From positions 1-64,000 of the IMG/VR virus record IMGVR_UViG_3300045988_133024: a DNA stretch of 64,000 nucleotides; one strand, written 5' to 3'. The position numbers were made by a program, and so were the translations under genes. This DNA comes from a virus. The notes under the pieces are model-generated. The model searched no databases and was not told where the DNA came from. It was given only the letters and a program-made list of their open reading frames with translations. Positions within the stretch are counted from its first letter, which is position 1, and each line of letters begins with the position of its first letter. Shown here in pieces: positions 1 to 64,000 of the stretch.

Positions 1-294
1 ATAAAGCGGTTCACACCGCCTGATTGCGAGCAAGTCTCAAGATATTGCCAACAGAGACACAATGGAATTGATCCAGAAGAGTTTGTGGATTACTACACAG
101 CCAAAGACTGGATGATTGGCAATAGCAAAATGCAAGACTGGAAGGCAGCAGTACGAAACTGGGAACGTAATCAAGCTAAGAAGAACGCTAAACAAAAGTC
201 TAAGACAACAAACCTTTCACGCTTGGAGTGTGATCGTGATTATGATTTCGGTGCGTTGGAAAGACAACTTTTTGAGAAGCAAATGACAGGATGA
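1..294 (+). CDS. C-terminal fragment of phage replication-initiator/primosome-organizer-like protein (5' partial; the frame is open from nt 1)
   Basis: The frame of the 85..294 ORF has no stop back to position 1. The motif 'FVDYYTAKDWMIGNSKMQDWKAAVRNWERN' resembles the conserved C-terminal domain attached to DnaD-like phage replication proteins. Confidence 0.45.
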   Translation: MKRFTPPDCEQVSRYCQQRHNGIDPEEFVDYYTAKDWMIGNSKMQDWKAAVRNWERNQAKKNAKQKSKTTNLSRLECDRDYDFGALERQLFEKQMTG

Positions 295-475
295 ACCTGT
301 ATGACGGATGATGATGATTTGCAAATTGAATAATTGCAATTTTGAGAAGCTTATGGGCTTCTTTTTGTTTTGCCTAAATTTAGAGAATAGGAGTAAGAAT
401 TATGGAATTAATCGAGGTAGAAATTAGACCAGAAGTACGTGAACAGTGTAACAACTAAGAGAGGAGATTGGAACA

Positions 476-772
476 ATGAAATTATACGGAACAGTGAATA
501 CAGAGGTTGATGTGAGCAAATATAATATATTAATAGCTGCGGCTCAAATACTATACGATGGACATCTATATGATGGTTGGGGAATTCATACAGAGTTATT
601 GGAGTCAGATCATAGAGAAAATAACACTGGTAAAAGAGGATTATTTAAGGTTGAAGATATATCATATCATGGTTCCCCAGTATGGAAATATACATTGATT
701 ACTGACGATGAAAATGCAATAAATGATTTTCTGTTGGCACAGGAAATAGAAAAAGTAATTAAGAGAGTGTAA
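476..772 (+). CDS. hypothetical protein
   Basis: 98-aa ORF. RBS 'agaggag' lies 8 nt upstream of the ATG. Confidence 0.55.
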   Translation: MKLYGTVNTEVDVSKYNILIAAAQILYDGHLYDGWGIHTELLESDHRENNTGKRGLFKVEDISYHGSPVWKYTLITDDENAINDFLLAQEIEKVIKRV

Positions 773-798
773 GAATAACTAGGAGAGGTGAGATTATC

Positions 799-1761
799 AT
801 GGCAGCAACACAGTTTGAAGTTATTAAAACAGTAAAAAATAATAACACAGAAAAATCCGAAACAAAGATCAAAAGACGCAAGGACGGAAACCCTAAATGG
901 ACTCGATCTAACAAACAGAAAGGTGTATCATCTTTAGTTTATCCGATTAAGAATCCAGAGAAGTTTAAGGCTTTCTGTGATTATTTTTTTGAGCAGATTG
1001 ATTCTGCGTATACGGATTATAAGAAATATGTTGCTGCTAGAAACTATCTTCTAGTATGCATTGGAAACAATACAGCCTATCGTATTTCTGATATCGTCAG
1101 ACTTAAATGGTGTGATTTGTTAGGAGATAATGATCGTGTGAGAAAGCAAGAGAAAAAAACAAAGAAGTTCAGAACTGTATTTTTCAATGATATTGTAAAA
1201 AAGGCAGTAGAGATTTTCTTTGATGCAATTGCAGGAACAAGGTATGATATTAGAGTTGATAGAGAAATTCCAATGGATAATTATATTTTCTGCACATGTA
1301 AGTCAGGATCAGATGGACATATGACAGAAGCTAATGCCTTAGATTTTGTGAAAAAGGGAGCAAGGGCAGTAGGTATTGAAGATAACGTAGGAACTCATAC
1401 ATTGCGAAAAAACTTTGTCTACTGGACTCTTGTAACACACAAGAATGATCAGAACGTACTGTATGAGTTAATGCGATTGATGAACCATAGCAACCCAGCT
1501 ATGACATTTTTGTACGCAACAATTACCGAGGAAGAAACACATGAGTTATTCTGCGACATTTCTGATACGTACAAGGATATTATTAAAGGCATTTTTGATG
1601 GAAAGAATAAGAATCTTGTGACAGCAAGTAAAGACTACATCTTAGATTTGATTAAATGTGCTTATGATATGGGGCAGCAAGATGCAAATGAACAAGATTA
1701 TAACGTGCATATGGATAATTTAGAAACATTGGAAGAATTATTGAATGAGATTATTAAGTAA
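799..1761 (+). CDS. tyrosine recombinase / phage integrase family
   Basis: Box I 'AYRISDIVRLKWCDL' carries the Arg. 'GTHTLRKNF' matches the HxxR motif. 'MNHSNPAMTFLYATI' carries the His and the catalytic Tyr. RBS 'aggagaggtg'. Confidence 0.65.
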   Translation: MAATQFEVIKTVKNNNTEKSETKIKRRKDGNPKWTRSNKQKGVSSLVYPIKNPEKFKAFCDYFFEQIDSAYTDYKKYVAARNYLLVCIGNNTAYRISDIVRLKWCDLLGDNDRVRKQEKKTKKFRTVFFNDIVKKAVEIFFDAIAGTRYDIRVDREIPMDNYIFCTCKSGSDGHMTEANALDFVKKGARAVGIEDNVGTHTLRKNFVYWTLVTHKNDQNVLYELMRLMNHSNPAMTFLYATITEEETHELFCDISDTYKDIIKGIFDGKNKNLVTASKDYILDLIKCAYDMGQQDANEQDYNVHMDNLETLEELLNEIIK

Positions 1762-1775
1762 GAAGAGGTGATAAG

Positions 1776-2474
1776 ATGATTAATAAAGCAGAGATAAAGG
1801 ATGTATATAACGAAGCATTGGAAAAATCTCAACAAAGTTATGAATTACAATTACAGCAATGGCTAGAGAATTATATCCGAAAAAATAATAAATTTACCAT
1901 AGAGGAGTTGATTGATCGTTTTCATGATAAAAGATATTCAGTTTCATATACAAGATCCATAATTATGTCTATCTTGAATATTTTTTATGTTGGAATACGT
2001 GAAGTCTCTGATACAGATGTTATTGTGAAATTTCAAAATAAAACCGTACAGGAAATTTGTAATAATTTCGATTTTAAATACAAGCCAGAATTGGTCAGCG
2101 AATATTCTGATTGTATTAATTTTGCAAACGATGATATTTTTTCTCAAGAAATTATTGAGATTTATCATAAGTTGTTACAGAAAAAAGATAAAATAGAGCA
2201 AAAAATTAAAGATCAATTACTTAATGCAGCAGAACGTCTTGATAGGGTGTGCGTAATAAATCTAACAGACATTATGATTCCTAAAAATACAAAAGTAACA
2301 GATTTTATGTTTCTAGTTGTATATAATTATATAGTTCGATCAATATTGATAGAATCTCAATTATTATTTGAAATGATATCAGATGAAGAAGATAATTTCA
2401 TTAGATATAAGTCTGGAAATTCAAAAACAATACGATATGACGATTATAGATACAAGGTTAGAGGATATTGCTAG
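1776..2474 (+). CDS. hypothetical protein
   Basis: 232-aa ORF. RBS 'aagaggtg'. Confidence 0.55.
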   Translation: MINKAEIKDVYNEALEKSQQSYELQLQQWLENYIRKNNKFTIEELIDRFHDKRYSVSYTRSIIMSILNIFYVGIREVSDTDVIVKFQNKTVQEICNNFDFKYKPELVSEYSDCINFANDDIFSQEIIEIYHKLLQKKDKIEQKIKDQLLNAAERLDRVCVINLTDIMIPKNTKVTDFMFLVVYNYIVRSILIESQLLFEMISDEEDNFIRYKSGNSKTIRYDDYRYKVRGYC

Positions 2475-2566
2475 GAGGTAGTATTATGATTTTTGCAACA
2501 GGAGATACGCATGGGGGATTGCAATTTATGAACAGATAATTAGGATTTTATAAGGAGGATTTTTGT

Positions 2567-2887
2567 ATGAAGATAAATACGATGAGACAAAATAAGGAAG
2601 AAAAGAAAGTAAATCAGAATCTTATGTGGATTTCAGCTGAGATTCCACCGCTAAAGCCAGATAACGCATCACGTTATATGAGATATAAAACATATCCTGT
2701 GATTGTAGATTACAGATATAATGATGGATATGTGGACGAAGTGCTTGATTTTTGTGACTATGACTTTGAAGAAAAGAGGTGGAAATTAGACAAGCCGCAT
2801 AAAATCAGACAGTATTTTCCACTTCCAAGCAAGCACAAGGTAAAGTGTTCGAACAAAAAGAGAACACTTGTTCGAAAAATATCTTGA
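2567..2887 (+). CDS. hypothetical protein
   Basis: 106-aa ORF. RBS 'aaggagg'. Confidence 0.55.
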   Translation: MKINTMRQNKEEKKVNQNLMWISAEIPPLKPDNASRYMRYKTYPVIVDYRYNDGYVDEVLDFCDYDFEEKRWKLDKPHKIRQYFPLPSKHKVKCSNKKRTLVRKIS

Positions 2888-2968
2888 TTTTGTTCTGTAG
2901 TAGCATTATAATAAGAAGTGTAAAAATTCTTTGTTATATTAGACTTTTGAAAAATATCTTTAAACGCT

Positions 2969-2998
2969 ATTGACAAGCATATAAAGGTATGGTATATT
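2969..2998 (+). promoter_or_regulatory. sigma-70-like promoter: -35 ttgaca (2969-2974), extended -10 'tggtatatt' (2990-2998), 18-nt spacer
   Basis: The -35 hexamer is a consensus match. The -10 has a TGn extension. The promoter lies inside a 30-bp block, 'atctttaaacgctattgacaagcatataaag', that recurs at 47454..47484. Confidence 0.55.
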
Positions 2999-3046
2999 TA
3001 ACTCATGTAAATGAAAATGCAACTGATGGAAGTTGAGGTACATGAA

Positions 3047-3502
3047 ATGAACGGATATACTAATAAAAAAGAAAATGGAAAGAGATACGACAAAGATGAA
3101 AAGAAACAATATGAATATGGGAAATATATGAAGCCGCATGTGTGGGAAATATATTTTGCCGATCTACCTGAAGTAGAAGATAGTCATATATTGTGTGGGT
3201 TACGACCAGTGATTGTGTTTTCAAATGATATATGCAATAGTACGAGTACGGAAATCAATGTTTATCCTCTAACTAAAAGGATAAGAAATTGGATTCCTAC
3301 ACATGTTACTATATGCAGAAATAAAACAAATGGTCTTAAAAGAAACTCTCAAGTGTATTGTGAGCAAGGACGAACAATTCCAAAACGGAATTTGTTAGAA
3401 TACTGGGGACAAGTAACCAACTTATCTCTTCAATTAAAAATTGCACATGCCATTATGATACAGAATGGTATGTTGTCATATATGAATGTGGCAGCGTCAT
3501 AG
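3047..3502 (+). CDS. hypothetical protein (alternative start at 3011)
   Basis: ORF 3011..3502. The internal ATG at 3047 is preceded by 'gaggt'. The 3011 ATG would be nearly leaderless from the promoter at 2969. Confidence 0.5.
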   Translation: MNGYTNKKENGKRYDKDEKKQYEYGKYMKPHVWEIYFADLPEVEDSHILCGLRPVIVFSNDICNSTSTEINVYPLTKRIRNWIPTHVTICRNKTNGLKRNSQVYCEQGRTIPKRNLLEYWGQVTNLSLQLKIAHAIMIQNGMLSYMNVAAS

Positions 3503-3517
3503 AATGGAGAAAGTTTT

Positions 3518-4546
3518 ATGAATAATAAAGAATTTATAGAAAATTATATAAAGACAAAAGTTCCAGAGTCAGCACGACCAGGATGGGAATGGATGTTGGA
3601 TTCTGATCTTGCAAGAGAGGACGAACAGGGCTTAACATACGCTCCAGGAACAATCCAAGAGGCTATGTTAAGGGCAGGAAAAGGGACTGCAAGAAATCGA
3701 ACCATGAATTCTATTGTGAAAAGATATAAACAACTTGTAGATTTATACACCTACGCAAATGAATGTAACTATATAAAATATAATCCATTCAAAAGCGATA
3801 AATTCATTGATCTACAAATCGTTGTGGATATTTATTTTTCCAATCAGGTCAACGTGAACTATGTGTCGAAAGAACAATTGAACGAACTTCTGATAGCTTT
3901 AGCTCTGCGTAAAAAGCCTTTGGATAAAAAAACAAGGTTGCAAATCGTACTATATCTAGTAAGTTTGTATAACGGTATTGATGCTGACGCCTTAAAGGAC
4001 TTAAAGTTTTCTGAAATCGACGAAGAGAAACAAACGATCTCAGGGAAACCAATTGGTAAAAACTTTTTAGATATGATTGCATACTATAAAAACGCAATGG
4101 GTGAGAATATTTATGAAGATCATATAATTATTCCATCATACAAATGTGATGATTTGCAGGAATATAAAAAAGCACAAGACCGTATTGGCTACAATATCAG
4201 ATTTTTGTTTAATACGCTTGGCAAATCGTTAAATTATTATAAAATGTCAAAAAATGACGTTATTAATTCTGGGTTTGTACAGTATTTAAAATCAAGAATG
4301 AGCATTGAATCAATATCTGAACTGTATTATGTTAAACCAAAGGATGGTGTAGCGAGATCATTAAATGCTAAGATGTTCAATGATATTGCGATTGATTTTT
4401 ATTACAAATACTATAAAACATATAGATTGGATGACGTACCGTATAATTTTAGTAGGAGACAAACGGTAATTGGGAAAACGATCAGTTATCTATATCAAGA
4501 TGAAGATTACAAGAATTATCGTGTGCATCAAATCATGACAGAGTAA
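3518..4546 (+). CDS. hypothetical protein
   Basis: 342-aa ORF. RBS 'ggag' 8 nt upstream. Confidence 0.55.
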   Translation: MNNKEFIENYIKTKVPESARPGWEWMLDSDLAREDEQGLTYAPGTIQEAMLRAGKGTARNRTMNSIVKRYKQLVDLYTYANECNYIKYNPFKSDKFIDLQIVVDIYFSNQVNVNYVSKEQLNELLIALALRKKPLDKKTRLQIVLYLVSLYNGIDADALKDLKFSEIDEEKQTISGKPIGKNFLDMIAYYKNAMGENIYEDHIIIPSYKCDDLQEYKKAQDRIGYNIRFLFNTLGKSLNYYKMSKNDVINSGFVQYLKSRMSIESISELYYVKPKDGVARSLNAKMFNDIAIDFYYKYYKTYRLDDVPYNFSRRQTVIGKTISYLYQDEDYKNYRVHQIMTE

Positions 4547-4558
4547 AGGAAGGGATTT

Positions 4559-4930
4559 TTGTATATGGACAATCAAATATTAAACATGTTGGTAGCGAAT
4601 CAATCAAATCAAATGCGTGTTGATGTACTTGATTTACACTCGTCAGAAATGTCATCTTGGTTTCTGAGCGAATATAAGATTCGGGCAGATGATGGGAAGA
4701 TAAAAATCTATGGCAAAGATAAAGATCTTTCATATCATTGGATCGAATTTATTCAAGATGAGAATTTGTTCTCTCATATTAAGCAGGACGACATATTTGA
4801 CATAATCAAATGCCTGCAATTTACATACAAAGAGAGATACAATGTTGGAATAAAAATACAGACAACAAAAAAGAAAGCAGAAGTCTTTGGCAAAACTTCT
4901 ACTTTCACACAAACTAATAATTCTAACTAA
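4559..4930 (+). CDS. hypothetical protein
   Basis: 123-aa ORF immediately downstream of the previous gene. Confidence 0.5.
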   Translation: MYMDNQILNMLVANQSNQMRVDVLDLHSSEMSSWFLSEYKIRADDGKIKIYGKDKDLSYHWIEFIQDENLFSHIKQDDIFDIIKCLQFTYKERYNVGIKIQTTKKKAEVFGKTSTFTQTNNSN

Positions 4931-4964
4931 ACAAATAATAAATAACAAAAAAGGATTTTTTGAA

Positions 4965-4989
4965 TCTATCGTGTTGGCAGCACGATAGA
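4965..4989. repeat. perfect 9-bp inverted repeat hairpin: tctatcgtg-ttggcag-cacgataga
   Basis: Read directly from the sequence. No clear U-tract follows. Confidence 0.5.
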
Positions 4990-5005
4990 AAATCGAATTA
5001 AGTAT

Positions 5006-5065
5006 TTAGAATTGTTTAATAGATAAGGATAATAATATCCTTAAAATCATTATAACAATTCTAAA
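5006..5065. repeat. nested palindrome: outer arms tttagaattgtt/aacaattctaaa (12 bp), inner arms aaggata/tatcctt
   Basis: Read directly. The palindrome lies in the 190-bp AT-rich intergenic region before gene 5124. Confidence 0.5.
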
Positions 5066-5123
5066 CATGTTCGTCAACATGAAAATTTTTCCAAAAAACT
5101 ACAATTGAATATAGGAGTGATGT

Positions 5124-5774
5124 ATGAAATACATAATTACGAATGAAGAGTTCTATGTAAAAAGAGATCATGCAAGAAATAAATACGTTCGTGATAATCG
5201 TAAGTCTGAAGCTACTCAATTTACCTCCAAACAAGCAAAACATATTTTAGGTTTGAAGCATAAATATACGTGGATGAAAGACGGATTTTATGCCAGAGAA
5301 ATTGAGCTAGGTAAAGTTGGAAAACCTATGGAATCTAGTGAAATAATGCGTAAAGGTAATGGAAATTGCTTTATGGATTGGGAATGCGATAATACATTGA
5401 TCGACAATATAGAGACTGAGGAAAGAGCTATAGTAGGACTTCTAGCATATGACTCAGATCAATTAGGAGAAAAGAAGTTTGAACTAGAACAGGCATTATC
5501 ATATGCCGATTCTGCCAGAAGTGATATTCTTCATGCGATTGAGTTTAAAAAGATTGACGCTGCGAAACGTGCAGTGATTGTTGGGTATCTTAAAACCTTA
5601 CAAGAATTGCACAGAAAAATCAAGAATTGTATTCGATACATAGAAGTGATGCAGAATTGCATGGATAATCAGAGAGATATATGTACTTTGAAGAAAGAAT
5701 TAAAAGATGCAGAACATAAGTCGTATGTCGGCAGGACAAAGTATTATGAGTTGATCCAGAATATAATCGGGTAG
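5124..5774 (+). CDS. hypothetical protein
   Basis: 216-aa ORF. RBS 'aggagtg'. Confidence 0.55.
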   Translation: MKYIITNEEFYVKRDHARNKYVRDNRKSEATQFTSKQAKHILGLKHKYTWMKDGFYAREIELGKVGKPMESSEIMRKGNGNCFMDWECDNTLIDNIETEERAIVGLLAYDSDQLGEKKFELEQALSYADSARSDILHAIEFKKIDAAKRAVIVGYLKTLQELHRKIKNCIRYIEVMQNCMDNQRDICTLKKELKDAEHKSYVGRTKYYELIQNIIG

Positions 5775-5839
5775 AGTTTCTTCCTTATTATATATGATGA
5801 CTCGCACAGGCATTTGTGCAAAATTAAAATGTAAATATT

Positions 5840-6295
5840 ATGTTAGAAAGGAGAATTATGGGCATTTACATACAAAAGTTTGGGAAATTAGGACAAAGAT
5901 ATTTTCAACCAGATGAAATAGAATATAGTCCACACTCAGGAGACTGCATTAAAGTATTAAATAAGCAAAATGGAAAAGAAAAAACATATGTAGTGATTAA
6001 TGAAGATGTAGGCGATCTACGATTACATACAAGAGAGTTAATGCCAAGAGTTCATTATACAATCTGCGATGAAAAACATTTGGATAATATTTATATGTTT
6101 AGTGTTTCAGCTTTGCTTGATAAAGAAAGGTGGATATTGCGTATATATGATTCGTTCGGTATTGAAAGAAAACGAAATGGAATATATTCGTTTGTCGATA
6201 CGTTAGATTCAGATGTCATTATTACCATTTTGATAGGAAAATACAAGCGTGAAGATACATTTAATGTAAAAGTACCTTGTGAATTAAGAAATTAA
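5840..6295 (+). CDS. hypothetical protein
   Basis: 151-aa ORF. RBS 'aaaggagaa'. Confidence 0.55.
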   Translation: MLERRIMGIYIQKFGKLGQRYFQPDEIEYSPHSGDCIKVLNKQNGKEKTYVVINEDVGDLRLHTRELMPRVHYTICDEKHLDNIYMFSVSALLDKERWILRIYDSFGIERKRNGIYSFVDTLDSDVIITILIGKYKREDTFNVKVPCELRN

Positions 6296-6308
6296 AAAGG
6301 AGAATCGT

Positions 6309-7706
6309 ATGGATAAAAATAAAACGGGCGTTTGGATACAGGACTTAGAAGGTAGAACGTACCCTTATAAAGAAGCAGATGGTACATATAAAGGAATTGT
6401 AGGAGATACAGTTATTGTTGGTACGTCTAGTATGATTGCTACATTTACAATTGAAAATATATCGTATCAAAAACTTCCATTTACAATGATTAATTACCAA
6501 ATTAAGCCAATGTATTTTGGAAAGAAGGATAACGATATATGGAAATCGTATGATTGCAGCGATGCCAAACAAATAGAGATGTTTCTGAGAGACGGTACAG
6601 CAGTGATTATTGTTCCGTTTGATTATGATAAAAGTCAGTATAGAACAAAAAGCATTTCTTCAGATGAAGCAATGATTACCTTTTATGAACAAAATCAGAA
6701 TAAGATGGAAACGATCTTGTTTGGTGAGCCGACAGTAGGGAAGACCTATCCACTTCAAACAATGAACGAGGATCTTGAGATTCAGACAGGTACGATTTCA
6801 GCCGACGAAATACAGGTTGATACATTGACTCTACCGTCACTTTCAGAAAGAAGAGTGTCTGCTCTGCCACACTATCAGCAAAAACCAATTACCGCAACGT
6901 CAGAACCAATAAAGAATGAGGCTGGTGAGCTTTCAACCACAGGGAAATCATGGATGATACATGACGACCGTGGGTTGAGTCCTTATGCACCAACACATAT
7001 TGATTGGAATGGTGAAATGAGTGCAACTTTAACATTTGCGCCAGAAAAATTGGATGAAATCATGAGTGAACTTACAGGAAACGAAGAGGAGAAAGATATG
7101 AATACAGAAAAATTAAAAGACAAAATCAAAAAAGTTATTTATGTAGACAAAGAGATGACAGTTAGGGAACCTGTTTTAGATAGTAATGGTAAGCCACTCG
7201 AAAGAGGTGGTAAACCAGTAACTAAGGCTAAATTTTACAGAGGTATGGTTAAGGTGGTTTGGAACTGTGGTACTGAAACTGTTGCTTATACAAGCAGATT
7301 CGACAGATTTAACAGAGAAGAAGGTTTCAAGACTTGTGTATTAAAATACCTGTTTGGTAACGCAGGTGCTCATGATGCAGTTGACTTCTGGACAAACAAA
7401 TATGTGAAATATCCAAGTAGCTGCATTGAAGTAACAGAAAATTTATGCAAATTGGAAGAGATCATCGAGAATGATAAGCAGAGAGAAGAGGAACGAAAAG
7501 GTTTGCCTTATGCAAAATTCTTAAGAAGAACGGTGGATCGTTTAGTACCTAGCTTTTCAGATGACAAATTACATTATGCACCAGAAGATGAAAAGCTTGC
7601 TAATGAATTTAAGAAATTAGCAAAGAAATATTTTCCAGAACTTAAATGTAGGGAAATTTATATTAATGATAGAAAACAGGAAGACGTTTTCGTAGCAATT
7701 AAATAA
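6309..7706 (+). CDS. hypothetical protein
   Basis: 465-aa ORF. RBS 'aaaggagaa'. Confidence 0.55.
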   Translation: MDKNKTGVWIQDLEGRTYPYKEADGTYKGIVGDTVIVGTSSMIATFTIENISYQKLPFTMINYQIKPMYFGKKDNDIWKSYDCSDAKQIEMFLRDGTAVIIVPFDYDKSQYRTKSISSDEAMITFYEQNQNKMETILFGEPTVGKTYPLQTMNEDLEIQTGTISADEIQVDTLTLPSLSERRVSALPHYQQKPITATSEPIKNEAGELSTTGKSWMIHDDRGLSPYAPTHIDWNGEMSATLTFAPEKLDEIMSELTGNEEEKDMNTEKLKDKIKKVIYVDKEMTVREPVLDSNGKPLERGGKPVTKAKFYRGMVKVVWNCGTETVAYTSRFDRFNREEGFKTCVLKYLFGNAGAHDAVDFWTNKYVKYPSSCIEVTENLCKLEEIIENDKQREEERKGLPYAKFLRRTVDRLVPSFSDDKLHYAPEDEKLANEFKKLAKKYFPELKCREIYINDRKQEDVFVAIK

Positions 7707-7728
7707 CAAAATGAAAAGGAGATAAATT

Positions 7729-9798
7729 ATGTGCACACCAATGAATGAAAACTGGAGCAATTTTTTAAGCAAATTGTCAGGGCGTTTAAATAAGATGCTC
7801 GATTATGTAGAGAAAAACAATTCTACATTGTATGAAACCGATATTGATAAGGATGAACTTTGGGAAGTATATCTGAGTAGTTTCCCTGAAGGAACAAACA
7901 AAATGTATCGTAAACGACGAGAATATGACTGTGGTCATTGCCGAAACTTTATTAAAACAATCGGTGGAGCTGTGGCAATTGTTGATGGCAAGATTCATAC
8001 GATCTGGGAGATTGATACCGAGGATGCCGTATTTCAGCCAGTAGTTGATGCTCTGAGAACATATGTAGAATCTAAACCAATCAAAGATATTTGGAGACAT
8101 TTTACAAATACAGTTGGTACAAAAACCACAAATGAGTATACAGAAGATAAGCAGATTATCAAATGGACTCATATGTATACACCGATTCCAGAGAGATTAC
8201 TAGAGAGAAAATCCGATATTCCTACAGCAAAAGCAAAAGTCAGAGATCGAAAGAATGTGTTTAAAAGATCACTCGATGAGATTACAGAAGAAGCTGTTGA
8301 TACCGTATTAGAACTGATCGCTTCAAATACTCTTTACAGAGGACAGGAATGGGAAAGAGTCTTAAAAGACTTTAGAAAATATCAGCGAGAATATAATGCT
8401 TTGTCTGATGAAGAAAAAGATACATACGCATGGGCAAAAGCAATGACTATCGGAGATGTAATTGGTCGTATTAGAAACCATAGTATTGGTACATTGCTTG
8501 TAAATATCAGTGAGGATATGGACTTAGATAATGCGGTTAAGGCTTATGAAAATGTTGTAGCTCCTGCGAATTACAAACGACCAAAGGCAATTTTTACAAA
8601 GAAAATGCTTGAGGATGCAAAGAAAACTGTGACTGATTTAGGATATATGGATTCATTACAGCGTAGATTTGCGAAACTTGATGATATTACAGTAAACAAT
8701 ATTCTGTTTTGTAATCGTGATGCAGCACCACGTATTCAGGGTGGCTTAGATATTTTTGACGAGATGAGCAAGGAAGTCGCTGTAAATCCTAAGAAATTTT
8801 CTAAAGTAGAAGAGATCAGTGCAGAGAAATTTGTATCAGATGTTCTACCAACAGCAAAAGAATTAGAAGTTCTGTTTGAAAATCGTCACAAGAAGAATAT
8901 GGTTTCACTGATCGCACCTGTAAACAAAGATGCCAAAAACATGATGAAGTGGGGTAATTCTTTCAGTTGGGCATATTCAGGAAATATGACAGATAGCGAG
9001 ATGAAAGAAAGAGTTAAGAACGCAGGCGGAGCAGTCGATGGAGTCTTAAGATTCTCAATCCAGTGGAACGCAGGAAAAGATTGGAACAGAGATGACTTTG
9101 ATGCACATTGTAAAACACCTTGTCAGCATATTTTCTTTAGTCATATGGTTGATTCTAAAACACAAGGCAGACTTGATGTTGATGTAATTAATCCAGAAAA
9201 AGGCAAACCTGCCGTAGAAAATATCACATGGGCGGATAAATCTGAAATGGTTGACGGAGATTATGAATTTTTCGTACACAATTATCGCCATAACAACGGT
9301 ACATCAGGATTTACAGCAGAGATTGAATTTGATGGTCAGATTTATGAATTTGAATACGATCAGCCTTTACGACAGGGACAGAACGTACCAGTAGCTACAG
9401 TTACATTAAAAGATGGAGTGTTCACAATCAAAGAAAAACTTCCATCAACAACATCTTCAAGAGAAATCTGGGGAATCAATACAAATCAGTTTGTGCCAGT
9501 AACAGTAATGTGTTATTCACCTAACTATTGGGACGAACAGACAGGTATTGGGCATAAACATTATCTGTTCATGTTAAACGGATGTGTGAATGAAGATACT
9601 CCAAATGGATTCTTCAATGAGTTTTTGAAGCAGGAATTAGTACAGCACAAGAGAGTATTCGAGGCTTTAGGAAGTAAAATGCATGTCGCAGATGATCCAA
9701 ACCAGTTATCAGGAATTGGTTTCAGTTCTACAAAACGAGATGATGTGATCGTCAAAGTCAAAGGTGCAACAGAAAGAGTTCTTAAAATTAAATTTTAA
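7729..9798 (+). CDS. large hypothetical protein
   Basis: 689-aa ORF. RBS 'aaaggaga'. Confidence 0.55.
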   Translation: MCTPMNENWSNFLSKLSGRLNKMLDYVEKNNSTLYETDIDKDELWEVYLSSFPEGTNKMYRKRREYDCGHCRNFIKTIGGAVAIVDGKIHTIWEIDTEDAVFQPVVDALRTYVESKPIKDIWRHFTNTVGTKTTNEYTEDKQIIKWTHMYTPIPERLLERKSDIPTAKAKVRDRKNVFKRSLDEITEEAVDTVLELIASNTLYRGQEWERVLKDFRKYQREYNALSDEEKDTYAWAKAMTIGDVIGRIRNHSIGTLLVNISEDMDLDNAVKAYENVVAPANYKRPKAIFTKKMLEDAKKTVTDLGYMDSLQRRFAKLDDITVNNILFCNRDAAPRIQGGLDIFDEMSKEVAVNPKKFSKVEEISAEKFVSDVLPTAKELEVLFENRHKKNMVSLIAPVNKDAKNMMKWGNSFSWAYSGNMTDSEMKERVKNAGGAVDGVLRFSIQWNAGKDWNRDDFDAHCKTPCQHIFFSHMVDSKTQGRLDVDVINPEKGKPAVENITWADKSEMVDGDYEFFVHNYRHNNGTSGFTAEIEFDGQIYEFEYDQPLRQGQNVPVATVTLKDGVFTIKEKLPSTTSSREIWGINTNQFVPVTVMCYSPNYWDEQTGIGHKHYLFMLNGCVNEDTPNGFFNEFLKQELVQHKRVFEALGSKMHVADDPNQLSGIGFSSTKRDDVIVKVKGATERVLKIKF

Positions 9799-9816
9799 TA
9801 TAAAGGAGATTGAATT

Positions 9817-10206
9817 ATGACAACAGAAAACTTATTTGAAATGGCAACTAGAAACAAAATGAGATTCCCATCTACAAAAGGTGAGTTATCCGTAGAAGAT
9901 TTATGGGATTTATCCGATAAAGATTTAGATGTGGTATACAAAAATCTGAAAGATCAGGAAGTTAAATCTTCAGAAGAAAGTCTGTTGGATGATGCAAATG
10001 TTGATTCAAAATTAACGGTTGCGATTGGTATTGTGAAGTATATCTTTACAACAAAACGTAATGAGAGACTTGCCGAGAAGGAACGTATTAATAAGAAACT
10101 TACACAGAGAAAATATATTGATGCTCTTTCCAAGAAACAGGATGAGGCTATTGAGAAGATGTCAGAAGCGGAATTACGTGCGATGATTGATTCTTTAGAA
10201 GATTAA
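9817..10206 (+). CDS. hypothetical protein
   Basis: 129-aa ORF. RBS 'aaaggaga'. Confidence 0.55.
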   Translation: MTTENLFEMATRNKMRFPSTKGELSVEDLWDLSDKDLDVVYKNLKDQEVKSSEESLLDDANVDSKLTVAIGIVKYIFTTKRNERLAEKERINKKLTQRKYIDALSKKQDEAIEKMSEAELRAMIDSLED

Positions 10207-10263
10207 GACAATATGCCTGAGCGTCCGTTTGGACGTTCGGGTGCTTAAAGAAAGGAGATTACG

Positions 10264-10737
10264 ATGATTTATAAATTAGAATTAGGTGATTGGTCGGGAG
10301 ACGGACATCGGCTTTCAGAATCTTTTTTGTTTGACTGCAATTATGATATTCATAAAATTAGGCAAGCATACAAAGATAGTTGTAAAAAGTTAGGAATCGC
10401 TTTCAATTATAAAGAAGATTATACAGGTTCAAGTCTTAGTCTTGCAAGTGAAAGATTAACTTGGACAGGATACCAGGAATCAAGTATTAGCCAAACAGCA
10501 TTTGACATTTTAAATAATGCTAAGTGTTTTCATGGAGTTAAGGTTAAATATATTGAAGAAGAATCTTCGTACTTTGTTTATGGAATTGAAGATGGAGCAA
10601 AGCTTATTATGAATTTTATCGCATTTTCCATGCCAGAGGATTTTAGATATAAATTAACCAAAGAACCAAAAGTTGAATCAATTAACAGTTGGAACGATGA
10701 ATTATCTCAGCAATTTGGATATGGCTTATTTGATTGA
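10264..10737 (+). CDS. hypothetical protein
   Basis: 157-aa ORF. RBS 'aaaggaga'. Confidence 0.5.
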   Translation: MIYKLELGDWSGDGHRLSESFLFDCNYDIHKIRQAYKDSCKKLGIAFNYKEDYTGSSLSLASERLTWTGYQESSISQTAFDILNNAKCFHGVKVKYIEEESSYFVYGIEDGAKLIMNFIAFSMPEDFRYKLTKEPKVESINSWNDELSQQFGYGLFD

Positions 10738-10768
10738 TAAAACAGTAATTTAATGGAAGGAGAAAACA

Positions 10769-11365
10769 ATGGACGTTAATAAATTATTGGTTGTCGTCGA
10801 TATGCAGAATGATTTCATCGACGGAAGCCTTGGAACCAAAGAAGCACAGGAAATTGTTCCCAAAGTAATTGAGAAAATTAAAAATTTTGATGGCATTATT
10901 GTTACAACAATGGACACACACGATGAAAATTATTTATCTACACAGGAAGGAAAGAATCTTCCAGTAAAGCATTGCATCTGCGGAGAAGATGGATGGCATT
11001 TAAATGAAGAAGTTAGAAAGGCATTATTATCGTCAGAGATGTTTTGTCGCAATGACAAGCAAGAAAATGCTATTTGGCTTCTTGAGAACTATTGTAAAGA
11101 AACATTTGGGTCATTAGAACTTATGGACGATTGTTCTGATGAATTCGGTGAAGATGGTCGGTCTCACCCAGAAGATGTTGAAATTACACTCATTGGTCTT
11201 TGTACAGATATTTGTGTAATCTCCAACGCAATGTTATTAAAAGCAACGTTACCAGAGGCAAAGATTACTGTAGATGCATCGTGCTGCGCAGGCGTAACAC
11301 CAGAGAGCCACAAGAACGCACTCGAAGCAATGAAGATGTGTCAGATTGAAGTAATCAATGAGTAA
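10769..11365 (+). CDS. isochorismatase-family cysteine hydrolase, nicotinamidase (PncA)-like
   Basis: N-terminal 'LLVVVDMQNDFIDG' and the catalytic Cys context 'LIGLCTDICVISNA' are typical of the isochorismatase/nicotinamidase fold. Confidence 0.55.
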   Translation: MDVNKLLVVVDMQNDFIDGSLGTKEAQEIVPKVIEKIKNFDGIIVTTMDTHDENYLSTQEGKNLPVKHCICGEDGWHLNEEVRKALLSSEMFCRNDKQENAIWLLENYCKETFGSLELMDDCSDEFGEDGRSHPEDVEITLIGLCTDICVISNAMLLKATLPEAKITVDASCCAGVTPESHKNALEAMKMCQIEVINE

Positions 11366-11379
11366 AGGAGTGATGAAGG

Positions 11380-12216
11380 ATGATTACTATTGGTGGAGTA
11401 CCAGTTGTTCCAGAATCTTTTCCAGATGGAACACAGAAAATTGGTTTGCCGTTAGGAGCAATGAGATCACGGATTGCAGTAAATAAATTTGTATCAATTG
11501 AATGGCTGTATGAATCAGATAAAGAATTATTTTCGCTATATTGTATTTCAAAAAGTATTCGAGAATATTTCCCACATTTATCACAGTGTTTAGTGATGCC
11601 GTATATTCCGAATGCAAGATTTGACAGGGTTAAAGATCATAACGAATGTTTTACATTAAAATATTTTGCAGAAATCATCAATGAATTAAATTTTAGAAAT
11701 GTCATCGTAACAGATCCTCACTCAGACGTTTCTAAAGCATTGATTGATCACCTACAATATATACCAATTAAACTATATATTTCTAAGGTTTGCAATAAAG
11801 TCCTTAAAGCAGAGCCATCAAGAAATCTCGTAATTTATTTTCCAGATAGCGGATCACTAAAAAGATATTCTGAATTTGTATCAGATGATTATCCGATTGT
11901 CTATGGAATTAAAAATCGGGATTGGAAGACAGGAGAAATTCTTGGTATTGAGATTCATGGAGATACAGATAAATTAGATGAGAATACAGCAATTCTAATG
12001 ATTGATGATATTTGTAGTAAGGGTGGCACATTTTATTATGGATCAAAAGAATTAAACAAATACGGTTGTAAAGATATGTATTTATATGTTACTCACTGTG
12101 AAAACACAATTCTTGATGGCGAATTATTAAAGGAAGATAGTTTGTTTAAAAAAGTGTATACGACACGTAGTATTTTTACAAAAGAACATGAGAAAGTTGA
12201 GGTGTTAGATTTATGA
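11380..12216 (+). CDS. ribose-phosphate pyrophosphokinase (Prs)-like protein; candidate ADPR-pyrophosphate synthetase of a NARP1-type NAD+ reconstitution pair
   Basis: PRPP/phosphoribosyltransferase-type loop 'AILMIDDICSKGGTF'. A Prs-like 'VIVTDPHS' motif. The stop overlaps the start of the downstream NAMPT-like gene. Confidence 0.55.
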   Translation: MITIGGVPVVPESFPDGTQKIGLPLGAMRSRIAVNKFVSIEWLYESDKELFSLYCISKSIREYFPHLSQCLVMPYIPNARFDRVKDHNECFTLKYFAEIINELNFRNVIVTDPHSDVSKALIDHLQYIPIKLYISKVCNKVLKAEPSRNLVIYFPDSGSLKRYSEFVSDDYPIVYGIKNRDWKTGEILGIEIHGDTDKLDENTAILMIDDICSKGGTFYYGSKELNKYGCKDMYLYVTHCENTILDGELLKEDSLFKKVYTTRSIFTKEHEKVEVLDL

Positions 12217-13679
12217 AACAGACAAATCCAATGTTATTAATTGATTTTTATAAAGCAGTTCATGCTGAAATGTTACCAAAAGGTATTACAAAATCTGTTT
12301 CTTATTTTACTCCACGTATGAGCAGGGTAAAACGATGGAACGAAGTCGTGATGTTTGGGTTACAGGGATTCATTAAAGAATATCTGATTGATTATTTTAA
12401 TAAGAATTTCTTTGATCTTAAAGGTGGAGCAGTTACTTCTTACAAGAGGATTATGGACGCAGCTCTTGGAGAAAATACTTATGGATTACAGAAAATCGCA
12501 GATCTTTATGAGCTTGGTTATCTTCCGATTGAGATTAAAGCACTTCCCGAAGGAACTTTAGCACCAATGCATGTGCCGATGTTTAGTATTGAGAATACTC
12601 ACAAAGATTTTGCATGGTTACCACAGGCATTAGAAAGTTTAATTTCCGCAGAAATGTGGCATCCGATGATTGCTGCGACTGTCGGGCATACATATAGACA
12701 GATTGTTAATAAGTTTTATGAAATGACTTGTGATGATGATATTGTAAAAGCTAAAGCATTAGGGGCTTTCGATTTTCGTGGCGAAGAATGTTTACAGTCT
12801 GCGGTTAAAGCAGGAGTAGGATGGTGTTTATCATTCTTAAATACAGCTACGGTTCCAACAATTCCATATTTAGAGAGAAATTATAACTGCGATTGTACGA
12901 AAGAACCAGTTGCTTTTGGTAGTCCGTCTACTGAGCATGCGGTCATGTGTAGTAATTATGCGATTGACGGAGATGAAGAGACTCTGATTAAAAGATTACT
13001 TACAGAGATTTATCCAAACACAAGCTTCTCAGCAGTATTGGATTCTTATGATTATTGGAATGTTGTAGAGAATATTCTTCCAAAACTCAAGAACGAGATT
13101 ATGAATCACAATGGATGTTTTCTTGTCAGAGGAGACTCAGGAGATTGTGTAGATGTAGTAACCAGAACAGTATTTAAGTTATGGGAAGAGTTTGGGGGAA
13201 CGACAAATACAAAAGGGTATAAAGTATTAGATCCTCATGTAAAAGCAATTTATGGAGATTCAATTACAATACAGAGGTGTGAGCAGATTTATGACATCTT
13301 AGAGAAAAATGGATTCGCAGCAAGTAATGTTGCACTTGGCGTAGGATCATTCTCATTCCAGTGTATCGAAGAAGATGGAGTTTTAAAACCATTTACAAGA
13401 GATACATTTAGCAGTTGTATTAAAGCAACGTATTGTGAGATTGATGGCAAACCATATCCAATTTTCAAGAATCCAAAAGATGGCGGATTTAAGAAATCTC
13501 AGAGAGGTTTATGTTATGTCTATAAAGGATCAGACGGTAAATTGACATTTAAAGATGGATATACTTCAGAAAATCTTCCAATGAACAACCTGCTTGAGAC
13601 AGTATTTAGAGATGGCAAGTTGGTAAAAGAGCAGTCATTACAGGAGATTAGAAGAGTGTTAAACGAAGGAGAATTTTAA
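12213..13679 (+). CDS. nicotinamide phosphoribosyltransferase (NAMPT/NadV)-family protein; candidate Namat of a NARP1-type pair
   Basis: N-terminal 'LLIDFYKAVH' matches the NAMPT 'D-x-YK-x-H' signature. The length (488 aa) fits the family. Start overlaps the upstream Prs-like gene. Confidence 0.6.
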   Translation: MKQTNPMLLIDFYKAVHAEMLPKGITKSVSYFTPRMSRVKRWNEVVMFGLQGFIKEYLIDYFNKNFFDLKGGAVTSYKRIMDAALGENTYGLQKIADLYELGYLPIEIKALPEGTLAPMHVPMFSIENTHKDFAWLPQALESLISAEMWHPMIAATVGHTYRQIVNKFYEMTCDDDIVKAKALGAFDFRGEECLQSAVKAGVGWCLSFLNTATVPTIPYLERNYNCDCTKEPVAFGSPSTEHAVMCSNYAIDGDEETLIKRLLTEIYPNTSFSAVLDSYDYWNVVENILPKLKNEIMNHNGCFLVRGDSGDCVDVVTRTVFKLWEEFGGTTNTKGYKVLDPHVKAIYGDSITIQRCEQIYDILEKNGFAASNVALGVGSFSFQCIEEDGVLKPFTRDTFSSCIKATYCEIDGKPYPIFKNPKDGGFKKSQRGLCYVYKGSDGKLTFKDGYTSENLPMNNLLETVFRDGKLVKEQSLQEIRRVLNEGEF

Positions 13680-14191
13680 TGATTAAAATTATTGAAGGCG
13701 ATTTGTTTGATACAAATGCGAAATTTATTTGTCATCAAGTAAATTGTGCAGGAAAAATGGGATCTGGGGTAGCGTTACAGGTACGACAAAAATATCCGCA
13801 TGTATATAAAGAATATGAAAAAGTTGCTTCGGAAGATATGTTAGGGGAAGTACAGATCATACCAGTGAATTCAAAATTTATTGGACATGAACCAGGAGAT
13901 ATTTGGTGTGGTATGAAAGTAAAAGGGTTCAGGGAAACACAATGGATTTGTAATTTATTTGCTCAAAAGAGTTATGGATATGACGGCAAGCAGTATACTT
14001 CAAATGAAGCTTTAAGACAGTGCTTTAAAAAACTTGCAGGAATGGTGCATGAGAAAAACAATAACTTTGGACAAACAATCGCTATGCCATATAAAATTGG
14101 ATGTTGTCGTGGAGGATCTGATTGGAGTGATGTTGCCAATATTATCGAAGAAGAATTTAAAGATTGTAATGTAGAATTATGGAGGTTATAG
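13679..14191 (+). CDS. macro domain protein (ADP-ribose binding/processing)
   Basis: 'IEGDLFDT...ICHQVNCAGKMGSGVALQV' is a macro-domain signature. Confidence 0.6.
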   Translation: MIKIIEGDLFDTNAKFICHQVNCAGKMGSGVALQVRQKYPHVYKEYEKVASEDMLGEVQIIPVNSKFIGHEPGDIWCGMKVKGFRETQWICNLFAQKSYGYDGKQYTSNEALRQCFKKLAGMVHEKNNNFGQTIAMPYKIGCCRGGSDWSDVANIIEEEFKDCNVELWRL

Positions 14192-14194
14192 AAC

Positions 14195-14965
14195 ATGAGT
14201 TTTAATGCAAAAGAAACCAAAGACAGATTAGTGCAGTGGATTAGAGATTGGTTTGAAATTAATGGTAAAGGATGCAATGCCATTGTAGGAATTTCAGGAG
14301 GCAAGGATTCATCAGTTGTCGCAGCCTTATGCGTAGAAGCACTTGGCAAGAATCGAGTAATCGGTGTCATGATGCCACAGGGCGTACAGTCAGATATTGA
14401 GTATTCTCAGATGTTATGTAATCACTTAGGTATTGAAAATTATACAGTTAATATCTACGAGCCATGTTTAAGTATCAAGCATGAAGTATCAAGCGTATTA
14501 AATGGTAAATGGAGTAAGCAGAGTGCAACAAACTTACCTGCTCGTATCCGTATGGCTACATTATATGCTTTCGCACAGAGTATGAATGGTAGAGTGGCAA
14601 ATACTTGTAACTTATCTGAAGACTGGGTTGGATATGCGACCAGATATGGAGATTCAGCTGGAGATTTTAGTCCATTAAGTGATCTGACTGTGACAGAAGT
14701 TAAAGCAATTGGTAAAGTTCTGGGACTTCCAACAGAGTTAATCGAAAAAACTCCTACTGATGGGTTATGTGGCAAGACAGATGAAGATAATCTTGGATTT
14801 ACATACGAAGTGTTGGATGAATATATCAGAACAGGTGAATGCAAGGATAAAGTAGTGAGACAGATCATTGATGAAATGCATGAGAAGAATGTATTTAAAC
14901 TTGCTCCAATGCCTAAATTTATATCTGGTATGTGGATCGAGGCAGGAATGGAGTTGGATGATTAA
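14195..14965 (+). CDS. nadE: NH3-dependent NAD+ synthetase (NadE)-like PP-loop ATPase
   Basis: PP-loop 'GISGGKDSSV'. Size and architecture fit NadE. Confidence 0.65.
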   Translation: MSFNAKETKDRLVQWIRDWFEINGKGCNAIVGISGGKDSSVVAALCVEALGKNRVIGVMMPQGVQSDIEYSQMLCNHLGIENYTVNIYEPCLSIKHEVSSVLNGKWSKQSATNLPARIRMATLYAFAQSMNGRVANTCNLSEDWVGYATRYGDSAGDFSPLSDLTVTEVKAIGKVLGLPTELIEKTPTDGLCGKTDEDNLGFTYEVLDEYIRTGECKDKVVRQIIDEMHEKNVFKLAPMPKFISGMWIEAGMELDD

Positions 14966-14967
14966 TT

Positions 14968-15300
14968 ATGGAAATTAAAGCAAAATGGACAGGTTGTGGT
15001 TTTGCACATTGCGTTGGAGAATGGAAACTTTATGTTGACGGTAAGGATGTTACCAACAAAATTCCAGAAGACTTACGCACAGAACCTATGAATACATATA
15101 AAAGATATGAGCGATGGTATTTTAAGGACGGGGTTGAAGAATGGGAATCATATTATGACGGACTGAAACAAGATGAGTGGATTGAGACTAATAAGTATTG
15201 GTTAGATGAAATTACAACAGATATTGATGTTCAGCGCCAGATCTTCAAAGCAATCAACGAAGAGGATTTTCGCCCTAACTCATGTGGTGGGTGTATTTAG
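14968..15300 (+). CDS. hypothetical protein
   Basis: 110-aa ORF starting 3 nt after the NadE stop. Confidence 0.5.
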   Translation: MEIKAKWTGCGFAHCVGEWKLYVDGKDVTNKIPEDLRTEPMNTYKRYERWYFKDGVEEWESYYDGLKQDEWIETNKYWLDEITTDIDVQRQIFKAINEEDFRPNSCGGCI

Positions 15301-15365
15301 TAACTAGATTATGACATCTGTATATGGTGTTGTGGTAAATAAATTTTATAACAAAGGAGATATTT

Positions 15366-16826
15366 ATGATTGAAGTAATTGGAACAGTGGTACCAGTGGT
15401 TATTGCGGCAGGTGGCGTAGGAGCTATTATCGGTAGCGGTTATGTCAAAGCAAGTCCAGATAAAGCTTATATTATTTCTGGACTTAGAAAGACACCTAAG
15501 ACATTAATTGGTAAGGCAGGGTTAAAAATCCCATTCTTTGAAAAAGCAGATCATCTTAATCTTGAGTTAATTCCAATTGATGTCAAGACATCAAGTTCTG
15601 TGCCTACAGCAGATTATATCAATATCAATGTAGATGCAGCGGTCAATGTAAAGGTTAGCAGTAATCCAGAAAGATTAAAACTTGCAGCAGAAAACTTCTT
15701 AAATAAGCCAGTAGGCGATATTGGACAGGTCGCAAGAGAAGTCCTTGAAGGTAATATGCGAGAGATCGTTGGGAAGATGAGTCTCGAAGAAATGGTTTCT
15801 GATCGTCAGAAATTTGCACAGCTTGTTACAGAAAATGCGAAGCCAGATCTTGCTGCAATGGGATTAGATATTATCAGTTTTAATGTTCAGAATTTTATGG
15901 ATGATAATGATGTTATTGAAAATCTTGGTGTAGATAATGTTGTTAAAATCAAGAAGAAGGCTGCGATTTCCAGAGCTGAAAGCGAAAGAGATATTGAAAA
16001 AGCAAAAGCAATGGCTGAAAAAGAAGCAAATGATGCAAAGGTAGAGTCAGCAACAGCGATTGCAGAAAAGAATAACAATCTGGAGATTAAAAAATCTGAG
16101 CTTGAAAAGATTTCAAAAGCAAAGAAAGCTGAGGCAGATGCAGCATATAAGATCCAGGAAGAAAAATCACGTAAAGAAATTGAAGTTGTAACTGCGGATG
16201 CTAATATTATGCGTCAGGAAAAAGAAATTGAACTGAAACGCAAAGATGTTGAGGTAACAGAGCAGACATTAGATGCACAGATCAAGAAACAGGCAGAGGC
16301 TGAAAGATATGCTTCTCAGCAGAAAGCAGATGCAGACTTATACAAGAAACAGAAAGAATCTGAAGCTAACAAATATGCCAAAGAAAAAGAAGCCGAATCT
16401 ACAAAATATGCTATGGAGCAGGAAGCTGAAGGTATTCGTGCAAAGGGTGTAGCAGAAGCCGAGGCAATCAAAGCTAAAGGTATTGCTGAAGCAGAAGCAA
16501 TTGAAAAGAAAGCAGAAGCTATGAAACAGATGGGTAAAGCTTCTATTGTAGAAATGATGTGCCAGATGTTCCCAGAAGCAGTTAAAAATGCAGCAGCACC
16601 ATTAGGAAATGTAGGAAGTATCACTATGTATGGAGAAGGAAACACAACAAAATTAACAAAAGATATTATGAATGTTGTGAATCAGGTATCAGATGGTGTT
16701 AAAGGATCTACAGGTGTTGATCTTGCAAAGATGCTAAAAGATTTTGTTTCTGAAGATAAAGAAGCAGAATCTACAGATAATGTTGGTCAGCCAGAAGTAT
16801 ATTCAGACGATTATCGTGAGTTCTAA
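15366..16826 (+). CDS. SPFH/band-7 flotillin-like membrane protein
   Basis: N-terminal TM segment. Band-7 core 'YIISGLRKTPKTLIGKAGLKIPFFEKADHLNLELIPIDV'. Long Ala/Glu/Lys-rich coiled coil, as in FloT/YuaG. Confidence 0.65.
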   Translation: MIEVIGTVVPVVIAAGGVGAIIGSGYVKASPDKAYIISGLRKTPKTLIGKAGLKIPFFEKADHLNLELIPIDVKTSSSVPTADYININVDAAVNVKVSSNPERLKLAAENFLNKPVGDIGQVAREVLEGNMREIVGKMSLEEMVSDRQKFAQLVTENAKPDLAAMGLDIISFNVQNFMDDNDVIENLGVDNVVKIKKKAAISRAESERDIEKAKAMAEKEANDAKVESATAIAEKNNNLEIKKSELEKISKAKKAEADAAYKIQEEKSRKEIEVVTADANIMRQEKEIELKRKDVEVTEQTLDAQIKKQAEAERYASQQKADADLYKKQKESEANKYAKEKEAESTKYAMEQEAEGIRAKGVAEAEAIKAKGIAEAEAIEKKAEAMKQMGKASIVEMMCQMFPEAVKNAAAPLGNVGSITMYGEGNTTKLTKDIMNVVNQVSDGVKGSTGVDLAKMLKDFVSEDKEAESTDNVGQPEVYSDDYREF

Positions 16827-16840
16827 TAGGAGAAATTATT

Positions 16841-17575
16841 ATGACAATTATTATTATTTGTGTAATTGTAGCGATTATCGCATATTTACAATTTACTAAA
16901 AATGGAAAGCAGATTAAAAATGTAGCATCTGGAACAGTTACAGAGAAAATCAAAGAAAATGCAATGACCCCAGAGGGAGCAAGAGCCAGATATAATACTG
17001 CAATTAAAGAGAAACAGGACTTTTATAAGAAAACAATGGGTACATACACAACGGTGGCTGGTAGATTAGCAACAATGGAAGATGATCTCAAAGAAACTAA
17101 AGAAGAAATTTCTAAAACCGAGGCAATGATCAACCAGTACATTGATAACAATGATGACAAAAAAGCAATGTATTATGCTCAAAAATTAGCCACGCTAAAG
17201 GCACAGAAATCAGTGTACGAAAAGAAAATCCCAGAGTTGCAATCCACAAAAGATAAGCAAGAAGAAATTAAAAACCAAGCATATGATCAGCTCATTAAGT
17301 TAAAAGGCGAAAAAGATACTGTGGTTCTCCAGATGGAAGCGGATCAGCAGATTGCAGAATTGCAGAAAAATTTAGATCAATACAATAGTTCTAATGCTGC
17401 TCAGGAAGGATTGGAAGAGGTTCGAGAAGGAGCAAAGAAGCTTAGCGAACAAGCCAAAGGCGTTACCATTGCGTATGAATCTAGTGCAGAAACATTGGAT
17501 TATCATATGGAACAAGAAGAGCGACAGCAGGAAGCTAAAGCTATATTAGATCAGATGAAAAACGCTCGCAAATAG
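16841..17575 (+). CDS. membrane-anchored coiled-coil protein
   Basis: N-terminal TM 'MTIIIICVIVAIIAYLQF' followed by an extended coiled coil. Sits immediately after the flotillin gene. Confidence 0.5.
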   Translation: MTIIIICVIVAIIAYLQFTKNGKQIKNVASGTVTEKIKENAMTPEGARARYNTAIKEKQDFYKKTMGTYTTVAGRLATMEDDLKETKEEISKTEAMINQYIDNNDDKKAMYYAQKLATLKAQKSVYEKKIPELQSTKDKQEEIKNQAYDQLIKLKGEKDTVVLQMEADQQIAELQKNLDQYNSSNAAQEGLEEVREGAKKLSEQAKGVTIAYESSAETLDYHMEQEERQQEAKAILDQMKNARK

Positions 17576-17645
17576 CAAATAAATTTATCTATAAAAATTA
17601 ATTTCACAAACATAAAACTGGCATTTGAAACACAGTGCCAGTCAT

Positions 17646-17784
17646 GGAAACATAGCTCAGTTGGTAGAGCAGGCAAATACATAAATATTCATTTTTCTAC
17701 CTCCCTATAAGTATTTTGTTTATTTACATTTTAATTTTCATCACATATAAATTGCCGACACAGGTTCGATCCCTGTTGTTTCCA
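17646..17784 (+). tRNA. tRNA gene interrupted by a ~68-nt insertion in the anticodon loop; anticodon and isotype unresolved
   Basis: Acceptor stem ggaaaca/tgtttcc. D-arm gctc-agttggta-gagc. Anticodon stem ggcaa (17672-76) pairs with ttgcc (17752-56), and ~75 nt lie between them. T-arm acagg-ttcgatc-cctgt. Discriminator A. Confidence 0.5.
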
Positions 17785-17788
17785 TTAA

Positions 17789-17823
17789 AAAAGACCTTAA
17801 CCTAAATGGTCAAAGTCTTTTTG
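17789..17823. terminator. bidirectional hairpin terminator between the tRNA and the convergent minus-strand regulator gene
   Basis: 'aaaagacc-ttaacctaaat-ggtc...gtcttttt' has stem gacc/ggtc (or aaaagac/gtctttt) with a T-run on both strands. Confidence 0.4.
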
Positions 17824-17824
17824 A

Positions 17825-18028
17825 TTAATCGTTTGGTATGACCTCAATAACATCTTCAACTTTACAATCAAGATATAAGCAAATTTTATCGATGTTTTCG
17901 AGACTGATATACTGATTCTTTGCCATCTTGGCAATTGTACCAGACCCCATATTTAAAGCGGTTCGTAAATCAGATTTTGTCATACCCTTTTTCGCTAAAG
18001 TTACGAAAAGCGGTTTATAACTTATCAT
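17825..18028 (-). CDS. XRE-family helix-turn-helix transcriptional regulator (Cro/CI-like)
   Basis: 'LAKKGMTKSDLRTALNMGSGTIAKMAKNQYISLENIDKICLYLDCKVEDV' is a canonical HTH_XRE. The start is trimmed to the ATG at 18028, preceded by 'ggaggt'. It is the only supported minus-strand gene. Confidence 0.7.
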   Translation of the reverse strand: MISYKPLFVTLAKKGMTKSDLRTALNMGSGTIAKMAKNQYISLENIDKICLYLDCKVEDVIEVIPND

Positions 18029-18082
18029 ATGATATACCTCCACATCTATATTATAGCATATTACATACAGGATGTAAAATAA

Positions 18083-18104
18083 AATATTCAAGAAGTTGAA
18101 TATT
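18083..18104. promoter_or_regulatory. operator-like perfect inverted repeat aatattcaa-gaag-ttgaatatt (9-bp arms); a second inverted repeat ttacat-acagg-atgtaa lies at 18061..18077
   Basis: Read directly. Positioned between the divergent regulator gene and the -35 element of the rightward promoter. Confidence 0.5.
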
Positions 18105-18109
18105 TTGTA

Positions 18110-18138
18110 TTGACACTATCTGCAAGAAGTGGTATATT
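18110..18138 (+). promoter_or_regulatory. sigma-70-like promoter: -35 ttgaca (18110-15), 17-nt spacer, extended -10 'tggtatatt' (18130-38)
   Basis: Consensus -35 and the same 'tggtatatt' extended -10 as the promoter at 2969. Confidence 0.55.
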
Positions 18139-18193
18139 ATATTCAACAAGCGAGAGATAAACTTTAAGAAATGAAATATAAAGGAGCGAGAGG

Positions 18194-18601
18194 ATGTCAA
18201 ATAAAATTTATAGATATTATCAACCAAACGATAAAGATACAAAAGACAATCATTCAGATTGCGTGATCAGAGCATTAACAAAAGTGCTTGATAAAGAATG
18301 GTTAACAACATTTGATGATTTGTTGCCATATGCAAGAGACATGCAGTGTATGCCATCAGAGCGAAAATGTTACGAAGAATATTTATTCGATAATGGGTTT
18401 GCTTATCAAGGTATTAGCAACCGAAAAGGATCTAAACGACCAACAGTTGAAAGTTTTGCAAAAAATCATAAACAAGGCAATTACTTGGTAAATGTTGCGA
18501 ATCATGTAGTTGCAATTTCAGACGGTTGTTATTACGACACATGGGATTCTGGAGATTGTTGCTTGTATGGATATTACTATAAAGAAGAAGGAGAGAAATA
18601 A
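18194..18601 (+). CDS. hypothetical protein (Cys/His-containing; possible peptidase-like)
   Basis: 135-aa ORF. RBS 'aaaggagcgagagg'. Contains 'SDCVIRAL' and 'NHVVAI'. Confidence 0.5.
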   Translation: MSNKIYRYYQPNDKDTKDNHSDCVIRALTKVLDKEWLTTFDDLLPYARDMQCMPSERKCYEEYLFDNGFAYQGISNRKGSKRPTVESFAKNHKQGNYLVNVANHVVAISDGCYYDTWDSGDCCLYGYYYKEEGEK

Positions 18602-18889
18602 ATGAGAAAGAAAATTTTAGCAACGGTTTTAGGAGCAACGATTTGTTTAGGATCAATGACAGGATGTACCGCAGGATTCAAAAGAGAAGTTGTTGATATG
18701 AAAAGCAATTGGAATGGCGGTATGAATAGAGTCATTACAGTATACACGGCAGACGGTAAGAAGATTGCTGAATATCAAGGAAAAATTGATATTGATACAA
18801 ATGACGGTGGATATGTCAAATTTGATTACAAAGGCAAGAGATACATCTACTACAACTGTTTTGTAGAGAGTATCGCAGATATTGATTAG
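18602..18889 (+). CDS. putative lipoprotein
   Basis: Signal peptide with lipobox 'LGSMTGC'. Confidence 0.55.
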   Translation: MRKKILATVLGATICLGSMTGCTAGFKREVVDMKSNWNGGMNRVITVYTADGKKIAEYQGKIDIDTNDGGYVKFDYKGKRYIYYNCFVESIADID

Positions 18890-18906
18890 AAGTACAGGAA
18901 AAGGAA

Positions 18907-19434
18907 GTGGAGAAAATGGGAATTAAAAATCTAACAGAAGCAGAAGAAAAAGAGTTTTACAGACTTGTTGAGAAGATGAATGGGAAAGAACCAGAAAAGA
19001 AACAGGATGTAAAGGTAAAGAAACCAGAGATTGGAACACGTTATTTTTATTTGGATAGCGTTGGAGATATTGTAAATGCAGTTTGGGATGATGACGAATA
19101 CGATAATGCAAGATGGGATCTTGGAAAAGTATTTCTGACAGAAAAAGAAATAGTATTTGCTATAGAGAAAAGAAAAGTAGAAGTTGAACTAGAACGGTAT
19201 GCAAAGGAGCATAATGACCCAGAAAGAGATGTATGGAATGGGTTTAATGAGCGTTGCGGGATTCGTTATGATTGTCTTAGAGGTGATCTTGATACATCAA
19301 CCATGTACCAATTCAGGGATATTGGAGCTATATATTTTACGTCTAAAGAAATCGCTGAGGATGCAGCAAATAAGGTTGGAGCAAAACGCATCATGAAATA
19401 TCTATTTGATGTTGATTGTGAGGTGGATGAATAA
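18907..19434 (+). CDS. hypothetical protein
   Basis: 175-aa ORF. RBS 'aaaggaagtggag'. Confidence 0.55.
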   Translation: MEKMGIKNLTEAEEKEFYRLVEKMNGKEPEKKQDVKVKKPEIGTRYFYLDSVGDIVNAVWDDDEYDNARWDLGKVFLTEKEIVFAIEKRKVEVELERYAKEHNDPERDVWNGFNERCGIRYDCLRGDLDTSTMYQFRDIGAIYFTSKEIAEDAANKVGAKRIMKYLFDVDCEVDE

Positions 19435-19526
19435 TGATTATTCTTGCATTCTTAGCGCTTATATTTACACCAATTATTATTATCATATCAGAAACGACTG
19501 ATGTGTTATGGGAGGAGGATATATAA

Positions 19527-20003
19527 ATGTTACTTGCATTATTTATCCTAACAATTGCATTTTCGTTTTATGAATATAAAACTTTACAGGTAGCGAGAGA
19601 TCAGCTTAAAGAAAATACGTACAGTTCAGAACCCGATATGTGGGTTACCGAATTTTTACTATGTCTAATTATTGTAGCGACGCTAGTGTTAATGATATGG
19701 ATGTTTGCTGTTGATGGGTCTGATAAAAAATTGACTTATTATGAAAAACAGAATGTCGAGTTGGAGCGAAAAATTGATGTGTCTGTGAAGAATTATCTGA
19801 ACACTGATTCCGAAGTGTATAAAAATTTTAAAAAAGGAGATGGGATGGCTTTAATTGCCAATTATCCAAAATTAAGTAAAAGCGGTTTGATTAGAGATCA
19901 GATAGATATGTATAAAGACAATGCAAAAGAAATAAAGAAACTTAAAGGAAGATCAATCAGATATAACACGATAAAGTGGTGGCTATATTTTGGAGGTAAA
20001 TGA
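19527..20003 (+). CDS. membrane protein
   Basis: Two predicted TM segments. RBS 'gggaggagg'. Confidence 0.55.
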   Translation: MLLALFILTIAFSFYEYKTLQVARDQLKENTYSSEPDMWVTEFLLCLIIVATLVLMIWMFAVDGSDKKLTYYEKQNVELERKIDVSVKNYLNTDSEVYKNFKKGDGMALIANYPKLSKSGLIRDQIDMYKDNAKEIKKLKGRSIRYNTIKWWLYFGGK

Positions 20004-20188
20004 TTATGAAGATTATATATCAGGGTAAACCGTACAAAGTATATGGAATGCATACAAATTATAATTCAACAGGTTGGGATCATGAAATTTATGCATATTT
20101 CTTGATTTTTACAAAAAAATACTGGCAGTGGATATCTACTGATGATTGTATACCATATAAAAAGAAACATAAAAAAGAAAGGGTGTAA
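20000..20188 (+). CDS. small hypothetical protein
   Basis: 62-aa ORF with start overlapping the upstream stop. Confidence 0.4.
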   Translation: MIMKIIYQGKPYKVYGMHTNYNSTGWDHEIYAYFLIFTKKYWQWISTDDCIPYKKKHKKERV

Positions 20189-20292
20189 AGAATATTAAGT
20201 ACGCACTTAGAGACATTGCATTATTTACACTTACTAACGACACAACCGATGAAGAAAAAATAATATTTACAATTCAAGGGAGCAAGGCTGAT

Positions 20293-20613
20293 ATGAATTA
20301 CAATCTAACATTTCCTGTTGTAGTTCTGAAAGATGAAAGTGACTCAGTTCCATATATGGCATATATCCCATATTTTGACGTAATGACGCAGGGATATGAC
20401 CAACAAGAATTGCAGATGATGATCAAAGATTTGTTGAATCTTTGCTTAGAAGATAAGGAATCTTACAAAATTCCAGATTGGGCATATCATTATTTCAATG
20501 CAGATGATGTCAAGGAACGAGGCAGAAAATACTTTGAGGAACTTGATGACGGTGATGATACATATTTTCAAAAGCATTTTTACACAGTATGGTGGTTTGA
20601 TTTTAAGAGATAG
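20293..20613 (+). CDS. hypothetical protein
   Basis: 106-aa ORF. RBS 'aagggag'. Confidence 0.5.
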   Translation: MNYNLTFPVVVLKDESDSVPYMAYIPYFDVMTQGYDQQELQMMIKDLLNLCLEDKESYKIPDWAYHYFNADDVKERGRKYFEELDDGDDTYFQKHFYTVWWFDFKR

Positions 20614-20819
20614 TGGTAGGAAAGGAGAAAGATAAAATGGACGTTTTGTTTTACATAATTTGGGTATTGGCGTTTATGGTGATCGTAGCAATTGGAATTG
20701 GAGTACCATATATGACCTATTACAATTACAAAAGAATTAAGGCAATGGATAAGAAACTTACAGGTATGTGCACAGGTCTTGGCATTATGTTAAGACCAGA
20801 AGAAGGTGATAATGAATGA
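20613..20819 (+). CDS. small membrane protein
   Basis: 68-aa ORF with one TM segment. RBS 'aaaggagaaag'. Confidence 0.5.
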   Translation: MVGKEKDKMDVLFYIIWVLAFMVIVAIGIGVPYMTYYNYKRIKAMDKKLTGMCTGLGIMLRPEEGDNE

Positions 20820-21124
20820 AAGATATGAGAAATAATCCCATTGACAATGGAAATCTGTGTTTTAGATCAAGAATGGTAAATGGAGAAACATTGATGGGAT
20901 ATGCATTAGTTATCTCAAACAAGCTGTTTTGGAAAGACGGATGGAATAACTATATTTCTAGTCATGACAAACTTAATTCTAAGCAATTAATTGTCATCGA
21001 ACACCTAAATGATGATGAAAAGAAAATGAGAAAAGAGTGGTTAGAGTTCATGGCAACAACAAAATCAAAAAAGGTTAAAGATGAAGATAAAGAAATCGTA
21101 AAAGGATTACTGAGTGAAATGTGA
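20816..21124 (+). CDS. hypothetical protein
   Basis: 102-aa ORF with overlapping start. Confidence 0.5.
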   Translation: MKDMRNNPIDNGNLCFRSRMVNGETLMGYALVISNKLFWKDGWNNYISSHDKLNSKQLIVIEHLNDDEKKMRKEWLEFMATTKSKKVKDEDKEIVKGLLSEM

Positions 21125-21139
21125 GGTGCAAGGTATTAA

Positions 21140-21325
21140 ATGAGAAGATTAATTTGGTATATCAGGTCTTGCTTCTGCAAACATGACTGGGAGTTAATAT
21201 TTGATACCCGCTACGAAGAAGAATCTTATGGTAAATGGTACGACATTATTACAACTAAAGGTAGACAAAAGGTTTATCGTTGTAAAAAATGTGGTTGCGA
21301 AAAAAGATATAGAACGTAAAATCTG
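21140..21325 (+). CDS. small zinc-ribbon protein (61 aa; not present in the supplied ORF track)
   Basis: Hand translation gives MRRLIWYIRSCFCKHDW...YRCKKCGCEKDIERKI with two CxC/CxxC pairs. RBS 'gaggtg' 8 nt upstream. Confidence 0.3.
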
Positions 21326-21354
21326 AGTTTTATGTAAAGAGAGGATGATGAGAA

Positions 21355-21939
21355 ATGAGTTGGTGGACATATGTAAAGGGAATTGTTGAAGTTAGACCAT
21401 TTGGAAGAACACAGGCAGAGGAAAGATACATACTTGAAACTGCATTGAATCATTTGCCTAGAGTAACAGGGTCTGAAAGCGATATGAATATACATATAGT
21501 TCAAAAAGCAGGATATGATATGAGCGATTCATGTAATGAATTTGAACAACGAACTCATTTGGGAAATGGTAGAAGAGGAAATTTCGAAACACAGGGAACA
21601 TATTATTTGTTAGTCGAAGGCAGTTTGCGAGACAGAGAATTTCAAGAAACATATAGAGAATTACAAAAATGGCTATGTCGGCTTGCTAAAAGAGTTAGTG
21701 TCCAAGATGTAATGATTGAGGTCAAAGCATGGAACAGAAATAAACTTATTAGAAATGATAAAGGAATTTATACTCAAATGCTCGAAGATGTTAGTTGGAT
21801 AAACAAGAATAGCATTAATTGGTGCGAATATCTAATGTGGAAACCTTATAGAACACATAGAATGGTTGGTTATCCTGAGAAGCTTGTAGAAAAATATTAT
21901 CCAGAAATATACAAGAAAGAAAAGGAGTATGAGGAATGA
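21355..21939 (+). CDS. hypothetical protein
   Basis: 194-aa ORF. RBS 'agaggatgatgag'. Confidence 0.55.
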   Translation: MSWWTYVKGIVEVRPFGRTQAEERYILETALNHLPRVTGSESDMNIHIVQKAGYDMSDSCNEFEQRTHLGNGRRGNFETQGTYYLLVEGSLRDREFQETYRELQKWLCRLAKRVSVQDVMIEVKAWNRNKLIRNDKGIYTQMLEDVSWINKNSINWCEYLMWKPYRTHRMVGYPEKLVEKYYPEIYKKEKEYEE

Positions 21940-22274
21940 TAAATAGAGTTGAGATTATATTGGGAACGCTTGTATGTAACATTATTGGTAACAAAATATT
22001 TGATAGTTTGTATCAAAAAGATAAACGTGTTAGTGATTTTCACAAGGATAATGATGTATCACTGCGTACTCGGACAGAAAATGATATGAAGCAATTAGAT
22101 ATGATGTTTGCTGATCAGGTTATTAGGATATTAAGAGATATTCAAAACCATTGGTTACCTGAAAGACCAATAATATACGGAGATGATCGTATGTATACAG
22201 AGTCACAATACCAGGCAGAAAAGATGCATCAGGCTATTGACGATGCCGTTACTGTGTTATTAGAAAAAATGTAA
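21936..22274 (+). CDS. hypothetical protein
   Basis: 112-aa ORF with overlapping start. Confidence 0.5.
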   Translation: MINRVEIILGTLVCNIIGNKIFDSLYQKDKRVSDFHKDNDVSLRTRTENDMKQLDMMFADQVIRILRDIQNHWLPERPIIYGDDRMYTESQYQAEKMHQAIDDAVTVLLEKM

Positions 22275-22289
22275 AGTGAGGTAATTAAT

Positions 22290-22601
22290 ATGGGAGCTAA
22301 TATTGAGTTTGCCATTGGCTATGCGATTGGGTTTTGTATCGTTGGAGTGATTGTATTCCTGAGATATGAAAAGAAGTTAGATCGGATGAGGCAGGCAAAT
22401 GTAAATCTGATCTTAGACAAGATGTCGTTTATGTCAGATGTAAGCGATAAAGAAAATGGTACATATAATAAGGAAGAAACTCGTTCAGATGTTAAGGACG
22501 CAGTGAAGTATGCAATGAAGAAAAGTCATCCAGACAATGGTGGTAGTGCAGATGATTTTCGAAAATTTAGAGAGCTTTATGAAGAAATGGAAGGTAAGTA
22601 A
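22290..22601 (+). CDS. membrane-anchored J-domain-like protein
   Basis: N-terminal TM segment. C-terminal 'KYAMKKSHPDNGGSADDFRKFRELYEEM' carries the HPD motif of DnaJ J-domains. Confidence 0.45.
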   Translation: MGANIEFAIGYAIGFCIVGVIVFLRYEKKLDRMRQANVNLILDKMSFMSDVSDKENGTYNKEETRSDVKDAVKYAMKKSHPDNGGSADDFRKFRELYEEMEGK

Positions 22602-22883
22602 ATGCTAAAGGTCGGAGATAGAGTTTATATTTATAGAATGAAGCCAGCGGCTAAAGGAGGTTTGGTTAGAAATAACGACAAAGGTACAATTACTCGCATC
22701 GGAACAGATGAGATTGGTCGCAGATATGGGTATAGATATATGACCGTTAAATTTGACAAACCAGTAAATATCTCTAATCGTGATATTTACTCTTTAGAAT
22801 TTTTTGAAAACAAGGATGATCGTAAGATAGGTAGAATACGAGATACTGGATTCTTACTATATGGTAGAAAATGTGAGGAATAA
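22602..22883 (+). CDS. hypothetical protein
   Basis: 93-aa ORF starting at the upstream stop. Confidence 0.5.
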   Translation: MLKVGDRVYIYRMKPAAKGGLVRNNDKGTITRIGTDEIGRRYGYRYMTVKFDKPVNISNRDIYSLEFFENKDDRKIGRIRDTGFLLYGRKCEE

Positions 22884-22888
22884 GACTT

Positions 22889-23074
22889 ATGAGTAAACAA
22901 GAATCATTGAAGTTTTTGCAAGGTTTGATTGACGAAGTAGAAAATTGGACAAAAGAGGATATCGAGCGAGGTCGGAAATTGATGGAGAAAATGAAAAAAG
23001 AAGAACCAAAAGAAGTTGAAAATAGTGATGGATATTGGGAATTTATAATGCCAGATGGTAAGGAAGTGAAGTAG
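22889..23074 (+). CDS. small hypothetical protein
   Basis: 61-aa ORF immediately upstream of the Cas12f/TnpB-like gene. Confidence 0.45.
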   Translation: MSKQESLKFLQGLIDEVENWTKEDIERGRKLMEKMKKEEPKEVENSDGYWEFIMPDGKEVK

Positions 23075-23076
23075 AT

Positions 23077-24705
23077 ATGGCTAAGAAACAAAATAAAAAT
23101 ACGATGCAGATCAATAGAAAAATTACTTTAATTCCAGTTGCAAGTGACAATGATGGTTGGAAGAAGAAGATGAATACATATCTTGAAAAATTTTATTTTG
23201 ACAAGAAAATTAAAGCCAAAGAAAGACAAATCAAAAATACGAGTAAACCAGAAAGAAAAGAAGAATACAAACAGCAGCTTACAGAATATAAAAAGCAACA
23301 AGAACAGTTCTTAAATGGTGAGCTTGAAGATTATACAAAGCAGATGGTTATGAGTTATACATATGATTTGGTAAGAGACTGTATGGAAAGTGAAGCAAGA
23401 CAGAAGAATTTCATAATGTCTTATATGTTCTCAGAGATGATCAGAGAAAAGGTCTGCTACTTAAAAAACAAGAAAGAAAAGGAAAAATGGGTAAATGACA
23501 ATATCAATGTTGCATTTAGAGTTAAAGGATCACCAAAGGGAAGTATCTTTGACGATGTTGAGATTTATAGTCCATTAAGAGCATTGAGTATTCAGGGATA
23601 TACTCAGGAATTAAAGGGGAGAGTTAAGAAATTCGCCACTGATGGTGGTTTAGACGGGAAGTTGGCAGTCGATAATTATAAATTAGATTCGCCATTTCAT
23701 ATGTCAAAGCAAGGATTTGATATTGTTCATGAATATGAAGACTTGACAGAGCTTAAAAAGAATATTGGTAAATCAAGTTGTGAAATATATGTGAATCTTG
23801 GTAACGGTGGCGTTCCTACATTCGCAAGATTTCAATTAGATTTTGGACACAAAGGCAATCGAGAAGAGTTAATTTCTACAATTACAAAAGTATTTACTGG
23901 CGAATATAAAGTATGTGGAAGTTCAATTCAGATTAATAAAAAGAATAAGATTATATTAAATCTTGGACTTGAAATTCCAAAAAGACTTACTGAATTAGAT
24001 GAAAACACGGTAGTTGGAGTCGATCTTGGGTTAGCAGTTCCAGCTGTATGCTCTTTAAATAATAATCAGTATAAGAAAGAGTATATTGGGGACGGAGAAG
24101 CTTTTGTAAAACAGCGAGGCAAAATTCAAAAAGAAAAACAGAGACTACAAAAAGCATTGAAACTTTCAAAGGGTGGACATGGAAGAAAGAGAAAAATGTT
24201 AGCCTTAGAAAGATTCAAAGAAAGAGAAGCAAATTTTGTAAATACTTATTGTCATAGAATCAGTAAAAAAGTTGTTGAATATGCACTTAAGAATAATGCC
24301 AAATATATCAATATTGAGAATTTAAAAGGATATGATTCTAGTAAATTTATTCTGAGAAATTGGAGTTTCTACCAGCTTCAGCAAGATATTACATATAAAG
24401 CAGAAAGATATGGTATTGAAGTAAGAAAAATCAATCCTGCATTTACTTCTCAAGTATGTAGTTTCTGTGGGTATTGGGAATCTGGACAGAGAATAAATCA
24501 GAAAACTTTTAAATGCGGAAATCCAAATTGTAAGAGTCATAATCTCAAATTTTTCAATGCAGATTATAATGCTGCAAGAAATATTTCAATGTCAACATTG
24601 TTTACAAGTGACAATTATAAGTTTGGAAAAGAATCTTTGCAAAAAGCAGCAGATTATTACGGAATTGATTTAGAAATTGATTCTGAAGACCAAGAAATTG
24701 CTTAA
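23077..24705 (+). CDS. Cas12f/TnpB-like RNA-guided nuclease candidate (split RuvC domain plus zinc finger)
   Basis: RuvC-I 'VVGVDLGLAVPAV'. RuvC-II 'AKYINIENLKGY'. Zinc finger 'CSFCGYW..CGNPNCKSH'. RuvC-III 'NADYNAARNI'. At 542 aa with the D/E/D spacing, it resembles miniature type V effectors. No tnpA or cas1/cas2 is adjacent. Confidence 0.75.
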   Translation: MAKKQNKNTMQINRKITLIPVASDNDGWKKKMNTYLEKFYFDKKIKAKERQIKNTSKPERKEEYKQQLTEYKKQQEQFLNGELEDYTKQMVMSYTYDLVRDCMESEARQKNFIMSYMFSEMIREKVCYLKNKKEKEKWVNDNINVAFRVKGSPKGSIFDDVEIYSPLRALSIQGYTQELKGRVKKFATDGGLDGKLAVDNYKLDSPFHMSKQGFDIVHEYEDLTELKKNIGKSSCEIYVNLGNGGVPTFARFQLDFGHKGNREELISTITKVFTGEYKVCGSSIQINKKNKIILNLGLEIPKRLTELDENTVVGVDLGLAVPAVCSLNNNQYKKEYIGDGEAFVKQRGKIQKEKQRLQKALKLSKGGHGRKRKMLALERFKEREANFVNTYCHRISKKVVEYALKNNAKYINIENLKGYDSSKFILRNWSFYQLQQDITYKAERYGIEVRKINPAFTSQVCSFCGYWESGQRINQKTFKCGNPNCKSHNLKFFNADYNAARNISMSTLFTSDNYKFGKESLQKAADYYGIDLEIDSEDQEIA

Positions 24706-24714
24706 ATTATCGAC

Positions 24715-24835
24715 TGTATATGGCATGTTTTGGATGAGGTGCCGAACTTCGTCGATCATAGAATATATGATTATGCCAAAAGTGAGGTGTGAATAGAAAT
24801 GCACTCACTAAAATTTGTGTAACTAGACAGAACGT
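24715..24835 (+). ncRNA. structured element A1 (candidate tracrRNA/omegaRNA-like scaffold) with a degenerate CRISPR half-repeat at its 3' end
   Basis: Starts 10 nt after the nuclease stop. Begins with 'tgtatatggcatgtttt', which is closed by '...ttatgcca' (ggcat/atgcc inverted repeat). Contains the hairpin agtgag-[17 nt]-ctcact. The tail 'taactagacagaac' resembles the 3' end of the array repeat ('taacataggtacagaac'). Confidence 0.4.
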
Positions 24836-24895
24836 AAAGTTTTGCATTGTATACATAATAAAGATTTGAGGTTTGAGAATTATTAAAAATTACAC

Positions 24896-24920
24896 AGATA
24901 CAAAACGGTTCTAGTGATCA
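24896..24920. repeat. direct repeat B1, 'agatacaaaacggttctagtgatca'
   Basis: Matches B2 at 22 of 25 positions. The two copies are 101 bp apart. Confidence 0.5.
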
Positions 24921-24996
24921 ATTCAAACATTCATAAGTTTTAGAATCATTAGAAATTATATAATTATAAAATATAGTATTAAATAAACATTTATGT

Positions 24997-25020
24997 AGAT
25001 ACAAAATGATTCTAGTGTCT
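24997..25020. repeat. direct repeat B2, 'agatacaaaatgattctagtgtct'
   Basis: Second copy of B1. The two copies flank a ~75-bp AT-rich segment containing the palindrome aattatataatt. Confidence 0.5.
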
Positions 25021-25069
25021 AAGACAATATATACAGGTTGATAAAACCTGTTATAACTACACAAATTAT

Positions 25070-25172
25070 TGTGTATGGCATGTTTCGAGAAATATCATCA
25101 CCAATATGATATTTCTGGTCATGGAGTATCATGACTATGCCAAAAGTGAGATTATATGATACTCACTAAAAT
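25070..25172 (+). ncRNA. structured element A2 (second copy of A1, 355 bp downstream), immediately upstream of the mini-array
   Basis: Shares 'tgtgtatggcatgttt...atgactatgccaaaagtgag-[11 nt]-ctcactaaaat' with A1. The internal perfect hairpin is agaaatatcat/atgatatttct. The loop sequences are variable. Confidence 0.4.
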
Positions 25173-25194
25173 GTATGTTAATTAAATATTCGAG

Positions 25195-25363
25195 GCTTAA
25201 GACCTATTAAATTTAACATAGGTACAGAACACATGATGCAGTATTTTTTTGAATCAATTATGTTTAAGACCTATCAGATTTAACATAGGTACAGAACTTG
25301 GCACATTACTGGATTGGCTAACCGATAGCACAAGACCTATCAAATTTAACAAAAATTAAAGGA
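25195..25363 (+). CRISPR. mini CRISPR-like array: 36-bp repeats at 25195-25230 and 25262-25297, plus a degenerate terminal repeat (~25328-25363); spacers of 31 and 30 nt
   Basis: R1 is gcttaagacctattaaatttaacataggtacagaac. R2 is gtttaagacctatcagatttaacataggtacagaac (3 mismatches). R3 keeps aagacctatcaaatttaac and then diverges. The period is 66-67 bp. The repeats carry an internal hairpin cctat/atagg. Confidence 0.55.
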
Positions 25364-25545
25364 AATTAAACAGAAAATGAAAACAAGGAAACAACGTAAA
25401 CAGGAAATAAAACGATTCTTTGATCGGCTGAGTCCTGAGGAATTGGACAAGCTATTAGAAAGAAATGGAATTAATGATAAAGAGTCTAATGAGGCTCTTT
25501 CATATAGAACTATAAAAGAAGAAATTGAGAAAGGAGAGACCTGAT

Positions 25546-25854
25546 ATGGCATATAAGTTGTATATTGAAACACAAAAGGAATATACGGGATGTAGTCCAC
25601 AGCTGGAGGTATTAAATGTAAGAGATTGCAAACATGTCATTGCATCATTAGATCATTACCCACCTACAGCTGAGGAGGTTAAGAAAGCAGCTTGTATATT
25701 AATCGGACAATGTATTTACAAACGTATTTGTAGCATGGAAATCGACATTGATATTTTGGATATGCATTGTTCTCCGCCAAAAGAAATGACGATTGAAGAA
25801 ATCGAAAAAGAACTCGGTCATAAAGTAAAAATTGTAGAGGAGAAAGAAAAATGA
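25546..25854 (+). CDS. hypothetical protein (start trimmed from 25525 to the ATG with RBS 'aaaggagag')
   Basis: 102-aa ORF. A 55-aa ORF at 25377..25544 directly after the array is also possible but has only a weak RBS. Confidence 0.5.
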   Translation: MAYKLYIETQKEYTGCSPQLEVLNVRDCKHVIASLDHYPPTAEEVKKAACILIGQCIYKRICSMEIDIDILDMHCSPPKEMTIEEIEKELGHKVKIVEEKEK

Positions 25855-26798
25855 AATGTTTTTATCATGTTGATCAAGACGGGATTGTGTCTGGATTCTA
25901 CGTCAGAAAAGCTTGTGAACAACGAGGCTTAGAGTTTGAACCAGAAGACTTCCGAAAAATTAATTACGGTATGAAATTCCCGTTTCATGACATTGAACAG
26001 GATGAATTCGTATTTATTGTAGACTACAGCATTGAGCCAGAAGAAATGTGGCAACTGCTTAGTATTACAAAGAATGTATTTTGGATTGATCATCATCAGT
26101 CTACGATTGAAGCGTATAAAGATTTCAAATGTGATGTGAAAGGAATTCGAATCACTGGAGCAGGTATTTCAGGAGCGAATTTGACATGGTTGTACTTTAA
26201 AGAAATGTGTGATGACAATTGGAAGCAAGTTGACAAAACAGATTATAAAAGAGGCAAAGCTTTGCTTGGTAGATATGAAATAGGAATCCCTATGTTGGCA
26301 AAATATACAGCAATGTGGGATACATTTTATTTTGGTGCAACGTCAAAAAAATTCATAAAAGCATTTCACTATGCATTTGAATCGTGTGATTTTGATGCAT
26401 TAAGTCCATTGCTAAACACGTTAAATGAAGATCAAGGAATTTATGAAGCAACAAAAATTATTGGTGATATGATAACAGATGGCTTATCAATTATTGAGTA
26501 TTTAGCAGCAAATGCAGAACAGTATCTCAGAGCATATGGTTTTGAAACCACCTTTGAAGGTCATAAAGTCTATGCAGTCAATCGAGCATTAATCAATTCT
26601 GATTTCTTCGAATCTATTGATGGTTCTAAATACGATATGTTTATTGGTTTCTCTTTTAACGGAAGTATGTGGGAATATCAGTTACGATCTGCAGAACAAG
26701 ATAAGGTTAATGTATATGAGCTTGCTGTGAAATATGGTGGTGGCGGTCATCCAAATGCAGCTGGATTTAGGAGTGATAAATATGTGTTAGGGGTGTGA
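25851..26798 (+). CDS. stand-alone DHH-DHHA1 phosphoesterase (NrnA / cyclic-nucleotide phosphodiesterase-like)
   Basis: DHH motif I 'YHVDQDGIVSG'. 'IDHHQS'. C-terminal DHHA1 motif 'GGGGHPNAAGF'. Confidence 0.55.
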   Translation: MKCFYHVDQDGIVSGFYVRKACEQRGLEFEPEDFRKINYGMKFPFHDIEQDEFVFIVDYSIEPEEMWQLLSITKNVFWIDHHQSTIEAYKDFKCDVKGIRITGAGISGANLTWLYFKEMCDDNWKQVDKTDYKRGKALLGRYEIGIPMLAKYTAMWDTFYFGATSKKFIKAFHYAFESCDFDALSPLLNTLNEDQGIYEATKIIGDMITDGLSIIEYLAANAEQYLRAYGFETTFEGHKVYAVNRALINSDFFESIDGSKYDMFIGFSFNGSMWEYQLRSAEQDKVNVYELAVKYGGGGHPNAAGFRSDKYVLGV

Positions 26799-26801
26799 TG
26801 T

Positions 26802-27605
26802 ATGTCAAGGAAAAATACAAGAGAATTTGAACTTGCTTTTAGTAAAAACAGAGATCCAGATTGGGAAGCAGATGTGGAAATTTATAGAAGAAGAAAGTTC
26901 GAAGTAGTGCGTGGTATTTGTCTTGGAGATGAGTTTGCTGAAATTGAGTCTTTAGAATACAAAAATTGTGACGAGTTAGATGAAATGTATTATCGTTTTG
27001 ATTATAATTTAAAAATGCTTATGAAGTCTTATTTGCATGAATATACAGATTATGTGCCAATCGAAACAATGCATATTACATCTCCTGCAATATTGTGTTG
27101 TGATGAAATTGTATTAAAAAACGGTGAGAAAATTTCTATTGATAACATATGTGGTGATAAATCAAATGGCAATGAAGTTTATAAATTATATTCTAATAGT
27201 ACATATACAGATGATGTATATTATGAATCTACTAAAGCATTAGTTTATGAATTGGCTAGTAAAGATGTTTGCAAGGCTATACATATAATGAAAGATATAA
27301 TGGACAAAGCGTATATAAAAGCAAGAAATGAACGAAGCATACATCCTTTTATTAGCCACTTGTTTAACGACCCTCCAATTCCATGTATTAAAAATAAATA
27401 TTCTATACATGATTTAGTAATGGGTACATTAAAATGCAGTGGTGATATTTATGAAGAAATAAACAAAGAAGTCCCAAATGCTATAGATATGATTGTGCCT
27501 CATCCTGGAAGACATGCAGAGTATTATTTTGGGTTAGATTATACAGATGAAGTAGAGCAATTCATTAAAGAACAGGAGGCAAAGAGATGTGAAGAAACTA
27601 AATGA
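26802..27605 (+). CDS. hypothetical protein
   Basis: 267-aa ORF. RBS 'aggggtg'. Confidence 0.5.
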   Translation: MSRKNTREFELAFSKNRDPDWEADVEIYRRRKFEVVRGICLGDEFAEIESLEYKNCDELDEMYYRFDYNLKMLMKSYLHEYTDYVPIETMHITSPAILCCDEIVLKNGEKISIDNICGDKSNGNEVYKLYSNSTYTDDVYYESTKALVYELASKDVCKAIHIMKDIMDKAYIKARNERSIHPFISHLFNDPPIPCIKNKYSIHDLVMGTLKCSGDIYEEINKEVPNAIDMIVPHPGRHAEYYFGLDYTDEVEQFIKEQEAKRCEETK

Positions 27606-28122
27606 TGAACAGCGAAGGCTGATTGAAGATAATTACTCTTTGATTTGGCATTTACATGAAAAATATTTTACAAAGTTTACAGATTTTGATACATATATGG
27701 ATCTTGGTCGTATGGCAATTTGTAAAGCAGCATTAAAATGGGATGAGTCAAAAGGAACTTTTGGTACTTTCTTTCGGTGGGTATTGCAAACAGAGGTAAA
27801 TCAATATTATGCAAAATGGCATAGACCAACAGAAAAAATGAATAGAAATGCAGAATCGTTAGATACGCCATTGGCAGGATACGAACCAGAAGATGATATT
27901 ACAATCGGAACAACACTGATGAGTAAAGATAATGTAGAGGATGAGGTGCTTACAAAGGTACATTTTCAAAATGAGTTTGATAAATTGGCACCGAGAAATA
28001 AAAAAATTATCACGTTAAAGCAGAAAGGTTTAACACAAAGACAAATTGCAAGTCAGCTTGGAATCACTCATCAGTGGGTTAGTCAAAATATTGTACAGTT
28101 TAAGAAAGCATTATGTGGATAA
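27589..28122 (+). CDS. sigma-70 family (ECF-like) sigma factor
   Basis: Region-2-like N-terminus 'LNDEQRRLIEDNYSLIWHLHEKYF'. Region-4 HTH 'LTQRQIASQLGITHQWVSQNIVQFKKAL'. A paralogue lies at 33349..33891. Confidence 0.55.
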   Translation: MKKLNDEQRRLIEDNYSLIWHLHEKYFTKFTDFDTYMDLGRMAICKAALKWDESKGTFGTFFRWVLQTEVNQYYAKWHRPTEKMNRNAESLDTPLAGYEPEDDITIGTTLMSKDNVEDEVLTKVHFQNEFDKLAPRNKKIITLKQKGLTQRQIASQLGITHQWVSQNIVQFKKALCG

Positions 28123-28135
28123 AAGAGGTGAGACC

Positions 28136-28957
28136 ATGACAATTGAAGAAGTAAAGGATTACATAAACTCGTCTACAGAGTATGACTTTTTGCGAGATTA
28201 TCCGCACAAAATCGCTTTTCTCACACTAGGTGGAAGTTATGCCTACGGAACAAATACAGAAGATTCTGATATTGATTTACGTGGTGTTTTCCTTAGTGAT
28301 AAAAGAGAGATTTTGTTGAATAATAATCAGAACAATCTTGAGAAGACCGATGACCATAAAGACATTGATACCGTGTTACATTCGCATATTAAGATGGTTA
28401 ATATGCTTGCTAAGGGCAATCCTACATTTTTAGAGTTGCTATACTTTGCACCAGACCGCTATCTGTATGTATCCGATATTGGTATGGAGTTGATCAAAAA
28501 TAGAGATATGTTCTTATCTAAGAGAGTTTGTCATGCATATAAAGGATATATTTGTGATTGCCTAGAACAAGCATACGTGAGATGTTCTAAATCAGACGAC
28601 ATTCAAAAGAAAACAAAATTTGCCAATAAATCAATGATACATGCTGTTCGTTTGTTGCTCCAAGTGATTCAATTACTACAATGTGGAACTATGTGTGGAA
28701 CAATTGAAGAAATAGGAAAAGACCTTATAGATATTAAGATGGGGTACAATACTTTGTGTGAAAAGAGACATCTTCCAGATGGCACTGAATGTACGGATTA
28801 TCGTCCAAACGAATCTTATAATGTGTTTACTAACAGACTATTGTCTGAATTTGAGTATGGGTACAAACATACAACCTTGCCAGACGAACCAGACTGGGAT
28901 CGTATCAATAACTTCTTGATGACAACAAATGAACGAATTGTGAGAGGAATGGTGTAA
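28136..28957 (+). CDS. Pol-beta-superfamily nucleotidyltransferase
   Basis: 'FLTLGGSYAYGTNTEDSDIDLRGVF' matches the NTase G[GS]x(9-13)DxD motif. Start trimmed to the ATG preceded by 'agaggtg'. Confidence 0.5.
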   Translation: MTIEEVKDYINSSTEYDFLRDYPHKIAFLTLGGSYAYGTNTEDSDIDLRGVFLSDKREILLNNNQNNLEKTDDHKDIDTVLHSHIKMVNMLAKGNPTFLELLYFAPDRYLYVSDIGMELIKNRDMFLSKRVCHAYKGYICDCLEQAYVRCSKSDDIQKKTKFANKSMIHAVRLLLQVIQLLQCGTMCGTIEEIGKDLIDIKMGYNTLCEKRHLPDGTECTDYRPNESYNVFTNRLLSEFEYGYKHTTLPDEPDWDRINNFLMTTNERIVRGMV

Positions 28958-28959
28958 AA

Positions 28960-29229
28960 ATGTATGTAAAGATTGGAGACGAAATTGCTTTTCATCCTGG
29001 CGAATGCTTAGAAGAATTTGTTGAATCTTGCAGGATGACTCCTTATCAGCTTGCGAGTAAAATTGGCATGGATGTTGATTATGTTCAAGGGTTGATTAAC
29101 GGATCACAAAGTGTCACAAAAGAATTTGCAAAATCAATGGCAGATCATTATGGGTTCTCTGACGATGGACAGTTTTGGTTAAACTTGCAAGAAACATTTG
29201 ATAAAAAAGCAGGTGGCATAGATGTTTAA
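28960..29229 (+). CDS. HigA-like XRE-family HTH antitoxin-type protein
   Basis: 'HPGECLEEFVE...MTPYQLASKIGMDVDYVQGLINGSQSVTKEFA...FWLNLQ' parallels the HigA 'HPGE...FWLNLQ' pattern. Confidence 0.5.
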   Translation: MYVKIGDEIAFHPGECLEEFVESCRMTPYQLASKIGMDVDYVQGLINGSQSVTKEFAKSMADHYGFSDDGQFWLNLQETFDKKAGGIDV

Positions 29230-29758
29230 ATTAATAAAACGCCCACGTTCTGATAACGATCAATATACTAAATATGATGTTGTGCTTGATAAAGAATATA
29301 CTGTAGAAGAATTTATTGATGCGATTGCAGATGGAAGAAATGGAACGCATGGTCAAATTACAATAAAAAATGATAAACAAGCCATTGAATCATTTGGCTA
29401 TAATATCGAGAGTATTAATTATAGACATTGTAGACTTCAAAATGCTGAAGAAAAAATTAAACAAGTATGGGCAGATGGTAGCTGGGTAAAAATCAATTAT
29501 ACTATCTTACTTGAAAACAAACAGGAAACACAAAAAGGTGCGCTCAGATTTATTGTTAAGAAGCCAAATGGGGAAGAATCAGTGGTGGTTATTTTTAAGA
29601 ACAAATCCGATGGCACATATTCATTTGTTAATTTGACAAAAGAGCATATTTGTTCATGTAAATTTAAAACAATTGAGGAAGCCATTCAGGATATGAATGA
29701 TCGCTTAAGAAAAGGATTGATTGAGTCCTATATTGTGAAAGGAGAAATGAAACAGTGA
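29222..29758 (+). CDS. hypothetical protein
   Basis: 178-aa ORF with overlapping start. Confidence 0.5.
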   Translation: MFKLIKRPRSDNDQYTKYDVVLDKEYTVEEFIDAIADGRNGTHGQITIKNDKQAIESFGYNIESINYRHCRLQNAEEKIKQVWADGSWVKINYTILLENKQETQKGALRFIVKKPNGEESVVVIFKNKSDGTYSFVNLTKEHICSCKFKTIEEAIQDMNDRLRKGLIESYIVKGEMKQ

Positions 29759-30234
29759 GTGATGTATTTCAGATTTATTTGGCAGGCGGTATGCAGGATT
29801 TATCATTTGAAGATCAGAATGATTGGAGAGAAAGGGTTTGTCAGTCAATTATTACTAGACGTAGAATTCTTAATCCTCGCATAAAAGAAGTTAATGTGAT
29901 TAATCCAGTTGATTACTATAACTTTCAAGACGCATTGCATGATACAGAAAAAGAAGTAATGAGATTTGATACTAATTTTGTTCGAAACAGTGATCTCGTT
30001 GTGGTAAACACAAATGATCCGAAAAGTATTGGAACGTCTATGGAGATTGCAATTGCATATGAGCATCATATTCCTATATTAATTTTGAATACAGAGAATA
30101 AAACCCTACATTCTTGGTGGATCGAGATGTCTGATAAGATATTTGACGATGAGGAAAAATTATGTACATATATAACTGATTTTTATATCACAATGAACCA
30201 TAGTAGTGTTCGATCATGGGTGCAAATGCAATGA
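29755..30234 (+). CDS. nucleoside 2-deoxyribosyltransferase (Rcl/DNPH1)-like protein
   Basis: N-terminal 'IYLAGGMQ' and 'SIGTSMEIAIAYEHHIPILIL' carry the catalytic Glu, as in the deoxyribosyltransferase fold. Confidence 0.45.
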   Translation: MSDVFQIYLAGGMQDLSFEDQNDWRERVCQSIITRRRILNPRIKEVNVINPVDYYNFQDALHDTEKEVMRFDTNFVRNSDLVVVNTNDPKSIGTSMEIAIAYEHHIPILILNTENKTLHSWWIEMSDKIFDDEEKLCTYITDFYITMNHSSVRSWVQMQ

Positions 30235-30440
30235 TATAAAATAGGAATTTGATGTTAAAAATAACAACAATATATAGTATGCCTATAAATATTATATACT
30301 ACATATTGTGGTAGAAAAGGAGTTGAAACACTATTACAGCAGAAAAACAAGGCAAGTTTATTATTTTCCATCTGGATGATGGTAAAACTTGTAAATATGA
30401 TTTATCAAATGGTGATTGCTATGGCAAAAGTGGTAAGAAA

Positions 30441-31475
30441 GTGAAAGCTTTAAATAATATTCTGTCTGGGCATTCGGCTGATGAATTGGATAAATTATTT
30501 GTGTCCGATCCACATTATGCAGAGTTTTTAAAATATGTAAACTGGCGAAAAAATTGTGAAATGGGAAGAACTACATGGGGCTTCATTGATTATAATTTAG
30601 GAACATTGTTTAAATATGCAGGTAAATATTCGGTATGTGAGCAGTTCTTTGCTATAGGATTTACACATAAACAAGTCACAGAAGATTTTAAATATTCAAT
30701 CAATGAAGTACCAAAATGGTTAAGGAATTATTGTCTTGGTGTGAAGAATAGACGATTGTTAAGTAATGATTTTGTTGATTTTTATAAGATGTATCCAGAT
30801 TATGTACAAACGATTTTACAGACAGAGTATATGACATTAACTAAAGAATATTTAATAAATTTCTTCGAGGATAATCATAGATATCGTTTTACGAAAATTT
30901 TGGAGGCTTTAAATCAGGATTATGGCTATAATCTTGCAGATGTGTTTGTTTATATAGATAGAATAATTACATTTGAAGCTGCTACCAATAGTATAAATTG
31001 GTTACTCGGAGAATTGTGTGATTATGCCCGTATGATGGACGCAATCAGTCATAAATTTGATAGATATCCAAGACATTTCAAAACAACAATGGATATTGTC
31101 ACAAGAAATTACAAAAGATTGCAAAAAGAATTTTCGGAAGAAGTCTTTAAGAACCGTATTAATAAAGAATACGAATTTACATATAAAGGACTGAGATTCT
31201 TGTATCCAGATTCTACTCAAGACATTAAAGACGAAGCGGTGCAGCAAAATAATTGTGTGGCAAGTTACATAGATCGAGTCATTGATGGCGAATGCCATAT
31301 TATGTTCTTGAGAAGAGTAAAAGAACCAAACAAATCGTTAGTGACGATTGAAATACAAAATGGACGAATCGTACAAGCACTGCAAAGATTCAATGATCCT
31401 TTAACTGCCGATCAACAAGAAGCGGTTGATGCATGGAATAAACATTTTAGTAAGAAAGGTAAGGTGGCAGCATGA
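30441..31475 (+). CDS. hypothetical protein (GTG start as called; a protein-like in-frame extension runs upstream to ~30327)
   Basis: 344-aa ORF. The upstream 38 in-frame codons look coding but lack a canonical start. Confidence 0.5.
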   Translation: MKALNNILSGHSADELDKLFVSDPHYAEFLKYVNWRKNCEMGRTTWGFIDYNLGTLFKYAGKYSVCEQFFAIGFTHKQVTEDFKYSINEVPKWLRNYCLGVKNRRLLSNDFVDFYKMYPDYVQTILQTEYMTLTKEYLINFFEDNHRYRFTKILEALNQDYGYNLADVFVYIDRIITFEAATNSINWLLGELCDYARMMDAISHKFDRYPRHFKTTMDIVTRNYKRLQKEFSEEVFKNRINKEYEFTYKGLRFLYPDSTQDIKDEAVQQNNCVASYIDRVIDGECHIMFLRRVKEPNKSLVTIEIQNGRIVQALQRFNDPLTADQQEAVDAWNKHFSKKGKVAA

Positions 31476-32011
31476 TTAATATTAATGAATTAACCACAGA
31501 TCATAAGATTAAATTAAAGAAGCCAATGGGATGCTTCGATAATCTTGGCGAGGTATGTGAGATTGTTAAGATTGATACAGATGAAAATGTTATTAATTTT
31601 AGATTTGGTGTAGATGGAGTACATCTTGGCGTGATGTCGGGTGATGAATTAGAGAAATATTTTGATGTTATTGAATCTGCTGTTATTCCTGATGATTATG
31701 AGTGGCATACATATGGTTTTATTGAAGATAATCAGGTTATGTATCATGCTCTTAAGAATGGTAGTATTTCGATGGAGACTACATATGATGGAGATGGAAC
31801 AATTTCTGTTGTGTATGAGCACCCTGAAAATCCTTATCGGCAAATTAAAAATGGGCAAAGAGGTAGGTTTTATTGTGAAGATTTGAAAGTAGCATTTTTT
31901 AAATTAAAGAAAACATACTATGACAAATTATATGAAGATATACAAGAAGAAGTCATGTTGGATTTTGTTAAAAATAAAGACACATTAGAGCCAGTTGAAG
32001 TCAATGAATAG
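31472..32011 (+). CDS. hypothetical protein
   Basis: 179-aa ORF with overlapping start. Confidence 0.5.
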   Translation: MININELTTDHKIKLKKPMGCFDNLGEVCEIVKIDTDENVINFRFGVDGVHLGVMSGDELEKYFDVIESAVIPDDYEWHTYGFIEDNQVMYHALKNGSISMETTYDGDGTISVVYEHPENPYRQIKNGQRGRFYCEDLKVAFFKLKKTYYDKLYEDIQEEVMLDFVKNKDTLEPVEVNE

Positions 32012-32020
32012 TAGGATGCA

Positions 32021-32224
32021 ATGATAGATAATGTTAAATTAACAATCAGAATATTTTCAATTGCTGTGTGCGTATTGTTGTATGTAGCTGCTTGGGTTTG
32101 GTTCATAATTACTGGTTGTGATGATTCATATAATTGGGATTTAACTGAATGTAGGATATTTTTCTTATGGGTTATGTTCCATGTATCATGCTTAATTGGA
32201 GTAATTTTGTGGGCTTGGTGTTAG
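32021..32224 (+). CDS. small membrane protein
   Basis: 67-aa ORF with two TM segments. Confidence 0.45.
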   Translation: MIDNVKLTIRIFSIAVCVLLYVAAWVWFIITGCDDSYNWDLTECRIFFLWVMFHVSCLIGVILWAWC

Positions 32225-32230
32225 AAAGAG

Positions 32231-32626
32231 GTGATAAAGATGGGCGATTTCAAAGTTGGAAACGAAGTGTATTTTGCTTGGTACGATGAACCATATACTG
32301 TTAAGTCTGGAATCATTACGGAGATTAAATGTCTTGGCGATCTAATATATGTAATGATACAAGACAGTATAACGCATGGTTTATATATGGTTCTTTTAGA
32401 AGAGATATATCGCACTGAATCAGAAATAAAAGCGGTTCTAAAACGAGAGTTTTATGGCAAGGTGAATGAAGTCAAAAAAGATATTCATACCTTAGAAGAC
32501 TTGCTGAAATTCATGTACAATAATGATCTTACAATTGATGAAGATGATGGACATTGCGTTCAGGAAGAGCGTGTTGCAGTAAGAGAACTGGCGAAAGAAA
32601 TTTGTGGAATTGAGTTAGGAGAGTGA
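32231..32626 (+). CDS. hypothetical protein
   Basis: 131-aa ORF. RBS 'agaggtg'. Confidence 0.5.
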   Translation: MIKMGDFKVGNEVYFAWYDEPYTVKSGIITEIKCLGDLIYVMIQDSITHGLYMVLLEEIYRTESEIKAVLKREFYGKVNEVKKDIHTLEDLLKFMYNNDLTIDEDDGHCVQEERVAVRELAKEICGIELGE

Positions 32627-32859
32627 TGTTTATAAAGAAACTTTTATGTAAAAATTGTCATAAATTAGTTACATACGAATTTCTTACAGACTTTACGATT
32701 GTGCCTATTTTATGTGAAAATGTTGTATTTTCCGAAACATATGGTATTTGTAAAATTTGTAAGAATAAAATTTTTATTCCAGAAAAATGCGGAAAGAACG
32801 CAGAAAGATTTTATGAGGAATACAGAACAGCACAGGAGAAATATAATGGAGAAAAGTAA
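32623..32859 (+). CDS. small zinc-ribbon protein
   Basis: CKNC...C....CKIC motifs. 78 aa. Confidence 0.45.
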   Translation: MMFIKKLLCKNCHKLVTYEFLTDFTIVPILCENVVFSETYGICKICKNKIFIPEKCGKNAERFYEEYRTAQEKYNGEK

Positions 32860-33070
32860 ACGGCATACACCTGAAGAAATTTTAAATGCACTGCATGTAA
32901 TTCAGGATACATGTGAGTATTATCTTCATGGCAATGATGAAGATTGCAAAAAATGCCCATTATGTACAATGACAGGGAGGGCACCAAGTTGCACGATTAG
33001 AGATTCTGATCCTTATGTTTGGGAGATTGATGATGATCCAGATACTACGTGGCGAGCATTTAAAAAGTAG
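32846..33070 (+). CDS. small Cys-rich protein, paralogue 1
   Basis: Start trimmed to the ATG at 32846. Shares the 'AL..IQD.C....D.C..C...........C.I..DP..W' pattern with the next gene. Confidence 0.45.
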   Translation: MEKSKRHTPEEILNALHVIQDTCEYYLHGNDEDCKKCPLCTMTGRAPSCTIRDSDPYVWEIDDDPDTTWRAFKK

Positions 33071-33081
33071 GAGATGTTTAT

Positions 33082-33318
33082 ATGGATGAGAAAAATTATG
33101 GAGAGTATACAGAAGAAGCAGTGGCTGTTGCACTAAAAACAATTCAAGATATTTGTGCTCTTAACAAAGATTGTTATGGCTGTAGCATTACATGTCCATT
33201 TTTAGAATTACAGGATGGAGGAGCTAGACAAATATGTCATATCTCCTATGATTATCCTGTTGATTGGAGATTAAATGAATTTCCACCTAAGCAATGGGTG
33301 CCTTTTTGCGAGGGATAA
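33082..33318 (+). CDS. small Cys-rich protein, paralogue 2
   Basis: Tandem paralogue of 32846..33070. Confidence 0.5.
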   Translation: MDEKNYGEYTEEAVAVALKTIQDICALNKDCYGCSITCPFLELQDGGARQICHISYDYPVDWRLNEFPPKQWVPFCEG

Positions 33319-33348
33319 TTGCATAAACACAAGTAAATAAAGGAGAAA

Positions 33349-33891
33349 ATGTCGTTGAAATTAAATGACGAACAGAGAAAATTAGTGGAACAAAATCATA
33401 ATTTGATTTACTCTGCTATGACAAAATGCGGTATCCGCAGACAAGATTTTGATGACTATTATGGATTCGCTGCTATTGGGTTGTGTAAGGCAGCAATTGA
33501 TTATGATGAAACACGATCTAAATCATTTTCGACATATGCGTATTTATGTATACAAAATGAAATAACGGTATATAACAAATACAGATTTCGGCAGAGAAGA
33601 AAGGGTGATATGAATACTATTTCATATAATCATATGTTAGATGATTGGGATGAAGACAAAAATGAAAATTCATTTCTTTTAAAGGATGAAGAAAATTTTG
33701 AAAAAAATATTATTTTCAAGTTGAATTTTCAAGATAAACGTTACACACTAAATAATAAGGACAGAATGATTGTTGATTTAAAATCAAAAGGTTATACATA
33801 TCAAGAAATCGCAAAAATGTTTGGTACATCATTTCAAGCGATACAACAAAAGATTAAAAGAATGCGATCAACAACATTTTCCAGATTATAA
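33349..33891 (+). CDS. sigma-70 family sigma factor (paralogue of 27589..28122)
   Basis: 'LNDEQRKLVEQNHNLIYSAM' matches 'LNDEQRRLIEDNYSLIWHLH'. C-terminal HTH 'YTYQEIAKMFGTSFQAIQQKIKRMR'. Confidence 0.55.
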   Translation: MSLKLNDEQRKLVEQNHNLIYSAMTKCGIRRQDFDDYYGFAAIGLCKAAIDYDETRSKSFSTYAYLCIQNEITVYNKYRFRQRRKGDMNTISYNHMLDDWDEDKNENSFLLKDEENFEKNIIFKLNFQDKRYTLNNKDRMIVDLKSKGYTYQEIAKMFGTSFQAIQQKIKRMRSTTFSRL

Positions 33892-33928
33892 AAGTTGAAT
33901 AACGCAAACAACTTTTATTATTTTTTTG
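33892..33928 (+). terminator. rho-independent terminator: aagttg-aataacgcaaa-caactt followed by ttattattttttt
   Basis: 6-bp stem with a T-rich tail, directly after the sigma factor stop. Confidence 0.5.
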
Positions 33929-34001
33929 ACGCATTTGTTATAAACGTAATAGAACGATTATAACAATATAAGCCGATCAGATAAAATTATTTTTGTTCCT
34001 G

Positions 34002-34033
34002 TTGACTTTGGCAGAGTTGACAGTGGATATAAA
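34002..34033 (+). promoter_or_regulatory. candidate promoter for the replication operon: -35 ttgact (34002-07), extended -10 'tggatataa' (~34024-32); upstream inverted repeat gttataa...ttataac (33937..33964)
   Basis: Same 'TGG(T/A)TAT' extended -10 style as the other promoters in the window. The inverted repeat is a possible operator. Confidence 0.4.
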
Positions 34034-34101
34034 TTGATGACTTATTTACAAATTAAAAACTAACTAAACAAATTTAATAACAAGAGGAGGAATTCTATTT
34101 A

Positions 34102-35340
34102 ATGAATTTTGAAATGACAGGAAAGCTCGGCATTAGCAATGACACAGAAAAATTTCACCCTTACAGCGAGACAAAATATGAAAAGTCAGGCTGGGTACGA
34201 AGAAGACTGTTATTCAATGTGACGTGCGGTGACAGTAGACATATGTTAACTGTTGATGCAGGAAGTTTCGAAGATGGGCACGGTGATGTCTATACATATT
34301 CCAAACCAGAATACGACTCAAGTGGTAAAAAAATCAAAGATGGAGAAAAAATTCAGATTCCTTTTAAAGACAGATTAACATCTCCAAAGCTGGCAGAAGT
34401 ATCAGATTTCAGAAAATTTGTTTTTGACCTAGAGAAACCAGGAAGAAGATACAAATTAAAAAACGCCTTAGAAAAAATCAAAGGAGGTAAAGATGTTACA
34501 GATAAAGATCTTGCTGAAGTCGGACTAACATCTGTAGATGAACTTGAAAAAGAATATGAAAAAAGTAAGAAGAGACATCATGAATTTATTTCTGAATGGG
34601 ATTACGCAGAATTTATCAAAAAAGTCATTGATAATGGCAAATATGACAACTGCAACTTCCATATCAGAGGACGTGGAGATTATTCATATTCTGATGACAA
34701 AGAAAGATTTTATGAGAATCTGATTCCTAACAGAATTTATCTCGCAGCAGATGATGATGAACCATATTCTACAGCAACAATGAGTTTTGTATTTGGAGCT
34801 GAGAGCTTAGACGAAACAAGTGTCGAGGAAGACGGTAAATATTACGTTAATGGATTTGTCTTTGAATACATCCAGAGCAGAAAGAAAAAGTTAGCCGTTC
34901 CAACAACAATTGTTATTCCAGTTCCTGATAAAGAAAAAGACGAAAGCGGATACAAGAAAGCCAATGGATTAAAGAGAAAATTCATTGTTGAAGATGAAGA
35001 TAAATACATGGAATACGGTATTCTCGTAGACATGATTAATGGTTCTCAGCGTGTAGAACTTACAGAGGACATGCTCTCAGAAGAACAGAGAGACGACCTT
35101 GAATGTGGAATCATTACTATGGAGGAGATTCAAAAGGCGATTGGCGGAAGTGCTTATGGAGATAAGGTCAAAGAGTATCAGCTAATTAAACCATCACGCA
35201 ACGGTATCAAAGAAGGCGTTCAGGACACTGTTTATACAGCAGAAGATATGGAAGTGCCTGCATTAGAGATTGATGAAAACGAAGATTTATTTTCAGAAGA
35301 ATCAGTCGATAATGATGACGATGATGATTTATTCGATTAG
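34102..35340 (+). CDS. SSB-like protein (OB-fold-like N-terminus, acidic C-terminal tail ending DDDDDLFD)
   Basis: 'MTGKLGISNDTEKF...VRRRLLFNV' resembles an SSB OB-fold. The C-terminal acidic 'DDDLF' tail is an SSB hallmark. At 412 aa it is atypically long. Confidence 0.4.
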   Translation: MNFEMTGKLGISNDTEKFHPYSETKYEKSGWVRRRLLFNVTCGDSRHMLTVDAGSFEDGHGDVYTYSKPEYDSSGKKIKDGEKIQIPFKDRLTSPKLAEVSDFRKFVFDLEKPGRRYKLKNALEKIKGGKDVTDKDLAEVGLTSVDELEKEYEKSKKRHHEFISEWDYAEFIKKVIDNGKYDNCNFHIRGRGDYSYSDDKERFYENLIPNRIYLAADDDEPYSTATMSFVFGAESLDETSVEEDGKYYVNGFVFEYIQSRKKKLAVPTTIVIPVPDKEKDESGYKKANGLKRKFIVEDEDKYMEYGILVDMINGSQRVELTEDMLSEEQRDDLECGIITMEEIQKAIGGSAYGDKVKEYQLIKPSRNGIKEGVQDTVYTAEDMEVPALEIDENEDLFSEESVDNDDDDDLFD

Positions 35341-35418
35341 AGTTTAGAGCTTTTAGCCCTTTACTCGCTTGATGATTTATGAAACAAAACACTGTCTTTA
35401 AAAGGAGAAATTATACAT

Positions 35419-36618
35419 ATGGAATTACCAGTAATTAACGAAATTAAACCAGATATTAAAAACCTGTCAATCTATCTTAGATCCATTAAAAAGTTCGGAA
35501 AAACTACATTGTTCAGAGATGTAATTATTGCAAAATATGGAGATCCGTCATATGGACTTCTCGTACAGTGCGGATTCGAAAAAGGAACAAGGATGTTAGA
35601 TAATATTAATACTCTGCGTATTACTTCATATGAAGATGCGGTAGAGTTAAAAGAATATTTAATTAACAAAAGAGTATTCAAAAGAGATAAGTCTGGCAAA
35701 ATTGTTCGCAATGAAAAGAGAAAACCAGAATATGTTCCAGTAAAACACAATATTCAGATGGTTTGTTTTGATACCGTTGATGAAATTTGTCCATTATTTG
35801 AAGAAGAGACAATCAGAATCAGCAATAAAGAAGGACAGAAAAAGTGCAAAACTATCAACGCTGCTATGGGTGGCTATCAGGCAGGACAGAGATATACAGC
35901 AGATATGATCAAAGCTTACATGAGCGATATTGAAGATGCTGGTATCGGTGTTTGGGGAATTGCCCATACAAAATTCAAAACTATCAGAGAAAAAGGTGGC
36001 TTAGAAGAAGACGGATACCAGCAGTTAACATCCAATCTTGTAAGTGCTTATGAATCTGCTTTTGGTGATATCTTTGATGTAACTTTCACTGGTGTCATTG
36101 ACAGAAATGTTGAAGTTAGAGGCGAAGGAGATAAGGCTAAAAGATATGCTACAGATGAAATTAGAAAACTTTATTTCCGTGGAACAACATTAATTGATGC
36201 TGGTGGTAGGTTTGCTTCTGATGCAGTTCCTGAATATATGGTATTTGACAAAGGAAACATGGGAGAAGATTTCATTGAAGTAGTAGAAGATGGAATGGAG
36301 AAATCTAAAACAGTTCTTTCTAAAAGAATTAAAAAGCCAACTCCTCAGCCAGAGCCAGAAGATGAGATCGAGGAAGACATCGATGATGTTATTGAAGACG
36401 ATATCGTAGAAGTTGACGAAAATTTAATGGAAGATGTCATTGATGAAGACGTATCAGATGACTATCCAGAAGATTTAAGAGAATGTGTAAAAGAATTATG
36501 CAAAACTTGTGAAGACTCAGAATTAAAAACAAAAGTTAAAGGCATCATTAAGCAGTATGGAAAACTTAGCGAAGTTGATGATGATGGATTAAAAGAAATG
36601 TATGATCTGCTGAAATAG
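35419..36618 (+). CDS. hypothetical protein with highly acidic C-terminal region
   Basis: 399-aa ORF. RBS 'aaaggagaa'. Confidence 0.5.
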   Translation: MELPVINEIKPDIKNLSIYLRSIKKFGKTTLFRDVIIAKYGDPSYGLLVQCGFEKGTRMLDNINTLRITSYEDAVELKEYLINKRVFKRDKSGKIVRNEKRKPEYVPVKHNIQMVCFDTVDEICPLFEEETIRISNKEGQKKCKTINAAMGGYQAGQRYTADMIKAYMSDIEDAGIGVWGIAHTKFKTIREKGGLEEDGYQQLTSNLVSAYESAFGDIFDVTFTGVIDRNVEVRGEGDKAKRYATDEIRKLYFRGTTLIDAGGRFASDAVPEYMVFDKGNMGEDFIEVVEDGMEKSKTVLSKRIKKPTPQPEPEDEIEEDIDDVIEDDIVEVDENLMEDVIDEDVSDDYPEDLRECVKELCKTCEDSELKTKVKGIIKQYGKLSEVDDDGLKEMYDLLK

Positions 36619-36629
36619 GAGTCTGAACA

Positions 36630-37166
36630 ATGCTTGTAAAATGTAGAATTTGCGGCAAAAAAGTAGATAGAAATGAAGCTTTTAAAGTAGCAGTAGAAGG
36701 TAAACCAAATGCCTACTACTGCTCAGAAGCTGAGTATAACAAAATGATGGAAAACCGCAAAAATAGGAATGATACATATTATTGTATTTATGATATTTTC
36801 GGATATACGGTGACGAATACTGTATTAAATAAGGAAGTAAATGCCCTCGGCAAGATCTACGGATTTAAATTGATATTAGAATACTTGCATGACAATCAAG
36901 AATATTTAACAAGAATTGTTGGGAGAGAATATAATAGCGAGTTTGCTAAGATTAAATACTTTTCAGCAATTTTAAAAAATAGTCTGGTTGATTATAGGGA
37001 TTCTGACGAAAAGATTCCGCAGAGAAAACAAGCTACAGTTAAGCACCATGATGTAAGCAAACAGATCAATGAAAATATCGGAGCCGAAAAAACTAAATAC
37101 AAAAAGAAAAAGAAATCTCGTAGATGTATTGACGATATTTTGACGGAAGTTGGTGAGAAAGAATAG
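36630..37166 (+). CDS. zinc-ribbon-containing hypothetical protein
   Basis: N-terminal 'CRICGKKVD...YYCSEAEY'. Confidence 0.5.
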   Translation: MLVKCRICGKKVDRNEAFKVAVEGKPNAYYCSEAEYNKMMENRKNRNDTYYCIYDIFGYTVTNTVLNKEVNALGKIYGFKLILEYLHDNQEYLTRIVGREYNSEFAKIKYFSAILKNSLVDYRDSDEKIPQRKQATVKHHDVSKQINENIGAEKTKYKKKKKSRRCIDDILTEVGEKE

Positions 37167-37222
37167 CAGATTTTGTTGCAGGAGTTAAAGACAAATATCC
37201 GTCAAAATTATTAAAAGGTCGC

Positions 37223-38713
37223 ATGGAGGCAGAGGGAAATGTAATTAGTTGTTTTTTTAAAGACATGTTGCTTTTGGATGATACCACATTCGAACAGCAC
37301 GATTTCATTACAAAAGATGGGCTTTTTTACTTTTCTATGCTCAAAAAATTACGTGAACAGGGCTTCTATTCTCTGGATGAAATCACGATTTTATCCAACC
37401 TGTCTGAGAACGCTATAAAAAGATACACTGACATGGGAGGATGGGATTCTATTCAACATCAGATAGATATTATCAACACACAGAATTTTGATGTGTATAT
37501 CGACATTCTGTATAGAGAAAACACTATGCTGAAGATGTATGATGATGGATTTAACCTGTTTAAAGAGATAGACATTGACGGCAAGAAAATCGTACCAGTA
37601 ACACTTTTCAGAAGAATGACTGCCGAGGAAGTTACGGATTGGTATGATGCAAGACTAAGTACATATGGTACGGGATATTCCAGTAAGATTCTGGAAGAAG
37701 AAGAAATTGATTTTGATGATGATTTTATTGATTCCTGCGTGGAAGGTGAAGAAAATGGAGTTCCATTTGATGTGGCAGGGATTGATATTAATGGCGAAGA
37801 AATGAACTGCTTTCCGTTCTTATCCAGACAGATCATGGGTATTCTTGAGGGAACGCTCACTATGATGGGTGGATTCAGTAGTGCAGGTAAATCAACATGG
37901 TTTATCACTTTGCTTATGGCATTGCTGAATTATGATAGGAAAGTATTGATCATTTCAAACGAAGAAAAAGTAAAGAAATTTAAAGTCAAGTTTATGATTT
38001 GGCTTTTGGCGAAGCATAATCGTTATTTTAAGTTGACAAAAAAGAAAATGATGTCTGGACAGATTGACGATGCAAGCCGAAGAGAACTAAAAGACGTGCA
38101 ACAGTTATGGCGAGAACAGTATAAGGGTAGAGTGAAATTCTTACTTATCAATGATGCTGACATGACTGTTGTTAAAAAGAAAATCAGAGAGCATGTACTT
38201 CGCTATGGATATGACACAGTGTTGTATGACACTTTTAAGATTCAAGAAGGAGATTTTAAAGGCAATCGTACTGACTTATCTTTGGTTCATGACAGTCGAG
38301 AGTTAGATAAACTTGCAAAAAAATACAACATTATCATGCTGGCATCTGTACAGTTAGCAGAGTATATGAGAGGAAGACTATTTCTTGATAGTTCCGTTCT
38401 TTCAAACTCTAAGCAGATCAAAGAAGTATTAGAAAATCTTTTCTTGATGAGAACCGTGTATGATGAAGAGCTTGACGAAAAGAGCAAATTTTATTGCCGT
38501 CCATTTAGGCTAAAAAAAGTCAATGACAAATGGATTGAGGAGGAATATCATCCTGACCGCACTGCGGTATGGAGAGCTTTATTTGTTGAGAAATGTCGAA
38601 GCGGTTCAAACTCATCAGATACAGGAGTTGGTTATCTACTTAAATTCGATGGTGATCATTGTATCTTTAGAGAGGTTGCGCAGGCAAGATTTAAACATGG
38701 AGAGATCAAATAA
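37223..38713 (+). CDS. DnaB-family replicative helicase-like protein
   Basis: Walker A 'GGFSSAGKST'. DnaB-like 'IIMLASVQLAEYMRGR' motif. Confidence 0.55.
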   Translation: MEAEGNVISCFFKDMLLLDDTTFEQHDFITKDGLFYFSMLKKLREQGFYSLDEITILSNLSENAIKRYTDMGGWDSIQHQIDIINTQNFDVYIDILYRENTMLKMYDDGFNLFKEIDIDGKKIVPVTLFRRMTAEEVTDWYDARLSTYGTGYSSKILEEEEIDFDDDFIDSCVEGEENGVPFDVAGIDINGEEMNCFPFLSRQIMGILEGTLTMMGGFSSAGKSTWFITLLMALLNYDRKVLIISNEEKVKKFKVKFMIWLLAKHNRYFKLTKKKMMSGQIDDASRRELKDVQQLWREQYKGRVKFLLINDADMTVVKKKIREHVLRYGYDTVLYDTFKIQEGDFKGNRTDLSLVHDSRELDKLAKKYNIIMLASVQLAEYMRGRLFLDSSVLSNSKQIKEVLENLFLMRTVYDEELDEKSKFYCRPFRLKKVNDKWIEEEYHPDRTAVWRALFVEKCRSGSNSSDTGVGYLLKFDGDHCIFREVAQARFKHGEIK

Positions 38714-38734
38714 TTAAAATGTGCGGTGTGATAT

Positions 38735-39763
38735 ATGTTAGACAATATAAAAAAAGAACTATTGTCTAATCCTGAAAAAATAAGAGAAGTCTTGGAGCAT
38801 TTTGATTATTGTCATGTAGTGATCAGAAACACGTATATGTCATTTGGTCGAGATGAGGTCTCTTCAAAGAAGTCCATAGTAATCAATCTGAAAAATAACA
38901 AAGCGTTGTTTGTGCATGATTATGCTAGAGCAATCCAAAAAGATTTGTTCTCATATATTATGCAGCAACGTGGAGTTGATTTTGCAGAGGTTTTAGGAGT
39001 TGTTAAAAACATCTTAGGGATTACTGATTACTATGATTTCTTTGATAGACAAGGTATTTTTGGCGGATTTTATGAAAGGATTAGAAATCACAATGTAGTT
39101 CGAATCCAAACTTATGATGAATCTATATTAGATAAATACAATAATGTAGGGAATTTAAGATTCCTTAAAGATAATATATCACTTGAAGCACAAAGAACTT
39201 TTGGCATTCGGTTTGATACATCATCTCAAGGGATCGCAATTCCGATTAGAAATCAATTAGGACAACTAATTGGCGTAAAAGAAAGATTTAACTATGACGT
39301 TGAAGATGGTGAAATGAAATATTTCTACGATGTTCCGTGTCAAATGTCTCAAACATTATATGGATATTCTCAGAATTATCAGTATTTAGCCAACGGTGTT
39401 GTGTTGATATTTGAGGCAGAGAAATCTGTAATGCAGTGTTTTACATATGGAATTAGAAACTGTGTGGCACTTGGCAGTGGAACAATCAGCAAGAAACAGG
39501 TGCAATTATTATTGGAATTAAATCCTAAAAGAGTAATATTTATGCATGACGTTGGCTATGATATTAAGAATATCATGAGAAATATTGACATGGTAAAAGG
39601 ATATTCAAGATTTGCTGAGATTGAGTTAGGATACTGGGACTTTAAATTAAGTGAGTATTCCAATAAGGTATCACCGTCCGATATGGGAAAAGAAAAGTTA
39701 AATTACATATTAGAAAACGAAATAAAAATGATAGGGGATGAAGACGTCGAAGAAGAAATATAA
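38735..39763 (+). CDS. putative DNA primase (TOPRIM-like)
   Basis: 'VVLIFEAEKSVMQ' carries the TOPRIM Glu. 'VIFMHDVGYD' is an acidic cluster. Positioned between the helicase and the nuclease genes. Confidence 0.4.
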   Translation: MLDNIKKELLSNPEKIREVLEHFDYCHVVIRNTYMSFGRDEVSSKKSIVINLKNNKALFVHDYARAIQKDLFSYIMQQRGVDFAEVLGVVKNILGITDYYDFFDRQGIFGGFYERIRNHNVVRIQTYDESILDKYNNVGNLRFLKDNISLEAQRTFGIRFDTSSQGIAIPIRNQLGQLIGVKERFNYDVEDGEMKYFYDVPCQMSQTLYGYSQNYQYLANGVVLIFEAEKSVMQCFTYGIRNCVALGSGTISKKQVQLLLELNPKRVIFMHDVGYDIKNIMRNIDMVKGYSRFAEIELGYWDFKLSEYSNKVSPSDMGKEKLNYILENEIKMIGDEDVEEEI

Positions 39764-41357
39764 CATTTTGAACGATTGCAGAGGACTTTTTGAAGATGAG
39801 GTATTTGAAATTATCATGCAGGAGCGTGGTATTGACGATCCAGAGCATTTTCTAAATCCTACGGAAGATGATTTACTTCCTCTTGATGACTTAAAAAATA
39901 TTGATAAAGCATATAAGCTTCTGGTAAATGCAGTATACAAAGATAAACGTATTGCAGTACATTTTGACACAGATACTGACGGAGTTGCAGCGGGAACTAT
40001 TATGACACGACATTTAAAAAACATGACAGAAAATCCAGTAGATGTATACATTAACCGAGGCAAACAGCATGGATTAGCAAATCAGGACATTGCTAAGTTT
40101 TATGGGTATGATTTACTGATTGTCGTTGATAGTTTGGATAAAGACGAGACTCAGTATAAGGATTTAAAAGAAACAGGAGTTGATGTGATTGTGTTAGATC
40201 ACCATTCCATCGATCCAGATGTTCCTTATGATAACTATTGCACATTAGTTTCTTCTCAGAGAGAATATGAAAATCCGCAGCTATCTGGCGCAGGTGTTGT
40301 TTGGAAGTTTTGCAAGTATATTGATAAGCAGAATGGTACAGATTATGCAGATGATTTGGTCGATCTAGCAGGCGTTGGGCTGATTGCAGATATGATGGAT
40401 ATGAGAGTAATGGAGAATCGTTACATTGTATCCGAAGCTTTGAAAGAAATTAGAAATCCTGCGATTAAGAAGATTATTGGTGGATTTGAATTCAACAGCA
40501 CAGCAGTTGCTTTTAGTATTGCACCGTTGGTTAATGCTGCAAACAGAATGGATCAGAATGAAATTGCTCTAAATGCTTTCCTTGAAGATGACAATAAAAA
40601 GTTACGAGGATATATTAAACAATTAAAGCAATGCAAAGAAGACCAAAATGAAGAGGTCGCACAGCTGATGCCAATGATTGCGGAACAGTGTGAAGCTCAG
40701 AGTGATAAAAAGATGATCACAACTTTTATCGACACTGATTATGGTATTTCTGGGTTAATTGGAAACAAATTGCTTGAAAAATACCAGAAGCCGATTCTTG
40801 TGCTAAAGAAAAATGAAGATACATATGCAGGATCTATGCGAGCAGTTGGTGTAAAAGACTTCCGACAGATGTGTAATAACAGTCAGTTGGCTGAAGCAAA
40901 TGGACATGAACTTGCCAGTGGTATTGAAATTCCTAGAAAGAACTTTGCTGAGTTCACCTCTTATATAGAAGAAACTCTTCCAGATAAGCCAGAAGATACA
41001 ACAGTTGATGTCGATATTATGCTTGATATTTCAGACATCACAAGAAAAATGGTTGACATGATTAAGAAAATTGATCGTATTTCTGGACAAGGATTTAAAC
41101 CTGTAAGAGTTTATATTGAAGAGATTGACGACTATGACATTGGTCAGATGAGCAATTATAAACATCTTGTCCTGAAACCATGTAACAATGATAAATTGTG
41201 GATCATTAAATGGAACTATGATGGATCGTTTGAGGATATGGAAGACCATTCTATGATGAATGATGAGTTTTGTGCAGTTACTACACTTGATTACGGATTC
41301 TTTGGAAGAAAGTTTGTGCTGAAAGCTGTGTGTGATTCACTTGAAGAGGTGGGATGA
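39738..41357 (+). CDS. RecJ-like DHH/DHHA1 nuclease
   Basis: DHH motif I 'HFDTDTDGVAAG'. 'VIVLDHHS'. DHHA1-like 'NGHELASG'. Confidence 0.55.
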   Translation: MKTSKKKYNILNDCRGLFEDEVFEIIMQERGIDDPEHFLNPTEDDLLPLDDLKNIDKAYKLLVNAVYKDKRIAVHFDTDTDGVAAGTIMTRHLKNMTENPVDVYINRGKQHGLANQDIAKFYGYDLLIVVDSLDKDETQYKDLKETGVDVIVLDHHSIDPDVPYDNYCTLVSSQREYENPQLSGAGVVWKFCKYIDKQNGTDYADDLVDLAGVGLIADMMDMRVMENRYIVSEALKEIRNPAIKKIIGGFEFNSTAVAFSIAPLVNAANRMDQNEIALNAFLEDDNKKLRGYIKQLKQCKEDQNEEVAQLMPMIAEQCEAQSDKKMITTFIDTDYGISGLIGNKLLEKYQKPILVLKKNEDTYAGSMRAVGVKDFRQMCNNSQLAEANGHELASGIEIPRKNFAEFTSYIEETLPDKPEDTTVDVDIMLDISDITRKMVDMIKKIDRISGQGFKPVRVYIEEIDDYDIGQMSNYKHLVLKPCNNDKLWIIKWNYDGSFEDMEDHSMMNDEFCAVTTLDYGFFGRKFVLKAVCDSLEEVG

Positions 41358-44300
41358 TTATGTATGAAGATTTAATTGCAAAAATTATTCCAACATTAAA
41401 ATTTAAATTTCCATATTCTGTTGAAGATTATGGAAGAAATCTATATCTTGAAAACTACCATTGTCATAAAGATTTTAGTAATACATCAACTCCAGATTGT
41501 GCAGAATCAATTGAAAATTATGCAAAACGTATTCATGAATTTGGTGCAAAATGTCTTTATTCAGGGGAGCATGGGTCACAAGGAAACCAGTTTGAAGTAT
41601 ATAAAGTGGCTGAAAAGGAGCATTTGAAATATATTCATTCTGCTGAAGCCTACTGGGTGAAAGATAGAAAAGAAAAAGACAAAGCAAACTGTCATATGAT
41701 GATACTTGCGAAAAATGCTGAAGGGAGAGAAGATATTAACTTCGCCCTTTCTATGGCAAATATTGATGGATATTATTACAAACCAAGAATTGACTTAGAA
41801 TTACTTTTTAATATTCCAAAAGAGAATGTAATTGTTACATCAGCTTGCTTATCTGGTTGGCATTATAAAGATGCAGAGGACATTTGGTTAAAAATACATG
41901 ACTATTTTGGCGATAATTTCTTTTTAGAAGTGCAGGCTCATAATACTGATCCACAAAAAAGACTTAACAGAAAAATCTTAAAACTTGCAAAAGAACACAA
42001 TATTCAGATTATTTGTGGGCTTGATAGTCATTACATTGATGATAGGACAGCAGTAAAAAGGGATCAGATTTTAAAGTACAAGCATATTGAATATCCAGAA
42101 GAATTTGGATGGTATATGGATTATCCAGACACAACAACGGTTATAGAGCGATTTCAAGAGCAAGGAGTTCTTTCTGATGAAGAAGTCTTAACTGCTATTA
42201 TGAACACAAATGTGTTCGTGTCAGAATGCGAAGAAATTGTTTTTGACAGAAAATTTAAAATTCCAAGCGTTCATAAAGATAAAACATATGAAGGTAAATG
42301 TGCTATTTATAAGAAAATATTAAACAAAGCCTATGCTAAAGAAAAAGAAAAATCAAAAGAAAAGGCAGATGGAATTAGGTATGAAGCAAAACAAGTCATG
42401 GATTCAGGAGTTGTAGATTACTTTTTAACAAGTAAAGCAATTGTAGATGATGCAGTAAATTGCGAAGGTGGAATATTAACTACTACGTCAAGAGGTAGCG
42501 CTGCATCATTCATTACAAATAAGTTGCTAGGATTAACAACGGTAGATAGATTCAATGCAGATATTCCTATTTATCCAGAACGCTTTTTAACAAAAGACCG
42601 TGTTTTAGCAGGTCAGATGCCAGATATTGACCTAAATGTAGCTACTCAGGAACCATTTGTGAAAGCTGCAAAAAAACTTCTTGGAGAGCATGGATGTTAT
42701 CCGTTAATGGCTATAGAAAAGTTAAAAGAGAAAGCAGCATGGCAATTATATGCTGGAGCTAACGATGTTAGTCCAGAAGATGCAAACAGAATTTCAAAAT
42801 ATCTTGATGACTATAATAAAGCATTAAAATATGCTGATGAAGAAGATAAAGATTTTATTCATGTTGAAGATTATATTCCAGAAGAATACGTTGATTTATT
42901 TAAACAAAGCAACGAATATCAAGGAATTACTATCAATCTAAAAGTACATGCTTGTGGGCATTTTATATTCGACGGAGATATTCGTAGAGAAGTAGGATTA
43001 ATTAGTGCTGTTTCAGAAACGACTGGGAAAAGAACGATTTGTGCCGCCATTGAAGGTGGTTATCTCGATGAATTTGGATATGTAAAAGAAGATTTTCTTA
43101 TTGTAGATAGTGTTTATCTTACATATAAATTTTTTCATAGTATAGAAATGGAGGTTCCTACATCTGAAGAATTGAGAGAGATGATAGAAGGAGATCATAA
43201 AACATGGGATATTTATGCAAAAGGAATTACTTGTTGTGTTAACCAATGTGAAAAAGAAGCGACAACAAACAGAGCAAAGAAATATAAGCCACAAAATTTA
43301 GCAGAATTAAGTAGTTTCATTGCTGCAATCAGACCAGGATTTGCATCTTTATTAAATACTTTCTTAAATCGTGAACCATATTCAACAGGAGAAAAGAAAA
43401 TTGATGAGTTGTTGCAAGATACAGCACATTTTATGATTTATCAAGAGTCAATTATGAAGGTATTATCTTTCCTGCAATTGAAGATGGGCGAAACGTATGG
43501 AGTTATTAAAAATATCTCGAAAAAAAAATATAAAGCCCATCCTGAAAAGTTAAAAGAACTGAAAGAAAGATTAAAAGATGGTTGGCAAATCGAAATTGGA
43601 GAACTTAATAATTTCAATAATATATGGGAAGTTATAGACTCATCAGCTTCGTACGCCTTCAACTCTCCGCATGCGTGGTCGATGGCTGAGGATTCTGCCT
43701 ATCAGGCATGGTTTAAAGCTCATTATACGAAAATGTTCTATGAAGTAGCAATTAATCATTATCAAGAAAAAAATAAGAAAGATAAAATTGATGCCCTAGT
43801 AAAAGAAGCCATTAAATTTTGGGGATATAAATTGGGAGATTATCGGTTTGGAGCAGACAATAGAAAAGTCACGATTGATGAAGAACATAAAATTATATAT
43901 CCCAATTTATCAAGTATCAAAGGATTTGGAGAAGGTGTCGCCAATTCACTATATGATTTAGGACAGGCTAAATACAACTCATTCATAGAAGTGATCAATG
44001 CATTAAAGCAGAATCATCTCAATAAAACAGTGATAGACAAATTAATTAAAATTAATTATTTTGTAGAGTTTGGGGATGCGAATACCTTATTAGAAACAGT
44101 TAAATATTATGAACTACTAAATGGCAAAAAACAATTATCTAAAGAAAAGGCAATAAAATATCAAATTTCTTCTGATTTACTTTTGAAGTATGGTCATGAG
44201 ACAAAAACACTTTATAATCAATTAGATTCAGAACAATTACTTATTGAATCTATAAAAAATATTCCATACAGAGAATTGTCTTTGAAAGAAAAATTAGACA

Positions 44301-44653
44301 ATCAGAGAAATGTTCTCGGAATTGTAAGCTATGCTAACGTAAAAGTTAATAAAAGATTATATTATGTTTCAGATCTTGATGTTAAAAAATCCATCGTTAA
44401 CATTCAGTTATATGAAATTTACTCTGGAAAAACACAGAAAGTAAAAATGTGGACAACCCAATATAAGAAGAACCCATTCGATGAAGGAGATATTCTATAT
44501 CTGAAATCAGTTGAGAAGAAACATAAAAAAGAACCAACTGGGGAGATCAATACAAAAACAGGAAAGAAAATCTACAAAGATGTACCAGATAAATTTGAGT
44601 TTTGGCTTAAGAATTTCGCTATTAAAAATGACGCAGAGGAGGAATTAGTATAA
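41354..44653 (+). CDS. DNA polymerase III alpha subunit (DnaE/PolC family) with N-terminal PHP domain
   Basis: PHP motif 'ENYHCHKDFSNTS'. 1099-aa polymerase-sized ORF in the replication operon. Confidence 0.7.
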   Translation: MIMYEDLIAKIIPTLKFKFPYSVEDYGRNLYLENYHCHKDFSNTSTPDCAESIENYAKRIHEFGAKCLYSGEHGSQGNQFEVYKVAEKEHLKYIHSAEAYWVKDRKEKDKANCHMMILAKNAEGREDINFALSMANIDGYYYKPRIDLELLFNIPKENVIVTSACLSGWHYKDAEDIWLKIHDYFGDNFFLEVQAHNTDPQKRLNRKILKLAKEHNIQIICGLDSHYIDDRTAVKRDQILKYKHIEYPEEFGWYMDYPDTTTVIERFQEQGVLSDEEVLTAIMNTNVFVSECEEIVFDRKFKIPSVHKDKTYEGKCAIYKKILNKAYAKEKEKSKEKADGIRYEAKQVMDSGVVDYFLTSKAIVDDAVNCEGGILTTTSRGSAASFITNKLLGLTTVDRFNADIPIYPERFLTKDRVLAGQMPDIDLNVATQEPFVKAAKKLLGEHGCYPLMAIEKLKEKAAWQLYAGANDVSPEDANRISKYLDDYNKALKYADEEDKDFIHVEDYIPEEYVDLFKQSNEYQGITINLKVHACGHFIFDGDIRREVGLISAVSETTGKRTICAAIEGGYLDEFGYVKEDFLIVDSVYLTYKFFHSIEMEVPTSEELREMIEGDHKTWDIYAKGITCCVNQCEKEATTNRAKKYKPQNLAELSSFIAAIRPGFASLLNTFLNREPYSTGEKKIDELLQDTAHFMIYQESIMKVLSFLQLKMGETYGVIKNISKKKYKAHPEKLKELKERLKDGWQIEIGELNNFNNIWEVIDSSASYAFNSPHAWSMAEDSAYQAWFKAHYTKMFYEVAINHYQEKNKKDKIDALVKEAIKFWGYKLGDYRFGADNRKVTIDEEHKIIYPNLSSIKGFGEGVANSLYDLGQAKYNSFIEVINALKQNHLNKTVIDKLIKINYFVEFGDANTLLETVKYYELLNGKKQLSKEKAIKYQISSDLLLKYGHETKTLYNQLDSEQLLIESIKNIPYRELSLKEKLDNQRNVLGIVSYANVKVNKRLYYVSDLDVKKSIVNIQLYEIYSGKTQKVKMWTTQYKKNPFDEGDILYLKSVEKKHKKEPTGEINTKTGKKIYKDVPDKFEFWLKNFAIKNDAEEELV

Positions 44654-44703
44654 TTCAATTTTACAAATATACCGACAAGGAAATCAAAGAACTCATCAGC
44701 TCG

Positions 44704-45186
44704 ATGACAATCCTGGTCGACACAAGGGAGCAAAAGGCTGATCATATCATAGGTTACTTCGATAGAAAAAGCGTAAATCATAAAAAGAAAGCATTGAATT
44801 ATGGAGACTACAGTTTCCTGATTCCTGCAAATGAGAAGCTTGGTATTCAGAGAGATATGTATTTTGACAGCAAAGTATGTGTTGAGCGCAAAGGAAGTCT
44901 TGAAGAAATCAGTGGCAATTTATCAAAAGATCGTGCCAGATTTGAAAAAGAGTTAAGTCTTGCACCAGAGACAAAAGTTATTCTGCTTGAAAACGCCAAT
45001 TACTCAGATATTGCAGATGGCAATTACAACACACAGTATAACAAGAAATCATTCATTGGATCATTGCACAGCTTTTGGTTTAAATACAATGTGCCGATAT
45101 TCTTCATGCCAGATAATAAATATTCTGGGCTGTTTATTCGATTGTATTTTGAATATTACTTTAAAAATTATTTAAAAGGGAAATGA
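44704..45186 (+). CDS. ERCC4/XPF-type nuclease domain protein
   Basis: 'ILVDTREQ', 'NYGDYSF' and 'VERKGSLEEISGNL' match the ERCC4 signature V-D-x-RE / GD(Y/F) / ERK. Confidence 0.4.
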   Translation: MTILVDTREQKADHIIGYFDRKSVNHKKKALNYGDYSFLIPANEKLGIQRDMYFDSKVCVERKGSLEEISGNLSKDRARFEKELSLAPETKVILLENANYSDIADGNYNTQYNKKSFIGSLHSFWFKYNVPIFFMPDNKYSGLFIRLYFEYYFKNYLKGK

Positions 45187-45201
45187 GGTGCTGCCTAAAT
45201 A

Positions 45202-45642
45202 ATGGAGAGTCAGACATACGAAAAGGTATGCGAGTTTGAAATGATTCCTACATATCAGATATTTTATAATGAAGAATCAATGTTTGGTATCTATGCGTTT
45301 TGTACAAAAGACCAGATACCACAATTCAGTCCATACAATGATAATAAATTTGATGACTCAGGAGATAAAGAATATGTTGCAAGTAAACTTGTTGGAGAAG
45401 TTCAACAGTTATATATTGGGACAAAGTATAATGTAAAAGCGACATGTATTTATTCTCAAAAATATCACGAATATCAATATAAGCCGATTTCGGTTGTTGC
45501 AGATGTTCCAAAAACACAGACCGATCAGCTAATGTTTTTAAAAACACAAGCGAAAGAATCAATTGCTGAAAGCTTGCTGAATATCCAAATATTATTGAGG
45601 ATGTTATGGCAGGCAAATGTAAGACGATTGACACATCTATGA
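45202..45642 (+). CDS. hypothetical protein
   Basis: 146-aa ORF. RBS 'aaatgaggtg'. Confidence 0.5.
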   Translation: MESQTYEKVCEFEMIPTYQIFYNEESMFGIYAFCTKDQIPQFSPYNDNKFDDSGDKEYVASKLVGEVQQLYIGTKYNVKATCIYSQKYHEYQYKPISVVADVPKTQTDQLMFLKTQAKESIAESLLNIQILLRMLWQANVRRLTHL

Positions 45643-47450
45643 TTAAAGGACTTGGCAACAAGACATGGGCGAAGCTCAGAGAGAAGATCATTAATAATTA
45701 TGTGATTTCTGAGGTTGTAGTTATGCTACAGCCTCATGGGATTACTTTTAATATGATTAAGAAATTGGTAGAAGCTGAGCCAGATCCAGAAAAGTTAAAG
45801 TATAAAATCAACACAAATCCTTACATTTTAACTAAGATCAGAGGTCTTGGATTTAAGAAAGTTGATGATATTGCTTTAAAGATCCGTCCAGAATTGAGAG
45901 ATTCCAAGTATCGACTTGATTATTTTATGACGTATTATTTAACGAATCTTGGCGAGAGTGCCGGGCATACATATATGGCGATTGCCACGTTGCGATCAGA
46001 AGTTAGTGCAACGGTTGGGGAATGTCTACATATATTTGACGATTATGTTGAAAATGATTTTCCTCCAGACATCTATGTTAGTGGCGAGCTAATTGGTTTG
46101 AAAAAGTACCATGATACAGAAATGAATATACTGGCATTGTTGCAAGAACGCAGAGATACTAATTCTACCAAGAAGAAAGAGATAATCACTGTAAACGAAA
46201 TTGGACAAGTTATTGCTGAAGTTGAAAAAGAAGAAGGTTTTACGTTCAGCGAAGAGCAAAACAAAGGCATCTACACTGCATTACAGACAAATGTTGTTTT
46301 AATTAGTGGTGAGGCTGGAACTGGTAAAACTACCTTATTAAAACCAATTATCAGATGTTATAAGAAACGAAATTATAGCATTGCTGCATGTGCGTTATCT
46401 GCTAAGGCGGCACAGAGAATCCAAGAAGCAACAGGATTAGAAGCGAGAACTATTCATCGATTACTTGAAGCACAAGGCGTAGACTCGTTTATGCACGATG
46501 CTAACAATCCGTTACCAATTGATGTAGTTCTGTTAGACGAAGCAAGTATGGTTAATGCAGGGTTGTTCTATCAATTACTTTTGGCAATTCGTCCAGGTAC
46601 AAAGATTATTATTAGCGGAGATCATATGCAGTTACCACCAATTGGATATGGTAACATTTTCTCTGATCTACTCAAAATGGATGAGTTAGATTCAGTGCAA
46701 TTAACGAAGCCAATGAGACAAGCAGAGAAGTCTGGTATTCTTAGTGATGCTAGAAAAGTGCGTAGAGCAATTTCTCCAATTGAGGATTTTAGTGCTAAAC
46801 AAGTTCATGGAGAGCTACATGATATGTTTTACATTTTCAGAAATAATCGTGAGAATATTTTTAATTTGGTTGTAAAGCAGTTCATGACGTGTGTTAAACA
46901 AGACGGTATGGATAATGTGGTTGTAATCTCTCCTCGTAAGTCAAGTTGCATAAACTCTACAGAAGAACTTAATGTAGCAATTCAGAAAGAATTGTATAAA
47001 AATAAATCCAATGCAAGGTTCGTTACATATGGCAAAACAAAGAAGTTTTATGTGGGAGATAAAGTGCTTCAAACCAGTAATGACTATGAAAGAAACACAT
47101 TTAATGGAGATGTTGGATACATTACTGGCATTGATTATGATAAGAAAGTTGTTCATGCCATGATGAATCCAGGCATGGATAAGAAGATGATTGAATATTC
47201 TTTTGCTCAGTTAGGACAACTTCAATTGGCATATGCATTAACAACGCATAAGCTTCAAGGATCGGCAGCACAGACTGTGATCGGTATTATTGATAATACA
47301 CATTACAAATTGCTTGATAACTGTATGTTATATACGATGTTAACACGAGCTAAGAAAAGATTTGCGCTCCTTGCAGAGCCAGAAGCGTTCAAAAGATGTA
47401 TTGTGACAAATCATAATAAGCGACGTACATGGCTAAGTCTACAATCATAA
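45606..47450 (+). CDS. RecD-like SF1 helicase (an alternative in-frame start at 45639 would avoid the overlap)
   Basis: Walker A 'SGEAGTGKTT'. Walker B 'VVLLDEASMV'. Motif VI 'LTTHKLQGSAAQTVI'. Confidence 0.7.
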   Translation: MAGKCKTIDTSMIKGLGNKTWAKLREKIINNYVISEVVVMLQPHGITFNMIKKLVEAEPDPEKLKYKINTNPYILTKIRGLGFKKVDDIALKIRPELRDSKYRLDYFMTYYLTNLGESAGHTYMAIATLRSEVSATVGECLHIFDDYVENDFPPDIYVSGELIGLKKYHDTEMNILALLQERRDTNSTKKKEIITVNEIGQVIAEVEKEEGFTFSEEQNKGIYTALQTNVVLISGEAGTGKTTLLKPIIRCYKKRNYSIAACALSAKAAQRIQEATGLEARTIHRLLEAQGVDSFMHDANNPLPIDVVLLDEASMVNAGLFYQLLLAIRPGTKIIISGDHMQLPPIGYGNIFSDLLKMDELDSVQLTKPMRQAEKSGILSDARKVRRAISPIEDFSAKQVHGELHDMFYIFRNNRENIFNLVVKQFMTCVKQDGMDNVVVISPRKSSCINSTEELNVAIQKELYKNKSNARFVTYGKTKKFYVGDKVLQTSNDYERNTFNGDVGYITGIDYDKKVVHAMMNPGMDKKMIEYSFAQLGQLQLAYALTTHKLQGSAAQTVIGIIDNTHYKLLDNCMLYTMLTRAKKRFALLAEPEAFKRCIVTNHNKRRTWLSLQS

Positions 47451-47467
47451 AATATCTTTAAATGCTA

Positions 47468-47496
47468 TTGACAAGCACATAAAGATATGATAAGAT
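47468..47496 (+). promoter_or_regulatory. sigma-70-like promoter: -35 ttgaca (47468-73), 17-nt spacer, -10 taagat (47491-96), inside the conserved 30-bp block
   Basis: The block 'atctttaaatgctattgacaagcacataaag' matches the one at 2955..2985 at 28 of 30 positions. Confidence 0.5.
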
Positions 47497-47526
47497 AAGG
47501 ACATGTTGAGGAAAGGAGATGTGAAA

Positions 47527-48165
47527 ATGAGAAAAAGATTTTTAATGAAAGTTATTTCGTTTAGTTTTTTAGCAATGTGTTCGGGGTTTATGACTCACAC
47601 AGTAAAAGCAGAGAAGCGACCCTCTATAGAGGCTTCAACACTATCAACAGAGACAACTGCTGGAGAAAATAAGCAAGACAATGTGATTTCAAATAATCCA
47701 ATCAGTCAAAGCGTTGAATTAAAAGACGTTCATGAGCATTATCAGAAATGTAAGAAAGCTGATGAAGAGAAAGCAAGACAGATTCGATTAGAAAAACTTC
47801 GAAAGAAACGATTGCGAATTAAACGACAACGGCTGAAGCGAAAGCAAGAACTAGAAAAGAGTTCGCTTGGAACATTTTTGATCACGGCATATTGTCCATG
47901 TTATGAGTGTTCAGAAGGATATGGATCTAAGATTGCTTGGAATCACGCAGGGCATAAATTTGCTCGACCATATCATACGATTGCGGTTGATAAAAACATT
48001 ATCCCTTATGGAACAAGAGTTAAGATTGAGGGATACGGTGATACAATCTTTGTGGCAGAAGATTGTGGAGGCAAAGTAGAAGGAATGCATGTAGACGTGT
48101 TTAAATCAACACATTCCGAAACAGTAAATGTGCAACAGCACAGAAAAGTATATGTAGTGAAGTAA
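47527..48165 (+). CDS. secreted 3D-domain protein (MltA-like / cell-wall-active)
   Basis: Start trimmed to the second ATG (RBS 'aaaggag'), giving the signal peptide MRKRFLMKVISFSFLAMCSG. 3D-domain core 'ITAYCPCYECSEGYGSKIAWNHAG...VAEDCGGKVEGMHVDVF'. Confidence 0.55.
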   Translation: MRKRFLMKVISFSFLAMCSGFMTHTVKAEKRPSIEASTLSTETTAGENKQDNVISNNPISQSVELKDVHEHYQKCKKADEEKARQIRLEKLRKKRLRIKRQRLKRKQELEKSSLGTFLITAYCPCYECSEGYGSKIAWNHAGHKFARPYHTIAVDKNIIPYGTRVKIEGYGDTIFVAEDCGGKVEGMHVDVFKSTHSETVNVQQHRKVYVVK

Positions 48166-48249
48166 TTGGCAGTTACTGAAAGACATAGAAACACAAATTA
48201 AAATAATCAACTAAACAATATAAACAAGAAAAGGAAAATCCAAAAAAAT

Positions 48250-50241
48250 ATGAAAACTGAATATGTGAAAGAAATGAATGTCTTGATCGACAGAATCAAT
48301 GATGCTTCATATGCGTACTACGCAGAGGATAATCCAATCATTTCAGATAAAGAATTTGACGATTTATGCGCTGCTTTAGAACGACTTGAGAGAGATTCTG
48401 GCGTTGTTTTGAATAATTCGCCCATCCACCACGTTCAAGGATTTGTAATTGATTCTCTGGCTAAAGTAAAGCATACACGCCCAATGTTATCGGCTCAGAA
48501 GACAAAGGATGTCAATGAGGTCAAAAAATTTCTTGCGGATAAAATTGGTGTTTTATCGTGGAAACTTGACGGATTGACGGTGGTACTAAGGTACGAAAAA
48601 GGACGCTTAAAACAAGCAATTACAAGGGGAAATGGAGAAATTGGAGAAGATGTGACTCATACAGCACGTATGATTTTCAATTTACCTCTTGAGATTCCTG
48701 ACAAGCGTAGTATTGAGGTACGTGGCGAATCAGTTATCAGTTATGAAAACTTCCAGAAAATCAATGAAGCATTGCATGGTAAATACAAGAACGCAAGAAA
48801 TCTGGCAGCAGGCACAATTAGACAGTTAGATGCGAATGTAGCAAAGGAAAGAAAGCTTGCCTATAAAGCATTTGAACTTGTTAAGATTGATGGTGTATCT
48901 GATAAAGAAATGCCAAGTATTGCAGATAGTTTTAAATATCTTGCAGAGCAGGGATTTGACGTTGTAGAACATCAGATTGTTAATCGAGATAATGTCGAAG
49001 AATATATTGAGAAATTTGATCCAGAGACATATGAATATCCTGTTGATGGTCTGATTTTTACTTATAACGATTATCAGTATGGTAAATCTCTTGGAACAAC
49101 GGGACATCATCCATTAAATATGATGGCATTAAAGTGGATCGATGATCTCTACGAAACAACAATCAGAGATATTGAATGGAATACATCTCGCACAGGATTA
49201 ATTAATCCAGTTGCAGTGTTTGATCCAGTTGATCTTGATGGTGCAGAAACTACAAGAGCTACATTACATAACGTAAGTTACATTGAGGGACTAGAACTTG
49301 GTGTAGGTGATACGATTCAAGTTTATCGTAGCAATATGGTAATTCCAAAAGTACACGATAATCTGACAAGAAGCAATACATTCAAGATTCCAGATACTTG
49401 TCCAACCTGCGGTGGCGCAGCAAAAATCATCAACGAAAATGGTAGTAAAGTCTTAAAATGCATGAATCCTGACTGCAAGGCAAAGCTATTAAGCAAGTTT
49501 GTGAACTTTGTTTCTAGAGATGCAATGAATATTCAAGGTTTATCTGAAGCAACACTGAAAAGATTTATTGATCTTGGATGGCTGAAAGATTATACAGATA
49601 TTTATAATTTAGCAGAGCATCAATCTGAGATGAAGAACCTTGATGGGTTTGGTGCAAAAAGTGTTTCTTCCTTATTAAATAGTATCGAGGAAAGTCGTAG
49701 ATGTAAACTGGTTAATTTCGTAACAGCACTTGGCATTGAACTTGTCGGGAAGTCAACAGCAAAGGATATTTGCAAACTTATTGATAAGATTTCCCTATCA
49801 AATAATGAAAATCCATACAATGTGTTTATCGAAAGAATCAAACAGAGGAAATATTTTGGTCATATTGATGGCATCGGTATTACAACTTCATTATCAATGG
49901 ATGCTTATTTCAAAGACAATCTTGAAATGGTTGAGAAATTAGCAGAAGAACTTGAATTTGAAATACCAGAAAGTAAGAAAGAATCTGCTGTTGATCTTAC
50001 AGGAATGACTTTTGTTGTAACTGGTAAGGTAAATAAGTTTGCCAATCGTAATGCGATCAAAGATGAAATTGAGTCCAGAGGTGGTAAGGTTGCAGGATCT
50101 GTATCAAAGAATACGAATTATCTTGTGAACAATGATGTGAATTCTACAAGCAGTAAGAATAAAAAGGCACAGCAGTTAGGCATTCCGATCATTGATGAAG
50201 ATGGGCTGATCAAGATTCTAAAAGGTGATATGAATGAATAA
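48250..50241 (+). CDS. ligA: NAD+-dependent DNA ligase
   Basis: Adenylation motif 'WKLDGLTV' (KxDG). Zinc-finger Cys cluster. C-terminal BRCT-like 'TFVVTGKVNKFANRNAIKDEIESRGGKV'. Confidence 0.8.
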   Translation: MKTEYVKEMNVLIDRINDASYAYYAEDNPIISDKEFDDLCAALERLERDSGVVLNNSPIHHVQGFVIDSLAKVKHTRPMLSAQKTKDVNEVKKFLADKIGVLSWKLDGLTVVLRYEKGRLKQAITRGNGEIGEDVTHTARMIFNLPLEIPDKRSIEVRGESVISYENFQKINEALHGKYKNARNLAAGTIRQLDANVAKERKLAYKAFELVKIDGVSDKEMPSIADSFKYLAEQGFDVVEHQIVNRDNVEEYIEKFDPETYEYPVDGLIFTYNDYQYGKSLGTTGHHPLNMMALKWIDDLYETTIRDIEWNTSRTGLINPVAVFDPVDLDGAETTRATLHNVSYIEGLELGVGDTIQVYRSNMVIPKVHDNLTRSNTFKIPDTCPTCGGAAKIINENGSKVLKCMNPDCKAKLLSKFVNFVSRDAMNIQGLSEATLKRFIDLGWLKDYTDIYNLAEHQSEMKNLDGFGAKSVSSLLNSIEESRRCKLVNFVTALGIELVGKSTAKDICKLIDKISLSNNENPYNVFIERIKQRKYFGHIDGIGITTSLSMDAYFKDNLEMVEKLAEELEFEIPESKKESAVDLTGMTFVVTGKVNKFANRNAIKDEIESRGGKVAGSVSKNTNYLVNNDVNSTSSKNKKAQQLGIPIIDEDGLIKILKGDMNE

Positions 50242-50575
50242 ATTAACTATTTACGAATGTTTTGTTAGACTGGGAATCCCAGAAAGCAAAATCGAAAGGT
50301 TTGTTGTAAAAGACAATTATGTAGAATATCGCATCTGGGAACCGTGTTCAATCAGCTATAACGGAGAAACATACAAATACGGTAGACGTTGTAAAGTAAA
50401 ATATCTCACTACACCAGATGAGTTAGATTTAGTTTTTGACGAAAGATACTTCATTAAAGATCAAGATGCAGAGTTTTGGACAGAAGATTATGAATTTTAC
50501 AAACAACAGACAGGTGTAGAACCTTCAGAAATTGATTGGTCAAAGCAGAAAGAGATTAAACACCCTAAGATTTAA
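50234..50575 (+). CDS. hypothetical protein
   Basis: 113-aa ORF with overlapping start. Confidence 0.5.
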   Translation: MNKLTIYECFVRLGIPESKIERFVVKDNYVEYRIWEPCSISYNGETYKYGRRCKVKYLTTPDELDLVFDERYFIKDQDAEFWTEDYEFYKQQTGVEPSEIDWSKQKEIKHPKI

Positions 50576-50593
50576 AAGGAGAGAATTGAATAT

Positions 50594-51001
50594 ATGAAAT
50601 TAAACATTAAAAAACGAATGGCAATTATTGCTGCAATTGGATGTCTTAGTATTGGTGGTATTGTGACAGGATGCACTGAAGCCGATAAGGTATCAACTAA
50701 TGTATCCAAAGAAGCAGACAATTTTAATGTCTTAAGACGATTTGCTGTAATTAATACACGAACAGATAAAGTTGAGTTTGAAATTGTCGGGGCATTTTCT
50801 TTAGAAGATGAAGGCAGTAAGAAAGTAAAACTTATTGTCGAAACAGCAGATGGCTCATATAAGAAACATATTGTCCACATGAACCGAGATAGCATGTATG
50901 TAATCGAAGATTTAGGTGGGGCTAAAGTTAACAAATATAAATATGAAGTTAACTATATTCCAGAATCAATTGTTCCATTTAAAGTTACAGAGAGTAAATA
51001 A
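50594..51001 (+). CDS. putative lipoprotein
   Basis: Signal peptide with lipobox 'IVTGC'. Confidence 0.5.
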   Translation: MKLNIKKRMAIIAAIGCLSIGGIVTGCTEADKVSTNVSKEADNFNVLRRFAVINTRTDKVEFEIVGAFSLEDEGSKKVKLIVETADGSYKKHIVHMNRDSMYVIEDLGGAKVNKYKYEVNYIPESIVPFKVTESK

Positions 51002-51012
51002 GGTGCCGTGGC

Positions 51013-51258
51013 ATGATAGGTAAACTTATTGACGTTACAAATTTCAATCGGCAGCAGGCAATTAAGTTTATGGCAATAAAATGCACAGAATGTGATATTT
51101 ACGGTAAGTGTACTAGAGAAGATAAGAAAATATGTAGTAATAAAACAAATTATCTTTTAGAAAAAATTAGAAGAGAAGAAGAACAGAGGAAGTCAAAAGA
51201 TATTGCGACTGTAAACCACAAAGGAACTTATGTAAAATACACATACCAAAAAGAGTAA
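51013..51258 (+). CDS. hypothetical protein
   Basis: 81-aa ORF. Confidence 0.45.
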   Translation: MIGKLIDVTNFNRQQAIKFMAIKCTECDIYGKCTREDKKICSNKTNYLLEKIRREEEQRKSKDIATVNHKGTYVKYTYQKE

Positions 51259-51267
51259 AGGAGAAAA

Positions 51268-51555
51268 TTGAATATGATTATTACAGGAATGGATCACTTT
51301 CAGAGTGTATGTAAAAGAAAATTAGTAGATTGGTATAACAAACATTGTGAAGAAAATCATTTGGCAATGAAAATTGATCTCAGTAACGTGTTTGTCGTTT
51401 GGAGCTGTAAGACTTTGCAGAACTATAAATGCTTGGCATCTACGACAGTAAGCGGTGATGGTATCTATGCAGAGTATACATACAACGGAGACAAACAGGA
51501 ATTATATGAAGATGTGTATAAGAAACTGACAAATACATGTCATACGGAAGAGTAA
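51268..51555 (+). CDS. hypothetical protein
   Basis: 95-aa ORF. RBS 'aaaggagaa'. Confidence 0.5.
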   Translation: MNMIITGMDHFQSVCKRKLVDWYNKHCEENHLAMKIDLSNVFVVWSCKTLQNYKCLASTTVSGDGIYAEYTYNGDKQELYEDVYKKLTNTCHTEE

Positions 51556-51568
51556 AGGAGAATTTATT

Positions 51569-51832
51569 ATGGATTTTGGAACAGCAATTGATGCAATGAA
51601 AGATAACAGAAAAGTAGCAAGAAAAGGTTGGAATGGGAAAGGTATGTTTTTATATTATGTTCCAGCAGGAGCTTATGCGCCATGCACAGATATTGCTAAA
51701 AGCATTGTAAACAAAGACGGATTAGTCGAATATGGTGCTTATATTGCAATGAAAACAGCACAGGGGAACGTAGTTCCTTGGCTCGCAAGTCAGACAGATA
51801 TGTTGGCTGAAGACTGGATGATCGTTGAATAG
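51569..51832 (+). CDS. DUF2829-like protein; candidate Thoeris anti-defense Tad2-type nucleotide sponge
   Basis: N-terminal 'FGTAIDAMKDNRKVARKGWNGKGMFLYYV' matches the DUF2829 hallmark (A-L/M-K-x-G-K-x-V-x-R-x-G-W-N-G-K). The 87-aa size fits Tad2. Confidence 0.5.
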   Translation: MDFGTAIDAMKDNRKVARKGWNGKGMFLYYVPAGAYAPCTDIAKSIVNKDGLVEYGAYIAMKTAQGNVVPWLASQTDMLAEDWMIVE

Positions 51833-51869
51833 ATAAAATTAATCTTTGATGAAATACGTTAGGTGAATT

Positions 51870-52232
51870 ATGAAACATGAAGTAAATATGCAGGCATGGC
51901 AATTTTATTCTAATCGTCAAGAAGAGATTATTCCATGCGAATATAATCCGACAATAGTGGAATTACATGTGATGATCGAGGTCAGAGGGCAAATGCCAGA
52001 CTGGTTGTCTGAAGAGTCTCCTTACTTTTATTATAAAGCGAAACAGAAGACATATTATTCTTCTCATAAAGACCAGAATTTAAGTGAATTTTATAATGTT
52101 TTCGTAAGTATTGGACAACAGTTTCACATGTTATTAGAAGAAGGTGATTATATTATTCGTTGTAAAAATGGAAGATTTATGACAATGAAAAAAGATGATT
52201 TTGAGTCATTATTCGATACAGAAGGTAGGTGA
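51870..52232 (+). CDS. hypothetical protein
   Basis: 120-aa ORF. Confidence 0.5.
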   Translation: MKHEVNMQAWQFYSNRQEEIIPCEYNPTIVELHVMIEVRGQMPDWLSEESPYFYYKAKQKTYYSSHKDQNLSEFYNVFVSIGQQFHMLLEEGDYIIRCKNGRFMTMKKDDFESLFDTEGR

Positions 52233-52236
52233 TTAA

Positions 52237-53061
52237 ATGGCTTTAATTGGAGCGATTCTAGGAGATATTTGCGGTTCTCAATATGAGTTCCGCAGACCTC
52301 ATAATTTAGATTGGAAGAACTGTGAATTGTTTACAGATAAATGTAAATACACAGATGATACAGTTCTTAGTATTGCAACAGGTATGTGGTTGTTAGATGA
52401 AACCAATAAAGAACCTTGGGAGTTCTACTTAGAATATGGCAAGAAATATCCTGGTATGGGATATGGTGAAATGTTTGAAGACTGGTTGTACGATGATGGA
52501 AATCGTGTTAATGAAAGCTTTGGCAATGGATGTGCCATGAGGATTTCACCTATTACAATGTATTTTAATGGATTTGTTGATCGTCCAGACGTATCGAATT
52601 ATTACATAGATTTAGCACAATGGACATGTGAGAAAACTCATCGTCATGTGGAATCTTACAAAGGTGCATCGATTGTAACAGGCTGTTCTTTGATGGCGCT
52701 ATGGGGTAAATCAAAAGAAGAAATTTATCAATATGCATTAAAAAGTTATCCATCTCACCAGTATACATATGGCATTGATCGACCACTCGATGATTATAGA
52801 AAGAATTATGTTTGGTCAGCAACAGTTCAAGATAGTGTACCTGTGGCAATCAGATGCTTTTTAGAGAGTGAAGATTATGAATCGTTTTTAAGAAACGTAT
52901 TGTCTTTGCCATGTGATACAGACACAATTGCTGCTATTGGCGGTGGCATTGCAGAGGATTTCTATAGAAAAACACTTGATAATTCAAATGATCTTTTAGA
53001 AAGATATCTTCCGAAAGAATTATTAGATGATGTGAGTAAAATCTACAATGAAATGCCATAA
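52237..53061 (+). CDS. ADP-ribosylglycohydrolase (ARH/DraG family)
   Basis: N-terminal 'MALIGAILGDICGSQYEF' matches the ARH signature. 274 aa. Confidence 0.6.
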   Translation: MALIGAILGDICGSQYEFRRPHNLDWKNCELFTDKCKYTDDTVLSIATGMWLLDETNKEPWEFYLEYGKKYPGMGYGEMFEDWLYDDGNRVNESFGNGCAMRISPITMYFNGFVDRPDVSNYYIDLAQWTCEKTHRHVESYKGASIVTGCSLMALWGKSKEEIYQYALKSYPSHQYTYGIDRPLDDYRKNYVWSATVQDSVPVAIRCFLESEDYESFLRNVLSLPCDTDTIAAIGGGIAEDFYRKTLDNSNDLLERYLPKELLDDVSKIYNEMP

Positions 53062-53080
53062 GGTAGGTGATTAAATATCA

Positions 53081-53122
53081 TAAAGAAAATCTTAAAATTT
53101 TTAAAGAAAATCTTAAAATTTT
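53081..53122. repeat. perfect 21-bp tandem duplication (taaagaaaatcttaaaatttt x2)
   Basis: Read directly. Confidence 0.6.
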
Positions 53123-53130
53123 TCTTGTCG

Positions 53131-53301
53131 ATGATCGTACTGACCATCGTCTGGTTTCTTGCAACATTCATATCTGTTGGTGTATTTGCATTTGCGTTTT
53201 GGATGATAACAAATATTGTAATACCAATTGGATTAGTAGTAATTGTAACAATTGTATTAATGGCGATCACCTTCTATGTGGTGACATCGTTCATGGATTG
53301 A
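53131..53301 (+). CDS. possible small two-TM hydrophobic peptide (56 aa); competes with the overlapping track ORF 53067..53309
   Basis: Frame-1 translation is MIVLTIVWFLATFISVGVFAFAFWMITNIVIPIGLVVIVTIVLMAITFYVVTSFMD. No good RBS. The AT-rich template makes such frames easy to produce by chance. Confidence 0.25.
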   Translation: MIVLTIVWFLATFISVGVFAFAFWMITNIVIPIGLVVIVTIVLMAITFYVVTSFMD

Positions 53302-53323
53302 TAGATTAAAAGGAGAATATGTT

Positions 53324-53884
53324 ATGAGAATTAAAAAATTATTAATCGCTGGAGCATTAATGTTAACAGCAGTAGGATGCGTTTCAGCATATACTATTTA
53401 TGCAGATACACTAAATGATAACACTGATAAACAGGTTTCTGCAACAACAGAAGGTAAGTCAACTACAGAAACTACAAAGAACACAACAGAACAGAAAAAT
53501 AATAAGAAAAATGCCGTCAAAGAAGATTCTAAAGATACAACAAATGATGTATCGGCAACAACAGAAGAAGAAAAAAATACTGAAAATTCTACCGCAGACG
53601 ATACAGACGATGCAGATTATACAGAACCAGAATACCCTGATGACGCAGATGAAACTTGTGACCATGTGTGGGCAGAAAAAACAATTGCATATGATGAAGA
53701 AAATGGATATCATTGGACAACTTATTGCGAAAAATGTGGAACTGTTAAAACAGAGCCAGCCACAGAAGAAGAATACGAAGAACTTGATCCTGCAACAAAA
53801 GTAAAAGAAGAAGATATTGAATATGTAGATGATGATTCTGCCGAGGTTGTAGAGAAATCGACAGAAGCAGCAGCTGAAAACTAA
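53324..53884 (+). CDS. secreted/lipoprotein with Thr/Glu-rich low-complexity region and C-terminal Cys cluster
   Basis: Signal peptide 'MRIKKLLIAGALMLTAVGC'. RBS 'aaaggagaa'. Confidence 0.5.
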   Translation: MRIKKLLIAGALMLTAVGCVSAYTIYADTLNDNTDKQVSATTEGKSTTETTKNTTEQKNNKKNAVKEDSKDTTNDVSATTEEEKNTENSTADDTDDADYTEPEYPDDADETCDHVWAEKTIAYDEENGYHWTTYCEKCGTVKTEPATEEEYEELDPATKVKEEDIEYVDDDSAEVVEKSTEAAAEN

Positions 53885-53911
53885 AATATAGCATAAGGAG
53901 AAAATGAGTAT

Positions 53912-54040
53912 ATGACAAAATTAGAGCAGTTAAATTTATTAAAGGATAGAAAAGCCGTTTTAATCGCTAGAGGGAAAGATAATGGCAAAATCGTAACAAA
54001 AATCAATAGAAGAATCAAAAAATTAGAAAAGGACTTATAG
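53912..54040 (+). CDS. small basic protein (42 aa, not in the supplied track)
   Basis: Strong RBS 'aaggagaaaa' 7 nt upstream. Fills the gap between two genes. Confidence 0.35.
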   Translation: MTKLEQLNLLKDRKAVLIARGKDNGKIVTKINRRIKKLEKDL

Positions 54041-54042
54041 AG

Positions 54043-54633
54043 ATGGTAGGAGATAAAAGTAATGTTTTAATCGCTCTGGTTGGGCGATCTGGAGCAGGCA
54101 AAAGTGTCTCAGCAAAGTATCTGGAAGACATTTACGGTCTGAAATATCTACGATCATATACCACCAGAGAGAAGAGAGCAGACAAACTTGATGATCATAC
54201 ATATGTAAATCTAGCCCAGTATTCCAGAATTACAGGCAAGGTTGCAGAGAATCATTACACAGGCAATTGGTATTGTGCTACAGAAAGTCAGTGCGATGAT
54301 GCAGACGTATATGTAGTTGATGTTCCAGGATTAAAACAGTTAAAAGAAAATTATCATAAGAAACATATCTTGGCATTATGTATTGATACACCAAGTTCTA
54401 CACGTATTCAGAGAATGAAAGATCGTGGAGATACAAGTGATGCAATTGATGAAAGAATGAAAAAAGACGAATCTGCTTTTGAAGAAGCTTATGATTTATG
54501 CGATGCAGTTATTAATAATGAAGGAAGTTTGTCTATGACTTGTCTGAATATTATGGCTGAGCTAGAGAGATTCAAAAGACAGATTAGAGACACGGAAGGA
54601 GCGACAACAAAGGAAGTTGATCAGAACAATTAA
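54043..54633 (+). CDS. guanylate-kinase-like nucleoside monophosphate kinase
   Basis: P-loop 'VGRSGAGKSV'. 'SYTTREKRADKLDDHTYV' resembles the GMP-kinase 'STTR..R..E.DG.DY.FV' block. Confidence 0.5.
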   Translation: MVGDKSNVLIALVGRSGAGKSVSAKYLEDIYGLKYLRSYTTREKRADKLDDHTYVNLAQYSRITGKVAENHYTGNWYCATESQCDDADVYVVDVPGLKQLKENYHKKHILALCIDTPSSTRIQRMKDRGDTSDAIDERMKKDESAFEEAYDLCDAVINNEGSLSMTCLNIMAELERFKRQIRDTEGATTKEVDQNN

Positions 54634-54817
54634 TCAGCTTAGGAATTTAGTTTCTAAACTACACATAGAAAAAGAGGTACTTGTTAAGGATGTAGAAACA
54701 GGTAAGACAATGATGATTGAGAGCGTATCAACCGAAAAGATTGATGGTGATGGTAACGATGCACGATATACGTTGAACTGCAAGAAAGCAGGAGACGGGT
54801 GCGTTACATATAGATGA
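54617..54817 (+). CDS. small hypothetical protein
   Basis: 66-aa ORF with overlapping start. Confidence 0.4.
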   Translation: MIRTINQLRNLVSKLHIEKEVLVKDVETGKTMMIESVSTEKIDGDGNDARYTLNCKKAGDGCVTYR

Positions 54818-54851
54818 TGATATTATTACATAATTTATTGGAGGTCTTTTA

Positions 54852-57089
54852 TTGAAAGTAATTAAAAGAGATTGTACTGTTGTAGATTTCGACAAGACCA
54901 AAATTTACACAGCGATTATGAAAGCAATGAAAAATGGATCTGGGTTAATTAAGGAAGATGTTGCAAAACAGATTGCAAGAGAAATCGAAAATGATTGCAG
55001 TAAATTATCAGAAGAAATTGACATTTCTACAATTGAAGCAATGGTATTCAAAAAACTTGTTGAGAAAGGACAGGAACTAACTGCAAAAGCATACGAAGGT
55101 TATCGCAGTGTTCGAGAGTTCCAGAGAGAGAATTATGACTCTATTGATAGCGAAGTTCTTGGACTTATCGAGGATTCCAATGAAGAAATTAAAGATGAAA
55201 ATGCAAATAAAAATTCTGTACTAAATCCAACAAAAAGAGATTATATTGCTGGTATTGTTAGTGAGGATGCGACAGAACGCTATTTACTTCCACCAGAAAT
55301 TGTGCAAGCGCATAAGGAAGGTATTATTCATTTCCATGACAGAGATTATTTTTTACAGAAAATGCATAATTGTGGGTTATTAAATATTGAAGATATGCTT
55401 CAGAATGGAACTGTAATTAGCGAAGTTTTAATCGAAAAACCGCATTCATTTTCAACTGCTTGCAATATTACGACTCAAGGTATTGCACAAGTAGCTAGTT
55501 CTCAGTATGGCGGACAGAGTATTTCTTTGGCACATTTAGCACCGTTCGTAGATGTGAGTAGAAAGAAAATTAGATCTGAAGTTGAATTGGAATGGGCACA
55601 TGTTGATATTCCATACAAAGAGCAGCATATTGAAAAAATTGTAGCGAATAGATTATATGCAGAAGTTAAAAAAGGCATACAAATTATACAGTATCAGCTG
55701 ATCACGCTTATGACAACTAATGGACAATCACCATTTATTTCCATTTTTATGTATCTGAATGAAGCCAAAACACCACAGGAGAAAAAAGATTTGGCTTTAT
55801 TGATTGAAGAGATGATTAGACAAAGAGATGAAGGAGTTAAAAATGAAGATGGTGTATTTGTTGCACCAGCATTTCCAAAATTAATTTATGTTTTAGAAGA
55901 TGATAATTGTAATGAGTCTACAGAATATTGGTATCTGACAAAATTAGCGGCCAAATGTTCTGCAAAAAGATTGGTTCCAGATTACATCTCTGAAAAGGTT
56001 ATGAAAGAGTTAAAAGGTGATGTTTATACTTGCATGGGGTGTAGGTCGTTCTTAACACCCGATCGTTTCACAGACAAAGGGATTGGCAATATTGCACACG
56101 CAAAAAATTATGATCCAAAGCAGCATAAATATTATGGTAGATTTAACCAAGGAGTCGTTACATTATCTCTTCCAGATATCGCATTGTCTTCTAAAAAGAA
56201 TATGAATGAATTTTGGGCATTGTTTGATGAACGAACAGAATTATGTCATAAAGCACTTAAAGAAAGACATAAACGTCTCCTTGGAACAAAGTCAGATGTA
56301 GCACCTGTTCTTTGGCAGTATGGGGCATATAGCAGGCTGAAAAAGCATGAGGTAATTGATCCGTTATTATTTGATGGATACTCAACTATTTCATTAGGCT
56401 ATGCAGGGTTATATGAATGTGTCAAATATATGACTGGGCATTCTCATTCAGATGGTGGAGTTGGTGAAAAATTTGGATTAGAAATCATGAAACGAATGAA
56501 TGACAAATGTGAGCAGTGGAAGAGTGAAGAAAATATTGATTACAGTATTTACGGTACGCCTTTAGAGTCTACAACGTATAAATTTGCCAAGTGTTTAAAG
56601 AAACGATTTGGCAATGATGTGTTTGAAAAAATTGATGGCAAAGATAGAAATTACATTACAAACAGCTACCATATTCCTGTGTTTGAAGAAATTGATGCCT
56701 TTGACAAGCTTCGTATTGAAGCAAAATTCCAGAAACTTAGTCCAGGAGGGGCAATAAGTTATATTGAAACTCCTAATATGGAACATAATGTAAGTGCTTT
56801 ATTGGAAGTAATTAAATATATGTACGATCATATTATGTATGCAGAAATTAATACAAAGAGTTGTTATTGTGAAAAATGTGGATACTCTGGAGATATTCCA
56901 TTAGTTGACGAAGATGGTATTTTGAAATGGAGATGTCCTCAGTGCGGAAATGAAGATGGTTCTACTATGGATATTGCATTCAGATGCTGTGGTTACATTG
57001 GGACTTCTAAGAATGGAGGCAATCAGGGAAGATATGGGGATATCCATGATCGAGTTTACCACTTAGATGATAAGGAGTTAGATGAATGA
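54852..57089 (+). CDS. nrdD: anaerobic ribonucleoside-triphosphate reductase (class III RNR)
   Basis: N-terminal ATP-cone 'VIKRDCTVVDFDKTKIYTAI'. Zinc ribbon 'CEKCGYSGD...CPQCGNED'. Glycyl-radical motif 'RCCGYIG'. TTG start with RBS 'ggagg'. Confidence 0.85.
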   Translation: MKVIKRDCTVVDFDKTKIYTAIMKAMKNGSGLIKEDVAKQIAREIENDCSKLSEEIDISTIEAMVFKKLVEKGQELTAKAYEGYRSVREFQRENYDSIDSEVLGLIEDSNEEIKDENANKNSVLNPTKRDYIAGIVSEDATERYLLPPEIVQAHKEGIIHFHDRDYFLQKMHNCGLLNIEDMLQNGTVISEVLIEKPHSFSTACNITTQGIAQVASSQYGGQSISLAHLAPFVDVSRKKIRSEVELEWAHVDIPYKEQHIEKIVANRLYAEVKKGIQIIQYQLITLMTTNGQSPFISIFMYLNEAKTPQEKKDLALLIEEMIRQRDEGVKNEDGVFVAPAFPKLIYVLEDDNCNESTEYWYLTKLAAKCSAKRLVPDYISEKVMKELKGDVYTCMGCRSFLTPDRFTDKGIGNIAHAKNYDPKQHKYYGRFNQGVVTLSLPDIALSSKKNMNEFWALFDERTELCHKALKERHKRLLGTKSDVAPVLWQYGAYSRLKKHEVIDPLLFDGYSTISLGYAGLYECVKYMTGHSHSDGGVGEKFGLEIMKRMNDKCEQWKSEENIDYSIYGTPLESTTYKFAKCLKKRFGNDVFEKIDGKDRNYITNSYHIPVFEEIDAFDKLRIEAKFQKLSPGGAISYIETPNMEHNVSALLEVIKYMYDHIMYAEINTKSCYCEKCGYSGDIPLVDEDGILKWRCPQCGNEDGSTMDIAFRCCGYIGTSKNGGNQGRYGDIHDRVYHLDDKELDE

Positions 57090-57679
57090 GATACGCTTCA
57101 ATAAGAAAAATGGACATTAGCAACGGAGAAGGGCTTGGTGTAGCCCTCTTCGTTCAAGGATGTCACTTCCATTGTAAGAATTGTTTTAATAAAGAAACAT
57201 GGGATTTTGATGGTGGTAAAGAATTAACAACGTGGGATGTGTTGGAATTGTTACGCCCACTAACTAATCCGCAATATACAAGATTAAGTATTCTTGGTGG
57301 AGAACCTTTAGCAAAAGAGAATAGAGATGGTGTTTCTGCAATATGCAAATTTGTCAAAGAGTTTATGCCAGACAAAAAAATCTGGCTATATACAGGGAAT
57401 AAAGCAGAAGATATTGGTTTGGACTTAGCTGAGTTCTCTCGAAGACGTAGAACAAGCCACCTTATGTACGATTGCAGACTTGAGATTCTTCCTTACATAG
57501 ATGTCCTCGTAGACGGACAGTATGTAGACGAATTGAAAGACATGTCTTATCCGTGGGCAGGATCAACAAATCAGAGAGTGGTTGATGTACAAAAATCATT
57601 AGAAAGAAATGTGGTGGTCTTATGGAAAGGCACTTCGGATAATCTGTCCATGACAGAAGAACACGATGAAAATGAGTGA
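57086..57679 (+). CDS. nrdG: anaerobic RNR activating protein (radical SAM)
   Basis: Radical-SAM cluster 'CHFHCKNCFN'. Start overlaps the nrdD stop. Confidence 0.8.
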   Translation: MRYASIRKMDISNGEGLGVALFVQGCHFHCKNCFNKETWDFDGGKELTTWDVLELLRPLTNPQYTRLSILGGEPLAKENRDGVSAICKFVKEFMPDKKIWLYTGNKAEDIGLDLAEFSRRRRTSHLMYDCRLEILPYIDVLVDGQYVDELKDMSYPWAGSTNQRVVDVQKSLERNVVVLWKGTSDNLSMTEEHDENE

Positions 57680-57807
57680 AATAAAACACTTTTGTCAAAA
57701 TTATTAAAATAAACATAAGAAAATCGTTGAAATATAAGGGATTTTTCACATTAAATATAGCAATAAAATTCCACTTTTATCCCACTATCGAAAGGAGTGT
57801 GCTAATT

Positions 57808-58170
57808 ATGCCAAAATCAAAAGATTGTCTACAGGATACGGACTTTCTACAATATGTTCCTACAAAATTTCAGCAGAATCGTAAGACAATGTTAAAGAAA
57901 AGAAATCGTAGGAAGAGCTATCATCGAAGGTTGGCGAGACTTAAAAATATCGGTTGGTATCCTGCACCTGTGCAATATGTGGACAAGTATTATTGTGGAT
58001 TTTATGAAATACCATGTAAGAAACCTTATTACAAAAGGTTATATATCAGCAATTGGGATGATTACAGATTTCATAAGAAACTGTCTAACAAGAAAGTTCG
58101 TAGAGTATTGGATGTGCCAAGCAGAGGTGGCTATAAGAAAGTACACGATCTATGGTGGGAGACAATTTAG
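57808..58170 (+). CDS. basic hypothetical protein
   Basis: Start trimmed to the ATG with RBS 'aaaggag'. Arg/Lys-rich. Confidence 0.45.
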   Translation: MPKSKDCLQDTDFLQYVPTKFQQNRKTMLKKRNRRKSYHRRLARLKNIGWYPAPVQYVDKYYCGFYEIPCKKPYYKRLYISNWDDYRFHKKLSNKKVRRVLDVPSRGGYKKVHDLWWETI

Positions 58171-58183
58171 AAAGGAAATAGGT

Positions 58184-58501
58184 ATGACAAAAGAAACCTT
58201 AGATGATATAAGAGAAGTTATTGGTACACTAAGCGTTTGCATGAGCTATAAAAGCATTAATAACATCACATCAATTCCAACTTATGATTTATTACATCAA
58301 GTCAATATTTTAAAAAAAATTGTGCAGAAAAATATCGATCATGTAGTTGATGGTAGTCGATGCGTAGTTGTAGAAGAGGCAAATTTTGAAAAGTTTAAAA
58401 ATTGTGTAGACAATTATTTAGATGCAGGTTATAAAATTTCATCATCCTCATGTAATAGCAAAACTTGGAAAGCAATTCTTGTAAAAGAAGATAAAGAATA
58501 G
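58184..58501 (+). CDS. hypothetical protein
   Basis: Start trimmed to the ATG with RBS 'aaaggaaa'. This avoids an out-of-frame overlap with the previous gene. Confidence 0.45.
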   Translation: MTKETLDDIREVIGTLSVCMSYKSINNITSIPTYDLLHQVNILKKIVQKNIDHVVDGSRCVVVEEANFEKFKNCVDNYLDAGYKISSSSCNSKTWKAILVKEDKE

Positions 58502-58515
58502 GAGAGTGAGTGAAT

Positions 58516-58938
58516 ATGAGTACAGATTATAGAACATGTGAATGTGGCGAGACATTTGCTGATTGCGCAGACGGAGTTGTTTTCTGCCATTGTGGTATGG
58601 CTTGGTGTAGTGAGGAATGTGCAGCAGTAGACGGATATAAAGAAAAAGTGATTACACACGAAGATGGTTCTGAGGAAGAAATTCGTAGTTGTAATTTTTG
58701 CCGAGAAGACGATTTTAGTGATAAGGAATTACTTGAATTTGTAACATCGGCAATTGGCGTTAGTCGAGATGATCTTGTGAATTTTTACAAACGATATAAA
58801 ACAGAGTTAAAAAATGACAAAGCTTGCAGACTCGATGGATTCATTTCATCTACATTTACTAATAATAAAGATAGTGGTACTGGAAAAGGATTTGTACTTG
58901 GTGGCTTAGTAGGGAGGTTTGAATCAATTCATGAATAA
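58516..58938 (+). CDS. Cys-rich (zinc-binding-like) hypothetical protein
   Basis: '[28 protein letters not shown]'. RBS 'ggagag'. Confidence 0.5.
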
Positions 58939-59182
58939 CAGAGATTTACCAAAGAAAGATGATATTTACAAACACTTCAAAGGACATTTCTACAGAGTGA
59001 TTGACCTTGCAACTCATACAGAAACAGATGAGAAACTGGTAATCTATCAGGCAATGTATGGAGATTTCAATGTTTATGCTAGACCAGTCGAGATGTTTCT
59101 GAGTGAAGTCGATCACGAGAAATACCCTGATGTGGAACAGAAATACAGATTTAAAAGAGTAGGAGAGAAGCAATGCAGATGA
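58919..59182 (+). CDS. hypothetical protein
   Basis: 87-aa ORF. Confidence 0.45.
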
Positions 59183-59373
59183 GTGAAAAGTTGGCATTAG
59201 CACTTGGAGTAATTGGGCTTGTAGGCTTTGCAGTGCATCTAATCATTGCAATTGTATTAAGTGTAAAAAACAAATCTATCAAGCCATTTTATAGTGTGCT
59301 TCCACAAGAGCAGCCTTGGTATTTGAGTTTCATGTATATTTCAATTGGACTTTTGTTTTTGATTAAATATTAA
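59173..59373 (+). CDS. small membrane protein
   Basis: 66-aa ORF with two TM segments. Confidence 0.45.
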
Positions 59374-59410
59374 GAAAGGTTGGTGTAAAAGAATATTCAA
59401 AGTAATAATT

Positions 59411-59602
59411 ATGGTACTGAGCATAATTGAATGGATGCTGATTGGCTGGTGTGTCATTTCAGCAACTATATGTAATATTTTATTCTTCAAACATAAGAAA
59501 GAGATTGATAAGCACGTCTCTTTCTGGTTTAAATCAGCAGTATTGGCATACTTAATGGGATTCTTTATTTTAGGAATTGCCGTAATACTAATAAATATAT
59601 AA
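59411..59602 (+). CDS. small membrane protein
   Basis: 63-aa ORF with two TM segments. Confidence 0.4.
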   Translation: MVLSIIEWMLIGWCVISATICNILFFKHKKEIDKHVSFWFKSAVLAYLMGFFILGIAVILINI

Positions 59603-59864
59603 CAATGTAACATTTCTAGTTACATTTCTGATGACTATTCGAGGAGAAATATCTATAGATTAGACATGTCTTATTTCTTCCATATGATGACTTTAAAATT
59701 TTGTTTTTATTTTCTGTCATTTAAACCTTGTATTTACAAGGCAGCGCACTGCGTTTTACCTAGGATTACTTGATAAAACCTTTCTTATGTATTTGTTTTT
59801 GTATTGTTGTTACTGCAAATATTAAAGTTGCAATAAAAACAAAACTTCAAGAGGTTTAAGAGTT

Positions 59865-60764
59865 TTGAGTTTATGTGGCGGTGTAGAAACAGGATTATAT
59901 GCTTTACAACAACTTGATATTCCAATTGAAGAATATCATTCATATGAAATTCTACCAGAAGCCATTGCGGTTTCATCGTATCATTTTCCATTTATTATAC
60001 ATCATGGTGATTTATATGAAGCAGATTTTAAACAGTTTGAAGGATTTGATCTGATCCTAGCAGGTACATGCTGTCAGAGTCTATCAAGAGTACGAATTGA
60101 AGATAAAGGCGTAAATGCTGGATTGAATGGGAAATCTGGGATTTTCTATAAAGCTGTTGAGGCATTAAAGATTATAAAACCTAAATGGTTTATGTTTGAA
60201 AATGTGATTCCGTCACATGATGATGACTTAAAAGAAATGACTGAATGCATTGGCGTTGATCCGATCTTGATTGATTCGGCATTGTTCAGTGCTCAGTCAA
60301 GAGAAAGGTATTATTGGACAAATATTCCACTTAATTCGTTGCCAACAAGGCAAAATTCATTGGTACTGAAGGATATTATGGAGTCGGATGTACCACAAAA
60401 GTATTTTTATAACAAACCATTTGAAATATTAGATATGGACAAACGTGTCTGTGGCGAACTAAAAGTCAATACTTTCGAAATGAATCGCAGAATATACAAC
60501 CCAGAGTTCAAATGTTGTACGCTGACTTGTATAAATGGTGGGTATCAAGAAAAGAAAGTTTTGGATCATGGTGCGCCAAGAAAATTAACGGCAATTGAGT
60601 ATGAGAGATTACAAGGACTACCTGATAATTACACAAATATTAAGATGGGTAGCAGGAGTTTAAGTTATTCAAAAAGATGTAGTTTGATGGGAAATGGTTG
60701 GACAGAGCCAGTAGTTGAATGGATTTTGAGTGGGATTAGAAAGGACATAAATGACAATAAATAG
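59865..60764 (+). CDS. DNA (cytosine-5)-methyltransferase
   Basis: Motif I remnant 'LCGGVETG' right at the N-terminus (TTG start). Motif IV 'GTCCQSLS'. Motif VI 'FMFENV'. Motif X 'MGNGWTEPVVEWI'. Confidence 0.6.
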   Translation: MSLCGGVETGLYALQQLDIPIEEYHSYEILPEAIAVSSYHFPFIIHHGDLYEADFKQFEGFDLILAGTCCQSLSRVRIEDKGVNAGLNGKSGIFYKAVEALKIIKPKWFMFENVIPSHDDDLKEMTECIGVDPILIDSALFSAQSRERYYWTNIPLNSLPTRQNSLVLKDIMESDVPQKYFYNKPFEILDMDKRVCGELKVNTFEMNRRIYNPEFKCCTLTCINGGYQEKKVLDHGAPRKLTAIEYERLQGLPDNYTNIKMGSRSLSYSKRCSLMGNGWTEPVVEWILSGIRKDINDNK

Positions 60765-61251
60765 AGTTTGGTCAATGCCAAATAAACATACGTTTCTAAT
60801 TAAGCCGATTAAAGAATTAGTTGATAAATATATACACGGATATAGTATAGATCCGTTTGCTAATGAATGTAAAATCGCAAATGTTACAAATGATATTGAT
60901 AATTCATACGACACGTCTTTTCATATGGACGCAATTGATTTTCTCAAAATGTTTGCTGATGAATCAATGGATACGGTGTTGTATGATCCACCATACAGCC
61001 CAAGGCAAGTAAGTGAAAGCTACAAAAAATTAGGGATGTCTGTGAATATGGAAACAACACAAGCTTCTTATTGGGCAAAACAAAAGGCAGAAATTAGTAG
61101 AATTGTAACACCAAATGGAATTGTTATTAGCTGCGGTTGGAATAGTGGTGGTATTGGTAAGAAATATGGATTTGAAATTCAAGAAATTTTACTTGTTCCG
61201 CATGGTGGAGCACATAATGACACAATAGTTGTAGTCGAGAAGAAAATCTAA
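60751..61251 (+). CDS. small DNA methyltransferase-like protein with DPPY motif (atypically short)
   Basis: 'VLYDPPYS' is the amino-methyltransferase motif IV. At 166 aa it lacks a clear AdoMet-binding motif I. Confidence 0.35.
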   Translation: MTINRVWSMPNKHTFLIKPIKELVDKYIHGYSIDPFANECKIANVTNDIDNSYDTSFHMDAIDFLKMFADESMDTVLYDPPYSPRQVSESYKKLGMSVNMETTQASYWAKQKAEISRIVTPNGIVISCGWNSGGIGKKYGFEIQEILLVPHGGAHNDTIVVVEKKI

Positions 61252-61276
61252 TCCAAAGATATTTGCGAGGAGAAAT

Positions 61277-61579
61277 ATGGGCGAAAAAAATAAAGATTTA
61301 GACAATTTATATTTACAGTGCCAAAGTTGTGCTAATAAGTATACTTCTTTTGAATGTGCTTTATGCGAAGACTTTGACATGTACAAAGAGGAAAATATTA
61401 ATACGGGCAAAGAAGGAATTGCGACATTACATAGAGCTGAATACGTGGTACCTGATAGCGAATTAGAATTGATACAAGATACTGCTAAGGATCTTGGTCA
61501 GTTTTTTGTAGAATTAGGACGTCAGATTCGGTTAGATATGGAGAAAAATATTGTTTCAGAAATTAAAAGAGAAAATTAG
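61277..61579 (+). CDS. Cys-containing hypothetical protein
   Basis: 100-aa ORF. 'CQSCANKYTSFECALC'. Confidence 0.45.
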   Translation: MGEKNKDLDNLYLQCQSCANKYTSFECALCEDFDMYKEENINTGKEGIATLHRAEYVVPDSELELIQDTAKDLGQFFVELGRQIRLDMEKNIVSEIKREN

Positions 61580-61961
61580 AAAATGGTTGTTAGAAATCCT
61601 GCACCCAGATATTGATGCCTTAAAAAATGAAATTAATGAAAGCACCACTGCATTAAGATTTGCCACAAACAATTGCAATGAGGCAGCTCGTCAGTGTCAG
61701 ATTTCAATACAACAAAATGAAGAGATGAAGAAAATGTATAACCAAATTACCGATGTAGCAGTTGACGTTGGATTTCATGATTCAGAGCGTTCGTGGGCAG
61801 TTGTATGTGTCGAAGGAAGACCTGAATATGTAAAATTTATTCCTTTAAGCGGTGCAGATGCTAGAACTATTATGAATTTTTTAAGACAGTTTCAGTATTC
61901 ACGGCTCATTGTTGATAGTCCACTAAAATTCAAAGATGAACTTCAGAGATATTTTATATAG
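61551..61961 (+). CDS. hypothetical protein
   Basis: 136-aa ORF. Confidence 0.45.
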   Translation: MFQKLKEKIRKWLLEILHPDIDALKNEINESTTALRFATNNCNEAARQCQISIQQNEEMKKMYNQITDVAVDVGFHDSERSWAVVCVEGRPEYVKFIPLSGADARTIMNFLRQFQYSRLIVDSPLKFKDELQRYFI

Positions 61962-61977
61962 GAGGAGATTGCAAACT

Positions 61978-62331
61978 ATGATAACAAATGAACATCCAAC
62001 AACACTTATTATTAAAGACAGAGGAACAGGCAAAACAACACAGTTGCTTTACACAAGTGCAACAACACAGTATCCGATTATTGTGCCGAATTATTCACAG
62101 GTTAAATTCCTGCTAGAAAAAGCAAAGGAGCTTGATCTGACGATTCCAATTCCTTTGACTGTAGAACAGTTTAGAAACAGGATGGGAATGAATTATGATC
62201 GTGTTCTTATTGATGAAGGATACAACTTAATTGGCGAAGCTCTTGATGCTTATATGGGAACGCATGTGGCAGCAGTAACTTTGACTGATAGAGTCAAAGA
62301 ATTAGCAGATAAGAAAGCGGTGAGAATGTAA
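61978..62331 (+). CDS. small P-loop-containing protein
   Basis: Start trimmed to the ATG with RBS 'gaggag'. 'DRGTGKTTQLL' is Walker-A-like. Confidence 0.45.
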   Translation: MITNEHPTTLIIKDRGTGKTTQLLYTSATTQYPIIVPNYSQVKFLLEKAKELDLTIPIPLTVEQFRNRMGMNYDRVLIDEGYNLIGEALDAYMGTHVAAVTLTDRVKELADKKAVRM

Positions 62332-62507
62332 TGGAAGAACCAAGTTATATAACAGTTGGACAGCTTAAGAAAAAGCTAGGTAAACACCCAGATCATATGC
62401 CAGTTGTTGGCATAGATAATGAATTTATTACTACGACAGAACATGACACTATTGCACTTGAGGATGGTGTAGGATTATACGAATTTGGAGTTGTGAGAAT
62501 TTGTTAA
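62331..62507 (+). CDS. small hypothetical protein (58 aa, not in the supplied track)
   Basis: The ATG overlaps the upstream stop (taATGg). Confidence 0.3.
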   Translation: MEEPSYITVGQLKKKLGKHPDHMPVVGIDNEFITTTEHDTIALEDGVGLYEFGVVRIC

Positions 62508-62516
62508 GGAGGATTT

Positions 62517-62744
62517 ATGGCAGATAAAAATTTAACAGCTAAAGATATGAGTATGGTTTTTGAAGAAACATGTTTAACTGTAAAAGATGTAAAAAAATTA
62601 TTAGAAAAACTTCCAGACGATATGATTGTTGTGAATGATAAATCAGATTCTTACAGACCAATTGGAGATATCAGCATTGAAACAATTGATTATTGCATTG
62701 AAGACGGGAAGATCGTCTCAGGAAAAGTAGCTGGAATCTACTAA
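62517..62744 (+). CDS. hypothetical protein
   Basis: 75-aa ORF. RBS 'aaggagg'. Confidence 0.5.
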   Translation: MADKNLTAKDMSMVFEETCLTVKDVKKLLEKLPDDMIVVNDKSDSYRPIGDISIETIDYCIEDGKIVSGKVAGIY

Positions 62745-62788
62745 TTACATAAAAGAAATATTTAATTTGCGAAAGGAGTGATAAGCGT

Positions 62789-63253
62789 ATGTTCACGAAC
62801 GATAAACCTTTTATGGTATCGGGAAGTCTAAAAGATACATTTAACGGGACGTTGGAAAAGACATTGAGATTCATTGTTGATATTTATGGAGAAACAGCAG
62901 ATGAATTACGTGGAATTAAAGAAGTAGACGGAAAGTTATACTTTGGATGGATACCGACAAAAAACAGAGATGATGATGCTTTAGATGAAGAATATATGAA
63001 ACAGTGGGATATTGTATTGTCTGGAGATATTATGAAACCATCTTTCAATATGTTGATAGAGATTATCATTAATTGGTTGAATAGTGACAACGCAGTATAC
63101 GAGTATGACAGATTATATTATGAAGAAGATGATCTTGATTACGCTGAAGAGTTGACCAAAGGATGGACGATTTCTTCTATTGCATATGATGATAATTGCC
63201 CAAGTTTTAGCGTATTTTCTGTTGCTCCACGATGGGAGGAGATTGGTAAATGA
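62789..63253 (+). CDS. hypothetical protein
   Basis: 154-aa ORF. RBS 'aaaggagtg'. Confidence 0.5.
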   Translation: MFTNDKPFMVSGSLKDTFNGTLEKTLRFIVDIYGETADELRGIKEVDGKLYFGWIPTKNRDDDALDEEYMKQWDIVLSGDIMKPSFNMLIEIIINWLNSDNAVYEYDRLYYEEDDLDYAEELTKGWTISSIAYDDNCPSFSVFSVAPRWEEIGK

Positions 63254-63319
63254 TTGAAATTTTAGAAAAAGGAACACGAAAACAATGTACATGTGAAAAT
63301 TGTGGTGCGGAGTAGTCTC

Positions 63320-63712
63320 ATGAATGCAAATGATAAGTTAAAGAAATGGATCAATCATAATTATTTGACAAAAGGAGATAGAAGAATGATTACAGATAAA
63401 ACAAAATGGGATGACGAAAACTATTATAGCGAAAATTTCAAAGAAATCATGTACGACAAAATTACAGAAGGAATTGATTTAACGGAAAACGAGCTTAAAG
63501 GATTGGCATGTGAATTTCCATTTTATGAAATTGAAAAAGATAGAGATAGTTTTACCGTGGATACGCAGTCGATTGTTAAACTCCGTGGCAAGTATTTTGT
63601 TATTAATTGGCAGCAAGGCTTAGAAGATTTTGAGGATAGTAAATTTGACGCTCAGCCTTACGAAGTTAAGAAAATAAATCAAATGACCACCACATGGATT
63701 CCAATAGGTTAG
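63320..63712 (+). CDS. hypothetical protein (start trimmed to the ATG after 'ggag')
   Basis: ORF 63293..63712. The internal ATG at 63320 has better RBS spacing. Confidence 0.45.
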   Translation: MNANDKLKKWINHNYLTKGDRRMITDKTKWDDENYYSENFKEIMYDKITEGIDLTENELKGLACEFPFYEIEKDRDSFTVDTQSIVKLRGKYFVINWQQGLEDFEDSKFDAQPYEVKKINQMTTTWIPIG

Positions 63713-63778
63713 TAGAGAAAGTGAGTGATTAGATGATTACAGAGAAAACAAAATGCATATAACGGAGGATGTAATTAA

Positions 63779-64000
63779 TGAAGAAAACAGAAACAAAATA
63801 TTACTGTGATTTCTGCCATAAAGAGTGTACCAACAAACATCATAAATTAACAATACCAACAGTTGAATGCCTTGGAGTCAATACCCCTGATCAGTCAATA
63901 ATTGAGTCTATTGACGTAGATGTTTGTCATAGATGTGCAGAGATGGCAGCTGTTATGTTAAATATGATAGCAACATACACACAGGATGCTGAAAAATATA
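63779..64000 (+). CDS. Cys-rich hypothetical protein, 3' partial (runs off the window end)
   Basis: RBS 'ggagg'. Translation MKKTETKYYCDFCHKECTNKHHK... stays open to position 64000. Confidence 0.45.

Follow-up and report, generated by a model that had tools for sequence, protein, structure and literature searches.

The window analysed here, i.e., the whole 64-kb stretch of phage DNA, carries a gene for a 542-aa nuclease that is followed by two structured elements, A1 and A2, each of which is in turn followed by a short CRISPR array. The gene and the predicted parts of the two elements are as follows.

23077–24705, + strand: gene for a Cas12f-like nuclease, 542 aa (PADLOC, Pfam, NCBIfam and solved-structure matches)
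24715–24822, + strand: A1, predicted tracrRNA (fold, covariance model, covariation, anti-repeat, pseudoknot loop)
24721–26 / 24773–78, + strand: A1 stem 1, UGGCAU with AUGCCA
24727–32, + strand: A1 putative pseudoknot loop GUUUUG, complementary to the repeat end at 24901–06
24733–53, + strand: A1 hairpin 1a, 8 bp
24754–72, + strand: A1 hairpin 1b
24781–24809, + strand: A1 stem 2, with a bulged A
24813–22, + strand: A1 predicted anti-repeat AUUUGUGUAA, pairing with 24890–99 (10 bp including one G-U)
25070–25188, + strand: A2, predicted chimeric tracrRNA (fold, covariance model, identity to L002 modules)
25076–81 / 25137–42, + strand: A2 stem 1
25082–87, + strand: A2 putative pseudoknot loop GUUUCG
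25088–25116, + strand: A2 hairpin 1a, perfect 11 bp (25088–98 / 25106–16)
25118–35, + strand: A2 hairpin 1b
25145–67, + strand: A2 stem 2
25174–88, + strand: A2 predicted anti-repeat

The nuclease matched the PADLOC models Cas12u3 (6.8e-96) and Cas12f (3.4e-92) over near full profile length, Cas12f1-like_TNB and OrfB_IS605 in Pfam, and guided_TnpB in NCBIfam (2.8e-44); its closest solved relatives are 8hr5 and 9nzo, both at ~1e-63. When aligned to these two structures, the protein shows an intact RuvC triad at D316, E414 and D496 (GVD316LG, NIE414NL, NAD496YNAARN) as well as a CxxC...CxxxxC zinc finger (CSFC...CGNPNC). Judged by these matches, the adjacent effector is a Cas12f; its gene is found at the same genomic position in several phages, and more than 1000 homologues were found. 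No matches to cas9, cas1, cas2 or csn2 were found among ten neighbouring ORFs, and all four were absent among the 25 of 73 matched PADLOC families listed for the 80 ORFs of the window, a comparison that small Cas2 and Csn2 proteins may escape.

Fold and covariation of A1 and A2

A preliminary description of this DNA had proposed two direct repeats downstream of the nuclease gene as candidate tracrRNA or omegaRNA scaffolds, and both elements were found where it placed them, with the correction that A1 begins 9 nt, rather than 10 nt, after the stop codon (TAA, 24703–05). The two share a 5' box (24715–24730 and 25070–25085, 94% identical) as well as a YATGCCAAAAGTGAG block and a ACTCACTAAAAT block, and the pairing that had been suggested between this box and an ATGCC about 50 nt downstream was recovered as stem 1 of both elements. 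Minimum-free-energy folding of the plus strand yielded the same structure for A1 (-31.5 kcal/mol, z = -3.55) and A2 (-31.6 kcal/mol, z = -3.34), while folding of the A1 minus strand was poor (-15.9 kcal/mol, z = -1.41). In this common fold, stem 1 is drawn around two inserted hairpins and is followed by an A-rich linker, stem 2 (AGUGAG, an A bulge and CUCACU), an A-run and a single-stranded tail. The perfect 11-bp hairpin previously noted in A2 is present, but it is not an addition peculiar to that element, as A1 has an equivalent inner hairpin of 8 bp. The folding models thus support the view that A1 and A2 are paralogous structured RNAs encoded on the plus strand downstream of the Cas12f gene.

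With a covariance model of 15 homologous copies, exactly two sites were identified in the window, 24715–24825 (99 bits) and 25070–25183 (103 bits), and all matches of the model (53 of 53) were located on the strand of a nuclease gene and only beside it. In total, covariation of the stems was seen in about 50 copies of A1/A2-type elements, taken from related phages. In a MAFFT alignment of the 15 copies, which was not fitted to the structure, 92.6% of cells pair, versus 32–46% when the partners are slid, and twelve pairs show compensatory changes; the observed covariation score was reached by 0 of 500 shuffles. When 45 distinct copies were aligned to the model, 95.8% of cells pair and compensatory changes occur at 20 of 24 pairs, although a model-fitted alignment leans towards its own structure. 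Compensatory changes were seen in stem 1, both inner hairpins and the distal portion of stem 2. The identical AGUGAG/CUCACU stems, previously interpreted as a compensatory pattern, instead reflect conservation. Comparison across related phages, which had been suggested as a check, yielded covarying stems. In the suggested search of known RNA families, a scan of 22500–26500 against Rfam 15 with E up to 10 gave chance-level matches only, and no Cas12f tracrRNA family surfaced. Nor did the locus match any of 50,697 GenBank phages by blastn. A promoter scan returned 8 promoter-like sites versus 6.2 expected, and a terminator scan returned a single terminator-like hairpin, called on the minus strand.

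These data also bear on the possibility that A1 and A2 act as DNA-level repeats (i.e., IS ends or attachment or recombination sites) or as regulatory RNA motifs outside CRISPR, which we regard as extremely improbable. While A1 and A2 are direct repeats in a phage genome and recombination between cassettes has clearly occurred, the compensatory changes, the G-U pairs and the difference in folding between the two strands are signs of RNA; moreover, the elements are confined to the vicinity of the nuclease, always on its strand, and vary in sequence along with the CRISPR repeat next to them. IS terminal inverted repeats had been named at the outset as an observation that would speak against a guide RNA, and no inverted terminal repeats were found.

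Arrays, pairing and spacer targets

The region downstream of A1 and the array downstream of A2 comprise the following features.

24823–24870, + strand: leader of the A1 array, conserved in L001, L002, L016, L018 and L028–L032
24828–33, + strand: CAGAAC of the A1 leader, forming a small hairpin with GUUUUG by a conserved pairing
24834–63, + strand: conserved 30-nt stretch of the A1 leader
24864–70, + strand: A1 leader end ATTTGAG, equal to the type II-A group 1 motif
24871–24972, + strand: mini-array of A1 (repeats, spacer match)
24871–24906, + strand: full repeat
24907–24936, + strand: spacer, matching phage L024
24937–24972, + strand: degenerate terminal repeat
24973–25069, + strand: inter-cassette region with repeat-like remnants and a hairpin (25033–25051; terminator-like site called on the minus strand), conserved in L001 and L002
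25188–25351, + strand: array of A2
25188–94, + strand: A2 array leader end ATTCGAG
25195–25230, 25262–97 and 25328–51 (truncated), + strand: A2 array repeats
25231–61 and 25298–25327, + strand: A2 array spacers

Arrays of this phage group have 36-nt repeats, which begin with G and mostly end in C, and 30-nt spacers; some cassettes have a repeat end AAAGG in place of C. A logo of 40 distinct leader-repeat junctions showed the type II-A form, with ATTTGAG (or xxxCGAG) abutting the 36-nt repeat, and the junctions in the window read ATTTGAG/GTTTGAG for A1 and ATTCGAG/GCTTAAG for A2. Two other roles for ATTTGAG were considered and dropped upon inspection by eye, namely a -35 box (no consistent spacing) and pairing with the 3' strand of stem 2 (no covariation).

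The preliminary description had reported a degenerate half-repeat after A1 and had overlooked the full repeat further downstream; a reading as half-repeat plus guide is not supported. We also considered CAGAAC together with the following 30 nt (24828–24863) as a fused and fixed, possibly autoregulatory, guide, and rejected this candidate since neither the window nor viral contigs contained a target for it. The 30 nt have no seed match with a PAM inside the window, their matches in viral contigs all represent the same leader in related phages, and they are conserved in phages with nucleases that are only about 60% identical; by this comparison, they behave as leader and not as spacer.

The tails of the scaffolds are complementary to the repeats that follow them. 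Across cassettes, duplexes between the tail and its cognate first repeat averaged -15.7 kcal/mol, versus -10.2 kcal/mol for non-cognate combinations, and 0 of 10000 permutations reached the cognate value. In addition, the 6 nt that follow the 5' strand of stem 1 can pair with the final 6 nt of the cognate repeat; from this complementarity we infer a pseudoknot in RNAs of the A1/A2 type. Because the weakest model matches are misaligned in stem 1, this pairing was tested on a hand-curated table, in which loop and repeat end covary in at least eight sequence classes (GUUUUG:CAAAAC, GUUUCG:CGAAAC, GUUCUG:CAGAAC, UUCAG:CUGAA, UUUGG:CCAAA, CCUUU:AAAGG, UUUGA:UCAAA and UUUUA:UAAAA); 0 of 20000 permutations reached the observed match. 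With anti-repeat and pseudoknot loop each matched to the downstream repeat of the same cassette, the first of three alternatives initially offered, two scaffolds each with its own guide or guides, is favoured.

A2 is only weakly matched to its own array, with a duplex of -9.0 kcal/mol (rank 11 of 31) and with one mismatch and one G-U pair between its loop GUUUCG and the repeat end CAGAAC, and may thus work poorly as a guide. In the related phage L002, module 2 shares 99% identity with the A2 scaffold, and module 4 shares 88.5% identity with its tail plus first repeat. A2 is thus a recombinant, with the scaffold from one cassette and the tail and array from another, which leaves one mismatch in the pseudoknot; the irregular copy, by these comparisons, is A2 and not A1. 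A repaired counterpart of the chimeric A2 would have the loop GUUCUG and the tail AAUCUAUG.

That one element is a working tracrRNA and the other a decaying duplicate, which was among the initial alternatives, would be consistent with the recombinant nature, mismatched pseudoknot and weak anti-repeat duplex of A2, or else with an A1 array in which only one repeat is intact and only one spacer is present. We nevertheless consider this unlikely, since every helix is kept in both scaffolds, both score about 100 bits on the model, and several cassettes per nuclease are the rule in relatives (2 to 4, with 4 in L001 and L002 and 3 in L018). A1 is structurally intact and conserved in relatives, and its spacer has a genuine protospacer with a TTTA PAM, while the 99% identity of the A2 scaffold to the intact L002 module 2 suggests recent recombination rather than decay.

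The A1 spacer matches positions 118–147 of the temperate phage L024 at 29 of 30 nt, with the 5' flank TTTA, and two more module-1 spacers, from L001 and L018, match the same phage; judged by these matches, the A1 array is aimed at a rival temperate phage. One L002 spacer matches the nuclease gene of rival phages. A 5' flank TTTR was found for three of four independent protospacers (TTTA, TTTG, TTTG; the fourth has TTGT), a small sample. No protospacers were found for the two A2 spacers in viral or metagenome contigs, a pseudo-spacer at 25008 had no match in viral contigs, and none of the three spacers in the window targets the window itself with up to 3 mismatches.

The arrays also bear on another of the initial alternatives, i.e., that A1 and A2 are single guides of the omegaRNA or reRNA type, with a scaffold followed by a fixed guide, belonging to a TnpB-like transposon nuclease. 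The nuclease does match TnpB models, TnpB reRNA has the same RNA core (stem 1, pseudoknot, stem 2), the CAGAAC after A1, which resembles a repeat end, can pair with GUUUUG and is followed by exactly 30 conserved nt, and L005 and L010 have an anti-repeat fused directly to the repeat 3' end plus spacer. Nonetheless, we judge this reading to be very unlikely: the scaffolds begin after the stop codon without overlapping the 3' end of the gene, recur 2 to 4 times per gene and lie away from gene ends and from any transposon end; variable spacers and CRISPR repeats come after each scaffold, and the tail is complementary to these repeats; the 30 nt after A1 are shared across nucleases of ~60% identity and lack a target in the window or viral contigs; and PADLOC places the protein, whose gene keeps its position in several phages, in Cas12f/V-U3 at 1e-96.

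Proposed mechanism and significance

Because the stems covary, the tail is complementary to the adjacent repeat and the pseudoknot covaries, we propose, with a probability of about 0.87, that A1 and A2 each encode a tracrRNA of a type V-F (Cas12f) CRISPR system carried by the phage, and that each heads a self-contained cassette of tracrRNA, short leader and mini-array; the initial suggestion of tracrRNA scaffolds is thus supported, and their layout is that of validated Cas12f guide RNAs. Transcription, processing, RNP assembly and cleavage at this locus are deduced from sequence. The plus strand of the locus would be transcribed, probably jointly with the nuclease gene, and each scaffold would fold into stem 1, closing the two extra hairpins, and stem 2. 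The single-stranded tail would then pair, as anti-repeat, with the middle of a repeat of its own array, while the 6-nt loop next to the 5' strand of stem 1 would form a pseudoknot with the last 6 nt of the repeat and so position the spacer; for the first repeat, both pairings could form inside one transcript, which would then be a single guide by nature. The nuclease would bind this guide RNA, presumably as a dimer, as is the case for other Cas12f enzymes, and cut DNA with a match to about 20 nt of the spacer beside a 5'-TTTR PAM, with competing phages as the probable targets.

A further idea, which we offer as doubtful, is that the cassettes are exchangeable "guide cartridges", in which anti-repeat, loop and repeat co-evolve as a unit and thereby provide several partly orthogonal guide channels per nuclease, and that their arrays are type II-A arrays in disguise. 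If so, a phage without adaptation genes might have its spacers loaded by the type II-A Cas1-Cas2-Csn2-Cas9 machinery of its host or, alternatively, might capture host II-A arrays and retune duplicated tracrRNAs to them; a given array might then, in principle, be used by two effectors, with Cas9 taking a spacer and the repeat downstream of it and Cas12f a spacer and the repeat upstream of it.

Among the nucleases in wide use for genome editing, Cas12f is the smallest, but the length of its guide RNA is a limitation. If A1 and A2 are tracrRNAs as proposed, this phage family offers naturally compact Cas12f scaffolds, in which dozens of natural variants map the obligatory pairings (stem 1, pseudoknot and anti-repeat), and the tandem cassettes with differing sets of repeat, anti-repeat and pseudoknot suggest natural multiplexing on one nuclease that could be copied. 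The loci also point to phage-against-phage conflict among phages of gut Clostridia (with Clostridium sp. AF37-5, Anaerotignum and Pseudobutyrivibrio as predicted hosts), as a single temperate phage is matched by spacers of three related phages, a different one in each, and one phage carries a spacer against the cas12f of a rival, and the type II-A-style junction makes spacer acquisition by phage CRISPR systems without Cas1-Cas2 testable.

Comparison with known systems

Overall, the locus is an unusual, cassette-style version of a known Cas12f tracrRNA system. Stem 1, linker, stem 2 with bulged A, A-run and anti-repeat also follow one another in validated Cas12f guide RNAs (Al3Cas12f, MG119, As, Rh), and the complementarity of loop and repeat end is likewise seen in the published RNAs of Al3 (GUUGGA:UCCAAC), As (GUUCA:UGAAC) and MG119-2 (UUUUAU:AUAAAA). 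Al3Cas12f/Cas12f-MG119 (Guan et al. 2026, PMC13186708; PDB 9nzo, 9nzr) is the joint-closest solved protein relative (1.8e-63). A1 and A2 share with its RNAs an identical order, the bulged A before CUC, the lack of stems 3 and 4, a stem-1 loop able to pair with the final 6 nt of the repeat, and the geometry of duplex, 1–2 nt linker and 6-nt handle, and both systems have a T-rich PAM. They differ in that A1 and A2 have two additional hairpins inside stem 1, lack a 5' stem 0 and have a shorter scaffold; in addition, the present system is carried by a phage, has 2–4 cassettes per nuclease rather than one tracrRNA and one array, and has a nuclease with a different and longer N-terminal part (residues 1–250 align poorly).

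The best solved protein match is CnCas12f1 (PDB 8hr5; 1e-63, residues 175–511). As in CnCas12f1 and other V-F1 systems (Un1, Sp, As, Os, Rh), the predicted tracrRNAs lie between cas12f and an array and have the stem 1-pseudoknot-stem 2 core, while V-F1 systems have a single tracrRNA of 110–170 nt or more with stems 3–5. CnCas12f1 uses a C-rich PAM, unlike the TTTR flanks found here. A1 and A2 (about 108–119 nt) and the short-form copies in relatives (about 65–70 nt, as spanned in model matches) are shorter than any validated Cas12f tracrRNA in our comparison set of published guide RNAs. Cas12f tracrRNAs are known to be encoded between cas12f and the array (PMC8548392), and stem 1, pseudoknot and stem 2 form the conserved core of Cas12f1 and TnpB RNAs (PMC12255294). 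With TnpB omegaRNA/reRNA (IS200/IS605), the locus shares a homologous nuclease fold and this RNA core, and the fused scaffold, handle and spacer of L005 and L010 resemble an omegaRNA; unlike omegaRNAs, A1 and A2 have neither an overlap with the gene 3' end nor transposon ends, and their guides come from separate repeat-spacer units whose spacers turn over between near-identical phages.

With type II-A arrays, which have the leader-end motif ATTTGAG/GTTT (Van Orden et al. 2017, PMC5382924), the present arrays share this junction, 36-nt repeats starting with G, and 30-nt spacers, and their repeats are identical at 20–27 of 36 positions to those of S. thermophilus CRISPR1 and S. pyogenes (type II-A). 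By contrast, the RNA partner here is a predicted Cas12f-type tracrRNA, the guide would be read as repeat-spacer with a 5' PAM, cas9, cas1, cas2 and csn2 were not found nearby, and some cassettes end in AAAGG. Cas12p, the "Cas12 hacker" (bioRxiv 10.1101/2025.01.20.633832), is likewise a phage-borne miniature Cas12 (500–700 aa) that uses a tracrRNA; it is set apart, by its description, by a GTN PAM and a need for host thioredoxin, while the protein here scores as Cas12f/V-U3 and is associated with TTTR flanks. Finally, new V-F subtypes in phages, as well as virus-borne mini-CRISPR arrays and phage CRISPR systems without adaptation genes, have been reported (PMC11656645; Al-Shayeb et al. 2020, PMC7162821), and the present locus resembles these in its very short arrays, its lack of cas1, cas2 and cas4 and its spacers against competing viruses. 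The cassette organisation is described in neither of these two reports; unlike in virus mini-arrays, each mini-array here has its own co-evolving predicted tracrRNA, and the phage also supplies the effector.

Fold and covariation of A1 and A2

A1 and A2, two ~100-nt structured direct repeats 3' of the nuclease gene, lie where the preliminary description had placed them, and a repeat finder recovered their shared 5' box (24715-24730 versus 25070-25085, 94% identical), the common blocks ATGCCAAAAGTGAG and ACTCACTAAAAT, and the perfect 11-bp hairpin of A2. Folded singly as RNA, the two adopt an identical architecture on the + strand (A1, -31.5 kcal/mol, z = -3.55; A2, -31.6 kcal/mol, z = -3.34); A1 read from the minus strand gives a poor fold (-15.9 kcal/mol), and part of the helices is supported by G-U pairs, which exist on the + strand only.

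Elements of the fold shared by A1 and A2
Stem 1: UGGCAU/AUGCCA
Inner hairpins: two, inside stem 1
Linker: AAAAG
Stem 2: AGUGAG...CUCACU, containing a bulged A and extended distally by a variable segment
3' part: A-run, then an unpaired tail

Comparisons were made with 15 loci from IMG/VR, 7 from other assemblies and 3 from bacterial genomes (Clostridium sp. AF37-5, Anaerotignum sp. MSJ-24 and a Pseudobutyrivibrio ruminis MAG). A covariance model derived from 15 long-form scaffold copies had no match in the 64-kb window other than A1 and A2, and matched 53 copies from 24 sources overall, 53/53 of them on the nuclease strand; short-form relatives, which are without the two inserted hairpins, span ~65-70 nt in the model matches.

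Covariation of scaffold stems
MAFFT alignment, no structure fitting, 15 copies: 92.6% of cells paired (slid controls 32-46%); compensatory pairs 12/24; 0/500 shuffles reached the score
Model-fitted alignment, 45 distinct copies: 95.8% of cells paired (slid controls 31-44%); compensatory pairs 20/24; 0/500 shuffles reached the score

RNAalifold independently predicted stem 1 and both inner hairpins. The conclusion that A1 and A2 are structured RNA is thus supported by covariation of stem pairs in related genomes, which had been proposed as a check. The argument first offered for it, identical stems with different loops as a compensatory pattern, does not hold: because of their sequence conservation, the proximal 6 bp of stem 2 carry little weight for or against, so that the identical AGUGAG/CUCACU stems represent conservation, not compensation.

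Predicted pairing of the scaffolds with their repeats

In the window, the scaffolds belong to two cassettes, each consisting of a scaffold, a tail or leader and a mini-array.

Features of the two cassettes
24715-24822, + strand: A1 (cassette 1)
24823-24870: conserved leader (cassette 1)
24871-24906: repeat (cassette 1)
24907-24936: spacer (cassette 1)
24937-24972: degenerate repeat (cassette 1)
25070-25188, + strand: A2 (cassette 2)
25195-25230: repeat (cassette 2)
25231-25261: spacer (cassette 2)
25262-25297: repeat (cassette 2)
25298-25327: spacer (cassette 2)
25328-25351: truncated repeat (cassette 2)

The stretch between the cassettes (24973-25069), conserved in the near-identical phage L002 and in the related L001, holds a hairpin (25033-25051) and repeat-like remnants (e.g., ..TTTATGTAGATACAAAAT, then GATTCTAGTG, the latter echoing the start of the real spacer).

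The A1 tail AUUUGUGUAA (24813-24822) pairs with UUACACAGAU (24890-24899) inside the full 36-nt repeat at 24871-24906, which had been overlooked. Across 31 distinct cassettes, tails paired with their own first repeat at a mean of -15.7 kcal/mol and with repeats of other cassettes at -10.2 kcal/mol, a difference reached by 0/10000 permutations. In addition, the 6 nt after the 5' strand of stem 1 (the pseudoknot loop) are complementary to the last 6 nt of the cognate repeat, immediately before the spacer; in A1, GUUUUG (24727-24732) would pair with CAAAAC (24901-24906). These pairs covary between cassettes (GUUUCG:CGAAAC, GUUCUG:CAGAAC, UUCAG:CUGAA, UUUGG:CCAAA, CCUUU:AAAGG, UUUGA:UCAAA and UUUUA:UAAAA), and the observed match was reached by 0/20000 permutations, although the pairing table was hand-checked, a possible source of bias.

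The anti-repeat tail, the pseudoknot with the repeat end and a plan common to validated Cas12f guides argue that A1 and A2 are, as judged from sequence, tracrRNAs, one of the readings first proposed. The other readings were that they are omegaRNAs, that one of the pair is a dead duplicate (pseudo-copy), that they are IS terminal or attachment-site repeats, or that they are regulatory motifs; stem covariation, strand bias and co-variation with the adjoining repeats speak against all four.

Among the rivals, only an impairment of A2 carries real weight. Alignment of window positions 25070-25230 with L002 positions 5995-6108 and 6548-6700 indicates that the A2 cassette is a recombinant of L002 modules 2 and 4: its scaffold is 99% identical to that of module 2, identity to module 4 is 88.5% over the tail and first repeat, the crossover lies within a shared UAUGUU, and module 3 and the module 4 scaffold are deleted. 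In total, the window has lost ~540 nt that the sister phages L001 and L002 retain. As a consequence of this chimeric origin, the A2 pseudoknot loop GUUUCG faces CAGAAC with one mismatch and one G-U pair, and the duplex of A2 with its repeat is the second weakest among the 31 cassettes; A2 may therefore be less active than A1.

Related cassettes, leaders and targets

Every related locus carries an A1/A2-like scaffold, a short tail and a mini-array (1-4 repeats) beside the nuclease gene, usually repeated, with four scaffold copies in L001, L002 and L004, three in L018, and three in L006-L010, one of these upstream of the nuclease gene. Upstream cassettes on the nuclease strand are found in many relatives (L004 3776-3840; L005-L015 ~3240-3530; L003 3527-3593; L019 2663-2729; L025 7770-7837), with a different stem-1 insert and repeats ending in CUGAAC (loop UUCAG). 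Locus L021 shows an ~80-nt insertion in stem 2 between the conserved AGUGAGGG and CUACUCACU (4658-4763) and an extra scaffold with a single repeat-like end (768-860), ~2 kb upstream of the nuclease and adjoining a tRNA gene. In L005 and L010 (~5067-5125 in each), the anti-repeat is joined straight to the last ~15 nt of a repeat, after which come a 30-nt spacer and a normal repeat, without the ATTTGAG leader or first repeat; this arrangement is a true, naturally occurring fused single guide and is omegaRNA-like.

In almost all cassettes, the leader ends in ATTTGAG and abuts a 36-nt repeat beginning with GTTT, with spacers of 29-31 nt; the window junctions are ATTTGAG/GTTTGAG (24864-24870) and ATTCGAG/GCTTAAG (25188-25194). 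The ATTTGAG/GTTT junction defines group 1 type II-A arrays, where it is required for spacer integration (PMC5382924). In the window and related loci, this signature adjoins Cas12f without adaptation genes. Cassette repeats are identical at 20-27 of 36 positions (55-75%; z 1.8-5.9 versus shuffles) to the S. thermophilus CRISPR1 and S. pyogenes repeats. The S. thermophilus repeat was confirmed from the literature. Three readings are available: host II-A machinery loads the cassette arrays, II-A arrays are their ancestors, or the motif is simply common to this V-F clade. L013 and L014 have the leader-distal spacer in common and differ in the leader-proximal one, which suggests polarised acquisition.

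The CAGAAC element at 24828-24833, conserved as CAGRAY (UAAAGC in L001), can always pair with GUUUUG, either in a copy 5 nt downstream or in the pseudoknot loop. The following 30 nt are conserved among phages with nucleases only ~60% identical and have no target in the window (seed match plus PAM) or in viral contigs; the element, initially described as a half-repeat after A1, is thus part of a conserved leader, and its reading as a guide was rejected. This part of the module-1 leader (window 24828-24863; also L001, L002, L016, L018 and L028-L032) contains a small hairpin, CAGRAY-GUAAA-GUUUUG, with a 5' arm resembling a repeat 3' end, a GUUUUG identical to the pseudoknot loop and, after it, a conserved AU-rich stretch able to pair with the anti-repeat; it may act by cis mimicry or by sequestration, or serve as a promoter.

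Spacer matches
Window and L002 module 1: tRNA/integrase junction of L024, 29/30
L001 module 1: second site in L024, 26/30
L018 module 1, spacer 1: inside the L024 integrase ORF, 27/30
L002 module 2: cas12f gene of L018, 27/30
L002 module 2: cas12f genes of L013-L015, 24/30

The A1 spacer matches L024, a temperate phage contig from the same metagenome, with TTTA in front; the protospacer straddles the junction of a truncated tRNA-Leu-like fragment with the integrase-proximal end of the phage, and therefore probably covers the attachment-site core. Three different module-1 spacers of three related phages (window/L002, L018 and L001) match L024, at 118-147, 925-954 and 10682-10711. The L002 module-2 spacer (6177-6206) matches L018 4190-4218 and L013-L015 ~4622-4651 with a TTTG flank and has no match in L002's own nuclease gene; by these matches, L002 appears to aim a spacer at a rival phage's CRISPR nuclease gene. 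TTTR lies on the 5' side in 3/4 independent protospacers, a pattern that, for four protospacers in all, agrees with a PAM of Cas12f type and with a + strand crRNA in which the repeat precedes the spacer. The two A2 spacers matched nothing in the window, viral contigs or metagenome contigs.

The nuclease and comparison with known Cas12f systems

The ORF at 23077-24705 encodes a 542-aa Cas12f (PADLOC Cas12u3, 6.8e-96, and Cas12f, 3.4e-92, with almost the full profile covered; Pfam Cas12f1-like_TNB and OrfB_IS605). The nearest solved structures are 8hr5 and the Al3Cas12f-study structures 9nzo/9nzr (all ~1e-63), and alignments with them show that the zinc finger and RuvC residues D316, E414 and D496 are kept. 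More than 1000 family members pass E <= 1e-20, many of them encoded on contigs of 90-230 kb. The window's 80 ORFs, almost all of which lie on the + strand, include phage-type replication and nucleotide metabolism genes; Cas1 and Cas9 are both absent among the PADLOC families listed for them, and the 64-kb window has no tRNA genes. A module of DNA polymerase, NAD-dependent ligase, NrdD/NrdG, RecD-like helicase, two sigma factors and methyltransferases is present, as are several nicotinamide phosphoribosyltransferase and NAD synthetase genes.

Cas12f tracrRNAs and phage-borne V-F systems without adaptation genes are already known. In the full-text literature and review consulted, which covered few subscription journals, we found no description of 2-4 tandem tracrRNA and mini-array cassettes per nuclease, of three-way co-evolution among the anti-repeat, the pseudoknot loop and the repeat, of very short scaffolds, or of a type II-A-type leader at such cassettes; earlier description elsewhere is possible.

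In Cas12f systems, the tracrRNA is located between cas12f and the array (PMC8548392), and stem 1, pseudoknot and stem 2 form a conserved core common to Cas12f1 and TnpB RNAs (PMC12255294). The Al3Cas12f guide (GGGCGC-GUUGGA-GCGCC, UUAGU, UUGAGG...ACACUCAA, AAAA, UUCACUUGA; crRNA UCAAGUGAA-UA-UCCAAC) resembles A1 and A2 in having stem 1, a linker, stem 2 (the bulged A included), an A-run and an anti-repeat, and its stem-1 loop likewise complements the end of the repeat; the AsCas12f, RhCas12f and MG119-2 guides show the same relation of plan. By contrast with these validated guides, A1 and A2 are without stems 3-5, and their stem-1 loop is interrupted by two inserted hairpins.

Follow-up and report, generated by a model that had tools for sequence, protein, structure and literature searches.

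Type V-F1 (V-U3) CRISPR systems, known from Firmicutes and Bacteroidota through CnCas12f1 (8HR5), Al3Cas12f (9NZO/9NZR), AsCas12f and SpCas12f1, are guided by a tracrRNA and a crRNA that form a repeat:anti-repeat duplex, with pairing beside the guide. In the crRNA, the spacer comes after the 3′ handle of the repeat. The effector acts as an asymmetric homodimer that shares one guide RNA and cleaves dsDNA, its PAM lies 5′ of the protospacer and is rich in T or C, and many V-F1 loci are without adaptation genes. Phages, too, can carry an effector with compact arrays. The phage ICP1 uses a type I-F CRISPR system against PLE. In huge phages, type V variants include V-F and 'dCas14' (PMC7162821). 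Viral mini-arrays, described for Saccharolobus SPV1/SPV2 and others, hold one or two spacers aimed at related viruses, have repeats identical to those of the host and rely on host effectors (PMC11656645). Finally, in dCas12f-sigmaE (PMC12259090) and the Sigma-TnpB omega-RNA arrays (PMC10691335), whole guide units are duplicated in tandem downstream of a Cas12f-derived gene; these are nuclease-dead transcription factors with fused single guides, without CRISPR repeats or spacer turnover.

The system analyzed here is a phage-borne type V-F system. It lies in a stretch of 64,000 nucleotides (positions 1 to 64,000 of IMG/VR virus record IMGVR_UViG_3300045988_133024), hereafter called the window. 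It has the effector fold and motifs of V-F1 and, as far as can be read from sequence, probably also its two-part guide with a repeat:anti-repeat duplex and pairing beside the guide, and its order of repeat 3′ handle and spacer; a T-rich 5′ PAM may be shared as well. It differs from V-F1 in being carried by a phage, in having several tandem cassettes that each possess their own co-varying repeat variant, and in placing the scaffold immediately upstream of, and co-oriented with, an array of one to three spacers. Further differences are the spacer length (30 nt versus 33-39 nt for V-U3; PMC7229846), a leader/repeat junction of the type II-A kind, and an N-terminal region of ~175 residues that the sequence search aligned with none of the solved Cas12f structures.

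As in ICP1 and the huge phages, compact arrays accompany an effector, Cas1 is absent (here within the window), and spacers match a host-integrated element and related phages, but the effector family and guide architecture are different, and the phage is ~100-170 kb in size (judged by related IMG/VR contigs) rather than >200 kb as in huge phages. With the SPV1/SPV2-type mini-arrays it shares repeats and a leader that resemble a host-type array, here II-A, although this resemblance is concentrated at the junction and termini and the phage itself supplies the nuclease and a tracrRNA-like RNA. The adjacent, co-oriented scaffold and repeat-derived handle recall dCas12f-sigmaE and Sigma-TnpB, whereas the RuvC triad is intact here and each unit contains a true repeat-spacer array. 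No description of cassettes with dedicated scaffolds was found in the searchable literature.

A phage-encoded nuclease of the Cas12f1 type

23077-24705, plus strand: Cas12f1-type (V-F1/V-U3-like) nuclease gene, 542 aa (profile, structure and fold matches)

The predicted protein is a Cas12f1 homologue with a tri-split RuvC domain (D316, E414, D496) and a TNB zinc ribbon (C461, C464, C480, C485), and a direct-repeat array with unique spacers lies next to its gene. Profile searches returned Cas12f1-like_TNB (1.4e-18) and also OrfB_IS605 in Pfam, and guided_TnpB (152 bits) in NCBIfam. By sequence, it matched CnCas12f1 8HR5 (1e-63) and Al3Cas12f 9NZO/9NZR (1.8e-63) in the PDB. The AlphaFold model (pLDDT 87.4) was searched against the PDB with Foldseek, and the top 22 matches were all Cas12f or dCas12f chains; the E-value was 4e-27 for CnCas12f1, compared with 1e-10 for Cas12p, 3e-8 for CasLambda and 2e-7 for LaTranC. 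The latter three, of which Cas12p is also known as the 'Cas12 hacker', are likewise small, array-associated RuvC nucleases, some of them phage-encoded. Membership in the Cas12p, TranC or CasLambda groups was ruled out by sequence and fold rank, and Cas12p has the PAM GTN versus the inferred TTTR here.

All genes in the window run rightwards. The original prediction of a phage-borne array without an adaptation module agrees with the gene content, as neither Cas1 nor any other cas family was detected in the 28 window ORFs of at least 200 aa or in the ORFs that flank the nuclease gene. A nucleotide search of GenBank phages with positions 22000-27000 gave no match, and at the protein level only distant TnpB-like matches were obtained. 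A wider search returned more than 1000 homologues.

Two tandem guide cassettes downstream of the nuclease gene

A mini CRISPR array belonging to the Cas12f/TnpB-like gene had been predicted about 490 bp downstream of it, with two 36-bp repeats at a 66-67-bp period and a degenerate third copy as the leader-distal terminal repeat. The sequence bears out each of these points, and as the nuclease ORF ends at 24705, the distance is correct. The following features make up this array (array B), which is confirmed as a genuine two-spacer CRISPR array.

25188-25194, plus strand: leader end ATTCGAG, one mismatch to ATTTGAG, adjoining array B repeat 1 (leader comparison)
25195-25230, plus strand: array B repeat 1, GCTTAAGACCTATTAAATTTAACATAGGTACAGAAC (sequence check, repeat-core scan)
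25231-25261, plus strand: array B spacer 1, 31 nt, ACATGATGCAGTATTTTTTTGAATCAATTAT (target not found)
25262-25297, plus strand: array B repeat 2, GTTTAAGACCTATCAGATTTAACATAGGTACAGAAC (sequence check, repeat-core scan)
25298-25327, plus strand: array B spacer 2, 30 nt, TTGGCACATTACTGGATTGGCTAACCGATA (target not found)
25328-25351, plus strand: array B truncated terminal repeat, which retains GCACAAGACCTATCAAATTTAACA and then diverges (within-window similarity)

Repeats 1 and 2 are identical at 33 of 36 positions, follow each other with periods of 67 and 66 nt, and have an intact, identical 3′ handle. The terminal repeat retains ~24 nt of its 5′ part, and its 3′ handle has given way to the next ORF's ribosome-binding region; the same type of truncation is found in the related phages L001, L002 and L019. 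Of the predicted span 25195-25363, the start was correct, whereas the end lies ~12 nt beyond the recognisable truncated repeat. Between the two spacers no relationship is seen (at most 14 identical nt without gaps), which argues against a longer tandem duplication with homologous intervening segments. They were also predicted to be unique, and their longest match elsewhere in the window is at most 13 nt. A 32-nt core of the repeat, searched with up to three mismatches, occurred only at the two array B sites in 64 kb (0 of 100 dinucleotide shuffles).

While the CRISPR nature of the array was correctly recognised, a second array and two scaffolds had been missed. The intergenic region 3′ of the nuclease gene contains two tandem guide cassettes, and array B belongs to the second one. 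Both have the same plan: a structured scaffold of ~110 nt is followed by an anti-repeat, a leader ending in ATTTGAG (ATTCGAG in array B) and a mini-array. Cassette 1 as a whole spans 24715-24972 and includes the second array (array A, 24871-24972), which has one spacer.

24715-24822, plus strand: tracrRNA-like scaffold 1 (two-copy similarity in the window, motif scan, covariation)
24722-24726, plus strand: scaffold 1, 5′ arm of stem S1, GGCAT
24727-24732, plus strand: scaffold 1, pseudoknot loop GTTTTG
24778-24813, plus strand: scaffold 1, 3′ hairpin AAAAGTGAG..CTCACTAAAA
24815-24822, plus strand: scaffold 1, anti-repeat TTGTGTAA
24864-24870, plus strand: leader end ATTTGAG, directly adjoining array A repeat 1 (ATTTGAG/GTTT)
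24871-24906, plus strand: array A repeat 1, GTTTGAGAATTATTAAAAATTACACAGATACAAAAC
24907-24936, plus strand: array A spacer, 30 nt, GGTTCTAGTGATCAATTCAAACATTCATAA (also in phage L002)
24937-24972, plus strand: array A degenerate terminal repeat, GTTTTAGAATCATTAGAAATTATATAATTATAAAAT
25058-25181, plus strand: tracrRNA-like scaffold 2 (motif scan, covariation, RNA fold)
25058-25075, plus strand: scaffold 2, 5′ hairpin
25077-25081, plus strand: scaffold 2, 5′ arm of stem S1, GGCAT
25082-25087, plus strand: scaffold 2, pseudoknot loop GTTTCG
25142-25171, plus strand: scaffold 2, 3′ hairpin
25173-25181, plus strand: scaffold 2, anti-repeat GTATGTTAA

Scaffold 1 begins 10 nt past the stop codon of the nuclease gene. 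The terminal repeat of array A is 83% identical to repeat 1 in its 5′ half and 62% in its 3′ half. A weak, non-significant match to the Rfam family CRISPR-DR22 (E = 6.9) coincides exactly with this repeat, and a permissive Rfam search of 24500-25600 returned nothing significant. A scan of the region for sigma-70-type promoters gave 8 sites versus a mean of 6.2 in shuffled sequence, i.e., no excess, with a best plus-strand score of at most 9/12 and no site at the position expected for a cassette promoter. A terminator scan of the region likewise showed no excess over shuffled sequence.

The same kind of array recurs at homologous loci of some 20 related phages. Between one and four scaffold motifs lie beside the nuclease gene in all 21 related loci, always on the strand of that gene and never on the opposite one. 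In the window, array and nuclease gene are both on the plus strand, as predicted. Mini-arrays with a period of ~66 nt are present in 16 of the 21 loci, and in four more the contig stops just past the first repeat or within the first array.

Covariation between scaffolds and repeats

Comparative analysis indicates that the cassettes follow a tracrRNA:crRNA design with a pseudoknot. In an alignment of 18 cassettes from related phages, 91% of cells were paired, compared with 29-45% when the partner columns were slid; 16 pairs had changed on both sides, and the observed score was reached in 0 of 500 shuffles. The anti-repeat co-varies with the 3′ half of its cognate repeat, and the internal loop of the scaffold does so with the six bases that end the repeat. 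The anti-repeat pairing that is characteristic of V-F1 tracrRNAs was recovered computationally, with 99.3% of the anti-repeat helix paired and both partners replaced in three of its pairs. For the pseudoknot helix, pairing reached 99.1%, and two of its positions each had CG in place of UA in three cassettes. This pattern extends to more distant relatives, where the pairing is TTCAG/CTGAA (L003, L011) or CCTTT/AAAGG (L005, L006).

Energy calculations gave a similar picture for the window itself. The tail of scaffold 1 forms a duplex of -10.3 kcal/mol with the array A repeat, and that of scaffold 2 one of -8.6 kcal/mol with the array B repeat versus -5.2 kcal/mol with array A; these cognate duplexes were the most stable among those computed in the window. 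Folding of 25058-25261 yielded -47.3 kcal/mol (z = -3.1), and the stems as well as the anti-repeat:repeat pairing were present in both the minimum free energy and the centroid structure. The repeat had also been thought to contain an internal hairpin (CCTAT...ATAGG). We rejected this as a conserved structure, since it is only 77% paired across the cassettes and shows no covariation, whereas the same bases pair with the anti-repeat at 99% with compensatory changes.

Taken as a whole, array B is quite probably a mini-CRISPR array that provides two crRNAs for the upstream Cas12f1-type nuclease and forms the 3′ part of a scaffold-linker-array cassette. Each cassette would be transcribed rightwards, as are the genes of the window. 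Based on the covariation, the scaffold is predicted to fold into three conserved stems, its anti-repeat to pair with the repeat's 3′ half (TTAACATA), and its loop GUUUYG to form a pseudoknot, as in Cas12f/TnpB guide RNAs, by pairing with CRRAAC, the six bases at the repeat's 3′ end beside the spacer. At the first repeat, pairing may occur in cis and create a natural single-guide RNA, and later repeats may be served in trans. The ribonucleoprotein would then cut double-stranded DNA that carries 5′-TTTR beside the protospacer, a motif taken from three protospacers; cutting is expected because the RuvC triad is intact.

State of cassette 2

Compared with phage L002, cassette 2 looks like a recombinant of a 'module 2'-type scaffold with a 'module 4'-type tail and array. 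This chimeric character is one reason to ask whether array B is a decaying, non-functional remnant that was damaged by deletion or recombination between tandem cassettes and persists beside a functional cassette 1. We consider this unlikely. The loop GUUUCG opposes CAGAAC with one C·A mismatch, which is the sole unpaired cell of the pseudoknot helix, and the duplex energy is near zero, but five of the six pairs are left, and scaffold 1, whose loop GUUUUG makes all six pairs with CAGAAC, could act in trans. The anti-repeat still makes eight contiguous pairs with the array B repeat and prefers it to that of array A. Array B departs from the consensus at the leader end and at the start of the first repeat (ATTCGAG/GCTT), and the three differences between its repeats imply that the latest acquisition was not recent; nevertheless, the 3′ handle has remained identical in both repeats and the spacer lengths are canonical.

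Both spacers of array B are orphans, which is usual in phage arrays. Five exact sub-window scans of IMG/VR revealed no target, and blastn against GenBank phages gave E-values of 3-10 only. Two matches in JGI metagenomes extended over no more than 20 nt and lay in unrelated DNA of high GC content; they are therefore attributed to chance. Against 41 variants of the element targeted by array A (see below) and the Anaerostipes locus, the best matches were 20-22 of 30-31 positions, which corresponds to background.

Type II-A features of the arrays

The leader end ATTTGAG is that of the type II-A group 1 junction (PMC5382924) and occurs exactly in 14 of 21 cassettes. The arrays have the II-A geometry of 36-nt repeats and 30-nt spacers, with the junction ATTTGAG/GTTT in array A and ATTCGAG/GCTT in array B. 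Compared with II-A repeats from Firmicutes, Lachnospiraceae among them, the phage repeats are identical at 58-78% of positions (21-28 of 36). As this is just 3-5 nt over a control with shuffled interiors, we do not assume full-length homology and consider the resemblance limited to junction, termini and geometry. No cas9-cas1-cas2-csn2 genes adjoin the arrays, as judged from the 28 window ORFs of at least 200 aa and the neighbours of the nuclease.

With such a design, and with terminal repeats that retain exactly the 5′ half usable in a Cas9 crRNA, the mini-arrays might mimic host arrays and feed a type II-A Cas9 of the host instead of, or besides, the phage nuclease; viral mini-arrays that exploit host effectors are documented (PMC11656645). 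Such a role is very improbable here. Within a single phage, the cassettes diverge so strongly in the 5′ half of the repeat that no one host tracrRNA could fit all of them; covariation links the repeat's 3′ half, and its six 3′-terminal bases, to a scaffold that the phage encodes. In addition, the protospacers share a T-rich 5′ flank but no 3′ motif by eye (three 3′ flanks). Host-dependent mini-arrays would also sit poorly with an intact effector gene next to the arrays and a best identity to published II-A repeats that stays within the above range, with so little of it in the repeat interior.

The II-A-like junction, together with repeats of 36 nt and spacers of 30 nt, suggests, as a hypothesis, that the adaptation machinery of the host is borrowed for the phage-borne type V-F system. 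Tentatively, and with well under even confidence, we propose that the phage family possesses a Cas12f system that is Cas1-less yet adaptive, in which a II-A chassis (ATTTGAG, GTTT...AAAC termini, 36/30-nt geometry) lets host II-A Cas1-Cas2-Csn2 insert spacers into phage DNA. The 3′ halves of the repeats might then have co-evolved with private scaffolds into several orthogonal cassettes for one nuclease, the first of which would seem reserved for an arms race against an ~18-kb Anaerostipes element that may be satellite-like. If the II-A-like junction does recruit host adaptation proteins, this would explain spacer renewal in Cas1-less phage systems and represent cross-type use of adaptation between type II and type V.

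A guide-less origin, in which an IS200/IS605-type TnpB is accompanied by duplicated right-end/omega-RNA segments or another tandem duplication, can practically be dismissed: the OrfB_IS605 and guided_TnpB matches, the omega-RNA-like start of scaffold 1 right past the stop codon and the tandem duplication of the cassettes are outweighed by neighbouring ORFs without TnpA, another transposase domain or other recombinase, by a nuclease gene that is single-copy in the window and occupies a conserved syntenic site even in phages with nucleases only 60% identical, by unrelated, strain-variable spacers of fixed 30-nt length that match foreign elements, and by nearest relatives in sequence and fold that are CRISPR-associated Cas12f1 proteins, not TnpB.

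Spacer turnover and targets in related phages

Spacers differ among phages whose nucleases are 99% identical, and the same-type arrays of the window, L001, L002 and L019 have different spacers within conserved flanks. Spacer turnover in the phage family is evident from these comparisons of sequence.

A search for spacer targets, as the original prediction had recommended, was unsuccessful for array B but returned protospacers with T-rich 5′ flanks for array A and for sister spacers in related phages. The array A spacer matched 29 of 30 positions in the IMG/VR element L023 (118-147) and in Anaerostipes sp. MSJ-23 (L024, 6074-6103, minus strand), and the 5′ flank was TTTA in five of five variants. 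A spacer of L001 had a 28/30 match, flanked 5′ by TTTR in 24 of 25 variants, and the spacers of L020 gave protospacer matches of 29/30 and 30/31. Array A shares its target with the first array of each of three related phages, namely a tRNA-Leu-linked, integrase-bearing capsid/packaging element of ~18 kb that is integrated in Anaerostipes. Another spacer, in L002, matched 28 of 30 positions of the Cas12f gene of a rival phage next to a 5′ TTTG. It matches the nuclease gene of L002 itself at only 21 of 30 positions, and of the nine mismatches, five fall within the 8 nt beside the 5′ flank.

These data suggest that the cassettes likely serve in conflict with rival mobile elements in an Anaerostipes-like gut host. 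The system may thereby represent a miniature type V-F weapon of phages in a common gut lineage (Anaerostipes, Lachnospiraceae); its identifiable targets are an integrative element resident in the host and, in rival phages, the gene of the homologous nuclease, and it would be a Firmicutes/type V counterpart of the ICP1-PLE conflict. Its scaffold and array adjoin each other on the same strand and have been duplicated together, a layout that is intermediate between the single omega-RNA and the tracrRNA/crRNA split and bears directly on the origin of tracrRNA from TnpB guides. Moreover, loop, anti-repeat and repeat vary together in nature, which in effect provides a single small nuclease with several orthogonal guide designs.

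Within the group of 99%-identical nucleases to which that of the window belongs, the 5′ flanks were TTTA, TTTR and TTTG (n = 3 protospacers only), from which 5′-TTTR is tentatively put forward as the PAM of the nuclease. Orthologues at 60-63% identity had protospacer flanks of TTRT or TAYG in a small sample.

An array within two tandem guide cassettes

The original prediction placed a mini CRISPR array about 490 bp downstream of a Cas12f/TnpB-like gene. This finding is real and correct in outline, and the array sits in a richer system than had been seen. Between the end of the upstream ORF (24705) and the first repeat of the reported array (array B) lie 490 bp. As described, two 36-nt repeats (33/36 identical) recur with periods of 67 and 66 nt, and a third copy keeps its first ~24 nt and diverges afterwards. 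The spacers, 31 and 30 nt long, are unrelated to each other and to the remaining window sequence. Regarding generic scattered repeats, the repeat core was absent elsewhere in the 64 kb and from all 100 shuffled sequences.

Two copies of a ~110-nt element lie within the 670 bp that separate the nuclease gene from the following ORF. Along each copy come, in turn, a stem (GGCAT...ATGCC), an internal loop (GTTTYG), two more hairpins, the motif AAAAGTGAG-loop-CTCAC-TAAAA and a short stretch complementary to the repeat (the anti-repeat). Downstream of each copy of this tracrRNA-like scaffold come a linker, whose last bases are ATTTGAG (ATTCGAG behind the second scaffold), and a mini-array, the whole forming a cassette. 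Array B is the second of the two arrays; array A had gone unnoticed.

Features of the nuclease locus
23077-24705, + strand, Cas12f1-type nuclease ORF
24715-24822, + strand, scaffold 1
24871-24906, + strand, repeat of array A
24907-24936, + strand, spacer of array A
24937-24972, + strand, degenerate terminal repeat of array A
25058-25181, + strand, scaffold 2
25195-25351, + strand, array B

Array A's degenerate terminal repeat is directly followed, at 24972-25017, by a partial copy of the junction between the repeat 3' half and spacer A (atttatgtagatacaaaatGATTCTAGTG compared with attacacagatacaaaacGGTTCTAGTG). This copy is missing in the related phage loci L001 and L002; in the segment that binds the anti-repeat it differs by three substitutions, each wobble-compatible. 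A conserved 55-aa ORF without a Pfam hit (25377-25544) always directly follows the last mini-array (window, L001, L002, L019, L020), and its ribosome-binding region stands where the 3' half of the terminal repeat would be.

Nuclease gene and phage setting

The nuclease (542 aa) carries the Pfam domains Cas12f1-like_TNB and OrfB_IS605 and keeps the RuvC residues D316, E414 and D496 as well as a CxxC...Cx4C zinc ribbon. Among solved proteins, those nearest to it in sequence are CRISPR-associated Cas12f1 (CnCas12f1 8HR5, 1e-63; Al3Cas12f, 1.8e-63), followed by RhCas12f, AsCas12f and Un1Cas12f1, with ISDra2 TnpB reaching only 1.5e-6. An AlphaFold model (30 homologues) had a mean pLDDT of 87.4. When it was searched against the PDB with Foldseek, Cas12f and dCas12f chains ranked top (4e-27 to 3e-12), and TnpB (4e-11), Cas12p 'hacker' (1e-10), CasLambda (3e-8) and LaTranC (2e-7) ranked lower. 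Four of the 30 homologues in the protein alignment (P0084, P0091, P0109 and P0120) have D316N in RuvC-I (GVNLG), and three of these also have D496E in RuvC-III (AEFNNARN); their clusters reach 415 members. In this phage Cas12f-like family they appear, judged by these substitutions, to form a subclade that is naturally nuclease-dead.

The window is phage. All its genes lie on one strand and include DNA polymerase, a DnaB-like helicase, a RecJ-like exonuclease, an NAD-dependent ligase and NrdD. Cas1 was absent from the 28 ORFs of at least 200 aa, and no transposase or Cas protein was found among the neighbours of the nuclease gene. Phage-borne type V-F variants with compact arrays and without Cas1, Cas2 and Cas4 have been reported (PMC7162821). 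For nuclease-dead dCas12f/Sigma-TnpB, guide units duplicated in tandem behind the Cas12f-derived gene have also been reported (PMC12259090, PMC10691335). The phage also encodes NAD salvage enzymes (nicotinamide phosphoribosyltransferase and NAD synthase) together with ADP-ribosylglycohydrolase, C5 cytosine methylase, SPFH/flotillin-like, phage-integrase-family and sigma-70 region-4 proteins, which together look like a counter-defence and host-takeover set.

Accessory genes of the window (NAD salvage and others)
12213-13679
14195-14965
52237-53061
59865-60764
15366-16826
799-1761
27589-28122

Conservation of the cassettes in related loci

More than 1000 nuclease homologues were found, mostly of 510-580 aa and many on contigs of 90-230 kb. 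We compared 21 loci from IMG/VR, Logan and ENA. All of them had one to four scaffold motifs beside the nuclease gene on the same strand and none on the opposite strand. Mini-arrays of ~66-nt period were present in 16 of the 21; in four further loci the contig stops just past the first repeat or within the first array, and no array was detected in L015. L001 and L002, with nucleases 99% identical to that of the window, each carry four cassettes, as does L019; L020 carries three. Parsed arrays contained one to three spacers, which measure 29-31 nt and in almost every case 30, and the last repeat kept its 5' ~22 nt and lost its 3' end in 18 of 19. Both cassettes of L004 have a single repeat only.

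Contigs in public assemblies often stop inside the cassette region (L016, L021), and the longest contig of the cluster identical to the window protein (P0001) is only 2 kb. Tandem cassettes probably break short-read assemblies, and automated CRISPR surveys may therefore undercount such loci. Between a 468-aa ORF (2448-3854) and its Cas12f-type cassettes, L011 carries a different repeat family (...CTTATATAGATGTGTGAATTGAAAT; 3990-4150, period 64-65 nt), possibly a second guide system of this phage. At 7039-7658 of L019, ~1.4 kb downstream of the last cassette, are two Tad2-like (anti-Thoeris) ORFs.

Covariation of scaffold and repeat

We aligned 18 cassettes, each represented by scaffold, 16-nt tail and first repeat, and tested a structure read from the sequences. 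Standard pairs filled 91.2% of cells, compared with 29-45% after sliding the 3' partners by 1-3 columns. Both sides had changed in 16 pairs, and none of 500 shuffles reached the observed covariation. Two helices join scaffold and repeat: the scaffold loop with the last six repeat bases (99.1% paired; GTTTTG/CAAAAC, GTTTCG/CGAAAC, GTTCTG/CRGAAC), and the anti-repeat with the repeat 3' half (99.3% paired; e.g., CTATGTTAA/TTAACATAG, TTGTGTAA/TTACACAG). More distant relatives extend the pairing series with TTCAG/CTGAA (L003, L011), CCTTT/AAAGG (L005, L006) and CTTTGTAT/ATACAAAG (L009). The hairpin originally proposed inside the repeat did not hold up, being 77% paired without covariation. Minimum free energy and centroid folds of 25058-25261 (-47.3 kcal/mol, z = -3.1) recovered both the stems and the pairing of anti-repeat with repeat. 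Each scaffold is 23-57 nt upstream of, and co-oriented with, its own first repeat; the first unit can therefore fold in cis, which would make it a natural single guide. Phage Cas12f cassettes whose scaffolds are private and co-vary were not described in the literature searched, coverage of which was incomplete.

Compared with L002, cassette 2 of the window has the scaffold of L002 cassette 2 and the tail and array of L002 cassette 4, with the junction inside ...CTCACTAAAATGTATGTT|AATTAAAT. Exact sequence common to both at this point spans only ~13 nt, and assembly collapse is therefore unlikely; from the sequences, a real deletion or recombination appears the better reading of the chimera. The scaffold 2 anti-repeat forms eight contiguous pairs with the array B repeat (-8.6 kcal/mol, versus -5.2 with array A). 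Its loop (GUUUCG x CAGAAC) has one C.A mismatch, whereas that of scaffold 1 (GUUUUG) pairs fully, and array B departs from the consensus at the leader end and at the second base of repeat 1. The main uncertainty about array B is the continued activity of this slightly mismatched, recombinant cassette.

A possible route of spacer supply

The 5' neighbour of the first repeat was exactly ATTTGAG in 14 of 21 cassettes. The phage repeats are 36 nt long, start with GTTT and mostly end with AAAAC, and are separated by spacers of 30 nt, whereas characterised V-U3 Cas12f systems have spacers of 33-39 nt (PMC7229846). Type II-A group 1 arrays share the design of the phage cassettes, with ATTTGAG/GTTT as their conserved leader-repeat junction, and there one repeat preceded by the final 10 leader nucleotides suffices for adaptation (PMC5382924). 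Whole phage repeats were 58-78% identical to published II-A repeats, just 3-5 nt above a shuffled-interior control; the resemblance therefore lies in junction, termini and geometry. The literature searched, again incompletely covered, did not describe type V arrays with a II-A-type leader junction. We hypothesize that these phages may borrow a host II-A adaptation module for spacer supply, as plasmid type IV-A systems do with host I-E adaptation (PMC11656645).

Spacer targets

Even where nucleases are near-identical, the phages differ in their spacers; scaffolds, repeats and flanks, by contrast, are conserved. Neither array B spacer matched IMG/VR, JGI metagenomes, GenBank phages or a panel of targeted-element variants. 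The array A spacer matched, at 29 of 30 positions, the point where an element with an integrase gene meets a truncated 5' fragment of tRNA-Leu; the match occurs both in L023, an IMG/VR contig, and in L024 (Anaerostipes sp. MSJ-23), with the 5' flank TTTA in 5/5 variants. First-cassette spacers of L001, L019 and L020 matched other genes of the same element (26/30 to 30/31), among them the integrase and an ORF adjoining the large terminase gene. The element recurs as contigs of ~17.8-19 kb encoding integrase, head scaffold, major head protein, large terminase, portal and a tail-fibre-like protein; it is a small prophage or, alternatively, a satellite that forms capsids.

One L002 spacer matched the Cas12f gene of an L020-type phage on its antisense strand (28/30; 5' flank TTTG), compared with 21/30 against L002's own Cas12f gene, where nine positions mismatch, five of them among the eight beside the 5' flank. 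In the nuclease group of the window, L001 and L002, a 5' TTTR flank occurred at 3/3 protospacers; orthologues of 60-63% identity had the flanks TTRT and TAYG.

The tRNA-Leu(TAG) 5' fragment adjoining the targeted element (L023 1-150; L024 6074-6160), which ARAGORN does not recognise as a tRNA, lies beside intact tRNA genes, namely tRNA-Lys in both loci and four more upstream in L024. Between tRNA-Lys and the tRNA-Leu fragment, L024 also holds a remnant of a similar element end.

Follow-up and report, generated by a model that had tools for sequence, protein, structure and literature searches.

A Tad2-family protein, predicted to sequester Thoeris signals, in a cassette-swapping region of an uncultured gut phage

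The tad2-like gene and its neighbourhood

The window (the whole stretch of viral DNA analysed here, 64,000 nucleotides) encodes an integrase, DnaB, Pol III alpha, RecD2, an NAD-dependent ligase, NrdD/NrdG and a C5 methylase, and comes from a phage of an anaerobic host; every listed minus-strand ORF of 110 aa or more is nested in, or overlaps, a longer plus-strand ORF. The gene of interest (Table 1) encodes a small, standalone, phage-borne protein of the kind expected for Tad2, and its translation opens with MDFGTAIDAMKDNRKVARKGWNGKGMFLYYV; the original prediction had the reading frame and its N-terminus right. Its ribosome-binding site directly follows the TAA (51553–51555) of the upstream DUF6275 gene, and the only ORFs overlapping it are short ones on the opposite strand (38 and 74 aa). 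The gene is under strong purifying selection, with dN/dS of 0.05–0.19 against relatives at 67–97% amino-acid identity. A promoter scan of 48000–55000 returned 22 promoter-like sites against 31 expected from shuffled sequence and is, as a result, uninformative about when the gene is expressed.

Table 1. Positions of the tad2-like gene, its pocket codons and other genes of the window
Feature	Position	Strand	Evidence and remarks
tad2-like gene, single-domain Tad2/DUF2829, 87 aa	51569..51832	+	ORF list; ATG start, TAG included
Ribosome-binding site AGGAG	51556..51560	+	Read from sequence; 8 nt 5′ of the tad2-like ATG
W21-N22 codons, β1–β2 loop	51629..51634	+	Equivalent to SPO1 W25/N26 and HgmTad2 W21/N22 (gcADPR contacts)
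W71-L-A-S74-Q-T76-D77 codons, pocket segment	51779..51799	+	Equivalent to SPO1 W73/S76/T78/D79 and HgmTad2 W87/S90/T92/D93
DUF6275 gene	51268–51555		PF19791, 1.9e-29; immediately upstream of the tad2-like gene
120-aa ORF	51870–52232		Between the tad2-like gene and the ADP-ribosylglycohydrolase gene
ADP-ribosylglycohydrolase	52237–53061		PF03747, 1.3e-26; phrog_6572; two genes downstream of the tad2-like gene
Prs-like ribose-phosphate pyrophosphokinase	11380–12216		phrog_619; below NCBIfam Prs cutoffs
NAMPT-like	12213–13679		phrog_448; PF04095/PF18127
DarG-like macrodomain, 170 aa	13679–14191		
NadE	14195–14965		PF02540, 1.3e-55
SPFH/flotillin-like protein, 486 aa	15366–16826		PF01145, PF15975; just downstream of the NAD+ block
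TnpB/Cas12f-like ORF, 542 aa	23077–24705		PF07282 (TNB) and PF01385 (OrfB_IS605)
Sigma-factor-like protein	27589–28122		
RlaP-family nucleotidyltransferase	28046–28957		PF10127
Sigma-factor-like protein	33349–33891		

Sister contigs of about 64–70 kb are syntenic with the window and share a backbone that reads LigA – 113 aa – [VG64 or LemA + 250 aa] – DUF6275 – Tad2 – [75 aa or N6-MTase + SNF2] – (ADP-ribosylglycohydrolase) – 42 aa – kinase – NrdD. Throughout these sister phages Tad2 sits between swapped cassettes in the accessory region that runs from LigA to NrdD; it is thus a stable element of a region that exchanges its cassettes, a setting typical of counter-defence genes. The 120-aa ORF that follows it in the window matched nothing in Pfam, PHROG or NCBIfam, nor by tblastn in 87 related loci, and at its position the sister phages have either an ORF of 68–77 aa or the N6-MTase + SNF2 cassette. 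The ADP-ribosylglycohydrolase, which could reverse ADP-ribosylation or degrade ADPR-based signals, lies near Tad2 in five of seven loci of the same lineage but was absent from the vicinity of Tad2 in all 80 other genomic loci, and we rejected it as a general partner of Tad2. DUF6275 recurs in two more distant loci, both from Clostridia (L004 and L006), where it lies no more than 6 kb from a Tad2 homolog, hinting at a loose linkage between the two genes.

The phage is uncultured, and megablast of 48000–56000 against 50,697 phage records found no match. Homologs of the protein are abundant, a catalogue of 2,783 non-redundant phage Tad2 homologs having been compiled previously (PMC12393519). Scoring of 8,000 candidates yielded at least 7,951 protein clusters that reach E ≤ 1e-5, an identical copy is recorded in 58 blocks of the metagenome collection, and 379 cultured-phage records encode a homolog, every one at less than 60% identity. 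Its closest genomic homologs are found in gut Bacillota, an example being that of Eubacterium sp. AM49-13BH at 80% identity. Two sets of longer relatives also came to light. In two proteins of 148 aa (P0002 and P0006), a homolog of the window ORF at 51013–51258 continues in frame into Tad2; we rejected these as true domain fusions, as they are probably gene calls that read through a translated ribosome-binding site (‘KGEFI’). Two others of 151–152 aa (P0017 and P0024) have at the N-terminus a distinct domain of some 64 aa (…YNxYRGW…GYxSW…), which the Tad2 homologs of E. coli UM149 and Bacteroides share.

Family membership and fold

The original prediction had assigned the protein to DUF2829 and Tad2 on a sequence motif, A-[LM]-K-x-G-K-x-V-x-R-x-G-W-N-G-K, and the assignment is borne out by profile, sequence and fold; the motif itself is matched at ten of its 12 fixed positions, with N13 in place of G and R14 in place of K. 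The Pfam profile PF11195 (‘Tad2-like’; curated gathering cutoff, 25 bits) aligns with the protein along its entire length (positions 1–73 of 73) at E = 5.5e-28 and 97.8 bits, which puts the likeness far above chance. A phmmer search of all PDB chains returned Tad2-family proteins only, with E values running from 2.5e-25 for ModTad2 (8V3E, 9EIB) through 4.6e-19 for SptTad2 (8WJD), 1.4e-18 for HgmTad2/AcrIIA7 (8KBI), 9.5e-17 for AcrIIA7 (9KZR) and 2.7e-14 for SPO1 Tad2 in 8SME to 3.4e-14 for the same protein in 8WJE. NCBIfam holds no model that matches the protein, and the PHROG families that do, phrog_1048 and phrog_872, are both annotated ‘unknown function’.

An AlphaFold2 monomer model built from an input of 46 homologs has a mean pLDDT of 94.1, with helices at residues 3–11, 41–44 and 75–79 and five to six strands. 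Compared with the PDB by Foldseek, the model matches Tad2 structures and nothing else at significant levels: all 24 matches with E < 1e-3 are Tad2 structures (TM 0.65–0.80), and the next entry in the list stands at E = 0.57. Taken together, the Pfam, phmmer and Foldseek results make membership of the Tad2 family secure, and we regard it as virtually certain.

Pocket residues and predicted ligand

A 2025 screen found that, between them, Tad2 homologs can block CBASS, Pycsar and Thoeris of types I, II and IV (PMC12393519), and the ligands known across the family include His-ADPR, N7-cADPR, 2′cADPR, cGG/cGAMP and cUMP (PMC12393519; 10.64898/2025.12.03.692087). ModTad2, in particular, binds His-ADPR, 2′cADPR and cUMP/cCMP but not 3′cADPR, and leaves type I Thoeris uninhibited (10.1101/2024.01.03.573942; 10.64898/2025.12.03.692087). 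Because of this diversity membership alone does not fix the ligand, and our prediction of its identity is drawn from a comparison of pockets rather than from the family name. We aligned the window protein by MAFFT with experimentally characterized Tad2 sequences and compared 13 pocket positions, taking SPO1 gp34.65 from the phage genome, HgmTad2 and SptTad2 from PDB alignments, ModTad2, TmoTad2 and CcaTad2 from 10.1101/2024.01.03.573942 (Suppl. Table S3), and four proteins verified to inhibit type I Thoeris (M. bastinii, R. callidus, Nitrosospira Nsp1 and E. coli UM149) from Suppl. Table 12 of 10.1101/2023.05.01.538930. In that Table S3 the entry named TmoTad2 (Tatumella) is AT-rich and has a Firmicute-like leader, that named CcaTad2 (Clostridium cadaveris) GC-rich, so that on codon composition the two labels may have been swapped; as both proteins are type II inhibitors, a swap would leave our conclusion unaffected.

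SPO1 Tad2 contacts 1′′-3′ gcADPR directly through W25, N26, W73, T78 and D79, with S76 coordinating water (10.1101/2023.05.01.538930), and mutation of W21/N22 and S90/T92/D93 in HgmTad2 abolishes gcADPR binding (PMC10680739). All of these contact residues are retained in the window protein, as W21, N22, W71, S74, T76 and D77. Across the 13 pocket positions it shares 12 with the Nitrosospira Nsp1 protein and six with ModTad2, and identity over the C-terminal pocket segment (residues 57–83) falls from 78% with Nitrosospira and 70% with HgmTad2 to 44% with ModTad2. Every one of the six tested Tad2 proteins that carry S-Q-T-D (SPO1, Hgm, Spt, M. bastinii, R. callidus and Nitrosospira) binds gcADPR or inhibits type I Thoeris, whereas SVSD, SQAD and SQGD stand at this site in the three type II inhibitors. 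Judged by motif, an indirect comparison, the SQTD of the window protein sets it apart from the pocket composition of the ModTad2-type clade. The motif is present in 108 of the 120 closest homologs, and Thr occupies the T76 position in 50 of 80 genomic homologs, variation that fits a role for this residue in the tuning of specificity. As an absolute discriminator between type I and type II, however, Thr76 (SPO1 T78) had to be dropped: the Tad2 of E. coli UM149 reads SIGD and is yet a verified type I inhibitor, which makes Thr76 supportive rather than diagnostic. On these residues the canonical pocket is of the 3′cADPR type, like that of verified 3′cADPR binders and type I inhibitors and unlike that of ModTad2.

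Of the homologs tested by experiment, the nearest in a BLASTP comparison is the Tad2 of a Nitrosospira sp. Nsp1 prophage (IMG 2671453364; 53% identity, 96.7 bits), a verified inhibitor of type I Thoeris (Yirmiya et al., 10.1101/2023.05.01.538930, Suppl. Table 12). Both proteins are short and single-domain, and their C-terminal MKTAQG(N/D)VVPWL(A/C)SQTDMLAEDW is nearly identical; they differ in the sequence of the β2–β5 insertion and in their source, a betaproteobacterial prophage there and a gut Bacillota phage here. Among solved structures the best match by sequence is ModTad2 (also MoTad2) from a Myroides odoratus prophage (8V3E, apo; 9EIB, with His-ADPR), which in its 9EIB form is also the top Foldseek match by E value (TM 0.79) and is of almost the same length (88 versus 87 aa), but whose pocket reads W-T-P-S-V-S-D where the window protein has W-L-A-S-Q-T-D. 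SPO1 Tad2 (gp34.65; 8SME, 8SMF, 8SMG), the founding member, shares the fold (TM 0.65–0.78) at about 40% identity; its water-coordinating D67 and H71 are replaced by Q65 and V69, and its insertion differs from that of the window protein, with F44 stacking to occlude the second pocket. HgmTad2 (AcrIIA7; 8KBI–8KBM) and SptTad2 (8WJD) are 44–48% identical to the window protein and have the same gcADPR-site motifs, GWNGKGMF and WLASQTDM, but carry the long cGG/3′3′-cGAMP insertion.

In HgmTad2 the pocket for cGG and 3′3′-cGAMP is formed by this long insertion (residues 32–72) together with R31, S47, F70 and N85 (PMC10680739). The corresponding insertion of the window protein has 21 aa rather than 36, with V31 in place of R31, Y55 in place of F70 and a gap at N85, so that the combination characteristic of this dual sponge, an insertion of about 40 aa plus R31, S47, F70 and N85, is missing. 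Given the short insertion, V31 and the absence of N85, binding of cyclic dinucleotides in the manner of HgmTad2 appears unlikely. In length and partly in sequence (YYVPxGxY...TD) the insertion instead resembles that of ModTad2, where this architecture forms an intradimer pocket shown to hold cUMP (PMC12393519); a second pocket with another ligand is accordingly possible on sequence grounds in the window protein.

A predicted sponge and the NAD+ block

Extrapolating from solved homologs for its assembly, the binding and identity of its ligand and its inhibition of Thoeris in vivo alike, we propose that the 87-aa protein would form a homotetramer of two V-shaped dimers, in which two pockets at non-dimeric protomer interfaces would enclose an ADP-ribose-derived signal made by TIR proteins. 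With that signal sequestered, the Thoeris effector ThsA, an NADase, would stay off and the phage would escape abortive infection. By analogy with the family, the protein very likely serves to soak up an ADPR-derived signal of TIR origin; the canonical pocket would most plausibly take up 3′cADPR (1′′-3′ gcADPR, the signal of type I Thoeris) and probably its 2′ isomer too, and we favour 3′cADPR as the main ligand with rather less assurance. For the combined statement, that this is a Tad2-family anti-Thoeris sponge whose most likely ligand is 3′cADPR, we estimate a probability of roughly 0.7.

The protein might instead be a Tad2 sponge for some signal other than 3′cADPR: His-ADPR (type II), 2′cADPR (type VI), N7-cADPR (type IV), or a cyclic mono- or dinucleotide held in the intradimer pocket. 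The breadth of systems inhibited across the family, CBASS and Pycsar beside three types of Thoeris, would allow for this, as would the ModTad2-like insertion and the fact that the leading match in both phmmer and Foldseek, ModTad2, is a protein that does not bind 3′cADPR. Yet it is in the canonical pocket that the two part company, at seven of the 13 positions, the same positions that agree almost throughout with Nitrosospira; all three known type II inhibitors have S, A or G where the window protein has T76, and the cyclic-dinucleotide route is weakened by the loss of R31 and N85 and by the shortened insertion. We consider such a ligand unlikely.

Two further readings would take the protein out of Thoeris altogether. 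Inhibition of type II-A Cas9 was the activity first reported for a DUF2829 protein, AcrIIA7, to whose chains (as HgmTad2) the window protein is plainly homologous, and one cultured-phage homolog (H18) is annotated ‘anti-CRISPR protein’; but AcrIIA7 later proved to be a sponge for gcADPR and cyclic dinucleotides (PMC10680739), Yirmiya et al. point out that no binding to Cas9 was ever demonstrated and make the case for an anti-Thoeris rather than an anti-CRISPR role of DUF2829 proteins, and a fully conserved nucleotide pocket points to ligand sequestration, which together make an anti-CRISPR function the least probable of the readings weighed here. Scarcely more credible is a non-defence role for the fold, or a decayed and inactive copy: the uninformative PHROG annotations, the want of an NCBIfam model and the existence of relatives in which the domain is fused to other N-terminal domains (P0017, P0024) would be in keeping with it, whereas the strength of purifying selection, the retention of every ligand-contact residue, the recurrence of the identical protein in many independent metagenome contigs, and the activity as sponges of nearly all tested family members speak against it.

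The sponge for a TIR-derived signal that we prefer may not act alone. The original prediction had set beside it an NAD+ reconstitution block, and four adjacent genes at 11380–14965 do make up such a block (Table 1). By gene content its Prs-like and NAMPT-like pair resembles NARP1, which consists of Adps and Namat (10.1101/2024.02.11.579819); the macrodomain and NadE beside the pair are less usual additions. With the block in place, the idea that Tad2 and NAD+ restoration could form two layers against TIR/NADase immunity is a reasonable one, and the NARP1-like pair, macrodomain, NadE and ADP-ribosylglycohydrolase fit a phage under immune pressure based on NAD+ or ADPR. Together with Tad2 they would constitute a layered toolkit against such immunity, suggesting that the hosts of this phage depend heavily on TIR or NADase defences.

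A more elaborate scheme, which we regard as improbable, would make the protein a multi-signal sponge with two pockets, the canonical one of the 3′cADPR type and a ModTad2-like intradimer one for a second signal such as a Pycsar cyclic mononucleotide; it may, in that scheme, cooperate with the ADP-ribosylglycohydrolase and the NARP1-like block, and if so TIR signals and ADPR would be neutralized first and then recycled into NAD+. Such a specificity for two pockets, or joint action with the NAD+ block and the ADP-ribosylglycohydrolase peculiar to this lineage, is the only mildly novel possibility that the locus raises. The Tad2 family already counts its members in thousands, is known from several crystal structures and works by a defined mechanism, and a gut Bacillota phage lineage that carries a Thoeris-signal sponge, predicted by homology, adds no new biology to it; the practical value lies in the annotation and in a comparison of pocket residues that predicts ligand class within a ligand-diverse family.

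Other genes of the window observed in passing include an SPFH/flotillin-like protein next to the NAD+ block, a TnpB/Cas12f-like ORF, two sigma-factor-like proteins and an RlaP-family nucleotidyltransferase (Table 1).
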